Source: Lepidodermella squamata (Eukaryota; Animalia; Gastrotricha). From it: a stretch of DNA of 64,000 nt. Under the pieces are notes generated by a model. That model did not search any database and had not been told where the DNA came from. It saw only the letters and a list, made by a program, of their open reading frames with translations. The stretch covers positions 434,001 through 498,000 of the forward strand of contig JBLDXI010000002.1 in NCBI GenBank assembly GCA_047495785.1, given 5' to 3'. Below are positions 1 through 64,000 of this stretch, in pieces. Both the position numbers and the translations under genes were made by a program. Position 1 is the first letter of the stretch; every line of letters begins with the position of its first letter.

Positions 1-1797
1 AAATTATCGATAGCAACAATATTGTTCGCGACATGTCTTATTTTTCGGCTAAAATGTTATGCGTTTGCTTCGAGTATCATTCGAGAGTGATTCGAGAGTG
101 TTCTTTCTCGTAAACGAGGCTACTGTCACAAAAAAATAGGAAGCTTGCATCCTCCAGAGTCATTACACACATTAAGAGTGCGACAAAAAACGGCGGAAAT
201 ACGGCGTTCTATTTACTTACCAGGCACTTCAAGCAATGTTTTTGCCAGCTTAAAAATGAAACTCATAACTAATGTTTCAAACGATAAATTCATATAGTTC
301 CTATATTTATAACAATAATATTGCAATAAAAATCCTTAAAATATTACGTAATAATAGCAAAACGACAAAAGAGCAAATAAAAGAACTGAGCAGTTACATT
401 ACAGCAAAGAAATTTGCGAAATAAAAATATAGCGGAAAAAATGTATCCATTTTCCTAGGATGGCGAAGAAAAATTCCTATCAACATATCTTTCGTTTTAC
501 ACAAAATATCCGAAATCCCCCGAAGGAAACTTGGAAAATGCAATTAACGGTACTTTATCAGGTTGGAGTAGCGTTTGAGCCTTTGTTCTGGCTATTTCAG
601 GCTTACTGATTAATTGATACCAACTGTTAACTGTTATATAACCTTTTTGCTCTTTTGTCGTTGCTTTTATGTGCGAAACCATTCTAGCTCACATGCACAT
701 TAGCGTAGAACTTTTTCATTGGTATTTTCCAGTAATTCATAATATTTTCAATTATTGCACTCCCGGGACTGCTTTTAATTATCGTTATTTTACACGTATT
801 TTCTTGCCGCTCTGCTCCGCCATTTACCATCAACGTTGTTCGCATTCGTCGATTTAATAAATCGCCCCCTGTCTTTTTCTGAGCAGCAAAAATTTTTCAT
901 TATTATTTTTCATTTTGCCGCGGAAAATTGGGAAAAATAACTTTGTGAAGCATCTTACCTTATATTTTTAATATTTATTTTGCCTCTAAAGAATATAAAG
1001 CGATTTTTTAAGGGGGAAAAAATTTGATGTGTGGAATAAAATCAATAAATTCATGAAAAATTATAAACATTTTTTTATATCTTCTAGCAAAACGAAATTT
1101 GCATTTTGCGGAACCTTGGTCGAAATATCCCAAGAGTCATGTTTTGAATAATTCTACGAATTTGAGGCGAAGCATGAGTTCTGGATTGAACACTCTAATA
1201 GAGAATATTACTCTAAATTTAATGGTTATTTTTTTTTGAATTATTGGGGACAATTTCTAGACCCAAGAAATATCCGAAAAATAATTTCAGGACAATATAG
1301 AAAATTCCAAAATTCCTTCCTGGTTCATTTTTTATTGCATATTTTTCGATTTTATAGATTCCTATAATTTTTTCCTATTATTTACGATATAGCCGCATCG
1401 AAAGAATAGCAATACCTAGCGTTATTGCCTTTATGGCTAATAATAAAATTATTTACTAGGTTAAACAGATAACGTCTGCGCTATTCATTTTTCGCTGCGC
1501 ACTTTTTACGCGCCGAGGTGTGCAATAAATTTCCGCGGCTACTAGATAAAACCTCTACGCGTACTATATACTCCCAAGTAGTTATATTATTTACCGGTTT
1601 TATTCTCAGGAAGCTGCCGTATAGATAACACCAACTTCCTCTTCGCAAATGATACCTGCTTATATATTATATTGCCGAAAATCTCATTATAAAAATCTGT
1701 ATAAGAGCCTTACTAGAATAAATGTTCACTTTTTATCATCAAGTATTTCAACGGCTATATTGGTGCAAAATGAGAATTTTTCTGTGAGAACTAATCG

Positions 1798-3368
1798 ATG
1801 AATCGAATTCGGAAATCGCGCGACCTATGGCCAGGTCTTTGGTGCTGCCGGAGCCTTATGTTAATTTTCCTAATTATCGGCCTGGCTATGGTTGGCCTCG
1901 GGCTTCTCCTCGTCCTACAACAACGGTCCTATTTCATCGACAGAATTTCGCCAAGATTCGCCCTATATCGCCAACAGAATGACTCGATAACTTACGATTT
2001 TTTCGCAAAATTCGAAAAATTCTACTCGGAAAATGTGAAGATTTTCGTATTTAATCCGACAGATTCTGGTTCGAATGTCGAGCAATTAGGCCCTTTCGAC
2101 TACGAAATCATCCGAAGACGGGCAAATATCGCCGTGAATGACAATATATCATTCGATGAACTCATCGATTTTGTACCGAAATCGAACTCGAATATCGATT
2201 TCGATTTTCTAAATAGCTTCGCGAAGAACTCAGCGACTCGTTACGTCATCGATTCCGGCTCGGGCGATGATAATTTGTCCAAGGTCGCGAATGTCAAGCT
2301 GTGCGACGATATGACCCGATTTACGCCGTCGCAATTAACGCGCCACGATTTTTATTTGTTGCGCGGCAAATTAGGTCAGCAATTTGCGCCTGATTTACGC
2401 GCGGCGAGTGTGCTCAGCGTGTTTCGCCCGGAGTTATGCTTACCTATGGATTTTAGCTTTGAGTCGAATTCGAAAATCGGCGATTTCGATACGAAGCGAT
2501 ACGCGTTTAATTATTCCTTATGGTCACGGCTGACTGGCTCAATAAATCGGGCACTTTGCGGTATTGGCAATAAGTCACATTCGATGAGAAATAGCTCCAA
2601 TATTTCGTGCTTGGAGGATGGCATCCTCAATGCGACCATGTGCCAACGGACCAAATTTCCTATTGTGTCTCTTCCTCATTTTCTTCACGCTTCATCAACA
2701 TTCCGGAAGGTAACAGAATTTAAACAATTTAAAATTGAAATCATAAAATAACTTTTCAGTTTAAAACTCCAAAATTTCAAATTAATTTGAATAAATTTGA
2801 ATAATTGCAGATAATTTGAATATATTTGAATAAATTTGAAAATTATTAATTGCATGAATAAATTATAAAAATTTGAATAAATAGGAATTTTTGAATTTTA
2901 TAGGAAAATGTTGGTGGACTGAATCCTGAAGCCAGCCTTCACTCATCCTATATCGAGGTCGACCCAATCAGCGGATTAGTTTTAAAATCGATTATTCGAC
3001 TTCAATTCAACCGATTTCTGCAGCTGAATGACTCATCAAACCCCATCGTAATGCCAGTCCTATGGCTCGAAGAAAGCCTTGAGATGACACAGGACGGCTT
3101 AGACACCCTACGCTCACTCGTTCTAGTCCCATACAGCTGGTTCAAAATGGCAACTAATGGCCTGCTCATTATTGGAATTACAATTGCGCCAAGTGCTGCG
3201 GTGGTTTACGTTCTATGCAAAGCGCATCATTATCGGCGAAAAATGGCTGCGTTCAACGCGCTGCGGCAAGCGTCGATTCGGAGCTTGCGGCGCGAGCTGA
3301 GAAGCGACGATGCGTCTCAGGAAGAATTCATCGAACCTAACGCTTTCATGCAATTTATTAATTACTGA
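1798..3368 (+). CDS. CD36/SR-B (SCARB/SNMP-like) scavenger receptor A, 458 aa; exons 1798-2709, 2904-3368
   Basis: N- and C-terminal TM helices. CD36 motifs FVFNPT..QLGPFDY, VSLPHFLHA, GLNP..H.SYIEVDPISG and MPVLWLEE. GT-AG intron 2710-2903 joins the two ORFs in frame. Confidence 0.9.
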
Positions 3369-4029
3369 AAAAAAGAAAAAATTTCCAAAAATTATTTAAA
3401 ACTTGAATAAAATTGAAAAAAATTGAAATTGTTAACTTCAGTTTTGCGGGAATTTCCTAAAAATAGCAAAATTAAAAAAACTCATTTTCACTTTCCAACG
3501 ATCAAGTTGATTTTTTCCAATTTCAGAGGTGGATTTGGAATTTCTATAAATTTTTTATTTTTTTTTCATTTTTTATTCCAAGGTTTCAAGATAAAAAGGC
3601 GGTTTCCAACGGTAAAGAGACATTTTCAATATTTTTATTAGCTAGCCATAGAAAACGCTGCTTTCATTCGAAAAAACAATCCATGATGAATGCTGAAATC
3701 AGCCGAACGTCAAATATGTCTCAGCAAGGGCAGCTACACAATTTGAAGCTAATTGATCCTCGCATCGTTTAATTACACAGTTTAATATAGCAGGTTCACG
3801 TGGACAAAGCTGTCTCATCTCTACAACTTCCGCTGATAAAGCCATGGCGGTTGCTGAATCCTTTCTGTTTCCTTTCATCTCAGTTCAATATTGCATTTTA
3901 CTATCAGCTGGAGAAAATGCATTATAAAAACCCTTGATTCTTTATCAGTCATATTTTTTCGTATATGATAAGCCTTCGCCTTAAAATAACACCACAGCAT
4001 ATATTTGGCACAGCTATCCTGTCTTCAAA

Positions 4030-4821
4030 ATGTCCTCCTTGCCAGCTTCACTGAGATCCTCCTACCTCCCCGAGTTGATCGAAGCTTCCGGAAAAGGCTG
4101 CGTCCTCCAGGTTCGCCGGCTTTTAGACGAAGGAGCCGATATCGAAGTTAGGGACGGCTTGAAAGGCGAATCAGCAATCATCCAAGCCGCTAAAAACGGC
4201 CATGCCGAAATTGTGCAGCTGCTGCTGAAGCGAGGCGCTAATCCTAACGATGCAAGCCTCGGCATGACTGTCCTTAAATGGGCTGCAGCTTTTGGCCGAT
4301 TGGAGGTTTGTAAAGTTCTTCTGAAACACGGTGCTAATATCGATGCAGGGTGCTTAAAATCAGCTGTTAAAAGCGGCGACGTTGCCACGGTGAAATTTCT
4401 ACTCGACAACGGTGCCAAGGACGATTCGAAGCAATCTGCGTTGAATTTAGCTGTGAATAAGAATGTTGGTCTTATTACTCAGCTGTTAATCGACCACGGC
4501 TCGAAATTTAACGAAAGACTCGACGAGCAGGGCAATACTGCTTTGCATATCGCTGCCTCGTCGAAAGCAACTGATGTCGCGAGGGTTTTGCTGGAGTACG
4601 GGGCTGATTTGGAGGCGAGGAATTACGAGAATGGTATGACGCCTCTGATGCTAGCGGCTATGTATGGCCATCGAGATGTGGTTGAGTTGTTGCTCAAACG
4701 AGGGGCGAGGTTTGAGGCTCAGTCTGAGGAAGGATTGACTGCTTTGGACTTGGCGACTTCTTATTGCCATGATGATGTGATAGAAGTGCTTCAAGAATAT
4801 GAGTCGAAAACAAGTCGGTAA
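4030..4821 (+). CDS. Intronless ankyrin-repeat protein, 263 aa
   Basis: About 7-8 ankyrin repeats (GNTALHIAA..V..LLEYGAD, GMTPLMLAA.YGH..VVELLL.RGA). AATAAA follows at about 4844. Confidence 0.9.
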   Translation: MSSLPASLRSSYLPELIEASGKGCVLQVRRLLDEGADIEVRDGLKGESAIIQAAKNGHAEIVQLLLKRGANPNDASLGMTVLKWAAAFGRLEVCKVLLKHGANIDAGCLKSAVKSGDVATVKFLLDNGAKDDSKQSALNLAVNKNVGLITQLLIDHGSKFNERLDEQGNTALHIAASSKATDVARVLLEYGADLEARNYENGMTPLMLAAMYGHRDVVELLLKRGARFEAQSEEGLTALDLATSYCHDDVIEVLQEYESKTSR

Positions 4822-4958
4822 CACGTATCAGTCTTGAGTTTTAAATAAAATATGTTTGTAAAAATGAATGTTTTGCTCATCCGCAGCTCATTTTATGAAA
4901 AATGGAGTCAGTTGCAGAAGAACTTGCAATAAGATGAGTGGTCTTGGTTCATTCCAGG

Positions 4959-5013
4959 TTTCCTTTCCTTTCCTTTCCTTTCCTTTCCTTTCCTTTCCTT
5001 TCCTTTCCTTTCC
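4959..5013. repeat. (TTTCC)11 microsatellite
   Basis: Perfect pentamer run read directly from the sequence. Confidence 0.95.
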
Positions 5014-5061
5014 TTTTTTGAAGTTATCCTAATGACATGGTTCAAAAATCAATTCGGCCGA

Positions 5062-5270
5062 TCATGAATTTGATATCGTTCGCGCCAAAACAACAACTTT
5101 GATGACTCATTCGATCGTACTTTGACGAGCCGAACGTAAAGAAGCTTATTTGAGCACTAATCGTACTTATCGTAATTTGAATGTACGTTCAAGGGTCGAA
5201 CGTCCTTTCCATAAAAAAGCTATTAATAGTAAAGGGGTTGTTTTGGCGCGTCGCTAACGATATACCATGA
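5062..5270. mobile_element. Small degenerate inverted-repeat (MITE-like) element
   Basis: tcatg..atatcgtt..cgcgccaaaacaac at the left end is the reverse complement of gttgttttggcgcg..aacgatat..catga at the right end. No clear TSD. Confidence 0.45.
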
Positions 5271-6572
5271 CCTCCTGGACGTCTTCGAGCTAAACTTAAG
5301 GAAACCTCAAATTTCAATTTTCCCCATAAATGCGGTTTCATTGGAAAATTTGAAATTGTATTTAGGTTTTTTTATTAATAATAAAATTATCGAACGTGAT
5401 TGAAGACTGTGAGGGCATTTATGAAATTTTCCCTACGCGGAACTGAGGGTGATCCGGAATCGAGCCCTGGAAATAACACGTCAGACCGGTATATGGAAGC
5501 AGTGTATAGTCAAAATAAGCAAATGTTGACAGTGCCGCGTGCAAAAATAATGCATGAAAAATCGATGTCAGCTTGGCTCGCCTTTTTCAGTTCTTTTGGC
5601 TTAAATCAATCGGTCGCCACTCTCACGCTATTTCTACTATACGCAGCATCGCCAATCCCCAAAACGCCATAGACCTAAATCCCGTTAGAAAACTCTCAGT
5701 GCCCTAGTTATGGGAGGTAGTTGTCCAATTCGCAAATTATGACAGCTTTTAGTTCTTTGCTTCGCCTTCCATATATATTTCATTGACCTTATACCGATCG
5801 TGCGAAGCACCTCCAGGAGCAGAGTTCAGAGTCGTATGCAACCTCAAGTCAATATTGTCCTAGACATAACTCGTTTTTCGTTGATTACTCCTCTTTGGCG
5901 GTTATTTCAGCGAGTTAACCGAGATTTCAGAGTTTCTGTTGGTAGTATATATAAAGTTGAACTCGATCAAATCTAGATTGTCCGTGGCTTCGAACAACCA
6001 GTTGCTGTACTGCGTGATTTTGCGCCAAAAATATTCAAGTGCTAAGTGGTTCTTAATTAACCTAAATAATAGTGGTTTTTATTACCACTGGGCCTTTTAT
6101 ATTTACGATGATAACGCATACCGCTTGGTTTCACTCGACAGGAAGTGTTTGCCAAACAAAGGAGTGCGGCTAAGAATACGGGCTAAGAAATACGACACTG
6201 GTAAGGAAAAACCACCAGATAGGTTCTCAAGTGACAAAATGACTTGGCTAAGTGTATATACCATGGCTTGTAATAACCAAGAAAATGACCTCTTTAGAAT
6301 CCAAACTTGAATTTGTAAATTTGTCTGAAAGCTAGAAGTAAAAAATTGATCAAAAGAGAGAGGCTATAGGGCAAAAAATCCTTGTCTTTCTTGTTTGTTT
6401 TAGCGTGCCATTTATTGACCCTATTCGAGACAGTTTTTTGCTCCTCACAACCCATATATATGCTAACATATTATTAATACCATCACGACAATTGTTCAAC
6501 ATAGAATTGTGATGAGGATTTGGACAGCCTTTATATCACGCACGCCCTGAAAAATCTAAGACCATTCAGTAG

Positions 6573-8244
6573 ATGCGGCAAGCTATGGCAAACGAAACCG
6601 GCAATAGTCGTCAACCTCCTGGGTTTTGGATGAGAATATGCTCGAGGCCAGCTGTTGGAATCTCCCTATTGGTACTAGGCATAGTATTTCTCGGCATCGG
6701 CGTTCTTATCGTTCTGCATCAACCAGATATTTTTCGACTAATTTTATCTCGATTAATGCCGCTAGCCCCAGATTCGATGTCTTTCGATACCTTCAAACAG
6801 CCACCTGTTGAAATTTTAGTCTCCTTCCGATTTTTCAACCTCACCAATCCTAACGAATTCCTACAAGGTTTCCCTCCTGTGCTGAACGAAATCGGCCCTT
6901 ATGTTTACAGGCACAGGCGAGATAAGGACAACATTCAATTCAATGAAGAGGAGACGCAAGTTTCATTCAGCGAACGCCGTTTTTACAAGTTCGCTCGAGA
7001 GTTATCGGCTGGCTCGGATGACGACACGTTTTACAACATCGACATGCTGGCTTACATTGTCACGAAAACTGCCTACGACCAGATTGGCATAAGTCTCTTA
7101 GCTAAGACTTTGACTGTCACAAAACGGACTCATCCCTTCAAGGAGCATCGAATTGGAAGTTTTCTGTTCGGCGAGAAGGATAATTTGCTGGAGAAGATTT
7201 TACCCCTGAAATTTCCGGACCAGAACTCAAGGCCTGAACCAGTTTTCGGCGTGTTTGTCGACAAAAAGACTGGAAAATCGAAAAATGGCGCGATTGACGG
7301 GAATTACACTTTATATACCGGGAAACACGATTTCGCAAAGTTCCTTCACGTCAAAAGGTTCAACAACATCATGAGGTACAACGAAGTTTGGCCGGTCGAC
7401 GGCATTTTCGACCCGAAAACTCGGCAGCCGGTTGATGCCAACGTCATTCGCGGGACAATGGGCTCTGGCGGAGGGCCGGGTTTAACCGAAAAATCGACCT
7501 TCTCCGCCTTTGCCTCGGATTTATGCCTGTCCCTTGATTTCATATTCATCCGGCATACGAAAGTTGGTCCTTTAGACACGATGAGATTTTCGATTGATGT
7601 GCCGAACTGGGCTAAATTTGGAGGTCAATTAAACAGAGCTCAGTGTGATGAGGATGATAGGGACGATCCGACCAAGTGTCTTCAAGATGGCGTAGTAAAC
7701 ATAACCAACTGCGCTGGCGGTCCAATGGCCATCAGTCTAGCTCACATGATGCATGCTGACCCGATATATCAGGTATTTTAGAATACTCCTCCTTAAAAAT
7801 GTATAAATCTCGATTTTTTCTCAGAACATGGTTCAGGGTCTGTCACCCGATCCGGAGAAGCACAGTATTTACTTAGACGTCGATCCTATTACAGGGGCTA
7901 CTGTTAGGGTGGCTCGAAAAATGCAGATGAATCTTCAGCTGGCGAGCTTCAAATTTAGGAATTACACAAATCTCCCTAGTTTCACGCTAATGCCGATTTT
8001 CTGGATGGAAGAAGCTGGCGGCATGACTGAAGAGGGCCTGGCTATGCTGCAGAATGGCCCTCATGTGTTGTATGGTCTAATCAAATTAATTGGATTGGTG
8101 CTAGTTGGTATAGGAGCAATACTGTCAATACTCGGCGCTGTCGGATTCTCATTCATGAAACCAATGTGTAGCCGGCGTGATCAGCCGTCAGAGGAGGACA
8201 GGCTGAAAAGCCGGGAACATGAAAATAACAAACTGCTGACCTAA
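6573..8244 (+). CDS. CD36/SR-B scavenger receptor B, 539 aa; exons 6573-7772, 7825-8244
   Basis: Motifs FFNLTNP.E...G..P...EIGPYVY, GLSPDPEKH..YLDVDP.TG and LMPIFWMEE; two TM helices; 52-nt GT-AG intron. Confidence 0.95.
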
Positions 8245-8681
8245 AATTATTCTATGGAGTTATCCTCTGTATGAGTTGGTAAACATCAATAGCTGCAGTT
8301 TTTTACCACGCTGATAATCCTTCTTAATAAAACCAGCTTTGTGTAAATGAGAAATTTCACAGCATTCAAATATGCGCACGCGTTTAAATAACAATTTTAC
8401 TCAAATACCCATTTTCATTTGACTGCCCATGCATTTTATGCGTTGAATTGCGCGGAATGTGTCAAATGAAAGTGGGTCATTAAGTGCGTTTCATTATTAC
8501 AGGTTGTGTGTGCGTGCGTGCCGCGAGGTATTTACGCATTACAAGTGTAGTAGCTGGTTATGACACTTGAAGCTTCTAAATGGCAGTTATTAAAAGCATT
8601 AATCTCTCGTGACCAATAAGTCGCACCTCTGTTCTCGCCGGTATGAAATCTACTACACTCTAATCTCTCGTCAGTTCTAAA

Positions 8682-10427
8682 ATGTCTCGCGATGAGGAAA
8701 GCAGAAGGCAATCCTGTGCGAAATGCTGCCGAATTTTCATAATTCTATTAATAGCCCTCGGCATACTAGCGGTTTCAGGTTGCATTTTCCTATGGTTCCA
8801 AGACATTTTTACGGCCACGTTATCGCAAAAACATCCCCTGGCCCCCAACTCCGGGAGCTTCCAGGCCTTCAAAAACCCACCTGGTAACAACTACATGGCT
8901 TTCTACGTTTTCAATGTGACAAATCCTGACGAAATCTACGAGGGCAAAGCGCCGGTTTTGCAAGAAATCGGGCCTTTCGTTTACCAGTTACGGCGGGATA
9001 AGACCGATATCCAATTCAACGAAGATCTAACAGAAATTTCCTTCAGCCAATACAAGCATTACGATTTTGACCCCGAAAAATCAAAAGGATCGGACGATGA
9101 TACTTTCGTCACCCTTGATTACCCGGCTTACAAATATGGGAAGGCTGAATACGAAACGGGAAGAGTAAGGCAGATGGCTCGAGTGCTGGACTATAACAAT
9201 CGATCAGTAACTTTTAAGACTTATAGGATCAGGGAATTCCTATTCGGGCAGGAAGATATCATTTGGAAAAATTATCTGGAATCGCGATACCCTGATGTGG
9301 AATCCCGACCTGCCCCGGTTTTCGGTATCATGGTCGATCCTAAGACTGGGAGGAGCAAAAATGGTCTGTTGGACGCAAATTACACCCTCCACACTGGAGA
9401 AGGTGATATAAGGCGATTTATGGAGATTTTACGATACAACGGCCAATCTAAGCTGGCCGATGTCTGGCCAGTTATCAACGTCAATGGGAAGATATTTGAT
9501 CCTAACATCTTGAAGGGGACAACTGGCTTCGGCTTTGCACCAGCTGTTCGGCCGAACACGGTTCTTCAAACTTTCTCTACCGATTTCTGCATGTCTTTGG
9601 ACCTAAACTACGCTGGCCTTGGCCATTTAGGAGGTAAATTGTTCAGCCCTATCACAATCGTGCAACAATAGGCTTATGTTAACAGATTCCATTGAAGTGG
9701 TTACTTTTCAACTCAATGCCACTCGATGGAGCGATATTGTTGGGCAACTGAATCGGGCATCTTGCGACCCTGAGGACCGGGAGAACCCAGGCAAATGTCT
9801 TTCTAATGGCGTAGTCAACGCTTCACGGTGCAAAGGTGCTGATTTCGTGCTAAGTCTTCCTCATTTTCTAAATGCGGATCCTATCTACCAAGTAAGCCCT
9901 TCTTTCATCTCAGTCATACCAAAATCGCTTTCGCCTTATTATTGAATATTCAGAATAGTTCAAATCTTCAATTTTCGTTTGATCTATAGGAATCTGTTCA
10001 TGGAATGAAGCCAAACAATGAGAATCACAATATTCACTACGACATCGACCCTGATTCTGGAACTCCAATAATCTGGCACCGCAGGATCCAAATCAACGCT
10101 CGGCTTGAGCGGTTCCCATTCCGTAAATACTCAGCCATTCCCGAAGTCACCCTTCTACCACTTGTTTGGATGGAAGAGTCTGGCAGCATGAACTCGGTGG
10201 ACTTTGCTGCAGTTCGTGATCACACAAGTACTTCGTACAATCTGTCAAGATCCACAGCTTATATGCTGTTGATTATCGGCATTTTCTTGGTTATCTTCGC
10301 TTTTTCGAGTTTCTTCGCCTGTAGACGCCGGTTGCTGAACAACGAGGAGTTGACCATCATAGAATTAGATGGATATCGAATGCAAACTTCAAAGAGAAAA
10401 GCTTCGCAATACCTTATCGCGAATTAA
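8682..10427 (+). CDS. CD36/SR-B scavenger receptor C, 531 aa; exons 8682-9633, 9686-9891, 9990-10427
   Basis: Motifs FNVTNPDE..EG..PVLQEIGPFVY, SLPHFLNADP and LLPLVWMEE. The last intron is at the same position as in paralogs A and B. Confidence 0.95.
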
Positions 10428-10651
10428 AATATAACTTTCATTATTGTTTAATGTTTTGACGCAAATAAAGCAGCTTTTCACTCCATTTCATTTTCGAAAA
10501 TAATTCAAGGGAGGGTGCAAAGTACCCGATGTACCGAAAAAGTGTCAACTGTACTGTAGAAGGAGAAATTTCAATTTCAACCAATGAGAACAATTTGATA
10601 CTCCTAAGCGAGAATCCTTGAAAAACCGGAAAACAAAAAATCTCAGCTTTA

Positions 10652-13648
10652 TTACGTTAAAAGCAAAGTGATAATTATACTCAAAGAAAAAGTAGACCGG
10701 GACGCTGAATCTTTGGTTGGCCCCGGATGAATCACAAGAGTGATTTCCTCCTGAAGCGCTATAAACTGCGCCCCGTTGTCCAACACGAGATAGAAGTCAT
10801 ACGCACCAATATTCCTGTCATATTTTTCACCCTCGAATGACGCCTTGAAAGCGTTGAAGTGAACGAGGAAGTCAATCCTGCCAGCAATTTCATCAGAGCG
10901 ATACCTCGGGAAAGGAATCCCTACTGCAACTATATCAACAGGCCTTGGGTTCGCTATGCCGTATTCATCGCTGTCTTGAAAGTCTTTCCTATCAACGTTT
11001 ATCAGGGCCTTATCGAAATTATCCGAGTCATTTTTCGCCTGATGGAAAGAGCGAAGAGGATGAGCCTTCAAACCCGCGAAATATTCGCCACCGGTTAGAA
11101 TGCAAGTCAGGATAAAGTAACGCTGGCGTTCTGCGAATACGTCTAGCTTCCCTCGAAGCCAATCATCGTCCGGTGTTCTCGGTGGCTTCATTGGCTCTAG
11201 GCCGCATGATGTCACTACGTCGCGAGGGTCGATGACGTAGAACTCGCGCAGGACCAATCCTGTATCAGCCTCTGTGCACATGTAAGCCGTTGCTGTACCG
11301 TGCCATTGAACAGCTAGCGTTGATGAATTAAGTGACCGTAAACGGCTGTAGGATTTAGCGGTAGCGTTATATCGGTGCCAAATCACCTCTGGAAAAGTTC
11401 GGTTTTCGAAAGATCTGAGAAAAAGATGAAAGATTTTAGTGGGAGATGGGACAGAGTTCAGGTAGGAATCACTATTAGAAACTACATTTGGTCACTAGAC
11501 GGAAAATGGAAGTATGGATAGGCCCAGAAGCTAAACTTGAAGTTCCTGTACTAAAAGCCCTAAATTCATCATTCATCTTTCATCTTTCTCATCCGATTCC
11601 GGATCCTCCTTTTCACAATTTTAAGCGCTCTGAAAACTTAAGCGTTCGGGAAAACTCGGTGCTGGAGCCTTCTGTGCTGGAACCTTATATTGAGGGTGTC
11701 CAATAGGTCCAATTTTCAACATACCTAGTTGGAACGTTGTATCCGAAAGCCGATTCATCAGTCGCATTTGTTAGATTGGCAGCCCATTCCGTCTCATCGA
11801 AATCCGTTTCTAACTCGTCGTTATTGGGCTGATCGAAGCAGTTCAGCACAATTGCATCGTCCGCGTCTTTCGGATTCGGCGATACTAAAGAACCAGCGAC
11901 AAATAGGCGGTTACTCGCTATTGTCCAATTGCTGTCGTAGCTTTTCAACGCGCCTTTACTCGAGCCACACTGCCACCATTCGTAGAGACCAGCGTCCAAC
12001 GCACTACGACACTCGATCTCATGCTCGTTTCGATAGTAACTTGGTAGGTGCTTCTTGATTAAGACTGGTTGGCAGCCGTGGTCGCAGTAGCTAGACCCAT
12101 CGTTTTTCTGATAGACATACGTCGTCTCGCTTGATTGATTAGCCGCCGGTGGGTTGAATCTCACCTCGAGTAGTAAATTTGTATAGACAAGTATAGGATT
12201 TCTGTCCAATCTTCTGCAAAATTTATGACCCAATTTTCCAATTTAGAAATTGTGAATTTCAGCACTTACGTTATATTCATACTGATGACAAATTTTCTAG
12301 TGAAAGGCGCCCACTTGCACGATGCTGGATCAGAACCAGGCCCGCAAAATTGATTGGCCATCGCTCGAGCAACTCGCCTCGAATTCCAAAACAGTCGACC
12401 TTGTAGTGTTTCCTTTGTACCGGGTTCAGTTAGATCCAAAACCAGACCGCCCCCTGGGACATGGACCTCCAACTCGTCGTAATGCCTCGCAATAGGTTCC
12501 AGCTCAACTTTGGCGATAGATCCCAAGTTGAACAGGAATTTGCAGTTGAAATAGACAACTTCACTTTCTCGACCGTATCGAACTTCAATTCTCGTGAAAT
12601 TCGTCGCAGAACCAGTGCCGTCGAAGTAGCAATCGGAAATTACTTCAAAGTCATGAATAATTTTGAAAGTTTGCCGAAAGTTCAATTGACCCTCAAATTT
12701 AACTCGACATTCGACTGAGCTGTTCCGCTCTAACAACGTGTTGAAATGCGATGGTAACAACAGAGTTGTCCCGAGCTGCGGGTAAATCACGTCTGTTGTT
12801 GAATTATTTGAATGTCGATAAGTCCAAAAGGTGCTTTGATCGAATTCGATTTCACCGCAAGTCAATAAAATTGAAAATTTCCGATCTTCTATTGTCAAGC
12901 TGCCAATTTCAACCTGTTTTCCGGCCATTCTAGCACGGACGGCTTCAAATTTCTCGCAAGGATAACTTTTACTCGGCACCATCAGCCCTGGTTCAAATTT
13001 TGATAAACAGTAGCGATCAGATTGATAGGGTGGCCTGTAATTGATCCCAGGTAAGGAATAAGGTGCTCGAAGCAATGATTGGCTCGAATATTCGAGTTTA
13101 ACGCTTGCGGCCGATTTTTCGCCGTGGAGAATTAGTAGTGGGGGCTTTGTTGAAAATAAATCGTTGAATGTTATCACAACGCTCGAAACGTTCGAATTGA
13201 AACCGCATTTCTCCTGATCGATAAGCCAATTGCGGCCTGATTCGCCATTAATCGAGATTGATAGCAATTCCTTAGGCAATTTCCCGTCTTTATCTGCGAC
13301 GAAATCGATGATAACAGTCCGGTTGTTGAATAAGGATTTCGTTTTAGGGAATTTGTAACTTGGAAACTTGCAGTTTAATTGTTCAATTTCGAGCGACTCA
13401 GAATCTACGCTAATACTAATTGTTGACGCTACGCCGTCGAGAAAATATGTAAAGCTGATAAGGAATTCAGAATTTTCGCCGAAATTTACGACCAATGTTC
13501 GGTACAATTCGCCGTCCAATTTCTGATCGGGTAACTTTAGCCTGAAGCCGCCGGCTATATCGTAGAAAATAGCATAAGGACGTTTGAGAACGGCTGAACA
13601 TGACGAGAAAAAACACGAGAGGTGCAAAAACAAGCAATAAAATTGCAT
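10652..13648 (-). CDS. Uncharacterised secreted, probably GPI-anchored surface protein, 876 aa; exons 13648-12270, 12213-11725, 11414-10652
   Basis: Signal peptide MQFYCLFLHLSCFFSSCSA. Two phase-2 GT-AG introns join three long ORFs. C-terminal hydrophobic tail (SASRSTFSLSIIITLLLT-stop) and many NxS/T sites. No family recognised. Confidence 0.75.
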
Positions 13649-14182
13649 TTTTTGTTAATTAAAAAGGTTGCTGCGTTAATGATTGAAATTTTAAGAAAGA
13701 CTTTTTTGCATTGAACTTGAAATTTTTGAATCACTTTTCTGAAATTTCAAAATGAAATAATAAGATCCGAACAAAAAATTGATTCCAAAACTGCCGATAT
13801 TGGGAAATCACTGATTTGTAAAATCGATACCGAAAATCGATATCGGATCCTTGGCTGATTAATTATTCGTAGTTTAATGACTGACCGCATGGGGATCTAT
13901 CGGCCTAGGATAAAATACAAAATAAGATTCCTATAATTAGGTTCAGTTTGAAAAATATATTTTTCAAGGAAACATCATGTTGGAGCTCAGGCTGGAGCCT
14001 CAATTTTCACGCTGGAACCTAAATTTTGGATTTTCACTTGGCGCACCCAATCTTCAAATTCCGACATTGTCGAACAATTAGAAATTTCTCTGAATTTTGA
14101 AAAATTAAAGGTGAAAGGATTGGCTTTTGATCTATGCTGCATTATATGCCTATTCCTTTCCTCGAGTCTTGCGTTATGAATT

Positions 14183-15572
14183 ATGAATAAATTTTTGAAA
14201 ATAATCGCCTTACTCCTGGGCTACTTTATCTTAATCTTTATCTGCGCTTTAAAACTGCGAAATCATCCTTTCATCAGTGGGAAAATTCTGCAAGTCCACG
14301 GAACAAGTCCATGGCCTTTCAATCGAAAATTGATCCTATTATGGACAAAAACATCGGACGCCGAAATCTCCGATTTCCGGCGAGCCTTTGACCTATTCGA
14401 CCCGCGGTGCGAAATAACGCAAAATCGACAATTAGCTGCTCATGCTAATCTCATCCTATTCCGACAGCCGGACTTTTTAGACACCCGAGACGTGCCGCTA
14501 ATTAGGCACTCGTGGCAAAATTACGCGTTGTTCATGCATGAATCACCGGCGAATGCGCATTGCCAGGTGGCATTTTACGCGCGGCAAATTCATGGCATAA
14601 ATGAGGCGAAATTCAACTGGACTGTTACTTATAACAAAAAAATAGCCGATGTTTTCATTCCTTACATGTTTGTCCGGCGGGTGAAAGGGTCCAAAACTGG
14701 TACTTCGGAAATTTTGGCGAATATCGATGACTTTGCGAGTGATTTTCATTTGCGGCCTTATGATGCTTGCTGGAGCGTTAGCCATACAGAAACTATTGGA
14801 GGACGGGAGATATTGATCGAAAAACTCGTAGAAAATGGATTGAATATTTTTGTGAGTTTTTCAAAATTTTCAAGCAAACTTTAAATTTTTGAATTTTTTT
14901 AAAAATTTTCGAAATCAAACTTTAGGAATTTCCCAGAAATTTAAAATTCAAAATTTTCAAATTCAAATTAAATTTTCAAAAAAATGCAGTTTACAATTTT
15001 TTCTACTTTTTCAGCAATGTGGTCACAATCCATCTCAAGTCAAATGTCCCTACGACGATGGTGCGGAAACAATGGAAAATTTTTACAAAAAATGCAGATT
15101 TTCGCTGGCCTTTGAAAATTCGTTGTGCGATGACTACGTCACGGAAAAATTTCATTTCGCCCTCGAACGGTCGAGGTCGAGTGGGGCTATTCCTATTGTC
15201 TACGGAGGCGCTAATTATTCTCAATTATTGCCGGGAAAATATTACATTTCCCCCGATAATTTTGGTTCAATCAAAGAATTAGCTGATAAATTGAAATCAT
15301 TTCGCGATCCTGATCGACGGGCGGAAGCTCGAAATATGCTATCATGGCAACTAGATTACGAATCGGTTTTCAACAATTTAGCATTAGCCGTTCCTCTAGG
15401 GCTATGCGAAAGTCTTCATAATAAGGAAAATAAGCCGAAATTCATTCGAGATATCAGTAGTCGGCTTGATGAATGTAGACACCCTAAAGAACAATTTAAA
15501 TTTTTCGCTAATGAAAATATCGATGTGTTTTGCGGAGAAACTTGGCGAAGTCGATTATTGAATCTGTTTTGA
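14183..15572 (+). CDS. Alpha-1,3-fucosyltransferase (GT10) A, 408 aa; exons 14183-14851, 15015-15572
   Basis: Type II membrane anchor; motifs LILLWT, HESP, FNWTVTY...AD, and the GT10 motif FSLAFENSLCDDYVTEK followed by IPIVYG. Confidence 0.93.
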
Positions 15573-15839
15573 GCAATTTTTAATAAAAATACAGAAAATA
15601 TTACCATTTCAATTTTTCCAATTTTTTGTGATTTTTAATTCAATTTTTTATTCCGTGAGATTTCCGGAACAATTGAAATTGAAATTGCTTAATTGAAATT
15701 GATTTTATTAATTTTCTGGGTCACACTCGTGACCTTTTACGGCTCACGAATTGATTGCGCAATGAGCGTACCAGTCAATCCTGTCTTTCACACTTAATTA
15801 TAATCGCCTCATGTGCTTAAGCAATTTTCGAGTTCAAAA

Positions 15840-17148
15840 ATGTTTCTTCACTTTAATTACCTACTCATACTATCATTTTCACCACTGGCCGGTTATTTTC
15901 TGCGCTCATCGGCGCGTCTCGCCGAACTAGGTCAAATTTTTGCGAATATCAATTTGCACGACTCATTACCACCGTTACGCGTTTTCAAGACTTTCACGCC
16001 AACCCGGTCGAATTTCATTATTTCAAGCCCTAAAATATCTCGAAAACCAGCAGACTCAGTCGACTGTATCATCTTACTGTGGACATCCTGGTTCGGGGTA
16101 CCGCTCTGGAGCAATTTTTTCGACCCTTCTAGCAATATCTCCGCCCATTCAATCGCAAACAATTGCGTCATATCTCGCGATCGTCATTTTATCGACCGGG
16201 CCAATGTTGTAATTTTCCATCAGGCTGATATAAATTATGATGATTTACCAACAATTCGATATTCATGGCAACGCTGGGCCTTTATCATGCTCGAATCGCC
16301 TATTAATGCTCGGATTAATTTTGGGTTTTACCCGGAAAATGTTCGGACAATAAATTCGTTGGCATTCAACTGGACAATTAGCTATTCGAGGAAAGCTGAT
16401 ATTTATTGGCCATATGGACGAATTATATCGAAGAGGTCGAAATTGAAAAATCCTGAAATTACTGAAAAAATAATCGAATTTTCGGAAAAATTTCATATAA
16501 GAAAATACGACGCATGTTGGGTATCAAGCCATTGCCCGACCCAATCGAAACGAGAGGAAATTGTTAACAAATTATCAAAGTTGGGCGTTTCGATAGCGGT
16601 AAGACTTTAAACCCTTGAAAAAATATTTAAAAAATTTAAAAAAATTCAATTTAATTTAGAAATGCGGTGGCTGCTCGGAAAATGGCACTAAAACTTGCCC
16701 ACGAGGCGATTTCAATTTTTATAAAAATTGCCGATTTATTTTGGCGTTTGAAAATTCTTTATGCGAAGACTACGTCTCGGAGAAATTTTTTCAAGCTCTC
16801 GAAATCACAAAAACGACTGGCTCGATTCCAGTCGTATACGGATCTGCAAATTACGAATCAATTTTGTCGCCTGAATATTATATTAATGGCGGAAATTTCG
16901 GTAATTTATCTGATTTAGCCGATTATTTGATTGGGTTTCGACTCCCACGAATGAAGCGAGTCGAAAAGATGCTGTCGTGGCAATATTTCTATGAAGTTTC
17001 TGTGGACAACTGGAAATACTGGGCGTTTCGCGATATTTGTGATCGAATCAGCCGATGTAATGAAAATCCATCAAGTGATTGTGATGAAAAAATTCATCGG
17101 GATGTGACTGAATCTATGGGGAAATGTTTCGAATCTGAAATTGATTGA
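15840..17148 (+). CDS. Alpha-1,3-fucosyltransferase (GT10) B, 415 aa; exons 15840-16598, 16660-17148
   Basis: Motifs IILLWT.WFG, LESP, FNWTISYSRKAD and FILAFENSLCEDYVSEK. Same intron position as paralog A. Confidence 0.93.
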
Positions 17149-17209
17149 TCTTTTGCAATAAGAAACGAAAGCAAAATCGAAGTAAGCGTTCGATTTCAAA
17201 CGTCGTAAC

Positions 17210-17666
17210 TCAAAGAGTTACTTTGGAGTAACCTGTCAGTTTTTATACCAAAATAAACTTCAGAAAATTTCCTTTAAAATGAATATAGAGTTGTCGTTCG
17301 AAATTACTAACAGGGAAAAGTTCACGCGCAAACTAAGATGTGAGATGATTGTGCGCGTGAGAAATTGCGATGATGTCAAAGGGCTACTTTCGAATAATAT
17401 GTCGGTTTCTATACCAAATTGAACCTCAGACGATTTCCTTTCGATTGATTATAATTTTGCTGTTCGAAATATTTGATGGGAATTTTGTTGCGCATTGCGC
17501 GCGCGCGCGCATTATCGTCTTACATTATCGGTGTGCGCATGACATTTCCCCCTATTAATTGTTTCAATCCTCAACCCTTCATTCAATTGAAAGGGAATTT
17601 TCCGAAGTTCATTTTGGTATAAAAACCGACAGATTATTTGAAAGTTGCCCTTTGACATCATCGCAA
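17210..17666. mobile_element. Foldback/MITE family copy (full palindromic copy 17365-17666 plus an extra half-arm at 17210-17335)
   Basis: Termini TTGCGATGATGTCAAAGGGC and GCCCTTTGACATCATCGCAA with long imperfect arms. Homologous to 31146-31435. Confidence 0.75.
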
Positions 17667-18399
17667 AACGCGAATCTAAAAAATGTAACACCTTATGTCA
17701 AGCAATCAAGTTGAAGTGTTAGACATATAATAACAAGGGTCATAGTCGACATTTGAGACAAAAGTACCATGAATTGAATTTGCTACCTTTCCTATAGGAG
17801 CGTCTGATTTTACTCTTCGCCTGTCAATTCGGAAATTGGCGACTATAAGTCCAAATCCGGTATTTTAAGCAGCGCTAAAAATATGTCTAGCAAATCAAGA
17901 TCGAGGACGCAGACACTCTGGATCTTTACCGCACCTTCAAGATGCCTAGCCTAGACTTTGTCGGAAACCAAAGGATATTCACCTGCGCCTTAATTAGCTT
18001 CCTGCATCGATAAATCACGTCCCGCTACATCGGACGCGCGGCGTGACGGCAAAATCAGCTGGCTAATAACAAATCAATAACACCGCTGCCGCTTAGTGAC
18101 ATGCTAAAAAACATGACGCGCGCGAGGATGAGCAGAAAAAGATAACGCTAATATTCAAAATCCCGAGAGGCGGCGCGCGGCGTTGAAAAATCTCTCGCAC
18201 TCAGGTAGATTATAACGCTTGCTAGTGAAAGTGCGCAACGATTAGCGGCGCAGTAAATATATACTTTTTAGGGAGATCGATCGCTCAAGTTTCCTATAAT
18301 CACAACACCGCATGCCTATGACACGGTAAATTCGATTATCAAACACGCGATACGGCTAATTACCGAGTATAGACTGTCAAAATTTTGTCGAAAAGCGAT

Positions 18400-21300
18400 A
18401 TGGCTAAGCAGAAGACAAGTGCCATTGCTGCTGCTTCTTCTTTAGTTTCCGTTAACAAGTCGTCATCATCTCTAGTTACCAGGCGTCCGCCAAGTAAGGT
18501 CGCTAACAGCGGGATGACACGAAAAAGCGTCGTCAAGTCGAATGGAGCCCGAAGAACGACAGGCGCAGCTATTTTGATGGTTCACTCAGTTACTACGTCT
18601 ATACCGGCAGTTATGAATGCGAATAGAATATTTTCGACCGGATATTCGGGTTTGGATATTATGCCGCAAAACAGTTCAAGTTCTTCCGAATTGGCCCTCA
18701 TCGCAGTCAAGGTGAGCTATTTGGATTCTTCCCAACCTCGCTTTCCCAGCAGAAATATAGGTCAAATTACTTGAACAAGATGTGGCCACAAGCATGAAAG
18801 AATGCTTAATTTTCAAAACGATCATAGAGCAAAGATTCTGAGGTTTCGAACTTTAGGATTTTCCTTTGAGAATTTTGAATTTTGAACCGATCTGCCCATA
18901 TAGGCCACTATCTGAAAGTATTTCTTGGCAAAAATAGGTCAAATTTCAGCGATTTTTGAGTTGTGATTTGCGAGGACGCGCACTATAGCGCTTCACTATT
19001 GCCCCCGGTGACCTATTTAACTTTAGAAGGTTCCCCAGATTTTTCGAAGTAAGGCTTTCGAGGTTTTGAACAGAATATCGGCTTTTCAAGTTTGAAATTG
19101 AACCTTAGTTCCAATACATTGGCCCGTGGACCAATGAAATTACTTATATACAACTCAAATCGAAGCATTTTCACCAATTTGAACTCAACTATGGCGTTAA
19201 ACAACTTTTCTAATCGAAATGGATACCATTCCATAGTTCCTAATTCATCAGATCAAGAACTGACCAATTTACTTCTATTTTATTCATTTTACTTGGCCAT
19301 AGCTCAAGTAGAGTAGCTTTGGGTTAAATCGGACTCGAACTGCGGCTCCAACTCAACGATAATCCTCAAATCGTACTAGTTCCATTGAATTTCGAAAACT
19401 TTCAAAAAACCATAAAATTCGCTTTAAATTGTGTCCTTGCGTCATCGAAACAATCAATGATGTCAACACCAAAGCTGAACTCCAAGCGAAACTCGATATT
19501 TTCCCATCAAAACAGTAAATAGATAGAGATGGCGGATTTCATTAGCTTATCGCCTAATCCTGACTCCTGAAGCCGCTCTAAGTCGCGGAGAGGTGAATTT
19601 CCTAATTACCATCATTAAAAGCTCATCGAAATTCCCTGGACGTAATATTGAGGACTGTTCACTTCTGATGAGCCAAGTCTGATAGCATTCTTAAGCTAAT
19701 TAGAATTTTCTTACGTGAATCCCCAGGGCTCGATTTCGAATCTTTTGATCGATCGTATAGGATATTGGAAAGCAATTAGTTTTAACCCGTTTCCTTTTTC
19801 CATTTTCCAGGCGAAAGCTGACGATGAAGATGACAAATCAGGCGTGATAATGCTTCTCATGTTCTTCGCCATTGCCACCATAGTCGGAAATGCAACCCTT
19901 CTGCTGTGCATCGCCGCCGAAAAAGCCTTCCGAACTTCGACAAACAACTTTGTCGCATCCCTCACAGTCGCCAGTCTGTTAATAGGACTCGTCATAATGC
20001 CACTGGCAATCTACCGCAACTTGATGAGCAGCCAAATGTCTTCCATGAGCCTAACTTCATCATTCATCGCCTGTGAAGTTTGGCTCTTCTGCCATTTCAC
20101 AGCAACTACCGTTATCCTATTCAACATAGTCAGCATTTGCTTTGTACGGTACCTAGCCATTGCCCACCCGATTTTCTACTCGAGAGGGCATCATACAAAG
20201 CTATGTATCTGGGCGCCGGTTGTAATATGGCCAATCGCGATTCTAGCTTCAACCCCTCGGTTAATTTTGATATTGATCCGGCCTGATCAGCAGTTTATTA
20301 AGGGGGCGTACAATAGGGTGTGCACAGCCGGGTCGCCAATCGACCTAGCGCCTTACTACGTCCCAATATCGGCATTCCTATTCCTGGCCGGTAATTTGTC
20401 GGCTCTAGTAATTTTACTGCTAGTAAGACGGGCTTTGATGAAAAGAGCTGCTGAGGTTATTGAAAGGCGGTATTCAATGGTCCCGCAATCTTGCGGCTCA
20501 GTAGACTTCGAACACGCCGCGACACAAGCTGCTGCAATTTCGGCCCTCCAAGCTTTATCCCGGTTACCGAGCGGCGGCAAGTGTAGCAGTATCAACGAGA
20601 ATGAAATCGCGTCAAGCTTCGGCGACGGGAACCTCCCGAACGGTACTAGGACTGCCAATAGTTCCTACGACTCCTTAACCAACCCGGATGCCCAGGCGAA
20701 ACGGCGCAAGTGGGCTGTTGCATCTACGAGGCGGAAAATGTTGGAAAATGCGGTGAAAGTCGGCGCGGTGCCGCAGACAATTATACCGCCGAGTCATTTA
20801 CAGCGGCATTCTGACGGCAGTGTTGGGCTGGATACGATAATGTCAGCAAGCCATAACCCGTCTACTTTGACTGTTAATGCTGAGGAATCTGAGGAAGAGA
20901 TTCAAATCAAACTGCGAATGGACCAAGTTCTTCTGAGTACCTCAGGTAAATCTTATGAAAAAATCTAGACTTCATATTCAGACTCCTTTTTTTGGTTTTT
21001 TCAAAATTTTCAAAAAATGTGTAGGATCCGCAATGGATCCTTAAGTTTTTCTAAAATAGCAAGAAATTAGCAAAATTTAATTTCTTATTTTATTTGAATT
21101 TTTAGGGCATAGGCGTCTAAAACCGTCAAACTCGCCTAGTTTCTGCGCCGACTCTTATTTTTAGCTATTTATTCGATCTATTTTTATAAATAGTCCGGTG
21201 AAAATATGTCTTTCATAAGCAAGAGACTACTATCGGTGACATTTTGTATGATTGGCAATTACTGATTAACCTCATTTTCCATTAAAATTTGCTCTTTGCG

Positions 21301-22706
21301 ATTTGACAGTACGGTATTTGATTTTTCCTAATTTGCTGATTGCATTTCGATGAACAAATAGCAATATCTTGATTATAAGCTACACCATTAGAATGATATC
21401 AGTCAAACTTGTAGCTCTAAAGTTAACCAATCGCATTGAAATGTAAGACGGTATAATTTCTCTAATTTCGGTAATTGCACCCCGAGCTTCTATCGTGAAA
21501 CTAAAATTAACCCTGTATTATTGTTCAAATAATATTGATTTCGCCTGTCCAGGAAAACCGGATACATGCAAGAGCTTGGATCACCTAGCCGTTATGGCTA
21601 CAATTATCATGCCTGTCCCGAGCGAAACAACGGAACTAGTCATCGAAGAACCAAGCCCTACTCAATCGCAGAAAAGTTCCCTGCAAGACCCAACCACGCC
21701 TTCAACGGAACGCCGCCCGCCGCCGCTACGCTCGCCAACAGCTCCGTGTGAAGTCTCACCCCAGCAGTACAACAGAGATCGGCGAGGCTCGAAGCCGAAT
21801 TGTTGTGCTAGCGCTGCCCAAAAGGCGCAAAACTTCAAAAAGGAGCGTAGGGTGTCGACCAGTGACGAATTAGGCGCTGGGCTAATGATCCACAGGCCTA
21901 AATCAGCTTCAATCTACAGCCAGCGTGGTGGCCGGCCGGGTAAGCAGTCGTCGAAAGATACCGAGAAATCGTCGATGGATCAAAGGGACTCGAACGAATT
22001 AGGACCACCAAATACCGTTCAGCAGATAAAGAACGCATCTTCCGCAATGAGTATCCTAATCTTCGAGCAAATGATGGGGGATGAGGTGGCAAAGCATATT
22101 GCGAATGGCAGGCGGGGAACGGTGGGTCAGGAGAGTAACGGCAGTTCATCTCGAAATCGGACTAGCTCCTGGGAAACAAAGCAACGTAGCCGAAGTTTGG
22201 TAGCTAACGCGAGAGCTTCCGCAGCTGAATCTACGGCTATGTCAAGCTCGAACAGCACCATCGCCAACACAAGTGGCTACAACTGCAGTAGGGGCAGGCG
22301 GTGTAGCTACCGAAGTTACCGTAGCGGGATTTCAAGCCGCGGCAATCTATCATTTGCTAACGTTTCTATGGCAATTGACGGGATAGTCGAAGGTTTCCTC
22401 TCCGATGGGGTGAAAGCTACAGCCACCTTAATTATGCTCGTCCTACTCTTCAGCATATGCGGCCTGCCGTCGGTTGTAGTCGAAATGGCGAACTTTGTGT
22501 GTTTGTACGTCACGCCGGCGACTGGAGGCCGGTCATGCGTGTCGGATTCGGTACTGCATGTGGCTATGTGGATGTCTTTTGTCTACAACGCGCTGAATCC
22601 ACTGGTCTACTTCTCTTGCAATCACCAACTTCGGGCAACACTTTGCCGCTGCTTCTTTAAGCCTTCGCTTCAGTTAAGGAAGGCGTTCGCTGCAGCTCCG
22701 GCCTGA
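18400..22706 (+). CDS. Class A (aminergic-like) orphan GPCR with very long third intracellular loop, ~866 aa; exons 18400-18711, 19811-20945, 21553-22706
   Basis: TM1 GN, TNNFVASL, CEVW, VRYLAI.HP..Y, TM4 WP..ILAS.P, TM6 CGLP and TM7 NPLVY plus helix 8. Splice sites keep the frame. The exact start ATG in exon 1 is uncertain. Confidence 0.85.
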
Positions 22707-23999
22707 TTCCCTAAAAGCGACAATCAAACTTCGATGGTCCGATTTTCCCAAGTCCCAAAAGAGAGTCAAATAAATTAAATTTTTCGACGTGTTCTCCATT
22801 TCATATTAAACTTGCCCAAATATTTCAATCAATTCTAAGGAATTTTAAGTGGCTTTTGACATCGAATCTTGAGATCGAGTAATGAAGTGTCCACTGATTT
22901 GTAGCAGCTGTCTGCATGTCACGATTCCAGCCGGCTGATGTCATCTATTTATAGCGTGTCGAGCAAATGAGAGAGGATACGGAAATTTAGGACATCCGGA
23001 CGCGGTTTGTGGCTGAGGCAGGATATTGATAAGATGAAAGCAAGCATGCGCTACATGATATTCCGAGGTATGACGAAACTCACCACGTCCAGGTTTATCC
23101 CATTATATCCGAACGGGATACTGAGTTCAGCTCATACTGATCGTTGAATTACCGTATTTACCGAATTAAACAGCAAGACGATCAAAGTACTGCTATACCT
23201 CGAGGTTTCGGCGACAATACACAATACAGCAACTGCGCAGAACAGCGAATGCGACAAAACAGCAAATTGCATATTTCGCGAGACAGCAGCGAAAACTTAC
23301 TATGTAAAAGATGCATCGTGTTTCTGCTGTTATGTCGCAATTTGCTGTTTTTCGCGTTTGCTGTTATGAAGTGCTGCCGATTCAGGTTCAAGGTAGGAAT
23401 CTCGAGACTTGGCAGCTTCAGGGGACTTTTTCTGATTTCACCCATTTTTTCTTCTCAAGTTGTTTACATCGACCAAGGCTTTTCATTCCCTGCTGGTTTT
23501 AATTAGAATTTTTCGCGCCCAGACGTCACCCTCGAAGGTGTGAATGACTATTGTGCCAAAAAATCGTAAGCACTCAAAAAAAGCAATTAAATCCGGTCAT
23601 TGATTGAAATGATTCTGCTGGAAGAAAATGGCTGTGAGCGGGCATAGTAATCTTATCATCAATCATCTTTCAGTGCGTTTCCTAGCGATGGTTGGGGCGG
23701 TGTTTTTTGCCGAACGGGCCATTGATAACACACCGCTCGCCATTACTTGAGTTCATCGCTATTCACGAGCGGATGACGAGCGTTGGGCCTGAAATAAATT
23801 GTACAGCTTGCTAAATTTTACAGCTTTGAGGAGGCAATCCAAACTGTCGGAGCGGATGACAATAAATCATAATAAAACTGTTTAAAAAGTAAGTAGAAGC
23901 CACTCGTGTCAACTGCCTCGGTCTATTATCAATAATTTTTCTTATTAAAAGGTTTTATTTTCATACTACCAGCGATCACGAGGCCATCAATAAAGAGCC

Positions 24000-26900
24000 A
24001 TGTATTACGTTGAGCAGAACATTAAACTGTTCATCGCTTATGAAGGTATAAAGTGTTCTTTTCAGTTTTGTTCCGCTTTATATCGCAAAAAATTCCGCAT
24101 TTTTGCAATAACTAATACATTTGAGCGACATGAAATTGCGCGTTTTGTACGCAGACCGGCCTCTGACCATACTCGAGTTCCCACTCAATGTGACCGTCCA
24201 AGAAGCCCTCAATCAAATTGCGATCGTTCTAGATATCACCGATAGAGATGATCACGATCGAGGTACGTTCTACTTTGCCATAATTGAGGTCATAGTTATA
24301 AAAAAATGTTGCAACATGTAAAATGAAGACATTATTTGATTTAAGTCACCATTGTCCCACTTTTATTTTTTGTATTTTTTTGAAATTTTATTATGCTGTG
24401 AGTGAAAATGTATTTTCCAACAAGTATATAAATTTACATTTTTGCATGTATCTTGCTTAGTGCTTCGACTGAAATTCGGCCGAACTGAGCTGAGAAGCGA
24501 TTGGTTTCTTTACGATTGTTGCTTGCCTCTCGGAGCTACTGTTCGAGCTGTTTACGTCGAGGAAAATAAACCAGCCTTCTATGTACAAGTCCCTGTTTTG
24601 TAAGAATCCTTTGCAAAATTTAAATGTTAATAATTTATTGATTTAATCAGTAATGAGATAATTCCTATACCGAGTCAAGTTTCATCCTCCTTCACAACCG
24701 TTGCCAAGTTGCGGTCGATGGTCTCGGCCGAAACTGGGCTGCCAGTCAGCATGTTTCGGATGATGCGGGGCGATAAAACAGTCATGTACGACAATGTAAG
24801 AATTAGGCTAAAAACTTATATTTAGCCGCAATTTTTCGAATTTAGCAATCCCTTTCGTACTACGACATCAAGTTGGAAGATACAGTTGTCGCTGAAACTT
24901 GGAAAGGCTGGGACGAATTTCTCATAGCGGCTCGGCATGGGTTTGCCGATTCTCTTATCCAACTAGTTGAGGCAAGTTCTGCGTGATTTTTCGGATTTTT
25001 CGTGAATTTTAACTTATTTTAGGAGGACACTTCCCCTATAGGGACATTCCGAGCCAAGGTCGCGTTGTACATGGCAGCTCACTATGGGCACGTCGAACTG
25101 GCCTCGGACCTCATGAAAGTAGGTTATCCTTCATGGGAACCCATCGGCGAGCACCCGTTCCGTCAGTGGTGCATAACCGACAAACTGAACCCACCTCATC
25201 CCGACCTATTCAAATGCCCTGTCCACGTGGCAAGCGACCGGGGGCAACTCGGCATTCTACGAGTCATAGTCGCCTCGGATCCATCCGCCCTTGCCTGTAA
25301 ATACGTTGATATCAGCAATACAACGACGTTGCCACTTGGTCTTTGCCTGAGGAAGAAACACAAAAAGTGCTCACTGTTCATTATTGCGAAAGCTTGGAGT
25401 AAGGTGCCTTTCGGTAATGCTATGATCACTTTGAGAACGATTCTGAACATGCGAAAATGGGCCCATCGAGCTAGAACGACTGTCTACTTATGCCAAGGTA
25501 AATTTTGAATTCTCAGTGAAAAATCGACATTTTCCCCTTTTGTAGGAACTATGAAATCTTCCTTGAAGCGCCGCCCATCTCAATGGGCTCCGCTTTTGAA
25601 TGAAGGCTTCTCGATAGACATGCCGAAAACAACCGTCCTGGACCTAACGCCTCCACTGCTCGTTTCCAACAATCCTAAATACGAATCTCTACCGCCGATA
25701 ACCCTACCTAAATTTCATCACTTCCACGGCAAAATGCATCATGAGGAAAGCAGGCGAAGTTCCTTAGTTTCGAACATGTCCTTCGACGTATCTGTGGTTA
25801 CTGGTTTGAACAATTCTGAGTTGAACTGCGCGGAAAGCAATTCTGCAGTTTATTCGCCGAAACAAAGCCAGAGTAAGGCTGATTCGAAAAATTGGCGCCA
25901 GGCCAAAAACGCGCCAGTCGCAGTTGTCACCCGGCCTATGGTAGCTATTGTTGAGGAGGAGCATGAAGACGTAACGAAGAACGAGGCGATTTCCCATCAG
26001 AACCAGTCAATCCTCGTAACAACCGCAAGAAAAGACTCCGTGACATCAATCACTGTCGGAAAACCGAAGAAGCAAAGGTCGAAAACTACTGTAACTCTTC
26101 CGAACTCGTCCGAAGGCCAGAAACCTCCGGCAGAAGACGGCGTTGAAGTAAAACCTCTTGATCTTGAGGTTCTTCAAAGTGAGAAGGCCTTCACGCTATC
26201 AAAAGCGAAAAGGAAACGGCCATTGGTCAAGTTGCTATCTGCTAAGATGATCGAAGGAGTTATGGCTGAAGCTGCTGAGATGCCTAGGACGGGAAGTTCT
26301 GGAGTTTCAGCTGATGGTGATAACCCTAGTGGTCTTCTAAGTCGAAGGAGCAATTACTCATCCGAGGATCTAAGACCCGCCGACCCATCCGAGGGCAGTT
26401 TTTCGAGTCGGTTGAGCAAACTCAAGAGGACAAGGTCATATTTCACGAGATTCCCACCATCGGCTGTTATGCCGCTATTGGGTGTTCAAGAAAAAGCTCC
26501 GCCGAAAACTACATTTAAAGAGCCGGTGGTTGAGATTGAAGATGAAGAGAAGGAAGGATCGGGTCCTCCGGATACAGCGAACAGCGATTTCGAGGGGTAC
26601 AAATCATTGAAATCTGAGCAAAGCGATGTAAGTTTAACTTTAACCTATTTTAAAATGCTGGACCGTTTGGGGGGTTCCCCATTTTAAAAATGTCACCACC
26701 CTTCCGCTCCTGGGGAACTGAACATTGAGTGATTCGTGTCTGATTTTGTGCTGAATTTTTATGGACAGGAACCTTTATCTTTAAACGTATTTCCGCAAGA
26801 AAACAGCGAAACATCATATCCATGGATTCAAGAGTATTATAAAAATGAAAATACATACTCAAATTCACTATTGAGAATTCATAAGAAACATGTATGACTG

Positions 26901-29636
26901 TATCTGTTTAGGAAAATAGAGAACGGACCTAAACCGTTTAGGATAACCAATCTGGTTAAAGATCATTAAAACTAAACGTTCTGCGTGCGAGACAGTTCGA
27001 GAACCGAGAGCAGCTGTTTGACCAGTTTGGTCAATTGTTTTGTGATTCGACTGATGCATGAATCGTGAAGCGAGACTTGATCGACGATCTCAGACGTTTG
27101 ATTTGTAAACGCATATCATCAGCAAAGTTGGGTCGTAGACTCAGGATGAGCGGGGTTATCGACATTTGAAAGATACACGCAATACACGCAGCTCTGTAGA
27201 CCAAGGGCGTTAACATTTCTGGCCCCGCCCCGTCGTAGAATACAATGAGCAGATGCATAACGAATAGCGGGATTTGAAATGTTACAAACAGCAGGAAAGA
27301 CCCGATAGACTGCTTCACGAAAAACATCTCCCGCCTACGCCAGTCATTTCGAATCTTCGAACTCAGATGAGTACTTCCCGTTGATTGGGTTAAGGTGAAT
27401 GGAGCCTCGTGAAGAGCTCGAAATTTTGAAAATATTACCCTAAAATTATCAAACGGTCATAGTTTAGTATTAAGGCACCTCTCTTACCAATAATTATACG
27501 TCATTCCATTGACTATGAAGGAGAGAAGTCCGGCAGCGTAGAGAAGCATGAGGAGGGCTGTATCTTGGTCGCCAAACAACTTGTAGTGGAAAAAGCCACA
27601 GTACGGCTGGGCTGTGCCATTTTTCAATCCGGGGATACTGATGTATTGCAGGTCGAAAGCGTTGAATGGATAAACGGTTAGGGTCAACCATAGAAGTGCG
27701 CTAAGTATAATGACGCATACAGTAACCAGCAAAATCTAAAAAATAGATGTCAGATCATTCTCACAGGATAAATTCAAACTTGCCCTTCCAGAGTTGAGCT
27801 TGGAATTAGGATTGTTTGATAGGATGCATTTTCGACGTTCGTAACTGACCAGGAACATGTCGAAGAGGCCGGTTGCCCCGAACAAATAGATTGAAAATGT
27901 AAGCCCGGCACAAGTGGTCTTTCCGGCCTCCCAAAAGCCAGTTTCCAAGGTGATTAAACGGCCGATGAAAAACGATAAGAAGAATAGGTTGTTACTGATC
28001 CCTAGAGCAGCTGTTAAGATTAGGAAGTCTCTTTTCACGCCTCTTTTATAGTACACAATCAAGTTGAACCCTGTTGTCAAGGCCATGAAAACCGTGAAGA
28101 ACCCGAGGATTGAGGCATAGCTTAGGCGACTGTTGTAGTCAGCTTCGAAGTCGTGGTAGACTCCGATGTAAAACGGCCTAGCCGAATCGAAACCGCGATC
28201 GGGCACGAAAGCTGTGATCCATAAACCTTGAGTTGAAGAGTTATTCATGATGAGTATCTCGGAATGGAAATATTCTGAGTTCAGATCACTTTTGCCTACT
28301 GTATTTATCTCTATTCCATAGTATGGACCTCCGGCATAGGACGTTGGCTTAAATCTCAGCTTTCCTATGTTAGCATGTTTTCCTGTTTCCGCTTTCCCAA
28401 TGCACGAAAGGTTCAGTAGAGCTTTTTTCACAAATGCTAATCTTCAAGACTGAAAGAAGCAATATCAAAGCAATATCATTAGGGCGGAAATTCGGATCAG
28501 ACTTTCATTATGTCTCTTGTCTGGGGTGAAATAGAACAAAACAAGGGTCGGAGAATCAGCGAATAATAAATAGGGAAATCGTTCAACAGCTAATCATTGA
28601 GTGTCAAAACTGCCCTAAACTCCAGGTCCTAATGCTCTTAGAGTCTGAAAAAGTCACAATATGACTAATCAAACAGGCGCCATGGAGGCGTGCATTGAGG
28701 CCCTGTTAGGTTTCAGCTTCACGCTTGGGATGTGAATACTTGATGGGTATTTTTTTAACGTAAGGGTAAGTGTTAGGGCTGGGGATGGCAATAGTTTCAT
28801 TGTTAGTGGTTGCGCTAATGATAATTTTGTGTTATAGTGAGAATTTCCCACTGAAATTTAGATGTTAAACGATTTTGATCAAAAGTGTTCGAAATGTTGA
28901 GGTATTCCTGTTTATCATTGCAGCGGTTCGAGCTAAGTCGCCAGAGCATCCGCGACACCTCGAAACTGCAAGTATCGAAAAGCGTGCCCGCAATCGTGAT
29001 AACAAAGCATGAAAAGTCCGAAACAGGTCAAAACCACGTCATCAGAACAGCGAGCGATTCAACAAATCGGCACAATCCAAATGCAAACTTGCCACCTATC
29101 GCCGGCCACGCTGCAGCTAACGAACGGTTGTCCGTAACTAGTTCATCTCACGGCCATCATTTACCGCTCGGAAAACGCGTTAGCAACCGTCAATCGGTCG
29201 ATAACCAACCTGGGGCTCATAGTAATAATAACAATACTGAAAAGCAGAAAACGTTAACGGCGAAGGAGAAAATTTTAGCTGAATTGATTGCCCAAAAATC
29301 GAAGACTTTAGCGTGTCCCATTCCGTTACCGCAGGGTAAAACTGATTTGTACCCGAGGCCTTGGGTTAACCCGAGAAAGTCTGGTACTTCAGAAGACCCG
29401 AATGTGACAATTATGGCTTTCAACTCTCGATATCGGCCTAATAAAGACTCGAGGACTGCTGCGATTGAACAGGTGAGAATTTTTTAATTCATTTTTTCTA
29501 ATTTTTTTAATAACCTTTTTTGCGACAGCTCTATCGCGCTAATCAATTTTCGTCGTTCAAGTTTTTGAAACGGGTTCACATCGCTATTGAAATGTCGCAA
29601 AGGAAAGTTCGGCAAGCTCTCGGCCAAGAAGTTTAA
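24000..29636 (+). CDS. ANKUB1: Ankyrin repeat and ubiquitin domain-containing protein 1, 925 aa; exons 24000-24045, 24155-24262, 24461-24599, 24651-24795, 24846-24971, 25023-25497, 25546-26627, 28924-29472, 29529-29636
   Basis: Recognised from remembered ANKUB1 blocks: IKLFIAYE, ubiquitin-like GLPVSMFRM, WKGWDEFL, KVALYMAAHYGHVEL, IGEHPFRQWC, CPVHVA...GQL.IL and the C-terminal helix R.AAI..L..A..F...FL..V.IA. All exon phases are compatible. Confidence 0.88.
27031..28248 (-). CDS. Divergent rhodopsin-like 7TM receptor nested in an ANKUB1 intron, 373 aa; exons 28248-27784, 27735-27488, 27439-27031
   Basis: Seven hydrophobic segments; W...K.TC before TM3; ERR at the DRY position; ECL2 Cys (PYCG); TM6 FQIP; TM7 ITPLIL. 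The first intron requires a GC donor. Confidence 0.8.
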
Positions 29637-30222
29637 CAATTTTTTGATGATTTTTTTAAATTATCTCTTATTTGATTATGAATTGATATGAAAATAAAAA
29701 TTAATTCTGACTTGATTAGTGTTATCTTTTTTAACCAAGGGCGTACAAGTCTGATACTGATAAAAAGCTCTAAACCACCGGAGGAAATTTCTTGATTGAA
29801 TAGCCTAGTAATTTTTCGAAAAAAACCGCGTCAAGTGAAACACAATTTTCGACTCGAAAATCTTTAAAATAGGGATATTGGACCTAGCTTAACGGTCTTA
29901 TTTTATTTGGGCCTGATAGCTGTTTTATATAGAGCTGAATTTTAACTGATTCTGGAGTTTCCAGATGAAATTCCAATTTTTTTTAGATATTATTAATTAA
30001 TTTTGAAAAATTCGGCATTTCTATGGAGTAACTCCTTATTTTGAGATCCTAATTGCGTTGATCCTAATTAATTATCCTAATACGATAATAAATGATTAAT
30101 TAATATTGAAAATAATTATACTATTTTTTTTTATTTCCTCTGGAAAATTTAGTATTTAAGTACTCTAAATTATTTTTAATTTTACCGAAGATATTTTATT
30201 ATAGTAGGTAATATTAATAAGA

Positions 30223-30986
30223 ATGGGAATGTTAGCTTCAATTATCGATTTCGATCACCGATTATCTCGAAAATTTGCGATCTGCGCCACCGAGAATTCT
30301 TCGTTTGTTTATTCAGTAAAATTCACTTTATTTTTTCAATTATTTCTATCATTATCGCAGTCACGCCCACTTTCGATGGCTGATGAAGGCTATAGAATGG
30401 TCACTTCACGAGCCTATTTTAGTACCAGTCCTATTAACCTTGATCGCCATAGCAATTCCTGTCAAAAATGGCCAAAGCCCCGGGAATTTCAACGCCTATT
30501 TAGCCCTATTAATCGGCGCGGTGTTCGACATGTTTCTGGTCAGTGTAATTAAACTAGTCATACAAAGAACTCGGCCCAATACCGCAAACCACGGCGACAT
30601 GCATATGGTAGCTTCGATTATCGACCAATACAGCTTCCCATCTGGCCGTGCCTCTCGAATTTCTGTCCTCTGCTGCTTGATTTACTACTATTTCCCTAGC
30701 AGTTTTCCATGGTATCCTTATCTGCTGGTTTCGCTAAGCATTTTCGTATGCCTATCTCGAGTGATGCTAGGTGCGATGTCGAGATAAATAATTATTCGCT
30801 TATCAAATTTGGTGTAATTTATTAGGTCGGCATTACCTGCTCGATGTGGTTAGTGGGGCGATGGCCGGTGCTGTGGCAGCTCTGTTCACTGTCTATTACT
30901 TGATGCCTGGATTCGAGAAAATGAATTCAGAGGCGATTTCATCGGATTTAAAACAACAAATAATGGCAGCTCTTCAAATTGTTTGA
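30223..30986 (+). CDS. PAP2-family lipid phosphatase A (PLPP6/7-like), 216 aa; exons 30223-30302, 30361-30770, 30826-30986
   Basis: C1 KLVIQRTRP, C2 DQYSFPSGR (His replaced by Arg), C3 SRVMLGRHYLLD. Confidence 0.88.
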
Positions 30987-31145
30987 ATGGATGATGAATC
31001 GCAAATATTGAGAATTTTTTGAAAATTCAATAAAACGAAAGATTCAAATAAGCTAATTCATTACTGGCTCCTTTATTGACCAATTGGCAAAAAAGAACAT
31101 TCTTTAAATAAATATTTCATTTTTATTTATTCTGATTTACCGCGA

Positions 31146-31435
31146 ACGTTGACGTCAAAGAGCTACTTTGGAATAGCCTGTCGGTTTTTATACTGAATGA
31201 AATTCAGAAAATTCACAATCGATCGAGTATAGGGTTGTCGTTCGAAAAAAATGAATGGGAAAAATGTGTACTCGCACTTCTGTAGCACGCGCACATAGCA
31301 TAGTGTGAGCGTAAAAAAATCTTCATTCATTTTCGCGAACAACGACCCTATACTCGATCGATTGGGAATTTTCTGAATTTTATTCCGGTATAAAAACCGA
31401 CAGGCTATTCCAAAGTAGCCCTTTGACGTCAACGT
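31146..31435. mobile_element. Palindromic MITE/foldback element (same family as 17365-17666)
   Basis: ACGTTGACGTCAAAG(A/G)GCTACTTTGGAATAGCCTGTCGGTTTTTATAC is inverted at the two ends; the arms extend about 100 bp. Confidence 0.85.
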
Positions 31436-32247
31436 GAGCAGTACAACATGACATCAACATTTTGACTTGGTGCGCGCACACAAGCCCCACTTTTTCTAGG
31501 GCGCAATTGAGCAATAATAAGGATCCGGATTTTTCCTGGTCAAGATCAATAATTAAAAATGTTAATACTTTCCCCGCTTACCAAATTTGACCGAAGGAGA
31601 AAACACATTTTAAAACAATGAAACACTCAAAAATGTCTTTCAGAAATTTCTGGTATTTTAAAAATTGCTTCAACCAAATCCAAATATCTCCAGTCGTAAT
31701 ATAAAAAATTATTTCAAAAATTGCACTTTTTATAGGCACCAGGTTTTGAAACTTGGTTCCGCTTGAAGATATTCTGAGTAAATAATTCAAATTTGATAAA
31801 TATTTACGGCAATATTTGAACATTTGAAGGGTCAAAAAAATAAGTGAACCCGATAAAGAGATTGTTTGGGACAATAATCAGCTGAATTAAGGTCGTTTAT
31901 CAACGCGGCACGTGAAGGTGGCGTGGCACGTATAGGTTATAATATAACGAATATTATTATAATCGCTCAAGCTGTTTCTTATCGCATCACCGAAAAGGCA
32001 GCCAGTCAATCATTCCACCGCCATGACTAAACAGTAATCGCTGTGAGTTGCTTATCATTTGTCTGGTTTGCTAGCAATATCTTTCGTAAATTGACACAAC
32101 GCCGTTTTCCCTCTCATTCCTCCACCTGTTGTTTGCTCTTAATTAAGCTGCTCCACAAGACGACATTTCGTCTATTTCGGATAAATTTCACCGTGTTCTA
32201 CTTTGTCATTTTTCACCGCCATTCTTGACTTCAATTTAGATCGAAAA

Positions 32248-33450
32248 ATGGTCGAAATTTTATCAAAAGCTGATACTTGGGTGACCCACAAATTGGCTGT
32301 GTGCGCCACAGAAACTTCAAAGTGAGAAATATTTTTTTTTTAATTTCGAAAAATTGAAAAATAATAATTGGCTAATTGCCAATTTCGTATAAATTTCCTA
32401 ATAATCAAAATATATAATTTTTACAGATTTGGCCATTTACGATGGGTAATGAAGGCTCTTGAGTGGACCGGGCATGAAATTGTCGTATTCCCGGCTGCTT
32501 TGTTCCTAATTACCGCCGCAGTGCCCGAACTTCACGACCCAGAATCGTTCAATCCTTACCGCGAATATATGCCGGAATTTTTCGCAATTTTAATCGGTCT
32601 ACTGCTAGACGTGTCGCTTGTCAGTTTAATCAAGGTCATTTTTAAACGACCTCGGCCGCAAATGAACCACATGGACATGCAATCGGCTTTCCCTGGCATT
32701 GATCAGTACAGTTTCCCTAGTGGCCACACGTCTCGAGTTACCTTCCTAGCAGCCCTGGCGATATGGCTGCATCATGATTATTTAGAAACTTACCCGAATT
32801 CTTGGCCGATTGTGGCGCTGATGATTTTTGTCGCCGTTATTGGGATATCTCGGGTCATTTTGGGTAATAATTTATTTTTTTTATAAGGAATCCAGGACAA
32901 AGCCCTGTTTTTTCAAAACTTTAAATTCATTTTTTCATTTTTGAAATTAAAATTTAAAATAATACCAGGTTAGGTTATTCCTGATTTTCTGGTAAATTTT
33001 GGGATTTTTCCCATTTTTACCTGATTTATGGAAATTTAAATTTTAAATAATGAAATGATGGTGTCCCAAAGCAACTGCTTGTGACATTTTTTGATAATTA
33101 AATTCGGTCACCTTGATTTCAAAAATTTTAAAAATTTCATAAAAATCATTAAATTATTTTCAATCAAAAATCATATTAAAATTAATTTTTTCAAAAATTT
33201 CAAAATTTTCAATTTTCAATTTTTAAATATATTTCGTTTTTTTTCAGGTCGCCATTACGCATCGGATATTCTAGGCGGAGTGTTACTCGGCATAGCGTTA
33301 ACCCAAATGGTAGTCCTCGGCCTAATCCCGCTCTTCAACCACTACCAGGCGCCGATCGAAACTGCCCTGTACCACATCAAACAGCTATTTCGCAGCGTCG
33401 CAATGTGGGCGAGCGTTCATTTCATGGGCGATATCGTCGAAAGCGCGTGA
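32248..33450 (+). CDS. PAP2-family lipid phosphatase B (PLPP6-like polyisoprenoid diphosphate phosphatase), 237 aa; exons 32248-32321, 32427-32863, 33248-33450
   Basis: ALEWTGH; C1 KVIFKRPRP; C2 DQYSFPSGHTSR; C3 SRVILGRHYASD. Same two intron positions as paralog A. Confidence 0.92.
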
Positions 33451-33814
33451 CGACGCAACGCGCGAACTTTAATCCGTTTTCATCATCTTAGGTTTTCATT
33501 CTAGTTATACCCAAGTTTCAGCGTTGCATTGAAAGAAGGGACGATCCTTATTGATAAATGACTCCCTGCACGATTCGCTTTCATTTTATTAGAGAACTCT
33601 TCTCGGTTAATCTGTGGATTGAAGATATTATTATTCAATGTCTTAATATTCATCGTTGGAAATAAACAGATAACACTTGGTTCAAGCGGGTTAATTTTAC
33701 AGCATTGCGCAATTATCCTAGGGCGCCCCTCACAAGGTGAGCGCACCTTAAATCTGGGTCACCACACAGGTGAAGCTTGATAGCCCTCATTCTAGTAATA
33801 TTTTATTGTTAAGA

Positions 33815-35923
33815 ATGGTAATTAAAGCTTTCTTTCTCACAATTTTGCTATTCGCTGGGGCCTCAAAAGCCAGGGTAATTTTTGAAATTTGTTGGCTGAA
33901 TTTTACTTTTTTGAAATTTAAGTTTAAGAAATGTTTAAAATTGTTGATGTTTTTTCAAGGAGGATTTTAGTTCTCAAAATCGCCTTAATGACGATTGCGA
34001 TCTTGACCCTCTGAAGGGCTTCGAGTACCAGGTCATCAATGGCTCAATCGACGCCAATGCATCTCAAGTTGTAGCTGGGACGCAAATTTCAGTGAAATGC
34101 ACTTTGAGCAACGGAACAATAACCGCTGTCTGCAAATTTAACTTCAACCTTCCTTACGATGGAGTCTGCTTTCCTCAAAGTAAATTTTATGTTTTATTTT
34201 AAATTTTATTTCTATTGATTCAAAATTACTGACCTGCGTGTCATTGTGAAACCACTTTATTGAACCCAATTTTTTCGAAAAATATTAAAAAAATGATAAT
34301 ATTTTTATTTTTTCCAAGGGAACATAACGCGATTCCCACAAAAGCCGAAACATTGCAGTCTAACAGCTCCATCCGTTGAAAATGGCAAGGTGGGAGTACC
34401 ACCAGGAATGGCGGTTGACGAAACTAGAATCGGGACTAAGCTAATTATTAGGTGCCTCAAAGGCTATAAACTGGTTGGAAATTTGGATGCGCAAATCGAA
34501 TGCAGCCGTAATGCCGAATGGATTGTACGCGCCTACTGCAAAACCGAACAAGAGGTGAGTACATGAGTGTGATTTTTTCATATTTCCGACTTGAAATCAA
34601 TTGATACTTGTTGCTTCTTAAAATGTATTAAAATTGCTGCAAAATTCGAAAATAATTTTCCTAAAATAATTTCAAGTTCAAATTTTTTGATATTATTTGA
34701 CAAATTTATATGAATTCATTTTTTATAAAATAAAGTGAAAAAAATAAAAAAACCCGCGAAACTTTGATTGAGGTCAGGTTAATTATACCTAATTGAACGC
34801 TAAAATATCGTGCAAATCACTGATTTTTAAAATCGATAACTGAATCGATATCGGCCGAAGTATACAACTAGAAATTTGATCTCTTATAGAGAGCAAAATG
34901 CTCGTAATGGTGAGATCATTAAGCTAGGCATTATAATGAAATATTAAAGCTGTAGGAAAATTGTAACATTCGAAAAATCCATATTTTAGGAAAAGTTTGG
35001 GCTGGAACCCTAAATTTAGAATGGCAAAGTTCGCTTTACTTTCTCTTTACTTTAGCTAATTTTTGGAATTTTTTAATTTTATTTCTCTATTGCTTTGTTA
35101 AATCGTTTCAGCAGCGTAGCTTTTTTATCAAGATTCCTTTCCTTGCTAATAAGCTTGATTCAATCTTGAATCTTATACGAAATCTCTGAATTTTCAACAG
35201 ATGAGGGAGTTGTTCACTAATATGGGAAAGGCTGCAACGCATGGTGACGCACAGAAGCTAGCCGAATACCTTGGAATGAACATCCTCAACATCAACTACA
35301 TCATCACCGGCACCATGGAACGGACGCAGCAATGCCCGCGACGCTTGACAGGCGCAACCGTGCTACACCGAACGATATCCTGCGGCCAACCCGCCTCAAT
35401 CATCCGAATTCTCATCCGTCACGGAGCTAGCTTAACGTTACGAGACAACGATGGCTGGAACGCAATGATGTTTGCAGCCGCTTTCGGAGATCGGGCTGTT
35501 ATCGGCGAAATCCACAACGCTAGCCGCCAGAATGGGGTTGATCTAGTCGAGACTCGTGACGCGTTAGGCCTTACCCCGTTAATGCACGCGGCTAGGCACG
35601 GCAACCTCGAGACAGCGAGATTTCTACTTGAAAATTCAGCCGATTTCGATGCTAGAGATAGCGAAGGCATGTCGCCGTTGTTGCTAGCCGCCCACTGGGG
35701 CCATGCGAATGTGGTGAGGTACTTGATTTCCGTGGGGGCGGAGCTTGGCTTCATCACTGCTTCTGGCTACTCGGCTCTGGATTTAGCGGCGATGAATGGG
35801 TATCTTTCTGTGGTGAAGGCTCTGGTCGAAGGCGGTATTCTAGAGGTCGTCCCAAGCTTGCCGAATCCTTCGCTGTATCCGGAAATCGGGTATTACCTGC
35901 AACAAGTGATGGCTAGAGGTTAA
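33815..35923 (+). CDS. Signal peptide + 2 sushi/CCP-like domains + ankyrin repeats, 412 aa; exons 33815-33874, 33960-34179, 34319-34554, 35201-35923
   Basis: Signal peptide MVIKAFFLTILLFAGASKA. CCP domain C...P.VENG...GTKLIIRCLKGYKLVG....IEC..NAEW....C. Consensus phase-0 donor GAG|gtgagt at 34555 and phase-0 acceptor ttttcaacag|ATG at 35200. The ankyrin exon has GLTPLMHAARHGN and GMSPLLLAAHWGH. Confidence 0.75.
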
Positions 35924-36495
35924 CACTCAATCAAATGCGCTATTGCATGTCTGTTTTAATCGGAATAAAATAACAACTTTCTCCGTGTTTACTGGTGCAT
36001 TCAAGTTCAATGTATCAAGCCAAACTGATGGATCTCACTTAGACACTCAGAGATTTGCGGGTTTACTTCATATCGATTCCAAGTATCGATTTCAAACATC
36101 AGTCATTTCATCGATATGAGCAGTTCAGAATTTACCCTGCGCCGCTAGATTGTTAGCTATTGGACGGATACATATTAGGTTCATATCCAAATCACAAATC
36201 AATTCGAGTCAAGAAAGGTATTTCTTCCATGTTACATGTTATCCAAGTTTCAGTTCATTCATCAATTGACGCGGGTCCATCGCGACCTGTAATCAGCTTT
36301 TCCTGCAGATTCGGCCCTAGAATCCAGTTCAAAAGTCACGTGACATATTCACTGCGCACTTGCATGTAAAATGTTCAGGATTGTTCGGGAATTCATGACA
36401 CCTTTCAGATTAGATTAAGAGAGATAAACCGACCAGGAGGCATATAATTCAGAAGAAGGACAGGCAATATTATACTAAGCATATTTTTAATAGTC

Positions 36496-37034
36496 ATGGA
36501 TGAACATAGGTCGTGCCAGGTAAAACGTGACGCTTAGAATTTCCAGTTAGTTTTGCATATCTAAAATTTTAGATTTGCCTCGCCCCGACGGATGGTGCGA
36601 TTCGATGCGGAGCCATCGCATGCGAAGCCTGTAAGCGGTTCTTTCTCAGAATACGCCGCATATCCCCAAATTCGATAAGACATGATGGATGCAACCTTAA
36701 GGCATCAACTATCAGTCGAAATGGCTCGTTTTACCGAAACAGCTGCCGGAAATGTCGCTTCGATCGCTGCATGGCCGCCGGCATGCAGATGGACCTCCAA
36801 GAATCTCGGAAGCATTCAAATGCCAAGAGAAATTCCCCATCCGAAAGTCCGATGCACGTTCAGTCGACGGAATCGGCAAAATTTGAAGATTTCGCACTAA
36901 AACTCGTCAATTCAGCCCAAAATTTGAGGCACTGCTTTGCAGATCTGCCGATGCGGCGGCTCAACTCTTCCACAGTCTTAGATGGGTCGGATTTTCAACG
37001 AATGTGGATGGTTTGCATTGTTTATGAATCGTAA
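36496..37034 (+). pseudogene. Truncated nuclear receptor (DBD + hinge only, 161 aa open frame); exons 36496-36519, 36573-37034; partial duplicate of 49372-50559
   Basis: MDEHRSCQ|ICLAPTDGAIRCGAIACEACKRFF is identical to the 49372 gene. Homology starts in the upstream region (~36280) and stops abruptly at ~37018, followed by a stop codon and AATAAA. It could be an expressed DBD-only gene. Confidence 0.75.
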
Positions 37035-37320
37035 TTCTTATGCCTCCGTAAAAAATGAAACATGGATACCGTGTGGTGCTGGTTTAATGCAATTGTGTAA
37101 TATACCAATAAAGAATTTACAATAAGAATTTAAACTCAGCATATAAAAGGATAGAAAAAACCTAACCCTTTAACACATAATATAACCATGCACTCATCTC
37201 TCATCATTCTCTGTTAGCGCGCAACGTACATTTCGTGTAATGGAGCCATTTCATCCTGTCCCATGTAGGAGCAGCTGGTCATCTACGGGCGAATAATAAT
37301 AATTGACGTCATCAGTTGCT

Positions 37321-37321
<1 letters not shown>

Positions 37322-37351
<30 letters not shown>
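37322..37351. repeat. C30 homopolymer (G-tract on the minus strand)
   Basis: 30 consecutive C residues read directly; the exact length is assembly-sensitive. Confidence 0.85.
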
Positions 37352-37492
37352 AGCTGTTCAGCTTTCAGTACAGTTTTTGGCGCTGGCGCCATGAAGAAGC
37401 CGATATCTACAGCCGCGATAGCTTGAATTTCTTCATTGTTCTCGCGATAAACTTGATTATTTCTCACTGTTAATTCATCTATTCGAAGCTAA

Positions 37493-40400
37493 ATGCTAGT
37501 CAGAAGTGTAGTCTTGCTGTTTATACGTAATTTTTCGCACGTTTCCGCTCAAAGTCTTACCTTGTTTTTTAAGAGCTGGTAGTTTTCGACCTTCCCCATA
37601 ATGTGTATGGCAAGGAGCCTGTAAAACCGAACATCACTATCAGCGAGATCACGCCGGAAAATGGCGCAGCGATTGGACTCAACAATGCTATTTTTTTTGG
37701 CTTCCTTGGCGCTGTTTGGTTTCCTTCTATGAAGCCGGAGGTTGGGGCCTCGGGGAACCCTAAGCCCGCAATCAAGATCAATGCGCCAAAGAAGCCAACT
37801 CCAACTAAGCCGAAAGGGGAGAACGCTGTGAAGCCAAAAGTTGGAACCCCTGTGAAACCGACGAAAGCTGCTTCGACCACACAGAAGCCAGCGGGTTAGT
37901 AGTCGATTTCATTCTTTCATTGCTCGCTGTCAGATTATATGAAGATGTGTAGAAAAGAAATCAACAGAAATAGAACTAGCGATCTTCTCATACAGCGAAA
38001 AAATCTGTGAAAGTCGAAAGTCTCTCATCTCGAACACCTTTCACAAGAAAACATTATCCTTTTGATTAATTGATTTCGGCATATTCCATTGCCAACGCCA
38101 TTGTGAAAGCCGCTCATTTGTTCATGAGGGAAAATCCTTTAAATACGTGGCACAACTGTGCTCGAACTGTAGGCTTTATTACACACACAATTCTCTGTAC
38201 CTCGGCCTTCATAGTCTTCTGTCTTCTTTCTTACAGTTGGACCGATTTGCCAAACAGCTTGCGCGAACGGAGGAACTTGCGTTGCTGACAACAAATGCAA
38301 ATGCACAGCTGGCTGGACTGGCGATGCGTGCAAAACTTGTGAGTTTTATATCCCTTGATCGATTCCAGATTCAACGTTCTTCAACCTAAACGTTTTTTCA
38401 GCTGAGTGCTCAAAGCTTTGCGAAAACGGTGGAACCTGCGTTGGACCCGACACCTGCAAATGTAACGGATTGTTCGTTGGGCCAACTTGCTCCCAGGGTA
38501 ACCAAGACTAGCGATCTGGCGAATTCTACTCGAATGCTATAAATGTATTTTCAGGAAAAGCGTTAGTACCTGAGAAAAATACTGATCTCACTTTCGCCGA
38601 AGCTTCACAAGCTTGTAAGAAAGCCAATGCAAGGTTGCTCACTCCCAAAGATCAATCGCAAATCGAAGCCTTGCGGGCTTATTTACAAGAGAAGAAACTG
38701 ACTGCTAGTCCTGTCTGGATTGGCGCTGCTACGTCCGCATACGTATGGGGAAACAATGAGCCTGTTGATAATTCGTTGTGGCACACGAAGAAAGAGGCTG
38801 GCGATGGTGAATGTGAGTTAATAATGTTAGGAAACCAGGAATATTAATATATATATATATATCTACACGCTGAAGGTGTTGAACTCATCACGCGTTATGA
38901 TAACAATGCTAAGTCCTTCGATTCCGGCCTGGTCACTGTTGACTGTGCCAAGAATTATAAATTCATTGTATGCCAGGACACGAAATCGGTAAGCTCTTGG
39001 CCTGATCCGTCTACTGTCAACTCTAGGAATTTCATATGATCCAGTTCATCATGCAAGTATATACGCTCAATGGCAATCGCGCTGGTGCGATGAAATTCTG
39101 CGAGCAAGAAGGCATGCGGCTCCCCATCCTCAGCGATCCTGGTCAGTATGCAGCAGTTGATGGTATTCTCCACGAGTTTTCCTATGGGGAAAACGAGAAA
39201 TCTGTCCCTGTTTTGGCCAGTAGACGCCCTGACGCTAAATTGGACTCCGCAAGCAAAGGATATTCACCAGCTCGTAATTTGCATTCGATTTTGTTAAAAT
39301 CTTAGCTTTACTTGACGATTTCCTCTTTGAATTCTTGCATCAGACGTTCAATACAGTTTTGAAAAAAATACCGTGTCATCCAAGCCAGCAACGGAAAAGG
39401 GAACAGTGATTTGCGAGCGATTCACAGGTGATATAGTAATCGGTGAAATTTAACATAGCACTAATGTGTCATTTTTTCTAGCCACCTGCACACCAGCTTG
39501 TGAGAACGGTGGAACTTGCACTGATACAAATGTCTGCTCATGCCGCGGTGGATTTGCCGGACCAACTTGCAAATCTTGTAAGCCACTTATATAAGCTTTA
39601 GTCAGCCTGTGGAAATCAGTTTATTTTTCAAGCCAAGTTCTTCAAGGTTGCAACAATCGGGAACACGCCTTTCGGCACTTGTGAAGCTTCCGGCGGAGTT
39701 ATGGCCTCGATTCGCACGCCGGAGGAGGCCGAACAAGCTAAAGCAGTCGCCAAGGATGATATGGTTTACATCGGCTTGGGCGCCGTCTATGCTGGGAGCT
39801 CTAACATTATGATGGGTAATTATTATCCCACAAACCGTATTCCTATGCGACCGGGTCCATTCGGTTGGAAAGCCGGCGAACCATCATCCAACGGAAAGTG
39901 TAAGACTCGTGTTGAGCGATAGCCTTGCGATAAATTAAATTTTCCACTTAGGTGTTCAATTTGAGAAAGATAGCTTTTCTGTTGTTGAGTGCAACCAAGC
40001 ACATCTCTACCAATCCAATAGTGGCATATGCGCAGATCGAAATGTAATATTTCGCTTTGTTTCCTGTCCTGCTATTTATCTCTATTCTCAAACAGCTTGG
40101 AAATATCACGGTTGTACAATTCCTAGCCCAAAATGAGTGGCCCAAAAGATGTCAAGAATATTCCGGTGGACTTAATCCTGGCTCTCTCGAATCTCTGGCG
40201 GATTTCAAATTTGCAGTTCAGAACAATTTATGGCGCTTCCCACTTACTCTTGTTAATCGCTATCGCACTCATACTTACACCCATGTCACCGGCGAAAATA
40301 TGGATAACTTCCCAATACCCTGGGCTAAGGAAAGCCGAGTACACACCTACAACGGCTATCCATGTAAGCTATTTAATACGAAAACTTTGAAGTATGTTCA

Positions 40401-40510
40401 TACCTTTGTCACTTTTTGCAGGCGTAGCGCTGCGGCGGGACGGTTTCATTGAAGATATTGCCTGTCGTGATTCTTATGCTAAAACACTGTGCAGCTTGAA
40501 GCCGAATTAG
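37493..40510 (+). CDS. Secreted mosaic lectin: signal peptide, Lys/Pro-rich linker, EGF-EGF-CTLD-CTLD-EGF-CTLD-CTLD, ~682 aa, 13 exons (37493-37526, 37574-37894, 38237-38338, 38402-38497, 38555-38812, 38876-38988, 39045-39273, 39344-39427, 39482-39577, 39633-39899, 39952-40043, 40096-40363, 40422-40510)
   Basis: Three EGF exons (C...C.NGGTC.....C.C...(W/F).G..C) in phase 1-1. CTLD signatures TFAEA...C...A.L, VWIG, YIGL and W..GEPS...C. All exon phases are compatible. Confidence 0.82.
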
Positions 40511-40625
40511 GTCTGATAAATCATCTGTGTGGAGATGAGTAATGTTGCTCGAGGTGAGCTGCTTTGTAAAGATACCGAGCGACTAAAATAAAACAAAGTC
40601 ATTCACAAGAAAGCTGCTATCATGG

Positions 40626-42112
40626 TGACGCCAAACTTACGTCGCAAGATAACATCGAACTGAAGAGCAGTCTTGGAAAATAGGTTGGAAAACGGACAGA
40701 GGTCCCCCATTTTTTCAAAGGTTGAAAGATCCTTTTCTCAATAACAGTCACTCTCCATGACAAGATATTTTGTGGGCAGCTTAGCATTAACCTACTGAAC
40801 AATTTTGAAACCTATCAGGCCTTCGTCCTAGCCACACCCTTTGGCGGGTAAGTGGAAAACATCCTCCGTCACGGACAGAGGTAGTTTGGAAACTATAAAT
40901 ATACCCTTTTTTAAATCTTATTTCTGTAATCAAAAATGAGCAGGGATCGGAAACAAATCATACCATTGTAAGCCCACTAACATATGCCAACAGAAAAAAA
41001 TGTTAGGCCAACTCTTATTTCAATGGGCCGGGCGAATGCTCCGTCACGGACAGAGATTTCCATTTCGTCACTGACAGAGACATTTGACAGTGTCAAATTC
41101 GTCGAGAATATTCTCCTGATGACCAATATGATTAAAGATTCAGATTCCACGGGTCCGATTATCTTAGAGAAGATCAATAAACCTCATCAAGAACCACAGG
41201 TATGAAGTATACCCGCCTGAAAACCTGAGTTTAGCACTCAATCACAAGGCAAACAACAATCAGTCAAAGGCTAAAAAGCTTTTTATATGTCTAGATTCGA
41301 TGAATCTACAACAGCTCATTGAATACAAAATACAAGTCACCTTAACTAAAACGACTACGCTGAGTTCGATTTTTCAATCAATTATCTATTACCGTATTTT
41401 ATCGAATAGTATCCAACCTCAAATAATAGCCCCCTCGAATAATAGCCGCAAAAATCCATCCAAATATTGGGTCCAAAGGTTAATAATAGCCCACCTCGAA
41501 TAATAGCCACATTCCATATAGTAATAACAATAGGTCTAGTATGATCAGCTCATGTAGTAAGGATGGGGGAGGTGGCTAGCTTGCCAGAAAATTGAGACGT
41601 AGAGAAGAGAAAGTGCGTCAACGAGGAAGATAACTACAGTGCATTTAAGCTTAATTACAGCGACAAAGAGGAATATATTCAAGCTAAAAATGTCTAAAAA
41701 TGGCAGTTGAAGTGATAATTTGACGATTTAGGATAAATAATAGCCTGCCTTGAATAAAAGCCCCCTCGAATAATAGCCCGATTTTTTTCACTACTTTTCG
41801 AGTTCGAAAAATATTAATATCCCAGGATACTATTCACTATTCAATAAAATACGGTATCTGTTACCCCCTACAACCTATCGTATTCATCATTTTTTGACCT
41901 CTTTGACCTTAAAAAAGGCGATTCTCTGTCCGTGACGGTTGGGTGGGGCCTTGACTACGAGGGATGGTGGAGGAATGGTCTCATTCGAAGCGTCTTAGCG
42001 GTTAGAAATAAGGAAAAATCACTATTTCCCATACAGCACCTTATCCTTGTCAAAAAATGTGAAAATAGGTGAAAACGTCACGGACAGAGATTTTTTGACA
42101 TGCTTGGCGTCA
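40626..42112. mobile_element. Non-autonomous DNA element with short TIRs and a repeated internal motif
   Basis: TGACGCCAA(A/G)C inverted ends. Motif CGTCACGGACAGAG, exact or variant, at about 40693, 40867, 41042, 41066, 41924 (reverse) and 42076. No TSD found. Confidence 0.55.
41392..41854. mobile_element. Tc1/mariner-pogo-type MITE nested in the 40626 element
   Basis: TA|CCGTATTTTAT.GAATAGT ... ACTATTCAATAAAATACGG|TA, with internal CCTCGAATAATAGCC repeats. Confidence 0.8.
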
Positions 42113-42530
42113 TAATACCAATATTAGTCAAAAACGACTCGAAGGATAATGCTGTCAGTTATTACTTTCAGCAAACGGCTATTGAAAATGATTAAAATTT
42201 GCCTTAATTTTAAATATTAATATCGGGTTACGCAACCATGTCAAAATGTCGAAAGAATTGTTGAGAATTTGAAAATAAATGACGGAATCATACAGGAATC
42301 ATACAGCTATCTGGCGATATGCAACACTTGGTCTGAATGTGAAATTCATGAACTGGTGAGAAGTGATAATTTCTCGTGGAATCGCCCATATAATGACATG
42401 AATTCGAGTCTGCTATCCCACGAAATCAGACAAGCGGAAAGAATCCGGGGAAAGTTTATGTCTATTAACGCCGGGTGGCGCTATAGGCACCGAAGATTAT
42501 GAGAGGTTGATTGTAGTATCGCCCTCCATG

Positions 42531-44026
42531 AGGTGCGTTTTTTATTAAAACCGTGGTGCTATTGTTCAGCGCTGTGATCAATGTTTCGGTGAGATTCGCA
42601 ACAGACGTCGTTTTTAGACTAGCGGAGGGTTACGGAGGGGTTCGTTAATGCCATCAGTTGCCAGACGCTTTGTTTTGATTACGCAACTGCGCTCTCGCGA
42701 AAAAAGTGAATTTTCATTTTTTAATTGGTTTTCAGAGTGAAAATGCCCTGAGAATTTTTTTTACTGAAAAATGAGTTGTAGCTAAAGGAAATTAAGTTTA
42801 GGTTGGGCCGAAATCTAATTCAGCTACCAGCAAATTAATTTTCGTGGCTATGGCACTCAAAATGGAGGCTGGGCAAAATCATTTTGCTGCATTTCACTGC
42901 TGTGAAGAATATTTTGAATGTCGAATGTGACATCAAAATGTGTTGTATTTTATTATTTTATTTTATTATTTTTTATACATGTCGTTCTTTAAAGCAAGGA
43001 CCGCGACGATGTTTTTCATATTTTGTAGAGGTCGAAATGGGGGAGGATTAAAAATTAAAAATTATTATAAATCTGCTGTTATAGCGTGCAAAATAACCAA
43101 CATTACCGAAGCAGGAGTTTTCCGGGTTTTCCCCGTAAATTTTTAATTTCTACGGTAAATCGCGGATATAGGCTGGAAGATTCTTCCCATAGGTTTGATT
43201 TTGAAAAAATTCAGCTAAATTTCCTCCAAAAACTTGCAAAAATCAATAACGATAAATTATGGAACACGCTGAATTTCTGTCGGCTACTACTCTTATTCGT
43301 TAAATCGCGATTAAAAAGGATCAAATATTTTCATCGGTTTTTTTATTCCAAAAATTTGAAAATTTAAAAAATGGTTGCGTAAATCATGGGACAAGTTTTA
43401 TTTGTTGTAGGTCACGACTTTTATTAGAAAAATAGGGCGAAATTCTCAATCCGTGACCATCTAAATGGTGAACCGATTTTAAAAAATTATCGACGTTAGG
43501 GCGGATTCTTTGCTCATCAAATTTCCGATTTGAATATGGCAAAATTAGTAAATTTAATCAGATAATCAAATTATTGAAGAAATTCAACGTGCCGAAATAT
43601 TCCACTAATTGAGGCTACAAGTAAAAATAACTTTCAAGTACCCATAATGAAGAAATTATACTTCTAAAATTCATTTTTGAAATTGCTTTCTTGTTAAGTT
43701 TATACGCTTCGTCTTTGGAAAAAAATCGAGATTCAAATTTCCGAAATTCCTCAGTTGCGTAATCGAAATTTGTCTTAACAGAGCCTCTAAATAGAGCATA
43801 GTAACCGATGGCGTTAACGAACGCCTCCGTACCCCTCCGTCGTGTAAAAACGACGAATGTTCGTAATCCGCGCGGGGATTTGTCTTTTCTGACCGGCCTA
43901 GACTGCAATTCGAGCCGTTCAGTTCATGATAGACGTGCCGATTGTGCTTTCTCTGTTGCGAATCTCACCGAAACATTGATCACAGCGCTGAACAATAGCA
44001 CCACGGTTTTAATAAAAAACGCACCT
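42531..44026. mobile_element. Non-autonomous TIR element with 3-bp TSD (PIF/Harbinger-like)
   Basis: 75-bp perfect TIR (42531-42605 and 43952-44026) starting AGGTGCGTTTTTTATT; ATG duplicated on both flanks; diverged inner arms. Confidence 0.85.
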
Positions 44027-44034
44027 ATGCTAAT

Positions 44035-45970
44035 AGCCGCTTTTACACTACAAACACATATGTATTTCTGACTGTTCATAGTAATTAAGTCTACACAGCA
44101 GTATTAGGTGTTGCGCAATCGCCGCAAGCGATGAAAATTAAATTTTAATTTTTTGGAAATCCGAGTTCCAATTTGAAGGTCACTGTAATTTTGGAGGTAA
44201 TTATTGAGGTATTGAAGGTATATTAAATTAAGTATTGACGGTAATAAATATTAAGATAATGGCGATGAGAGAATTCTGTCATTTTTGTCACTAATATAAT
44301 TAAGTTGGCCGCAGCGCTAAATTTGGACCCAGAAATTATAAAAAATCCCTATAATATATATCAATCAAATATGGCTCCTCTTATCGCTTCTTAGATTAGA
44401 CTCGATTAGACTTCGATTAGACTCAGCATTTTAAATAAATTTCTAGCATGAATTGGCAGCTAAGCCAAATAAAAAGATCCATTTCCTGCTCGACAAAATT
44501 ATTTTAATTGAAATATTTTTGATTACAATTTTGATTACAATTTTGGCTTCGACTTCTTTGATGAGAATGCTCAGTTGAATTTATTATTTTTGGGTCTGAG
44601 GTTCCAGGCTGAAGAAATTAAGGTGGATAATCCGCGGAGAAAATCGATTATTTCCGGCCGAACAAGCCCTTTATTAAGCTTCTAATTATTGTTTTAAAAT
44701 TTGAGAGCCACAGCAATATTCTCGTGCCTACCTCACCGCCTAATTTGAAAAATTTCTTTGTTATTTATCTCATTTTGGATGCATCAAGATTGTATGCCCT
44801 GTTTATGGAAAATTTGATTACAGGCCTCAAAAACAGTAATTTAAGTAAATTTTTTGTATCAACGGTAGGTATTTTCATTTTTCTTTCAAAATAACTGCAA
44901 TTATTGGCAAGTTGTTTTTCCGTAGGATGGAGAAGCAATCAAAAGGCATAGTGACCAATTTTCCCGAATTTTTGCATCATTCTCAATAATTATAAAAAAT
45001 ATTTGATACCGTAAGGCGGTCTTACTTCGGACAAAAACGTGTTTTTGGGGCTTAGTTTTTCGAGGTGAACGAATTTTTTGACGGGCTTTATGTCAAAAGA
45101 TGCGCCTTGAAAAACTGCATATTCAAGTATCAACTCCGGAAAAAAAATAATTTTTCCCGTACAGGTATTAAAGTTAAACTGGTCCGGCTAACTTCGGACA
45201 CAACTGGGGTAATTTCGGACAGCTCAATGTGAATATTTAGATTGGGGTCAAAGTTCACATTAAAGCGAGATGAAATTTGTTAGCAGATTTAAAAAAAAAA
45301 AATTAAAAAAACCAAAATGCATGATGAGGGATTCGAACCCTCAATATTGAATTGTGCTCCCAACGCAGCTTAGTGCTGTTCTCAATAAAATATGGAGTTT
45401 AAAAAATGTCAAGGTCAATTGACATCTTTTTGAATTTCCCGTAGTTTGAAGCTGTCCGAACTTACCCGGGACAAAATTTGTTTTCTAAAGTATTTCCTGA
45501 TCAAAATTTTCGTTAAAAATTGGTTTGAACATGACAGCATTACTAAATCGATGGTGCTCTAGCTTTTCCGCTTCTCTCCAGCAAAAAATACCTACCTGGT
45601 GAAAAGTTAGCAATTTTGGGTCGCGGGACATGACTGCCAAGAAGTTGGACTATTCTTCGCATACTTATCTGTTTTCTATGTTTCTGGTGTCATTTGAAAG
45701 CCAAGACTCAGGGCTATCTTTTGCAATTTGAACGGTCTCTATATTCACCGGGGTTGAGGTTGAGGAGAAATTCCAGTTCAAAGTCAAAAGTGTCCGAAGT
45801 TACCCTGTCCGAAGTAAGACCGCCTTACGGTACCTTCAAAACCCGTAAAACCTTGAAAGTTAAAAAGCGAGAAAACTCGAGTTTGAGTATTGCGCAATCA
45901 ATTCTTTGTCTTAATTAATGACGCACATATTAATTACACTTCATACTTACGCTCTCGTGTAAAAGCGGCT
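44035..45970. mobile_element. Non-autonomous TIR element with 3-bp TSD (PIF/Harbinger-like); a related left end follows at 45974
   Basis: AAT|AGCCGCTTTTACAC ... GTGTAAAAGCGGCT|AAT, immediately followed by AGCCCCTTTTACACTAC. Confidence 0.7.
45009..45830. mobile_element. Tc1/mariner-pogo-type non-autonomous element nested in the 44035 element
   Basis: Perfect 25-bp TIR CCGTAAGGCGGTCTTACTTCGGACA, TA TSD, and internal (C/T)TTCGGACA sub-repeats. Confidence 0.88.
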
Positions 45971-46367
45971 AATAGCCCCTTTTACACTACTACTATGCGA
46001 ATGGTAAATGATGGTAATTGATGGTAATTACTTAATTGTTGAATAACAAGGATTAGCTTGCTTTTGCATTTTTTACCGTTTCATCGATCGCGATTTAAAG
46101 TGAACCAAAAGAATCATATAACATTTCATTTATTTTGCGGCTTGTTTCGAGAGACATTAAAATTTTCAGTAAAACTGGATCTGATTCCCGAGCTTTATTC
46201 GTGCCTTAGCATATTTTATCGCGAAAAAATAATCGTAAAAATTAGCGAAGCCCTTGACTTGAAGTAAATTTTTGGAAAAATTGCTTGCTTCATAATTTAT
46301 TCAGAAGTTAATTTGTGAACATTTTTACTTCTGGTTTCCAAGGTGTTTATTGAATGCTGAATGTTTT

Positions 46368-46617
46368 GGGTCCCCTACAAAGTAGGGAAAATTTAGTAAC
46401 AGGCTTCAAAGCAAAAGCTTCAAAGCACCATGACCTCAAAGCAAAATTAAAAAATGACTTCAAAGTAAAATAATAGCATTAATTCCAAAACATGGTGATC
46501 ATTGCTTAATACTTTATTTTACTTTTTTATGGGAGTGCTTTGAAGCCATTTGGTCTGAAGTGTGCACCATTTGTTGCTCTCTGCTTTATTTGAAGCCTGC
46601 TACTCTGTGGGGGACCC
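46368..46617. mobile_element. 250-bp MITE with 8-bp TSD (Merlin- or MULE-like)
   Basis: AATGTTTT|GGGTCCCCTACA ... TGTGGGGGACCC|AATGTTTT, with internal CTTCAAAGC repeats. Confidence 0.8.
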
Positions 46618-47293
46618 AATGTTTTCCCACGAAAAATTGGCACAACATATTTTCAGTGGAAACAAATTTCTAGGAGAAATTTCGCTAAAATGCGTTTACC
46701 AAATGTTCTCTCATTTCGCGATTAATTTGAAAAATCGAAATAAATGACAGGTAAGTACTCCGTGATGATCAGTTTGAGGCATGGACGTCGATTCAAAAAG
46801 CAAATTAACTTCCGCTAAAAATATTTTGAAATCCTTATTGAATATTTGTAGCATTTTGTGACCTTCTGATTATTAAAGAAATCGCGGCAATTATCGTGGT
46901 TCGAACCTTGATCGGAAAATGAGGAAGTTCCGTTAAAATTAATACGCTAAAATATTTCGGTTTTTATTCCTTAAAATAGCCTAAATTCTCCAGTTTCAGG
47001 ATTGTCGGTTGACAGAGCTGAAACTACTGAAAGAGGTGTAACAGAATGCAGATAAAAAGTTCTTTAATTTGGGGATTTCAAGAACAGATCAATTACTATT
47101 TTCATAAAAGCTTTGCCAATTTTATGTAGGATATCGCAAATAAACTAGCGTCTAGCGTCAGACAATCATGAAACGGCCTTTCATTCATCTAATATTCTCG
47201 TTTTTTTTAAAATACCTGTGCCAGGTATGCTGCCGCTATCCACTATGAAAATAATCAAAAATAGATAATATTTTCGAGCAAATAGTAGGTCAA

Positions 47294-47570
47294 ATGGGGG
47301 AACACAGTGGCGCAGTGGATCGAGCGCCCCCTCATCATCATGAAGGTCGTGCGTTCGAGTCCAGCTGCCCACAGAGCAACACCAAAAAGTGTTGCGGCCT
47401 TGAGCAAGTCGCTTCGCCCCAGCTCCCGGACCTGGACATGCAAAGCCGGTGTGTGCGCATGATTCCCTGTGTGTCTGTGTTAGGCAGTAAAATGCCCACT
47501 CCTTCAAAACGGGAAACCGTTAGAGACGTTTAGTCGTAAGGAGAATAAATAAAGCCATTATTAGTATTAT
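47294..47570 (+). mobile_element. tRNA-derived SINE
   Basis: A box TGGCGCAGTGG and B box GTTCGAGTCC; central GGCCTTGAGCAAGTCGCTT resembling CORE-type SINE cores; AATAAA plus (ATT)n-like tail; 11-bp TSD TAGTAGGTCAA at 47283-47293 and 47571-47581. Confidence 0.88.
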
Positions 47571-47854
47571 TAGTAGGTCAATAGCTAGTTGACGAGTATC
47601 GAGTATTTTTCATGATCGTCCGTCTTTAAATAACACAAATTGTCTAGCGCGCATTTGGCGATTTTAAATTACCTAGACCATAGAGGTATGTAGCGCATTT
47701 AGTGATTGGCCTGAAATGTCATTTGCTATATGTCACCATTAACGGGCAATAATGGCTTGCTGCTAATAACTAAAAAGCGAGCTATAATTCCAAGACACTC
47801 GTCGAAACGCGCTGAAACGTTCTCATAGGTGCGTTGACCAGTGGATTAGATATC

Positions 47855-48593
47855 ATGTCAGGTATAGCCGAGAAGAAAGCCGAGAATTCGAGAATTCAAG
47901 GTGAAGAACAAACCGAGTTCGACGTATGAACCAAAGCCAAAAGAAGAAGAAAAGGAGAAGAAGAAAGATTTCAATCCAGCAACCGAGTCGAAAGAGGGCA
48001 GTGTAGCAACTGTTACGGGTATGAGCATTACCACAAAATATGTCCCAGCCTGAAAAGAGGAGCTGAAAATGAACTGCGCTTCGAACAAATACGACGTTTC
48101 GAACTCCGTCGAAATCAAAATCAAGCTGCTTTTATGAGGATGGGACCTAAAAGGCCACCGTATTTCAACCCGGCGGCGTTGCATCACCACATGGGATTCC
48201 AGGTTGGTTACAGTGTACTACTAAACAGATTTCAAGTGCTAGCAGAAGCGAGTCGACGAACAATGGAACCTTTTTGAAAAAATAAACTGTTATAACCATA
48301 ATGATGCTAACAGCGAGAGCGAGAAGTCAAATGGATTCTGTCCTTGGCGAAGGAGGAGGAAAAAACAAGGTAAGGGTAAAAAAATTATTTCCCACAAAAA
48401 TGATGAAAAAATCGAAAATTTTAAAATTGAACGATTTGGAACTCAAAATTTGGGAACTGTTAACGAAAAAGAATTTGATGTTTTGAAAACCTTCGAATAC
48501 AACGAACTAGTGGCTCTAGGACTAGTCAAAATCGATAATTCCATTACTTGGGGGAATTTTCTAAAATATATCATCGTATTCCAGAGGTTTTGA
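47855..48593 (+). mobile_element. Decayed 5' part of a non-LTR retrotransposon (CCHC knuckle, probable start of APE endonuclease)
   Basis: The frame from ATG 47855 has one internal TGA (47927), then CSNCYGYEHYHKIC (C-x2-C-x4-H-x4-C, at 48002) and NRFQVL. After a frameshift it reads RFGTQNLGTVNEKEFDVL...ALGL, resembling APE motif I. Not present in the ORF track. Confidence 0.65.
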
Positions 48594-49371
48594 AAACCAT
48601 TAACCACATTTCCAAATTTAGGATAGGAATACATTTATCATTTGATTTGCCAGATTCTAACCAATTATTCCAATCAGTCACGCTTTCAGGGTACGTTATT
48701 CGATAATTTGAACATGGCTGACTTCCACTAGTCTTAATGGATCAAAAATGTTCTGCGCCGTAACATTTCGAGCAATTAGGACGGAAGGTAGATTCATATC
48801 TGAAATCCAAATCACAAAGCCTTATTTTCCTTCTTCCATGATATTTCTTGTTGATGGTCGATGAATTCGAAGGTTTTATTTGCTTGTTTCATGACTAAAT
48901 TCGCACTAGTATTTGCTGGTGTGAATAATATCTTCGGGTTGCTGTTCAGGATATTCGACAAAATCTGCAAATGATCGGTGACCGCTGAGCTGATTTGACT
49001 TTCACCTAACGGTAAAATACAACATTTGCTTAGCTGCTAGTTAAGCAAAACCAGGGGTCAAGAACTGAATGTGCACGACTCACAGTGATCAGGCAATATG
49101 ACAAATGTTACGTTACGCAACAAAAAATTATTCAAAGTTTCAAGCTCATTGGATCGTTTTATTTTGACCTGTAATAAGATTTTATCCTCAGACTCGGTCC
49201 TATAATTCAGTTCGAAAAAACGCGCGAGCTTTCCACACTACGCCCTTGCTTGTACAATTTTCAGGAATTCATGACACCTTTCAAATTAAATTAGGAGAGA
49301 TGATCCGCCCAGGCTGCATGTAATTCTGAAGACGGACAGGCAATATTTTGTAAAGCAAATTTTTAACGGTC

Positions 49372-50559
49372 ATGGATGAACATAGGTCGTGCCAGGTAAA
49401 GAGTGAAGCTTACAATTTTCCGCCTAATTTTGCATAGCAAATATTTTAGATTTGCCTCGCCCCGACGGATGGCGCAATTCGTTGCGGAGCCATCGCCTGC
49501 GAAGCTTGCAAGCGATTCTTTCTCCGACTACGCCGTATATCCCCGAATTCGATCAGACATGACGGATGCAACCTTAAGACATCAACTATCAGCCGAATTG
49601 GCTCTTATTACCGCAACAGCTGCCGGAAATGTCGCTACGATCGCTGCCTGGCTGTCGGCATGCACATGAACGCTCAAGAAGCTGGAAAACATTCGAATGC
49701 CGTAAAGTTCCCTTCCGAAAGCCCGATACACGTTCAGTCGACGGATGGGGCGAAATTCGAAGATTTTTCTCTGAGGCTCGTTAACTCAGCTCAAAATTTG
49801 AGGCACTGCATCGCCAATCTGCCGATGCGGCGGCCAAACTCTTCCACAGTCTTAGATGGGTCGGATTTTCAAAGAATGTGGATGGTTTGCATGGAACAGC
49901 AAAGACAAAAGACGCTTCATGTTCGCAATTTTGTCCGAGACATGCCCGGCTATTCGGATCTGACCGTGAAAGATCGATGTCTGATGTTTGCCAGTGTCAT
50001 CCCCAAGTTGACTCTGTTATGTACCTGCTGTGAGGGGATCGAAAGATCAACAGGATTTGCTGTCAATCCTCAAAACGCCCAAGTTTTCTTCAGAAACGTC
50101 CCTGAGCTAGCGGTATGGAAAAGCCCAATAGAAATGATAAATTTTAAACCTTAAATTTGAAGTATGTTTCAATTGAAGCGAAGCACATTGGTCGTATCAT
50201 CGACGCCTGGCGACCATCTGAAGCCGAAATCGCAATTTTAATGGCGGTACTGTTTTTCAGCCGTTAGTTTTGAATTGAACCTTTTTGGGTACTAACTCAA
50301 TTATGTGTTGACAGGATTTCCTTTCGATTCGACCGATAAGAGGCGTATGATAATAGAGCAGTTCATTTGCTTGGCCGTGAATGGGAGGGAAGAACGTCGA
50401 AATTGGCTTCTATGGTTGATCAAAGAATTCTCAGGCATCGAGGAGCGGAGGTATATTGCGATGGATGCTTTCTTCCAGCGATGCCCGCAGTTTTTGGCCT
50501 CAAGTAGCATTATTGTTGAATCCATGGAAACAACCTTGAGCACTAGTTCAACGCGATAG
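49372..50559 (+). CDS. Lineage-specific nuclear receptor, 343 aa; exons 49372-49395, 49450-50112, 50163-50262, 50315-50559
   Basis: DBD CEACKRFF ... RNSCRKCRYDRCLAVGM; LBD signature FVRDMPGYSDLTVKDRCLMF; AF-2-like IIVESM. Confidence 0.9.
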
Positions 50560-51068
50560 AGTTAGGAATAATGTTATTACTAGTTAATATCTGAAAATTA
50601 TTCAATAAATATTCCGATTCATATTTTTCCCGAATGTTTCCCGATTCAATGGCGTTGTAAAATAATGTTTTGAGCGATTTTGCGATATCGCAGCGCAGAG
50701 CTACGGCTCCTTTACAATTTTTCGCTCCAATTCCCAAGGCATCAACATCCGAATACAGAAAAACTGTCTCCAGACAGTTAATTATGGACAAAAGGAATTT
50801 TCATCGAACTAACAGGTTTTAGCTGAACAAATCTCGACTGATCGTAATTGAGACTGTCATTTCCTGATCGAATGAGCTAGGTTCGGTCATTCCTTGCTCT
50901 TTTAACTTTTTCAGGGCCTCACTGCTTCTATTTTTAATCAAATTTCCCTCAGAAATCACCAACTTGTCAAAAGCACTATCTATCACTAAACTTGAATCAT
51001 ACGAAAAAATTTGATAGGCAACACATTTTTTGAAAATTTCAGCAATAAAGATTTACTGTGGGGAAATA

Positions 51069-52212
51069 ATGTTGTGCACGGTAATAAAACTTTAGAGCTA
51101 TCATTTCAAATTCTATTGCCCTTTCCTTTTAATAAAGGTATGCTACACTAAAACAGACGGGAAGAAGCGATGCGGCGCCTTTGTATGCGAGGCCTGCAAA
51201 CGTTTCTTCCTGCGCCATCGATCGAGCCCTGCTGAGGTCGCGCACATGGGCTGTAATTATGGAAACTCAACCATAAGCAAGTCGGGCAAGCTTTACCGAA
51301 ACACGTGCCGCAGATGCCGATTCGAGCGTTGCATCGGCGTTGGGATGAATTTCCACGGCGATCATACGCCGTTGAATGTCGCGAACGTCGAAATTGGCAA
51401 AATCGAGCTCGATTCATTAGCATTGGCTAAAAACGCCGTGGTATTGAGAACCAGTGTATCCCAGTTACCGATGCGAAGGCGGCATGAACCGGTGATTTTC
51501 GATGAATCCGGTCTTCTCAGCATGTGGTCTGACGTTATGGATCACCTGGATAGGATTGTGGTACTACAACGCGATTTCGTTCGCAACTTGCCTGGATATA
51601 GAGACCTCAGCGTGGCGGATAGATGCAAGCTGTTTGCCTATGTTTTCCCCAAGTTGACTTTGATCAACACTTGCTGCGATGGGGTCGATCAGTCGGCGTG
51701 GTTCGCATCGCCTGAAAATGCGAAAATTTTCGTTCAAAAGATGTCAGAGCTATCGGTAATTTTTAGCCTTAATAATTAACTTTGATTTTTCTTGTCCCAC
51801 TTTAGTACGCTAATGTCGAGGCGAAGTATTTTGGCCGAATTTTCGAGACTTGGAAGCCGTCAGATCTCGAAATAGCTGTTTTGATGGCTGTACTATTTTA
51901 CAGTGGTATGTTTCTAGAAAGAAATCCATCTTAACTGTTTTATTGATTGAAATTCAAGGTTTACCAGCAAACCAGTTGGAAAAGCCCGAGGCCATTGAGT
52001 TGGCGATGAAGCAAATTGAACGGCTCTTTTTCGCTGCGACCAGAGGAGATGAAGGCCGCAGACAATGGCTGGCCTATGTTGTTCGCGAATTCACTGGGGT
52101 TGAGCTACGCCGGTACACTGCCCTGAATGAGTTGCTTCAAAGATATCCTGAAATCGTTCCGTATAGCCGCATCATCGTTGAATCAATAGACACTACTTTG
52201 AATGGAATGTGA
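51069..52212 (+). CDS. Lineage-specific nuclear receptor, ~327 aa; exons 51069-51080, 51138-51755, 51806-51905, 51959-52212
   Basis: CT|VC...CEACKRFF, RNTCRRCRFERCIGVGM, FVRNLPGYRDLSVADRCKLF and IIVESI. The start codon is uncertain. Confidence 0.88.
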
Positions 52213-53012
52213 TTCGAAATTGATAGCTGATCATTATTACGGCATTTTAGTAAATGAGCGCTGTATGATTTTAATAGGCTTCTTCGGAAAAGTAAAGGTC
52301 TGACCTGTGTGAAATTGATTTGTCCATTTTCAAGCCTTGCAAAATAGGTTATTGTTAAGTGGGTTAATCTTTTGTAGTTTCCGATCTTCCATCTTCCATG
52401 TGCTCAAAGAAGCCCATATCTCTGAATATCTAAGTATTTCTCAGAATTCGTGGTTATTTGAACTGGAATATCAGACCGGATTTATGATATAGAGGATACT
52501 TCTCTAAAATATGACCAAAATCTGCCATTTATTGGCAAAACTAGCTCTATCTATAGCCGCCTTAAACTTGATGGTTTCCTTAAGGATTATATAAAGATAG
52601 GGCTAATGTATATATAATGATGGGGGACTCAATTGATTGTTCAGATGTTCATCCCGAGGTTCAACAACATTTCAATTATGGACAATTTTCGAGAATAGGT
52701 GATGACGTCTGGTTTACAACAAACATGACCGATTTTCCTCGTGAATCGGAGAAATTCTGTCGACGGCGCTATCACGTCAAGATAATCTAATTTAAGATCT
52801 TCACCCTTGAAACCAAGTGCACTGCAAACTTATCATCCTACTATTAGTTCAGTTATAGCTACGTGTCATGTTGTCACCGCAGAAATGTCCAACTTAACGA
52901 GAACAGATTCGAATGACTAGACTAGGCTGGCAGGTAAATCGATACACAGGCTAAGGGCCGTGTTCTAATTTTTACATTGCTAAACATTTGCATCTTATTA
53001 GTAAAAGCAGCG

Positions 53013-54313
53013 ATGGACAAAGCAGCAATCGATTCAGAAAACAAGCCCCAATGCCCGGTTTGTCATTTTCCTCCAAGAATATCACGTTTGAACATCCTGT
53101 TTGTCCCAGGTATGCCAGGCCGCTACCGACGGCAAGAAAAGGTGTGGTGCCTTAGTATGTGAGGCATGCAAACGATTCTTTCTTAGAATGCGAGCTTTCC
53201 CTGATGGTATCCGCCACACCTATTGCAACGAATCACGGGCTAACGTTAGCAAAACAGGTGCTCATTTTCGCAACACCTGCAAAAAATGTCGTTTCGACAT
53301 GTGCGTCGAAGTCGGAATGCACCAACAAGACCGAAAAGAACGAAAATTAGCGAAAATGAAGGCGGCTAAGCTGGCTGAAGCTCCTCCTGTTAGCCAAATT
53401 CCATTGGCAGAGCCAGCGAAGCTTGAGTCGATTCAGAATATATTAGTAACCCGAGCTATCCATCTGAGGCACCAAATCAACATACAACCATACAGAAGGC
53501 GAGATTCTCCTATGAATCTCGACATTAATATCGATACTGCTCTAATGTGGAATATGAGTATGGAACATACTGCCGTGGTCGCTGTTTTCCAGAGAGAATT
53601 TCTCAGCAGTTTGCCTGGGTTCAGAGACCTAACCGTGTCGGATCGGTGCAAGTTGTTCTCGAACTCCTACTCTAAAATATCGCTGGTGAACACGTGCTGT
53701 GAGGGCGAGGAACTTGCAGCTGGATTCAGTGGTTCTAAAAAAAACTGTGAGATCTATACCATAAAGTTACCGGAACTTTCGGTGAGTCATAATAAATTCA
53801 GGGGAAAAAGTTTATTTTTCTGTATTTTATAGTACGCTCTTTTGGAAGCGAATCACCTCGGCCGGGTATTCGATGCTTGGAGGCCGTCTGATATTGAACT
53901 CGCAGTTTTAATGGCTTTGCTGTTTTTAACTGGTATAATTTACGAATTTTAACCTATTTGAAGCTTCTTATCCATTTTCAATCTTTGAAGGTCTACCTGC
54001 AGATGCTATGGAAAAGCCATCCGCTAGAGATGCGGCTGTGAAGCATATCAAAAATCTTCATTGCTGCGCGACTGGTGGTAAGGAAGACCGGAAAGCTTGG
54101 CTTTATTACACGATGGAACAGTTCGCTGAGGTCGGAACCCGGCGATCTGTCGCCTTTCAAAAAGTACTACAGCGCTGCCCGGAATTCTTACCATCGAGTC
54201 GAATCCTTGTAGAGATGGCCGATACTGTTCTGAGGGGATCCTTACCCACAGACGTTGATAAAAACGCCGCTGCTGATGATGAAGATTCTATATTTTCCTG
54301 GGACTCACTATAA
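53013..54313 (+). CDS. Lineage-specific nuclear receptor, 379 aa; exons 53013-53057, 53110-53781, 53833-53932, 53991-54313
   Basis: CP|VC...CEACKRFF, RNTCKKCRFDMC, FLSSLPGFRDLTVSDRCKLF and ILVEMA. The 100-nt third exon is conserved across paralogs. Confidence 0.92.
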
Positions 54314-54679
54314 CATCCATGGGGGAATGAGCTTTTAGTTTTGGTTTAAGCCTCCTACTTCCCATTTTCGAAATTAATTTGTCGAAAATCACCCAGAAGA
54401 ATTTGTGGATTTAATTGCTGATAGTAGGTACTGATGTAACATAGTTGCTCTCACTCCTCAGTCCTTAGAAGATAGGGACATTTCCTCGGGGACTATTATG
54501 TCGTTTTTCTTGCGAACGACAGATGGCTAAAACTATGTATGAAGATTTACTGGGAAAGTCTGACTTGCACTTTTCCTACATTAGCTTTTACTGTTGGACA
54601 CGATGTCTGAAATTCATTGCTTAGGAATGTTGTTTTTAGAAATAAATATTTCAATTCTTTCCGCATTTTTCCACATTTT

Positions 54680-57049
54680 TCAAAGGTTGGCAGTAGATGC
54701 AGTTCTTGGCTTTTTCTGCCCCAGGAATCCAGGGTAGATCCAAAACGCTGAGATGATTGCTGAAACGATGATGATAACAAACGCAAGAGCTTCCTGCAGT
54801 TTAATCGCGTCAGACTGCACAGTTATGGCGATTAAAATTGAAGCTGGCAATAGCGTACCCCCAGCGATAACCGCGAGACAGCATGGTACAAACTCATGAC
54901 AACTGGCAGGTATACCCTTTATCTGTCTCAGGCGGAATGCATATAGCGAGGCAATTGCTATCAGTAGGAATTCAATAACTGCAACAACTCCGAGTAAAGG
55001 CCATCCAATCATCGCACACTGGACTAGCCAAACTTCAATCATAGCGTCCAAGGTTTCATCGTACATCGGCTCAGACGCTAGCTTATAGGCGCAGATCATT
55101 CCATTGCTAACTGCCCAGCCTATTAAGATGCCAAGATTGACTAAAGTGATCGAAATCGCTCCTATACTCGTCTGCTTATCAAACGTTCTCCAAATCCGAC
55201 TCGGGAAAGACAGAACCCACTTTTGATACATGTTATAGCCTGTTGATGAGCTATTCTTGTGCAATTCGCCTGAATTTGCAAAAGGGCTCGCACTTTGAAT
55301 CCCCAGCGAATGTTCAAGGATTGCTTTTTGAACAAAGAAGTTGATGCAGATTAACCGAGTGGCTATCAAGCTCCAGACAATAGAGAGTCCGATGCCGAGC
55401 AGGAAAAAGCAAGCTGTAGCTAGGCCTGCGCTCTCCAACCCCCTATCAATAGTAAAAGCCCCTGATGACGAATTAAGGATCAAACAGCCGAATAGGCCGA
55501 AAATTTTGGAAAATCTGAAGTAAACCTTTCTCGGCTTATTCAAAGCGATTGCAATTATAGAACTTGCTTGAATGATCGTAATAACGATAATCAGAAACCA
55601 GCATACACCGAGGGAGGTCGTCGAAACGTGTTTTACATTTCTGAGAACAAGGTGTCGATCTCGGGGAGGAGCTCCAAGAGGCCATGTTATAGGACGGAGA
55701 ATTTGCAAGTCGTAACTATTGAGCGAAAACTCGGAAAGGGACCTGTCCAGCTTTTGACGGATTTGAAGCAAGTCTTTGATCCCATCAGGTGTCCATTGAG
55801 TTGCAGTTTGTATGTCTCCCATGGGTGAGCCAGAGGAGCTGTAGGCCGACCTTCCAATCCTCATTCCGATGAACTCGGATGATAGAACAGATTCATTCGC
55901 AATTTTAGCGACTAGTGAAGGGTTGGAGTGATAGTCGCGAAGGGTCAAGTTATACTCAGACTTCAGACGCAGCTCAGTGTTGTGAAGGGCGAAGAAGGCT
56001 GTTAAAAACGCGTCGTAAACCACGTAAGCAGTGATGAGAGCTGAATCTGCAGTAGCAGGGGTTGCGTTTATTCCCTTGATTATGTAAGCGTCATAATCAG
56101 CCGCATTGTCTCCGAACGAGGTCAATCGACTGTAGTTATCAGGCCTGCCAATGTAGCCGAAGAAATACGTCTGCCTTATCTGGGCTAACAACTCCTGTTG
56201 CGAGCAATTCACGGCCATAGTGTTGTCGACGCCGAGCGCAGTTAACAAAGTGGCGAAAACGTAACGAGGCCCTCGCATTCCTTGTTTGTATGCGAAGCAC
56301 AGGAAGCGGACCACATGGTAGTTACTTGATATAGCCAACACAATCACCCTAGCTCCTGAATTTCTAACAACAGCCACGTCTTCAGGGGTTACGCTCGCAA
56401 TGGTCACATTACCGAAAAACCCGTGAAATACCGCAATTTCAAAGCCATTTGCAACAGCCTGGTCATGAAGCAACATCGCAGTTCCATAGTCATTCACGTT
56501 GCCCATGAATGTTGAGAGCGCAATTCTGTTCCACTTCCCGATATCCCTAATAAACTTCAAAATAGTGATCGCCGTGGTTTTGACGGTAGGTAGCCGCAGG
56601 TAGAAATTAGGGTATAAATAGTGATCCGCGAGGAACGGGGCCGCGCATACCGTACTTATACCGACTTGGTCGATGTACCCGACAAAGCGACCCAGAGCTC
56701 GACATCCAGCGGATATAGCCGGGCCAATAAGGATGGGAGATTGGTAACCGTTCCGCCCTGTTCCGTCGAATTGCCGGCCGAAGAGAACGGCCTCCTTTGG
56801 AGCGTTAAAGCCGAGAAATTCTTCGCGTGGGACGATTTCGATATGATAGTCCGGCAGAATGTCGCTTTGATTGTTAACGCGATCAACGGCGAGTTGAACT
56901 GTTAGAAAAGACGCGGCTAATCGCTTTGCCTCGATTTCCACTACCGGATTGAGGTATAGGACTTTCAAGCGATACGGCTTGGTTTGAGAGTGAACAGCTA
57001 AAGCCATTAATAATATGGCGAGCGAGACGAATTTCAGCCTGGCCAGCAT
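54680..57049 (-). CDS. Intronless class C GPCR, GABA-B-receptor-like, 789 aa
   Basis: Signal peptide; Venus-flytrap motifs (LAVDRVN...DILPDY, LIGP..S..C, YPNF, W.RIA, ARVIV, CFAYKQGMRGPRYVF); W....PP.D linker with no cysteine-rich domain; seven TM helices. Confidence 0.9.
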   Translation of the reverse strand: MLARLKFVSLAILLMALAVHSQTKPYRLKVLYLNPVVEIEAKRLAASFLTVQLAVDRVNNQSDILPDYHIEIVPREEFLGFNAPKEAVLFGRQFDGTGRNGYQSPILIGPAISAGCRALGRFVGYIDQVGISTVCAAPFLADHYLYPNFYLRLPTVKTTAITILKFIRDIGKWNRIALSTFMGNVNDYGTAMLLHDQAVANGFEIAVFHGFFGNVTIASVTPEDVAVVRNSGARVIVLAISSNYHVVRFLCFAYKQGMRGPRYVFATLLTALGVDNTMAVNCSQQELLAQIRQTYFFGYIGRPDNYSRLTSFGDNAADYDAYIIKGINATPATADSALITAYVVYDAFLTAFFALHNTELRLKSEYNLTLRDYHSNPSLVAKIANESVLSSEFIGMRIGRSAYSSSGSPMGDIQTATQWTPDGIKDLLQIRQKLDRSLSEFSLNSYDLQILRPITWPLGAPPRDRHLVLRNVKHVSTTSLGVCWFLIIVITIIQASSIIAIALNKPRKVYFRFSKIFGLFGCLILNSSSGAFTIDRGLESAGLATACFFLLGIGLSIVWSLIATRLICINFFVQKAILEHSLGIQSASPFANSGELHKNSSSTGYNMYQKWVLSFPSRIWRTFDKQTSIGAISITLVNLGILIGWAVSNGMICAYKLASEPMYDETLDAMIEVWLVQCAMIGWPLLGVVAVIEFLLIAIASLYAFRLRQIKGIPASCHEFVPCCLAVIAGGTLLPASILIAITVQSDAIKLQEALAFVIIIVSAIISAFWIYPGFLGQKKPRTASTANL

Positions 57050-58650
57050 TCACTTTTGTTTATTCTTCCTTCTCAGAAAAATATAGATCTGGTTAAACCT
57101 GATTGGCAAACTGTTATCTTCAGGGCGGGCTGAGCCACTTTAATTTGTCAAAAATTTTGAAGCAGGACTTCCGACTTTTCGGTAATATGAACTGTCCGGA
57201 ATAGCATTAGAAGCCAAGGAAGTCAGCTCCGATATAGGCCATTTATCACCACCCACTCTATGCAATCTTAAAAAAGAAGGCGTGCAGGTAATATTGTAAC
57301 TCGAAACATTTTGACGAGAAGTTTCTAGTGTTCCAGGCACGACTATAGTAAAATGTAATTTAATATGCTGCGTTGGTGCATTGAAGGATTTGTAGGCTCA
57401 GGTTTGAGATTCCGATGAACTGTTTGGGATGATGGACTGGTGGTCTAAAAAGACGGAATTTGGGGTCTGAGTCCAGAGTTCAGTAAAGGTCATAATTTTT
57501 ATAAATCTGGCTGACTAGAGGCACCTCTAACAATTCTGAATTCGCACGTGATATTCCATAATCCAAGCGCAGCCTCAAACCGATATAAAATAATCCGGAC
57601 ATTTACTACGTCGCACTATTCCAAGGATTTCTTCGCAGACCAATTCTTCACCTCATTCCACTCCAAAAATTGTCAGTAATATACGAGATACCTGGCTTAT
57701 GTTTTTTTGCTCCTCGGAAAAATTAATGCATATCTGGTCAAATGTCATTGACGATGCCATGGTCATGGTGTCAAATTAATACCTTGAGCCCACGGCTTCA
57801 TATTACACGTAAACATCTATGAAGCTTGCCAACATGCGATTTCCGACAGGTGGGAAATGTGAACTTATACGCAATTATGCGCATCCATCACACAATCTTA
57901 GGGAGATAATTAAGTTTTGCTGAATCCTAAAGTGAATTTTCAAGTGCGAGCGCGACATATAAACAGCTGAATACGCCAGGCCGACGGTGGACGTTTAGTT
58001 AAATTTTGTTCATTTTCCAAATTTGGCTCGCTAGATAAAGTGCGGACTCTGCTGAATTGCCTTTCAATGAAGTCGCTTTAAAAATCCGGTCTGAAAGCTC
58101 GTCATTTACGGTTTTTATTTTTGCCCTATATATCAACATGAGCAATGAGAAATCGATGGCGTGAAGAGTTTAGAAGCTTGACCCAAGTGCTTGTTACACC
58201 TAGACGGTAACAGAGTTTGACTGCTGCACGTTTGAGAGGGCCATTGAAGCATCAATTATTTCTGGATTTAATCGAATCTAGCCACAGAGATCTGAAAAAT
58301 CTGAAAGATCATGTGAATTGTCGGCATTAAGCCCCACGTGAAGCTGCGGAGTTTTATACATTTGGACAACCATCATCCTTTCCTCATAGTTTATAAAAGG
58401 CTTGAAAGACTTTTCTCGTGTGGAGAATTTCTATGGCGTTATCACTAAAATAATTTAATTAAAGATCTTCACCTTTGTGGTGCACTACATTTAAAACACA
58501 TTATTCCTGTGAAAGTTCAGTTACCTGGGCGTTATGACAAATCTACTGGGAACATTGTGACTAAGCTGGCGGATCGATACTTAAAGCTAGCCAGAAAATT
58601 TGAAGTACAATAATGCCATTTCAATTCTCTCATTCCTAATTTCATCAGCC

Positions 58651-59965
58651 ATGGATAAAGCCGTAGTCGATTTAGGAAGCAGGTTTCTATGCCCGGTTTG
58701 TGGTTTTTTACCCAAATTTGTGGAAGCTGATTTTGGAAACCCTGTTTTTCCCAGGTATGCCAAACCGCTACCGATGGCAAGAAGAGGTGTGGCGCCTTGG
58801 TATGTGAGGCATGCAAAAGATTCTTTCTGAGACAACGAGCCTCCCCCGATGGAGTTCGCCACGCCCACTGCAATGAATCACGGGCCTATGTCAACAAATC
58901 GGGCGCACATTTACGTAACACCTGCAAAAAATGTCGATTAGATATGTGCATCGAGGAAGGTATGCATCAGCAAGACCGGAAGGAACGAAAATTAGCGAAG
59001 CTTAAGGCGGCTAAGCCAGCGGATGCTCCGATCAGCCAAATTCCACTGGAAGAGCCAGCGAAGCTTGAGTCGATTCAGAATCTTTTAGTTTCCAGTGCTA
59101 TCCATCTAAGGCATCAAATCAACAGCCATCCGTATCGACGAAGGGATTCGCCACTAATTATCGACAGCGATATCGACGTTGCTATACTGTGGACAATGAG
59201 CATGGAACATACCTTCGTTGTCGCTGTTTTCCAGCGCAAATTTCTCAGCAGTTTGCCAGGGTTCAGAGACCTAACCGTGTCGGATCGATGCAAGTTATTC
59301 TCGAACTCCTACTCTAAAATCTCGCTGGTGAACACGTGCTGCGAGAGCGAAGAGCTGGCAGCTGGATTTACTGCTTCCAAGATCAATGCTGAGCTCTATA
59401 CCAAGAAGATACCTGAAATTTCTGTGAGTCTTTGCTACTTTTCAATTTTGTTATGTATTTTGTTGTACTTGAAAGTACGGTCTTTCTGAAGCTAATCATC
59501 TCGGCCGAGTATTTGCTGCTTGGAAGCCGTCTGATATTGAACTCGCAGTGCTGATGGCCCTTTTGTTTCTAACGGGTAATTACATATGCCGAACTTGATG
59601 ATGCAATTTCAATCCATTCCTTCTTAGGTCTACCTGCAGAAGCTCTGGAAAATCCACCCGCCAGAGATAAGGCTTTCAAGTATATCAAAAATCTTCATTG
59701 CTGCGCGACTGGAGGCAGCGAGGAGCGAAATGCTTGGCTTTACTACACCATACAACAGTTCGCCGAGGTTGGCACCCGGCGATCCGTTGCGTTTCAAAAG
59801 GTACTACAGCGCTGTCCGGAATTCATTCCGTCGAGTCGAATCCTCGTTGAAATGGCTGATACTGTTCTGAGGGGATCCCTACCTACAGACGCTGATAAAA
59901 ACGCCGCTGCTGATGATGAAGATTCTATATTTACCTGGGACTCGCTGGGATGTGAGCTGGCATAA
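58651..59965 (+). CDS. Lineage-specific nuclear receptor, 383 aa (close paralog of the 53013 gene); exons 58651-58695, 58755-59423, 59476-59575, 59628-59965
   Basis: Colinear and highly similar to 53013-54313, with the same intron positions. Confidence 0.92.
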
Positions 59966-61241
59966 ATCGCCATATATATTCTGTTGTTTATTAAGCATGT
60001 TGTTGTTTATCATCGCTGGTTTTTTCAGTTATTTGATATTTTCACTGATCAGTTATTCAAGAAATTGTTTCAGGATTTCTACCGTCGTGTTGTTCTATTT
60101 GACGAATCGCGCGATAGACAAACTGCGTTATACTGCGCGGCTCTCTGGTCTCAATAAGAACTGAATACAGGGTTTAAAGATTTGGTGAGCGGACAAACAT
60201 CAGCGACTTTTCGAATTCTGAGATGTTTGAGAGCCTTGTGATGGCCGCGGTAACATCGAAAAGTCACCACAAAATCTGTTCACCCGCTGAACAAATCTTA
60301 TAATACGGTACATCTTCAGCTTTATTCAGTTTTTATTGACACAAGAGAGACACGCAGTATGTCTAATGTTGGTATGTGAAAGTGATTGCCAAGATTAGAG
60401 GAAATGGTGAAATCATTCTTCAGCAAAGTGATAATTTAAAATTTAAACAACTTGATCGCAAAGTTGTGAAGGCATATGAGGAAGTGGACGCCATAATTAG
60501 ACGTCATAATTGCTGATTTCGAAAAAAGCCTGTTTCAAAAATGTACTTTATGCCTTTATCAATAATTTCTCACGCTTTTATTTCTGATGTTATTTTCATA
60601 TTCTTGAGATAATTCTGAGCTGAGAAATCTTGCTGGGTGTTCAAGAATGTTCATGGGTAGGAAATAGCTGGGTAGGAACATATAGGAATCCAAGATTCGT
60701 CCCTCTTCAAATCAAGACATGCATTCGTTGAATTTTTATCGGTTAGCCTCAATTCGCACCCTGCCCCCAATTCAGATAATGAACTGTTTCATTTTTTTCA
60801 TTGGGGAAGTAGATTCGATTTGCATAAGATGTAACGTGCATTCATGATCCATTAAAATCCCATCTCACTTCAGACTTTTCCATCACGGTTACGAAATCGC
60901 ATCTCTCACCCTTGAAGTCTAGTCATTTTCAATCAATATTAATCATTAAGATTATATCTCGCTTAACAAGATTTTCTCATTCTCAGCATTTTATCCTGCA
61001 GGATGCATCAGAAAACTTCGCGTCGCGTAACGACCTATTACGCATGAGTTACGAGGTAAGGTTGATTCAAATGTCGAAAGCGGGAACTTGAGCTCTAAAT
61101 ATTGATAAACTGCGACAACCATCAAGCATCCGGACAGGTGATCTAGAAAGACACTTGATTACGACTTCCCCGATACATTACTTACTTTGTCGAGCTTCAA
61201 ACTCACAGAATTCTAACCGGAACTCAGTAACCTACGGCAGA

Positions 61242-62206
61242 ATGAGTCAGTCAATTTGTCCGGTATGTTAAAAATCCTTTCCATATCTAACGCTTGCGTT
61301 ATTTTCTCGCGATTTTTAAAGGTATGCGCAACTTTCACCGATGGTAGAACACGATGTGGCGCTTTGGTTTGTGAGGCCTGCAAAAGATTTTTCCTAAGAT
61401 TAAGAGCTTCCCCGGAAAGCATCGAACACATCGAATGCCGAAAATCGCGGGGAAGTCTCGGCAAAAATAGTGCAATGTTTCGCAATTCCTGCCGAAAATG
61501 CCGGTTCGAACGCTGCATCAAAGTTGGAATGTACTTGCAACTTACTTACTTTATCGGACCGCTGCAAGTTGTTCTCCAATGCGTACTCAAAACTTGCTTC
61601 CGTCAACACGTGCTGTGAGGGAGTTAGTTACGCTGCGGGTTTCAGTGCATCCCGAGAGAATTCGCAGATTTTTATAGCCAAAATTCCAGAAGCTGCGGTA
61701 AGGAGAAGTCTGTTAAGCTATGAGCATTATGATCACAAGTATTATTTCTTTCCAGTACGCATTGCTTGAGGCAGATCATCTTGGTCGCATTTTCGAAGCC
61801 TGGAATCCGTCGGATTTCGAAATAGCAATTTTGATTGCTACGCTCTTCTATACAAGTTAGTTTCAGCCTGTCCTGCTCTTTTCTATCTGTCTAAAAATGT
61901 TCTCCAGGTCTGCCTGGTTATGCAATGGAGAATCCCAGTGCTCGAGATCGCGCGTTACAAGAAGTCGAAAGTCTTCATTTCTGCGCGACTGGCGGCAGCG
62001 AGGATCGAAAAGCTTGGATGCATTACGTGATGGGTGAACTTTCTGAAGTTGGCATTAGGCGGACTTATGCTTTTCGACAAGCGCTACAGCGATGCCCAGA
62101 ATTCATACCAGCGAGTCGGGTAATGATTGAAATGCACAGCTCAGTTTTGGAAGAACCGTCACAACCTGAACTTTACCTTCCAATAACAGACGAGGATTCA
62201 CTGTAG
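61242..62206 (+). pseudogene. Nuclear receptor with internal deletion and frameshift (DBD frame ends at 61618); exons 61242-61262, 61322-61697, 61756-61855, 61908-62206
   Basis: After KVGM the sequence jumps out of frame to LTLSDRCKLF. About 290 nt present in the 53013 paralog are missing at ~61540. Confidence 0.8.
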
Positions 62207-63738
62207 ACCCATTTTGACATCGGACTTGAATATAACCGGTCCATTTTCCCATTTTTTTCGTCGTTGTCTTCATGTGCCAATTAAACTCTCTGTCTTGTCA
62301 TATATCTCCTGATTTTTCCATCCGACAGAATACATTAGTGTCAATAACAATTTGAATGTTACGAAATAAAATTGTCCTTGACTATTTTGAAGTGTCCAGG
62401 TAATCGACAATGAGGCATGGTTATGCATCTCGAAATTGTTAGAATTGCAAAATAGTTTAAAATGAGGTTTCAGAACTAAAATTGGGGCGTTCGTTGGTAA
62501 TTCCGGCAATTTTCTATTCTTGATCGATGCAAATTTTGAAGCTGTACAACACGAATTTCGCCGTGAATCACAATCATATGAAAACATTGAGAGCTTGCAA
62601 TTCGCCCCGCCTCAGATTTCAGACCGGAAACGATGCCGAATTTGCAATCAAAATTATTCAGGCTTGCGCGGTTCAATAAGCACGGAAAATCTGATGATTT
62701 ACGAATTTTTAATGTTGATTTACTAGCTTTAAAATGCAATTCTATGTTGATCGGCGAAGCTCGGGCTCTCAATAATTCTAAATTCGGAATCTGCGAATAG
62801 TACTGCCAAGCTGATCACAATGCGGGCTCTAAAAGTGTATGAAGCCGCGATTTTTTGTCCAGTTCCTTACTGTTTGTCTACGATTTCGGATTATCTAGGG
62901 CCAGAATCTAATAATTTGTTCATGGCCCAAACTAAAAGTGTTCGTTACGCTAATACGATAATAGCTGTTGACTTCTATTTCAAACACAAATTTGAGATGG
63001 CCAATTAGGCTCCAGTAGTTAGCAAAATTGAATTAAGCTAAGGTGATCAGGCGGAAATTACAATGGGCGGATCCAGAGTGGGCGATGAGTGAATAAAAAT
63101 GAAGGTCGCGTGCCCACTTTTTCACGTTTTGGTGTGAATTTATGTACTATAGGAAGATCGCTAGTTTCCGATCTGTATAGAGTTGTCTATGCGGCGGAAC
63201 CGATTACAAATTTTCCCAGCTTTGATCGAACTGAAAACCTGGTTTTTGAGATGGAATTTGAGCCAATTTAGCGCGGTGCCCGATCCCAAAAGATTTTGGA
63301 CCGATACTAAGGATGGATTGATTGGATTGATTATTGCTTCACCTCTCATTTTTCGGATTACCCAATTATCGATCGCTCAAGGTTTTATCATTCTTAGCAT
63401 AATAAACATAGGACCGCGGAACTGGTTAGGATCGCAAGAATGAGCTCACCGTATGTACCGATGGAACTGGTTGGGATGATCCCTAAACGAGGATACATAC
63501 ATATGGAAAGTTGAGCACTATGGCGTAGTGAATTCCAATGCATTAGGTGCGTAAAAGGTTAATTCAGATGTCAAGATCGGCTCCAAATAATAAACTGCGA
63601 CATGACTCGCAAGTCAAGCGCTGATGAACTGGAAAGACACTCGGCGAGGATTTCCAGGATAATTAAATGAGTTTTATCGAGCTTCAGATTAAACTTATAA
63701 GCGGCATTCTCAAACCTACGCTCCGATTTGTTGGCGAG

Positions 63739-64000
63739 ATGAATCAGTCAATTTGCCCGGTTTGTTATCAGCCTTCGTTTCTAAATGCTGGTTCCAAGTT
63801 CCAACAATCTATATATTTTGCAGGTTTGCGCAGCCTTCACCGATGGCAAGAAACGCTGTGGCGCTTTGGTTTGTGAAGCTTGCAAAAGATTCTTTTTGCG
63901 GCTAAGAACTTCCCCGGACTGCCTCGACCACATCGAGTGTCAAAAAACGCGAGCCAGACTCAGCAAAAATGGCTCATTGTTTCGCAACTCCTGCAGAAAA
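63739..64000 (+). CDS. Lineage-specific nuclear receptor, 5' part, runs off the window; exons 63739-63759, 63824->64000
   Basis: MNQSICP|VCAAFTDGKKRCGALVCEACKRFFLRLRTSPDCLDHIECQK...RNSCRK. Confidence 0.9.

Follow-up and report, generated by a model that had tools for sequence, protein, structure and literature searches.

The window analysed here (64,000 nucleotides of a Lepidodermella squamata contig) contains seven nuclear-receptor copies, all on the + strand, as located by a six-frame motif scan and a profile scan of all open reading frames in the window. These copies (c1-c7, in order of position) form an array of tandem, lineage-specific nuclear-receptor genes for transcription factors, each with a single DBD (DNA-binding domain) plus a highly divergent ligand-binding domain (LBD). 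Four of them are intact, with four exons, three short GT..AG introns and products of 327-383 aa: c2 (49372..50559; exons 49372-49395, 49450-50112, 50163-50262 and 50315-50559; 343 aa), c3 (51069..52212; exons 51069-51080, 51138-51755, 51806-51905 and 51959-52212; 327 aa), c4 (53013..54313; exons 53013-53057, 53110-53781, 53833-53932 and 53991-54313; 379 aa), and c5 (58651..59965; exons 58651-58695, 58755-59423, 59476-59575 and 59628-59965; 383 aa), the last being 81% identical to c4. The preliminary description of this DNA counted seven receptor copies, a count that holds as complete genes for c2-c5, while c1 is partial, c6 is frameshifted, and c7 is incomplete in the window. The partial duplicate c1 (36496..37034; exon 1 36496-36519, exon 2 36573-37034 including the stop) encodes a product of 161 aa that comprises the DBD and hinge only, with the stop following the hinge; it duplicates the segment 49257-49892 (85% identity, blastn). 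In c6 (61242..62206; exon 1 61242-61262, exon 2 from 61322), which gives only short blastn matches to c4, the DBD is intact and the LBD is disrupted: approximately 100 codons, spanning the hinge to helix 3, are lost after G-M at ~61531 and what is left of the LBD is no longer in frame, so that the copy has either a DBD-only product or the status of a pseudogene. The LBD exons further downstream in c6 have nevertheless kept open reading frames. The last copy, c7 (63739..64000; exon 1 63739-63759, exon 2 from 63824), stops in the window after C-R-K of finger 2. The first knuckle of the DBD (C-x / [V/I]-C) is interrupted by a GT..AG intron of 52-64 nt, and finger 1 is therefore seen only after splicing.

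In the spliced sequence, finger 1 reads C-x2-C-x14-C-x2-C with the motif TDGxxRCGA in all seven copies, and the P-box CEACKR, followed by FFLR, is equally constant (7/7). Finger 2 has the layout H-x2-C-x17-C-x2-C (c7 being read only as far as C-R-K), with a Cys-to-Cys spacing of 17 in every copy and the H-x2-C tetrads HDGC, HDGC, HMGC, HTYC, HAHC, HIEC, and HIEC. The His codons lie at 36681-36683 (c1), 49558-49560 (c2), 51243-51245 (c3), 53215-53217 (c4), 58860-58862 (c5), 61427-61429 (c6), and 63929-63931 (c7). Residues invariant over the seven copies are TDG, R-C-G-A, CEACKRFFLR, P31, H36, C39, R54, N55, and C57; between the P-box helix and Cys7 of the seven copies, no invariant Cys, His, Asp, or Glu was found besides H36 and C39. 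The zinc-ligand positions are thereby occupied by seven Cys and one His (spacings x2, x14, x2 / (H)x2, x17, x2), and the array DBDs do not fit the canonical eight-Cys pattern of C-x2-C-x13-C-x2-C plus C-x5-C-x9-C-x2-C. Motif and profile scans thus bear out much of what had been described beforehand, namely seven copies with the x14 finger 1, TDGxxRCGA, CEACKR, and H-x2-C; an invariant His (H36, 7/7) with variable neighbours, in the tetrads as given; a finger 2 without the canonical C-x5-C; and a near-absent A/B domain (2-13 residues before the first Cys). The search pattern proposed at that time, with 12 residues between FF and His, fits only c1 and c2, the spacing being 11 in the other five copies.

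The nuclear-receptor identity of these proteins is evident from c4, which matches Pfam zf-C4 (PF00105) with 30.6 bits (cutoff 21.1) and, in a phmmer comparison with PDB sequences, RAR, NR4A2, and GR over the DBD and LBD helices 3-5. The AF2 model of the c4 DBD (pLDDT 80) has receptor DBDs as all of its best 50 PDB fold matches (Foldseek), and the model of c4 exon 2 (pLDDT 83) matches the folds of multi-domain PPARg, GR, RARb, and Nurr1; in the long finger 2 loop, pLDDT is down to 66-67. Similarity in the LBD is fainter, with 13.1 bits for Pfam PF00104 (cutoff 23.5). Both the LBD signature and AF-2 had been described as retained: the signature (H3-H5) does align to the LBDs of RAR, NR4A2, and GR, whereas the AF-2 motif was recognised by eye only. 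The C-terminal LBD exons gave no similarity in a PDB profile search, in hhalign against one relative, or in an ESM Atlas feature search. Queried with c4 exon 2, a word-based homology search gave no match, and the same kind of search with the family alignment recovered four unnamed metagenomic proteins only. A profile built on the LBD alone failed to tell two-DBD receptors from other receptors.

An exhaustive profile search gave 939 matches, the best 150 of which were the source of a family of close relatives of the array. These best 150 of 939 include approximately 37 short single-DBD proteins with an x14 finger 1 (e.g., P0003, P0006, P0017, P0031, and P0033; ENA assemblies ERZ27333047, ERZ23486787, and ERZ27332993), a family known only from environmental metagenome contigs. 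Like the array proteins, the metagenomic relatives have a short stretch (2-40 residues) before the first Cys, a C-x2-C-x14-C-x2-C finger 1 with (T/S)-D-G-x-x-R-(N/C)-G, a P-box x-A-C-K-(R/S) that leads into FF-(L/I/M)-R, a long loop from Cys6 to Cys7 that closes with G-x-x-(W/F/Y)-R-x-x-C, and a highly divergent LBD. In contrast, all of the relatives keep both Cys5 and Cys6, with C-x6-C in 28/36, whereas the array has H-x2-C (7/7); among the matches listed, finger 2 of nearly all relatives reads C-x6-C-x17-31-C-x2-C. The first-knuckle intron of the array genes is likewise absent in the relatives. The x14 finger 1, the extra Cys in it (R-C-G-A), CEACKR, and the short A/B domain are therefore no innovations of the array but common property of a family that retains a four-Cys finger 2; the extra Cys, for example, is found in 14/37 relatives. 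To judge from the best 150 of 939 matches, it is the finger 2 change alone that appears special to the array within this family. In the tree, the array copies form a single clade (support 99/90), which falls with the metagenomic family in a larger clade (100/98); the quick DBD tree and the careful tree disagree on the sister group of the array clade within the family.

The best matches of the profile search to any named type are two-DBD nuclear receptors (2DBD-NR, proposed as class NR7; PMC10497141). Judged by sequence, the family's signature residues are similar to those of these receptors' first DBD, which shares with the array the P-box CEACK(K/R) followed by FF-(L/I/M)-R and a Cys at the Tyr position of G-x-H-Y-G (21/52 first DBDs, 0/52 second DBDs). 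The two-DBD receptors differ in having two DBDs before one LBD, while the array genes have one and no second zf-C4 domain was found within or between them, and most first DBDs have x13 and C-x5-C-x9-C-x2-C, unlike the array. The metagenomic family and the array group with the first DBDs in the tree (93/58), but a grouping with the second DBDs is compatible with the AU test (p 0.49). ERR (NR3B) has a P-box that also begins with C-E-A-C-K, but it differs in reading CEACKA rather than CEACKR and in its x13 finger 1, canonical finger 2, and well conserved LBD, both fingers being non-canonical in the array; ERR DBDs rank below the best sequence matches (E about 7e-4). A further parallel is flatworm HR96b / Vitellogenic factor 1, with a CHC2 second finger and a presumed Cys3His site in which, as in the array, a conserved, lineage-specific His takes the place of one Cys of the second zinc module (PMC8363021). 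However, the His of HR96b is at Cys6 and its D-box loop is of full length, whereas the array has the His at Cys5 and a two-residue loop, and the P-box and subfamily (NR1J) of HR96b are also different. Literature searches on gastrotrich receptors and on the x14 finger 1 returned nothing relevant, and receptors are not a topic of the L. squamata genome paper. Two earlier proposals consequently stand in part. The swap to a His/Cys3 site agrees with a His in the Cys5 column, but a Cys3His finger 2 as such has already been published, at another position (PMC8363021); for the suggested undescribed subfamily, the array forms its own clade and no paper describing the H-x2-C layout was found, but the other traits are shared with the wider family.

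The interpretation of finger 2 rests on the position of the His. MAFFT alignments of the array with 50 relatives, made with and without canonical receptors, both set the His in line with Cys5 and the Cys that follows it in line with Cys6; the FF-to-His spacing (11 or 12) compares with a family mode of 11 for FF-to-Cys5; and position -2 of the His is aliphatic (7/7), as is position -2 of Cys5 in the relatives (L in 26/36). The reading that best accommodates these features, and one we regard as probable, is a Cys-to-His swap combined with a cut of the D-box from six to two residues, and a His/Cys3 zinc site with the His as a putative ligand would be its most economical form. In the array clade, the loop separating zinc ligands 5 and 6 would accordingly have shrunk from six residues to two and ligand 5 would have changed from Cys to His. 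A simple one-step swap is impossible, since TGY to CAY requires two base changes. The second module would most likely still hold one zinc ion in a Cys3His treble-clef, with an x2 knuckle like that of finger 1. The Glu-bearing P-box suggests recognition of AGGTCA-type half-sites, and the canonical D-box dimer contact is presumably lost, which would leave a monomer on DNA or dimerisation via other surfaces; the new dimer surface envisaged beforehand is speculative.

The same residues can be read in other ways. The Cys of the tetrad might be the old Cys5, with Cys6 lost and a linker His three residues upstream recruited as the relocated ligand, and the FF-to-Cys distance of 14-15 in the array does overlap the range of FF-to-Cys5 distances in a few relatives (13-14). 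Nevertheless, it is the His, and not the Cys, that both alignments line up with Cys5, and the His, unlike the Cys, also suits the modal spacing (11) and the aliphatic -2 position, making such a relocation unlikely. A relocated ligand would still give a Cys3His site, but with another topology and history. It is also conceivable, if somewhat improbable, that the second site is degenerate, with zinc held by three Cys and water or a carboxylate, or with no zinc at all, and that the His is kept for a DNA-backbone contact or for core packing beside helix 3. Two positions ahead of Cys5, canonical receptors have a residue that touches the DNA backbone (GR and ER DBD structures), so the stretch containing the His would lie close to DNA; ligation by the His is moreover inferred from sequence, and model confidence is lower in the finger 2 loop. 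Against a degenerate site, the three remaining Cys are invariant despite saturated synonymous divergence, treble-clef modules seldom fold on three ligands, and the His is the sole invariant potential ligand and stands at a ligand column. There is very little probability that the extra Cys of finger 1, itself invariant (7/7), stands in for the lost finger 2 Cys by cross-linking the modules. The extra Cys occupies the Tyr position of G-x-H-Y-G in the finger 1 hairpin, which in solved DBDs is remote from the second zinc. Relatives with a four-Cys finger 2 carry this Cys too, as do two-DBD first DBDs with C-x5/6-C (14/37 and 21/52, as given above); it is therefore older than the Cys loss and does not compensate for it, and this reading was rejected on its occurrence at the same position in the two-DBD first DBDs.

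The truncation of c1 and the deletion and frameshift of c6 could alternatively indicate a decaying pseudogene array, in which the unusual finger would be no more than a broken domain. This explanation is the least probable of all, and it is opposed by four intact frames, each maintained over three introns, and by the pattern of constraint. The dN/dS ratios are in the range of 0.14-0.18 (c1/c2, 0.178; c4/c5, 0.155; c6/c7, 0.141), and between subgroups synonymous sites are saturated, yet the His and all seven Cys are unchanged in all copies. The array genes are under purifying selection. In run X1 (probable RNA), exons only are covered in c2, c3, and c4, with the highest exon coverage in c3, and a contig from that run is spliced in c3, joining 51754/5 to 51805/6 with GT..AG ends. 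Transcription and splicing of the array genes are thus probable, and the pseudogene reading was rejected on the X1 coverage and splice together with dN/dS.

Few protein modules of animals are as rigidly conserved as the nuclear-receptor DBD, whose eight Cys and five-residue D-box are textbook invariants. Overall, the array is a real but moderate variation on this well-known protein family. It appears to represent a natural, constrained, and probably expressed case in which the D-box has been almost deleted and the chemistry of one ligand changed, with the C-x6-C of the relatives as a preserved intermediate state, and it offers a ready-made system for asking how much of module 2 the protein requires in order to fold, bind zinc, and dimerise on DNA. 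The array is further evidence for an expansion and remodelling of receptors in gastrotrich-like animals on a scale so far seen mainly in nematodes, and a connection with the first DBD of two-DBD receptors could help to explain the origin or the descendants of that class. Only tentatively can the broader proposal be made that this is a natural DBD with His as the first ligand of module 2 and a two-residue D-box knuckle, which would give module 2 the same build as module 1, and that it belongs to a large undescribed family that may descend from the first DBD of a two-DBD receptor. If that proposal is true, the way in which these receptors pair on DNA and the site spacings that they read should change.

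The seven receptor copies (c1 to c7 in window order) share an unusual DNA-binding domain (DBD). Its finger 1 has the layout C-x2-C-x14-C-x2-C and contains T-D-G-x-x-R-C-G-A, CEACKR forms the P-box and leads into FFLR, and finger 2 reads H-x2-C-x17-C-x2-C. The preliminary description of both fingers, the P-box and the finger 2 tetrads (HDGC twice, HMGC, HTYC, HAHC, and HIEC twice) is accurate across the copies, although its spacing of twelve residues between FF and the His applies to two copies, the other five having 11. Identity between subgroups is 41-48% (aligned exon 2 or whole protein) with synonymous sites saturated, and despite this divergence the His of the H-x2-C motif (His36) and all Cys residues are invariant. 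Within subgroups, dN/dS is 0.155 for c4/c5, 0.178 for c1/c2, and 0.141 for c6/c7.

Despite being very divergent, these genes are nuclear receptors. The Pfam model zf-C4 passes its cutoff, while Hormone_recep falls under its own. From the DBD to helices 3-5 of the ligand-binding domain (LBD), the second exon of c4 aligns with PDB sequences of RAR-gamma, RAR-beta, NR4A2, and GR (phmmer, E 1e-7 to 1e-5). The DBD as modelled by AF2 from an alignment of 58 rows (pLDDT 80) has receptor DBDs as all 50 of its 50 best Foldseek PDB matches (TM 0.5-0.6), and a model of the whole of exon 2 (pLDDT 83) matches multi-domain structures of PPAR-gamma, GR, RAR-beta, Nurr1, and LXR over ~200 columns. The last two exons gave zero matches in sequence searches, and the proposed retention of the AF-2 helix consequently has as its basis a hydrophobic-x-E-hydrophobic motif recognized by eye.

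A six-frame motif scan of the window, together with a profile scan of all its open frames, recovered seven related receptor units, all on the forward strand, and the same scans found no further receptor-like sequence in the 64 kb. The count of seven copies thus stands, but c1 and c6 are not intact and c7 (from 63739) is interrupted by the window end. Each unit starts with a tiny exon 1 (Met to C-x, 4-15 codons), separated by a GT..AG intron of 52-64 nt from an exon 2 that starts [V/I]-C; since this intron sits inside the first zinc knuckle, finger 1 is visible only after splicing. Four-exon models, which were built from homology between copies and contain two additional introns of 50-58 nt, describe c2 (49372-50559, 343 aa), c3 (51069-52212, 327 aa), c4 (53013-54313, 379 aa), and c5 (58651-59965, 383 aa). 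The partial duplicate c1 (36496-37034) has a reading frame that ends after the hinge; the region 36380-37034 duplicates 49257-49892 (~640 bp, 85% identity). The duplicated segment holds the promoter-proximal part of c2 with its exon 1 and two thirds of its exon 2, and c1 lies 12.7 kb upstream of c2. Because its coding part is still at a dN/dS of 0.18, c1 may have been kept as a DBD-only receptor, a candidate competitor for DNA sites. In c6 (61242-62206) the DBD is intact, but ~100 codons are gone after G-M and the remaining LBD lies in another frame, a single deletion having taken the hinge through helix 3 and shifted the frame (61531-61570). Both downstream LBD exons of c6 remain open, suggesting either that the deletion is recent or that it reflects allelic variation or assembly.

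The array is interrupted between c4 and c5 by a single-exon gene of 789 aa on the reverse strand (54680-57049), whose product combines a ligand-binding region (Pfam ANF_receptor, E 1.9e-14) with a C-terminal half that is hydrophobic, a layout resembling class C GPCRs or receptor-type proteins. Elsewhere on the forward strand are a 240-aa ankyrin-repeat open frame (35201-35923; Ank_2, E 3.8e-34) and, in the c1-c2 interval at 38635-39922, exons resembling a C-type-lectin-like domain and a Cys-rich EGF-like domain (C-x-C-x-G-F-x-G-x-x-C), probably parts of a gene for a secreted or membrane protein unrelated to the receptors. Right after the truncated c1, at 37303-37473, there are ~ten Pro codons in a row (Gly codons on the opposite strand). 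The GC content across the window is 35-45%, consistent with the 43% reported in the Lepidodermella squamata genome paper.

Window DNA is present in two public sequencing runs, X1 and X2, of which X2, a DNA run, has complete coverage and probably supplied the assembly. Coverage in X1 (2015) is restricted to exons of c2, c3, and c4, with intergenic depth absent, and one contig joins 51754/5 to 51805/6 over the GT..AG intron of c3, matching the gene model exactly. It is therefore probable that c2-c4 are transcribed and spliced, the RNA label of X1 being a guess and its contigs uninformative on expression level. In X2, second contigs at ~half depth carry clustered differences at 50388-50439, 51120-51179, 52203-52299, and 53244-53376, including a 3-nt deletion at 51130; their pattern resembles that of a diverged second haplotype or of paralogous array copies.

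A word-based homology search returned no matches, and an exhaustive profile search covering 1.84 billion representatives returned 939, none under 1e-30. Classification of the best 150 of these 939 gave two kinds of relatives. The first consists of long proteins with two DBDs and the P-boxes CEACKK and CEGCKG, the pair published for two-DBD receptors (PMC10497141). The second, here the x14 family, comprises 37 short single-DBD proteins with 2-40 residues ahead of the first Cys, an x14 finger 1 containing (T/S)-D-G-x-x-R-(N/C)-G, P-boxes that include CEACKR, CQACKS, and CKACKS, and, in nearly all, a second finger of C-x6-C-x17-31-C-x2-C. The short relatives that were looked up all originate from ENA metagenome assemblies, on contigs carrying animal genes (alpha-2-macroglobulin, AP-2, Na/Ca exchanger, trypsin/sushi); among the matches listed, the closest are intron-poor genes from at least three environmental metagenome assemblies (e.g., contigs L002, 5266-5964; L005, 10001-10462; L001, 44-502). 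The x14 finger, short A/B domain, P-box, and "extra" Cys also occur among these relatives and are therefore family traits, not innovations of the array. Three further proteins of this family from the profile search (P0138, P0133, and P0103) have differing finger 1 spacings and second-finger layouts, and both fingers thus seem unusually plastic in the x14 family.

The array clade has a contracted D-box and has probably swapped Cys for His as the zinc ligand at Cys5. In a MAFFT alignment of the seven copies with 50 family relatives, the His falls in the Cys5 column and the next Cys in the Cys6 column, leaving a gap of four residues within the D-box loop; the outcome is the same after canonical RAR-like and two-DBD sequences are added. 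Of 37 relatives, 18 have a distance of 11 from FF to Cys5; in the array, the distance from FF to the His is 11 or 12. Two residues before Cys5, relatives have Leu (26 of 36) and canonical receptors Tyr, Phe, or Leu; in all seven copies, Ile, Val, or Leu stands two residues before the array His, and the Cys of H-x2-C has Asp, Met, Thr, Ala, or Ile at the corresponding position. The seven copies contain no other invariant potential ligand from the recognition helix to Cys7. In its x2 spacing the new knuckle resembles finger 1 and most treble-clef fingers, so that a predicted Cys3His second zinc site is structurally plausible. The likely history would run from the canonical C-x5-C-x9, through C-x6-C-x17-31 in the x14 family, to H-x2-C-x17 in the array clade. 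The extra finger 1 Cys, at the Tyr position of G-x-H-Y-G, was considered as compensation for the lost finger 2 Cys and rejected: besides all seven array copies, it is present in 14 of 37 family relatives, all with four finger 2 Cys, and in 21 of 52 first DBDs versus 0 of 52 second DBDs of two-DBD proteins (0 of 47 canonical single DBDs). It is therefore older than the finger 2 Cys loss. The preliminary reading as a whole is confirmed as an observation and partly supported as an interpretation.

In a maximum-likelihood tree built from 99 DBDs over 76 columns, after removal of long rows, odd rows, and cluster duplicates and with 22 two-DBD proteins taken at random, the six complete array DBDs form one clade (99/90), which joins the x14 family in another (100/98); a quick 194-row tree gives a different sister group of the array clade within the family. 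The x14 family groups with the first DBDs of two-DBD receptors (93/58), while the alternative grouping with second DBDs is not rejected (AU test, p 0.49). Judged from sequence characters, the link to two-DBD receptors is likely but unproven; it is called likely because the shared signature characters, namely the P-box x-A-C-K, FF-[L/I/M]-R, and a Cys in place of the HYG Tyr, favor the first DBD.

A Cys3His second finger, "CHC2", has already been published for HR96b of parasitic flatworms, where its function is reported as unknown (PMC8363021); the same authors report the motif as absent from two-DBD receptors (PMC10497141). In HR96b, however, the His takes the place of the second D-box Cys, whereas in the array it aligns with Cys5. 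Flatworms and nematodes commonly have "divergent" lineage-specific receptors with odd P-boxes. A literature search found nothing on gastrotrich receptors or the x14 finger 1, and the L. squamata genome paper contains no receptor analysis. The array is a clade within an undescribed receptor family, and its interest would rise if zinc ligation by the His and an altered mode of DNA binding were shown.
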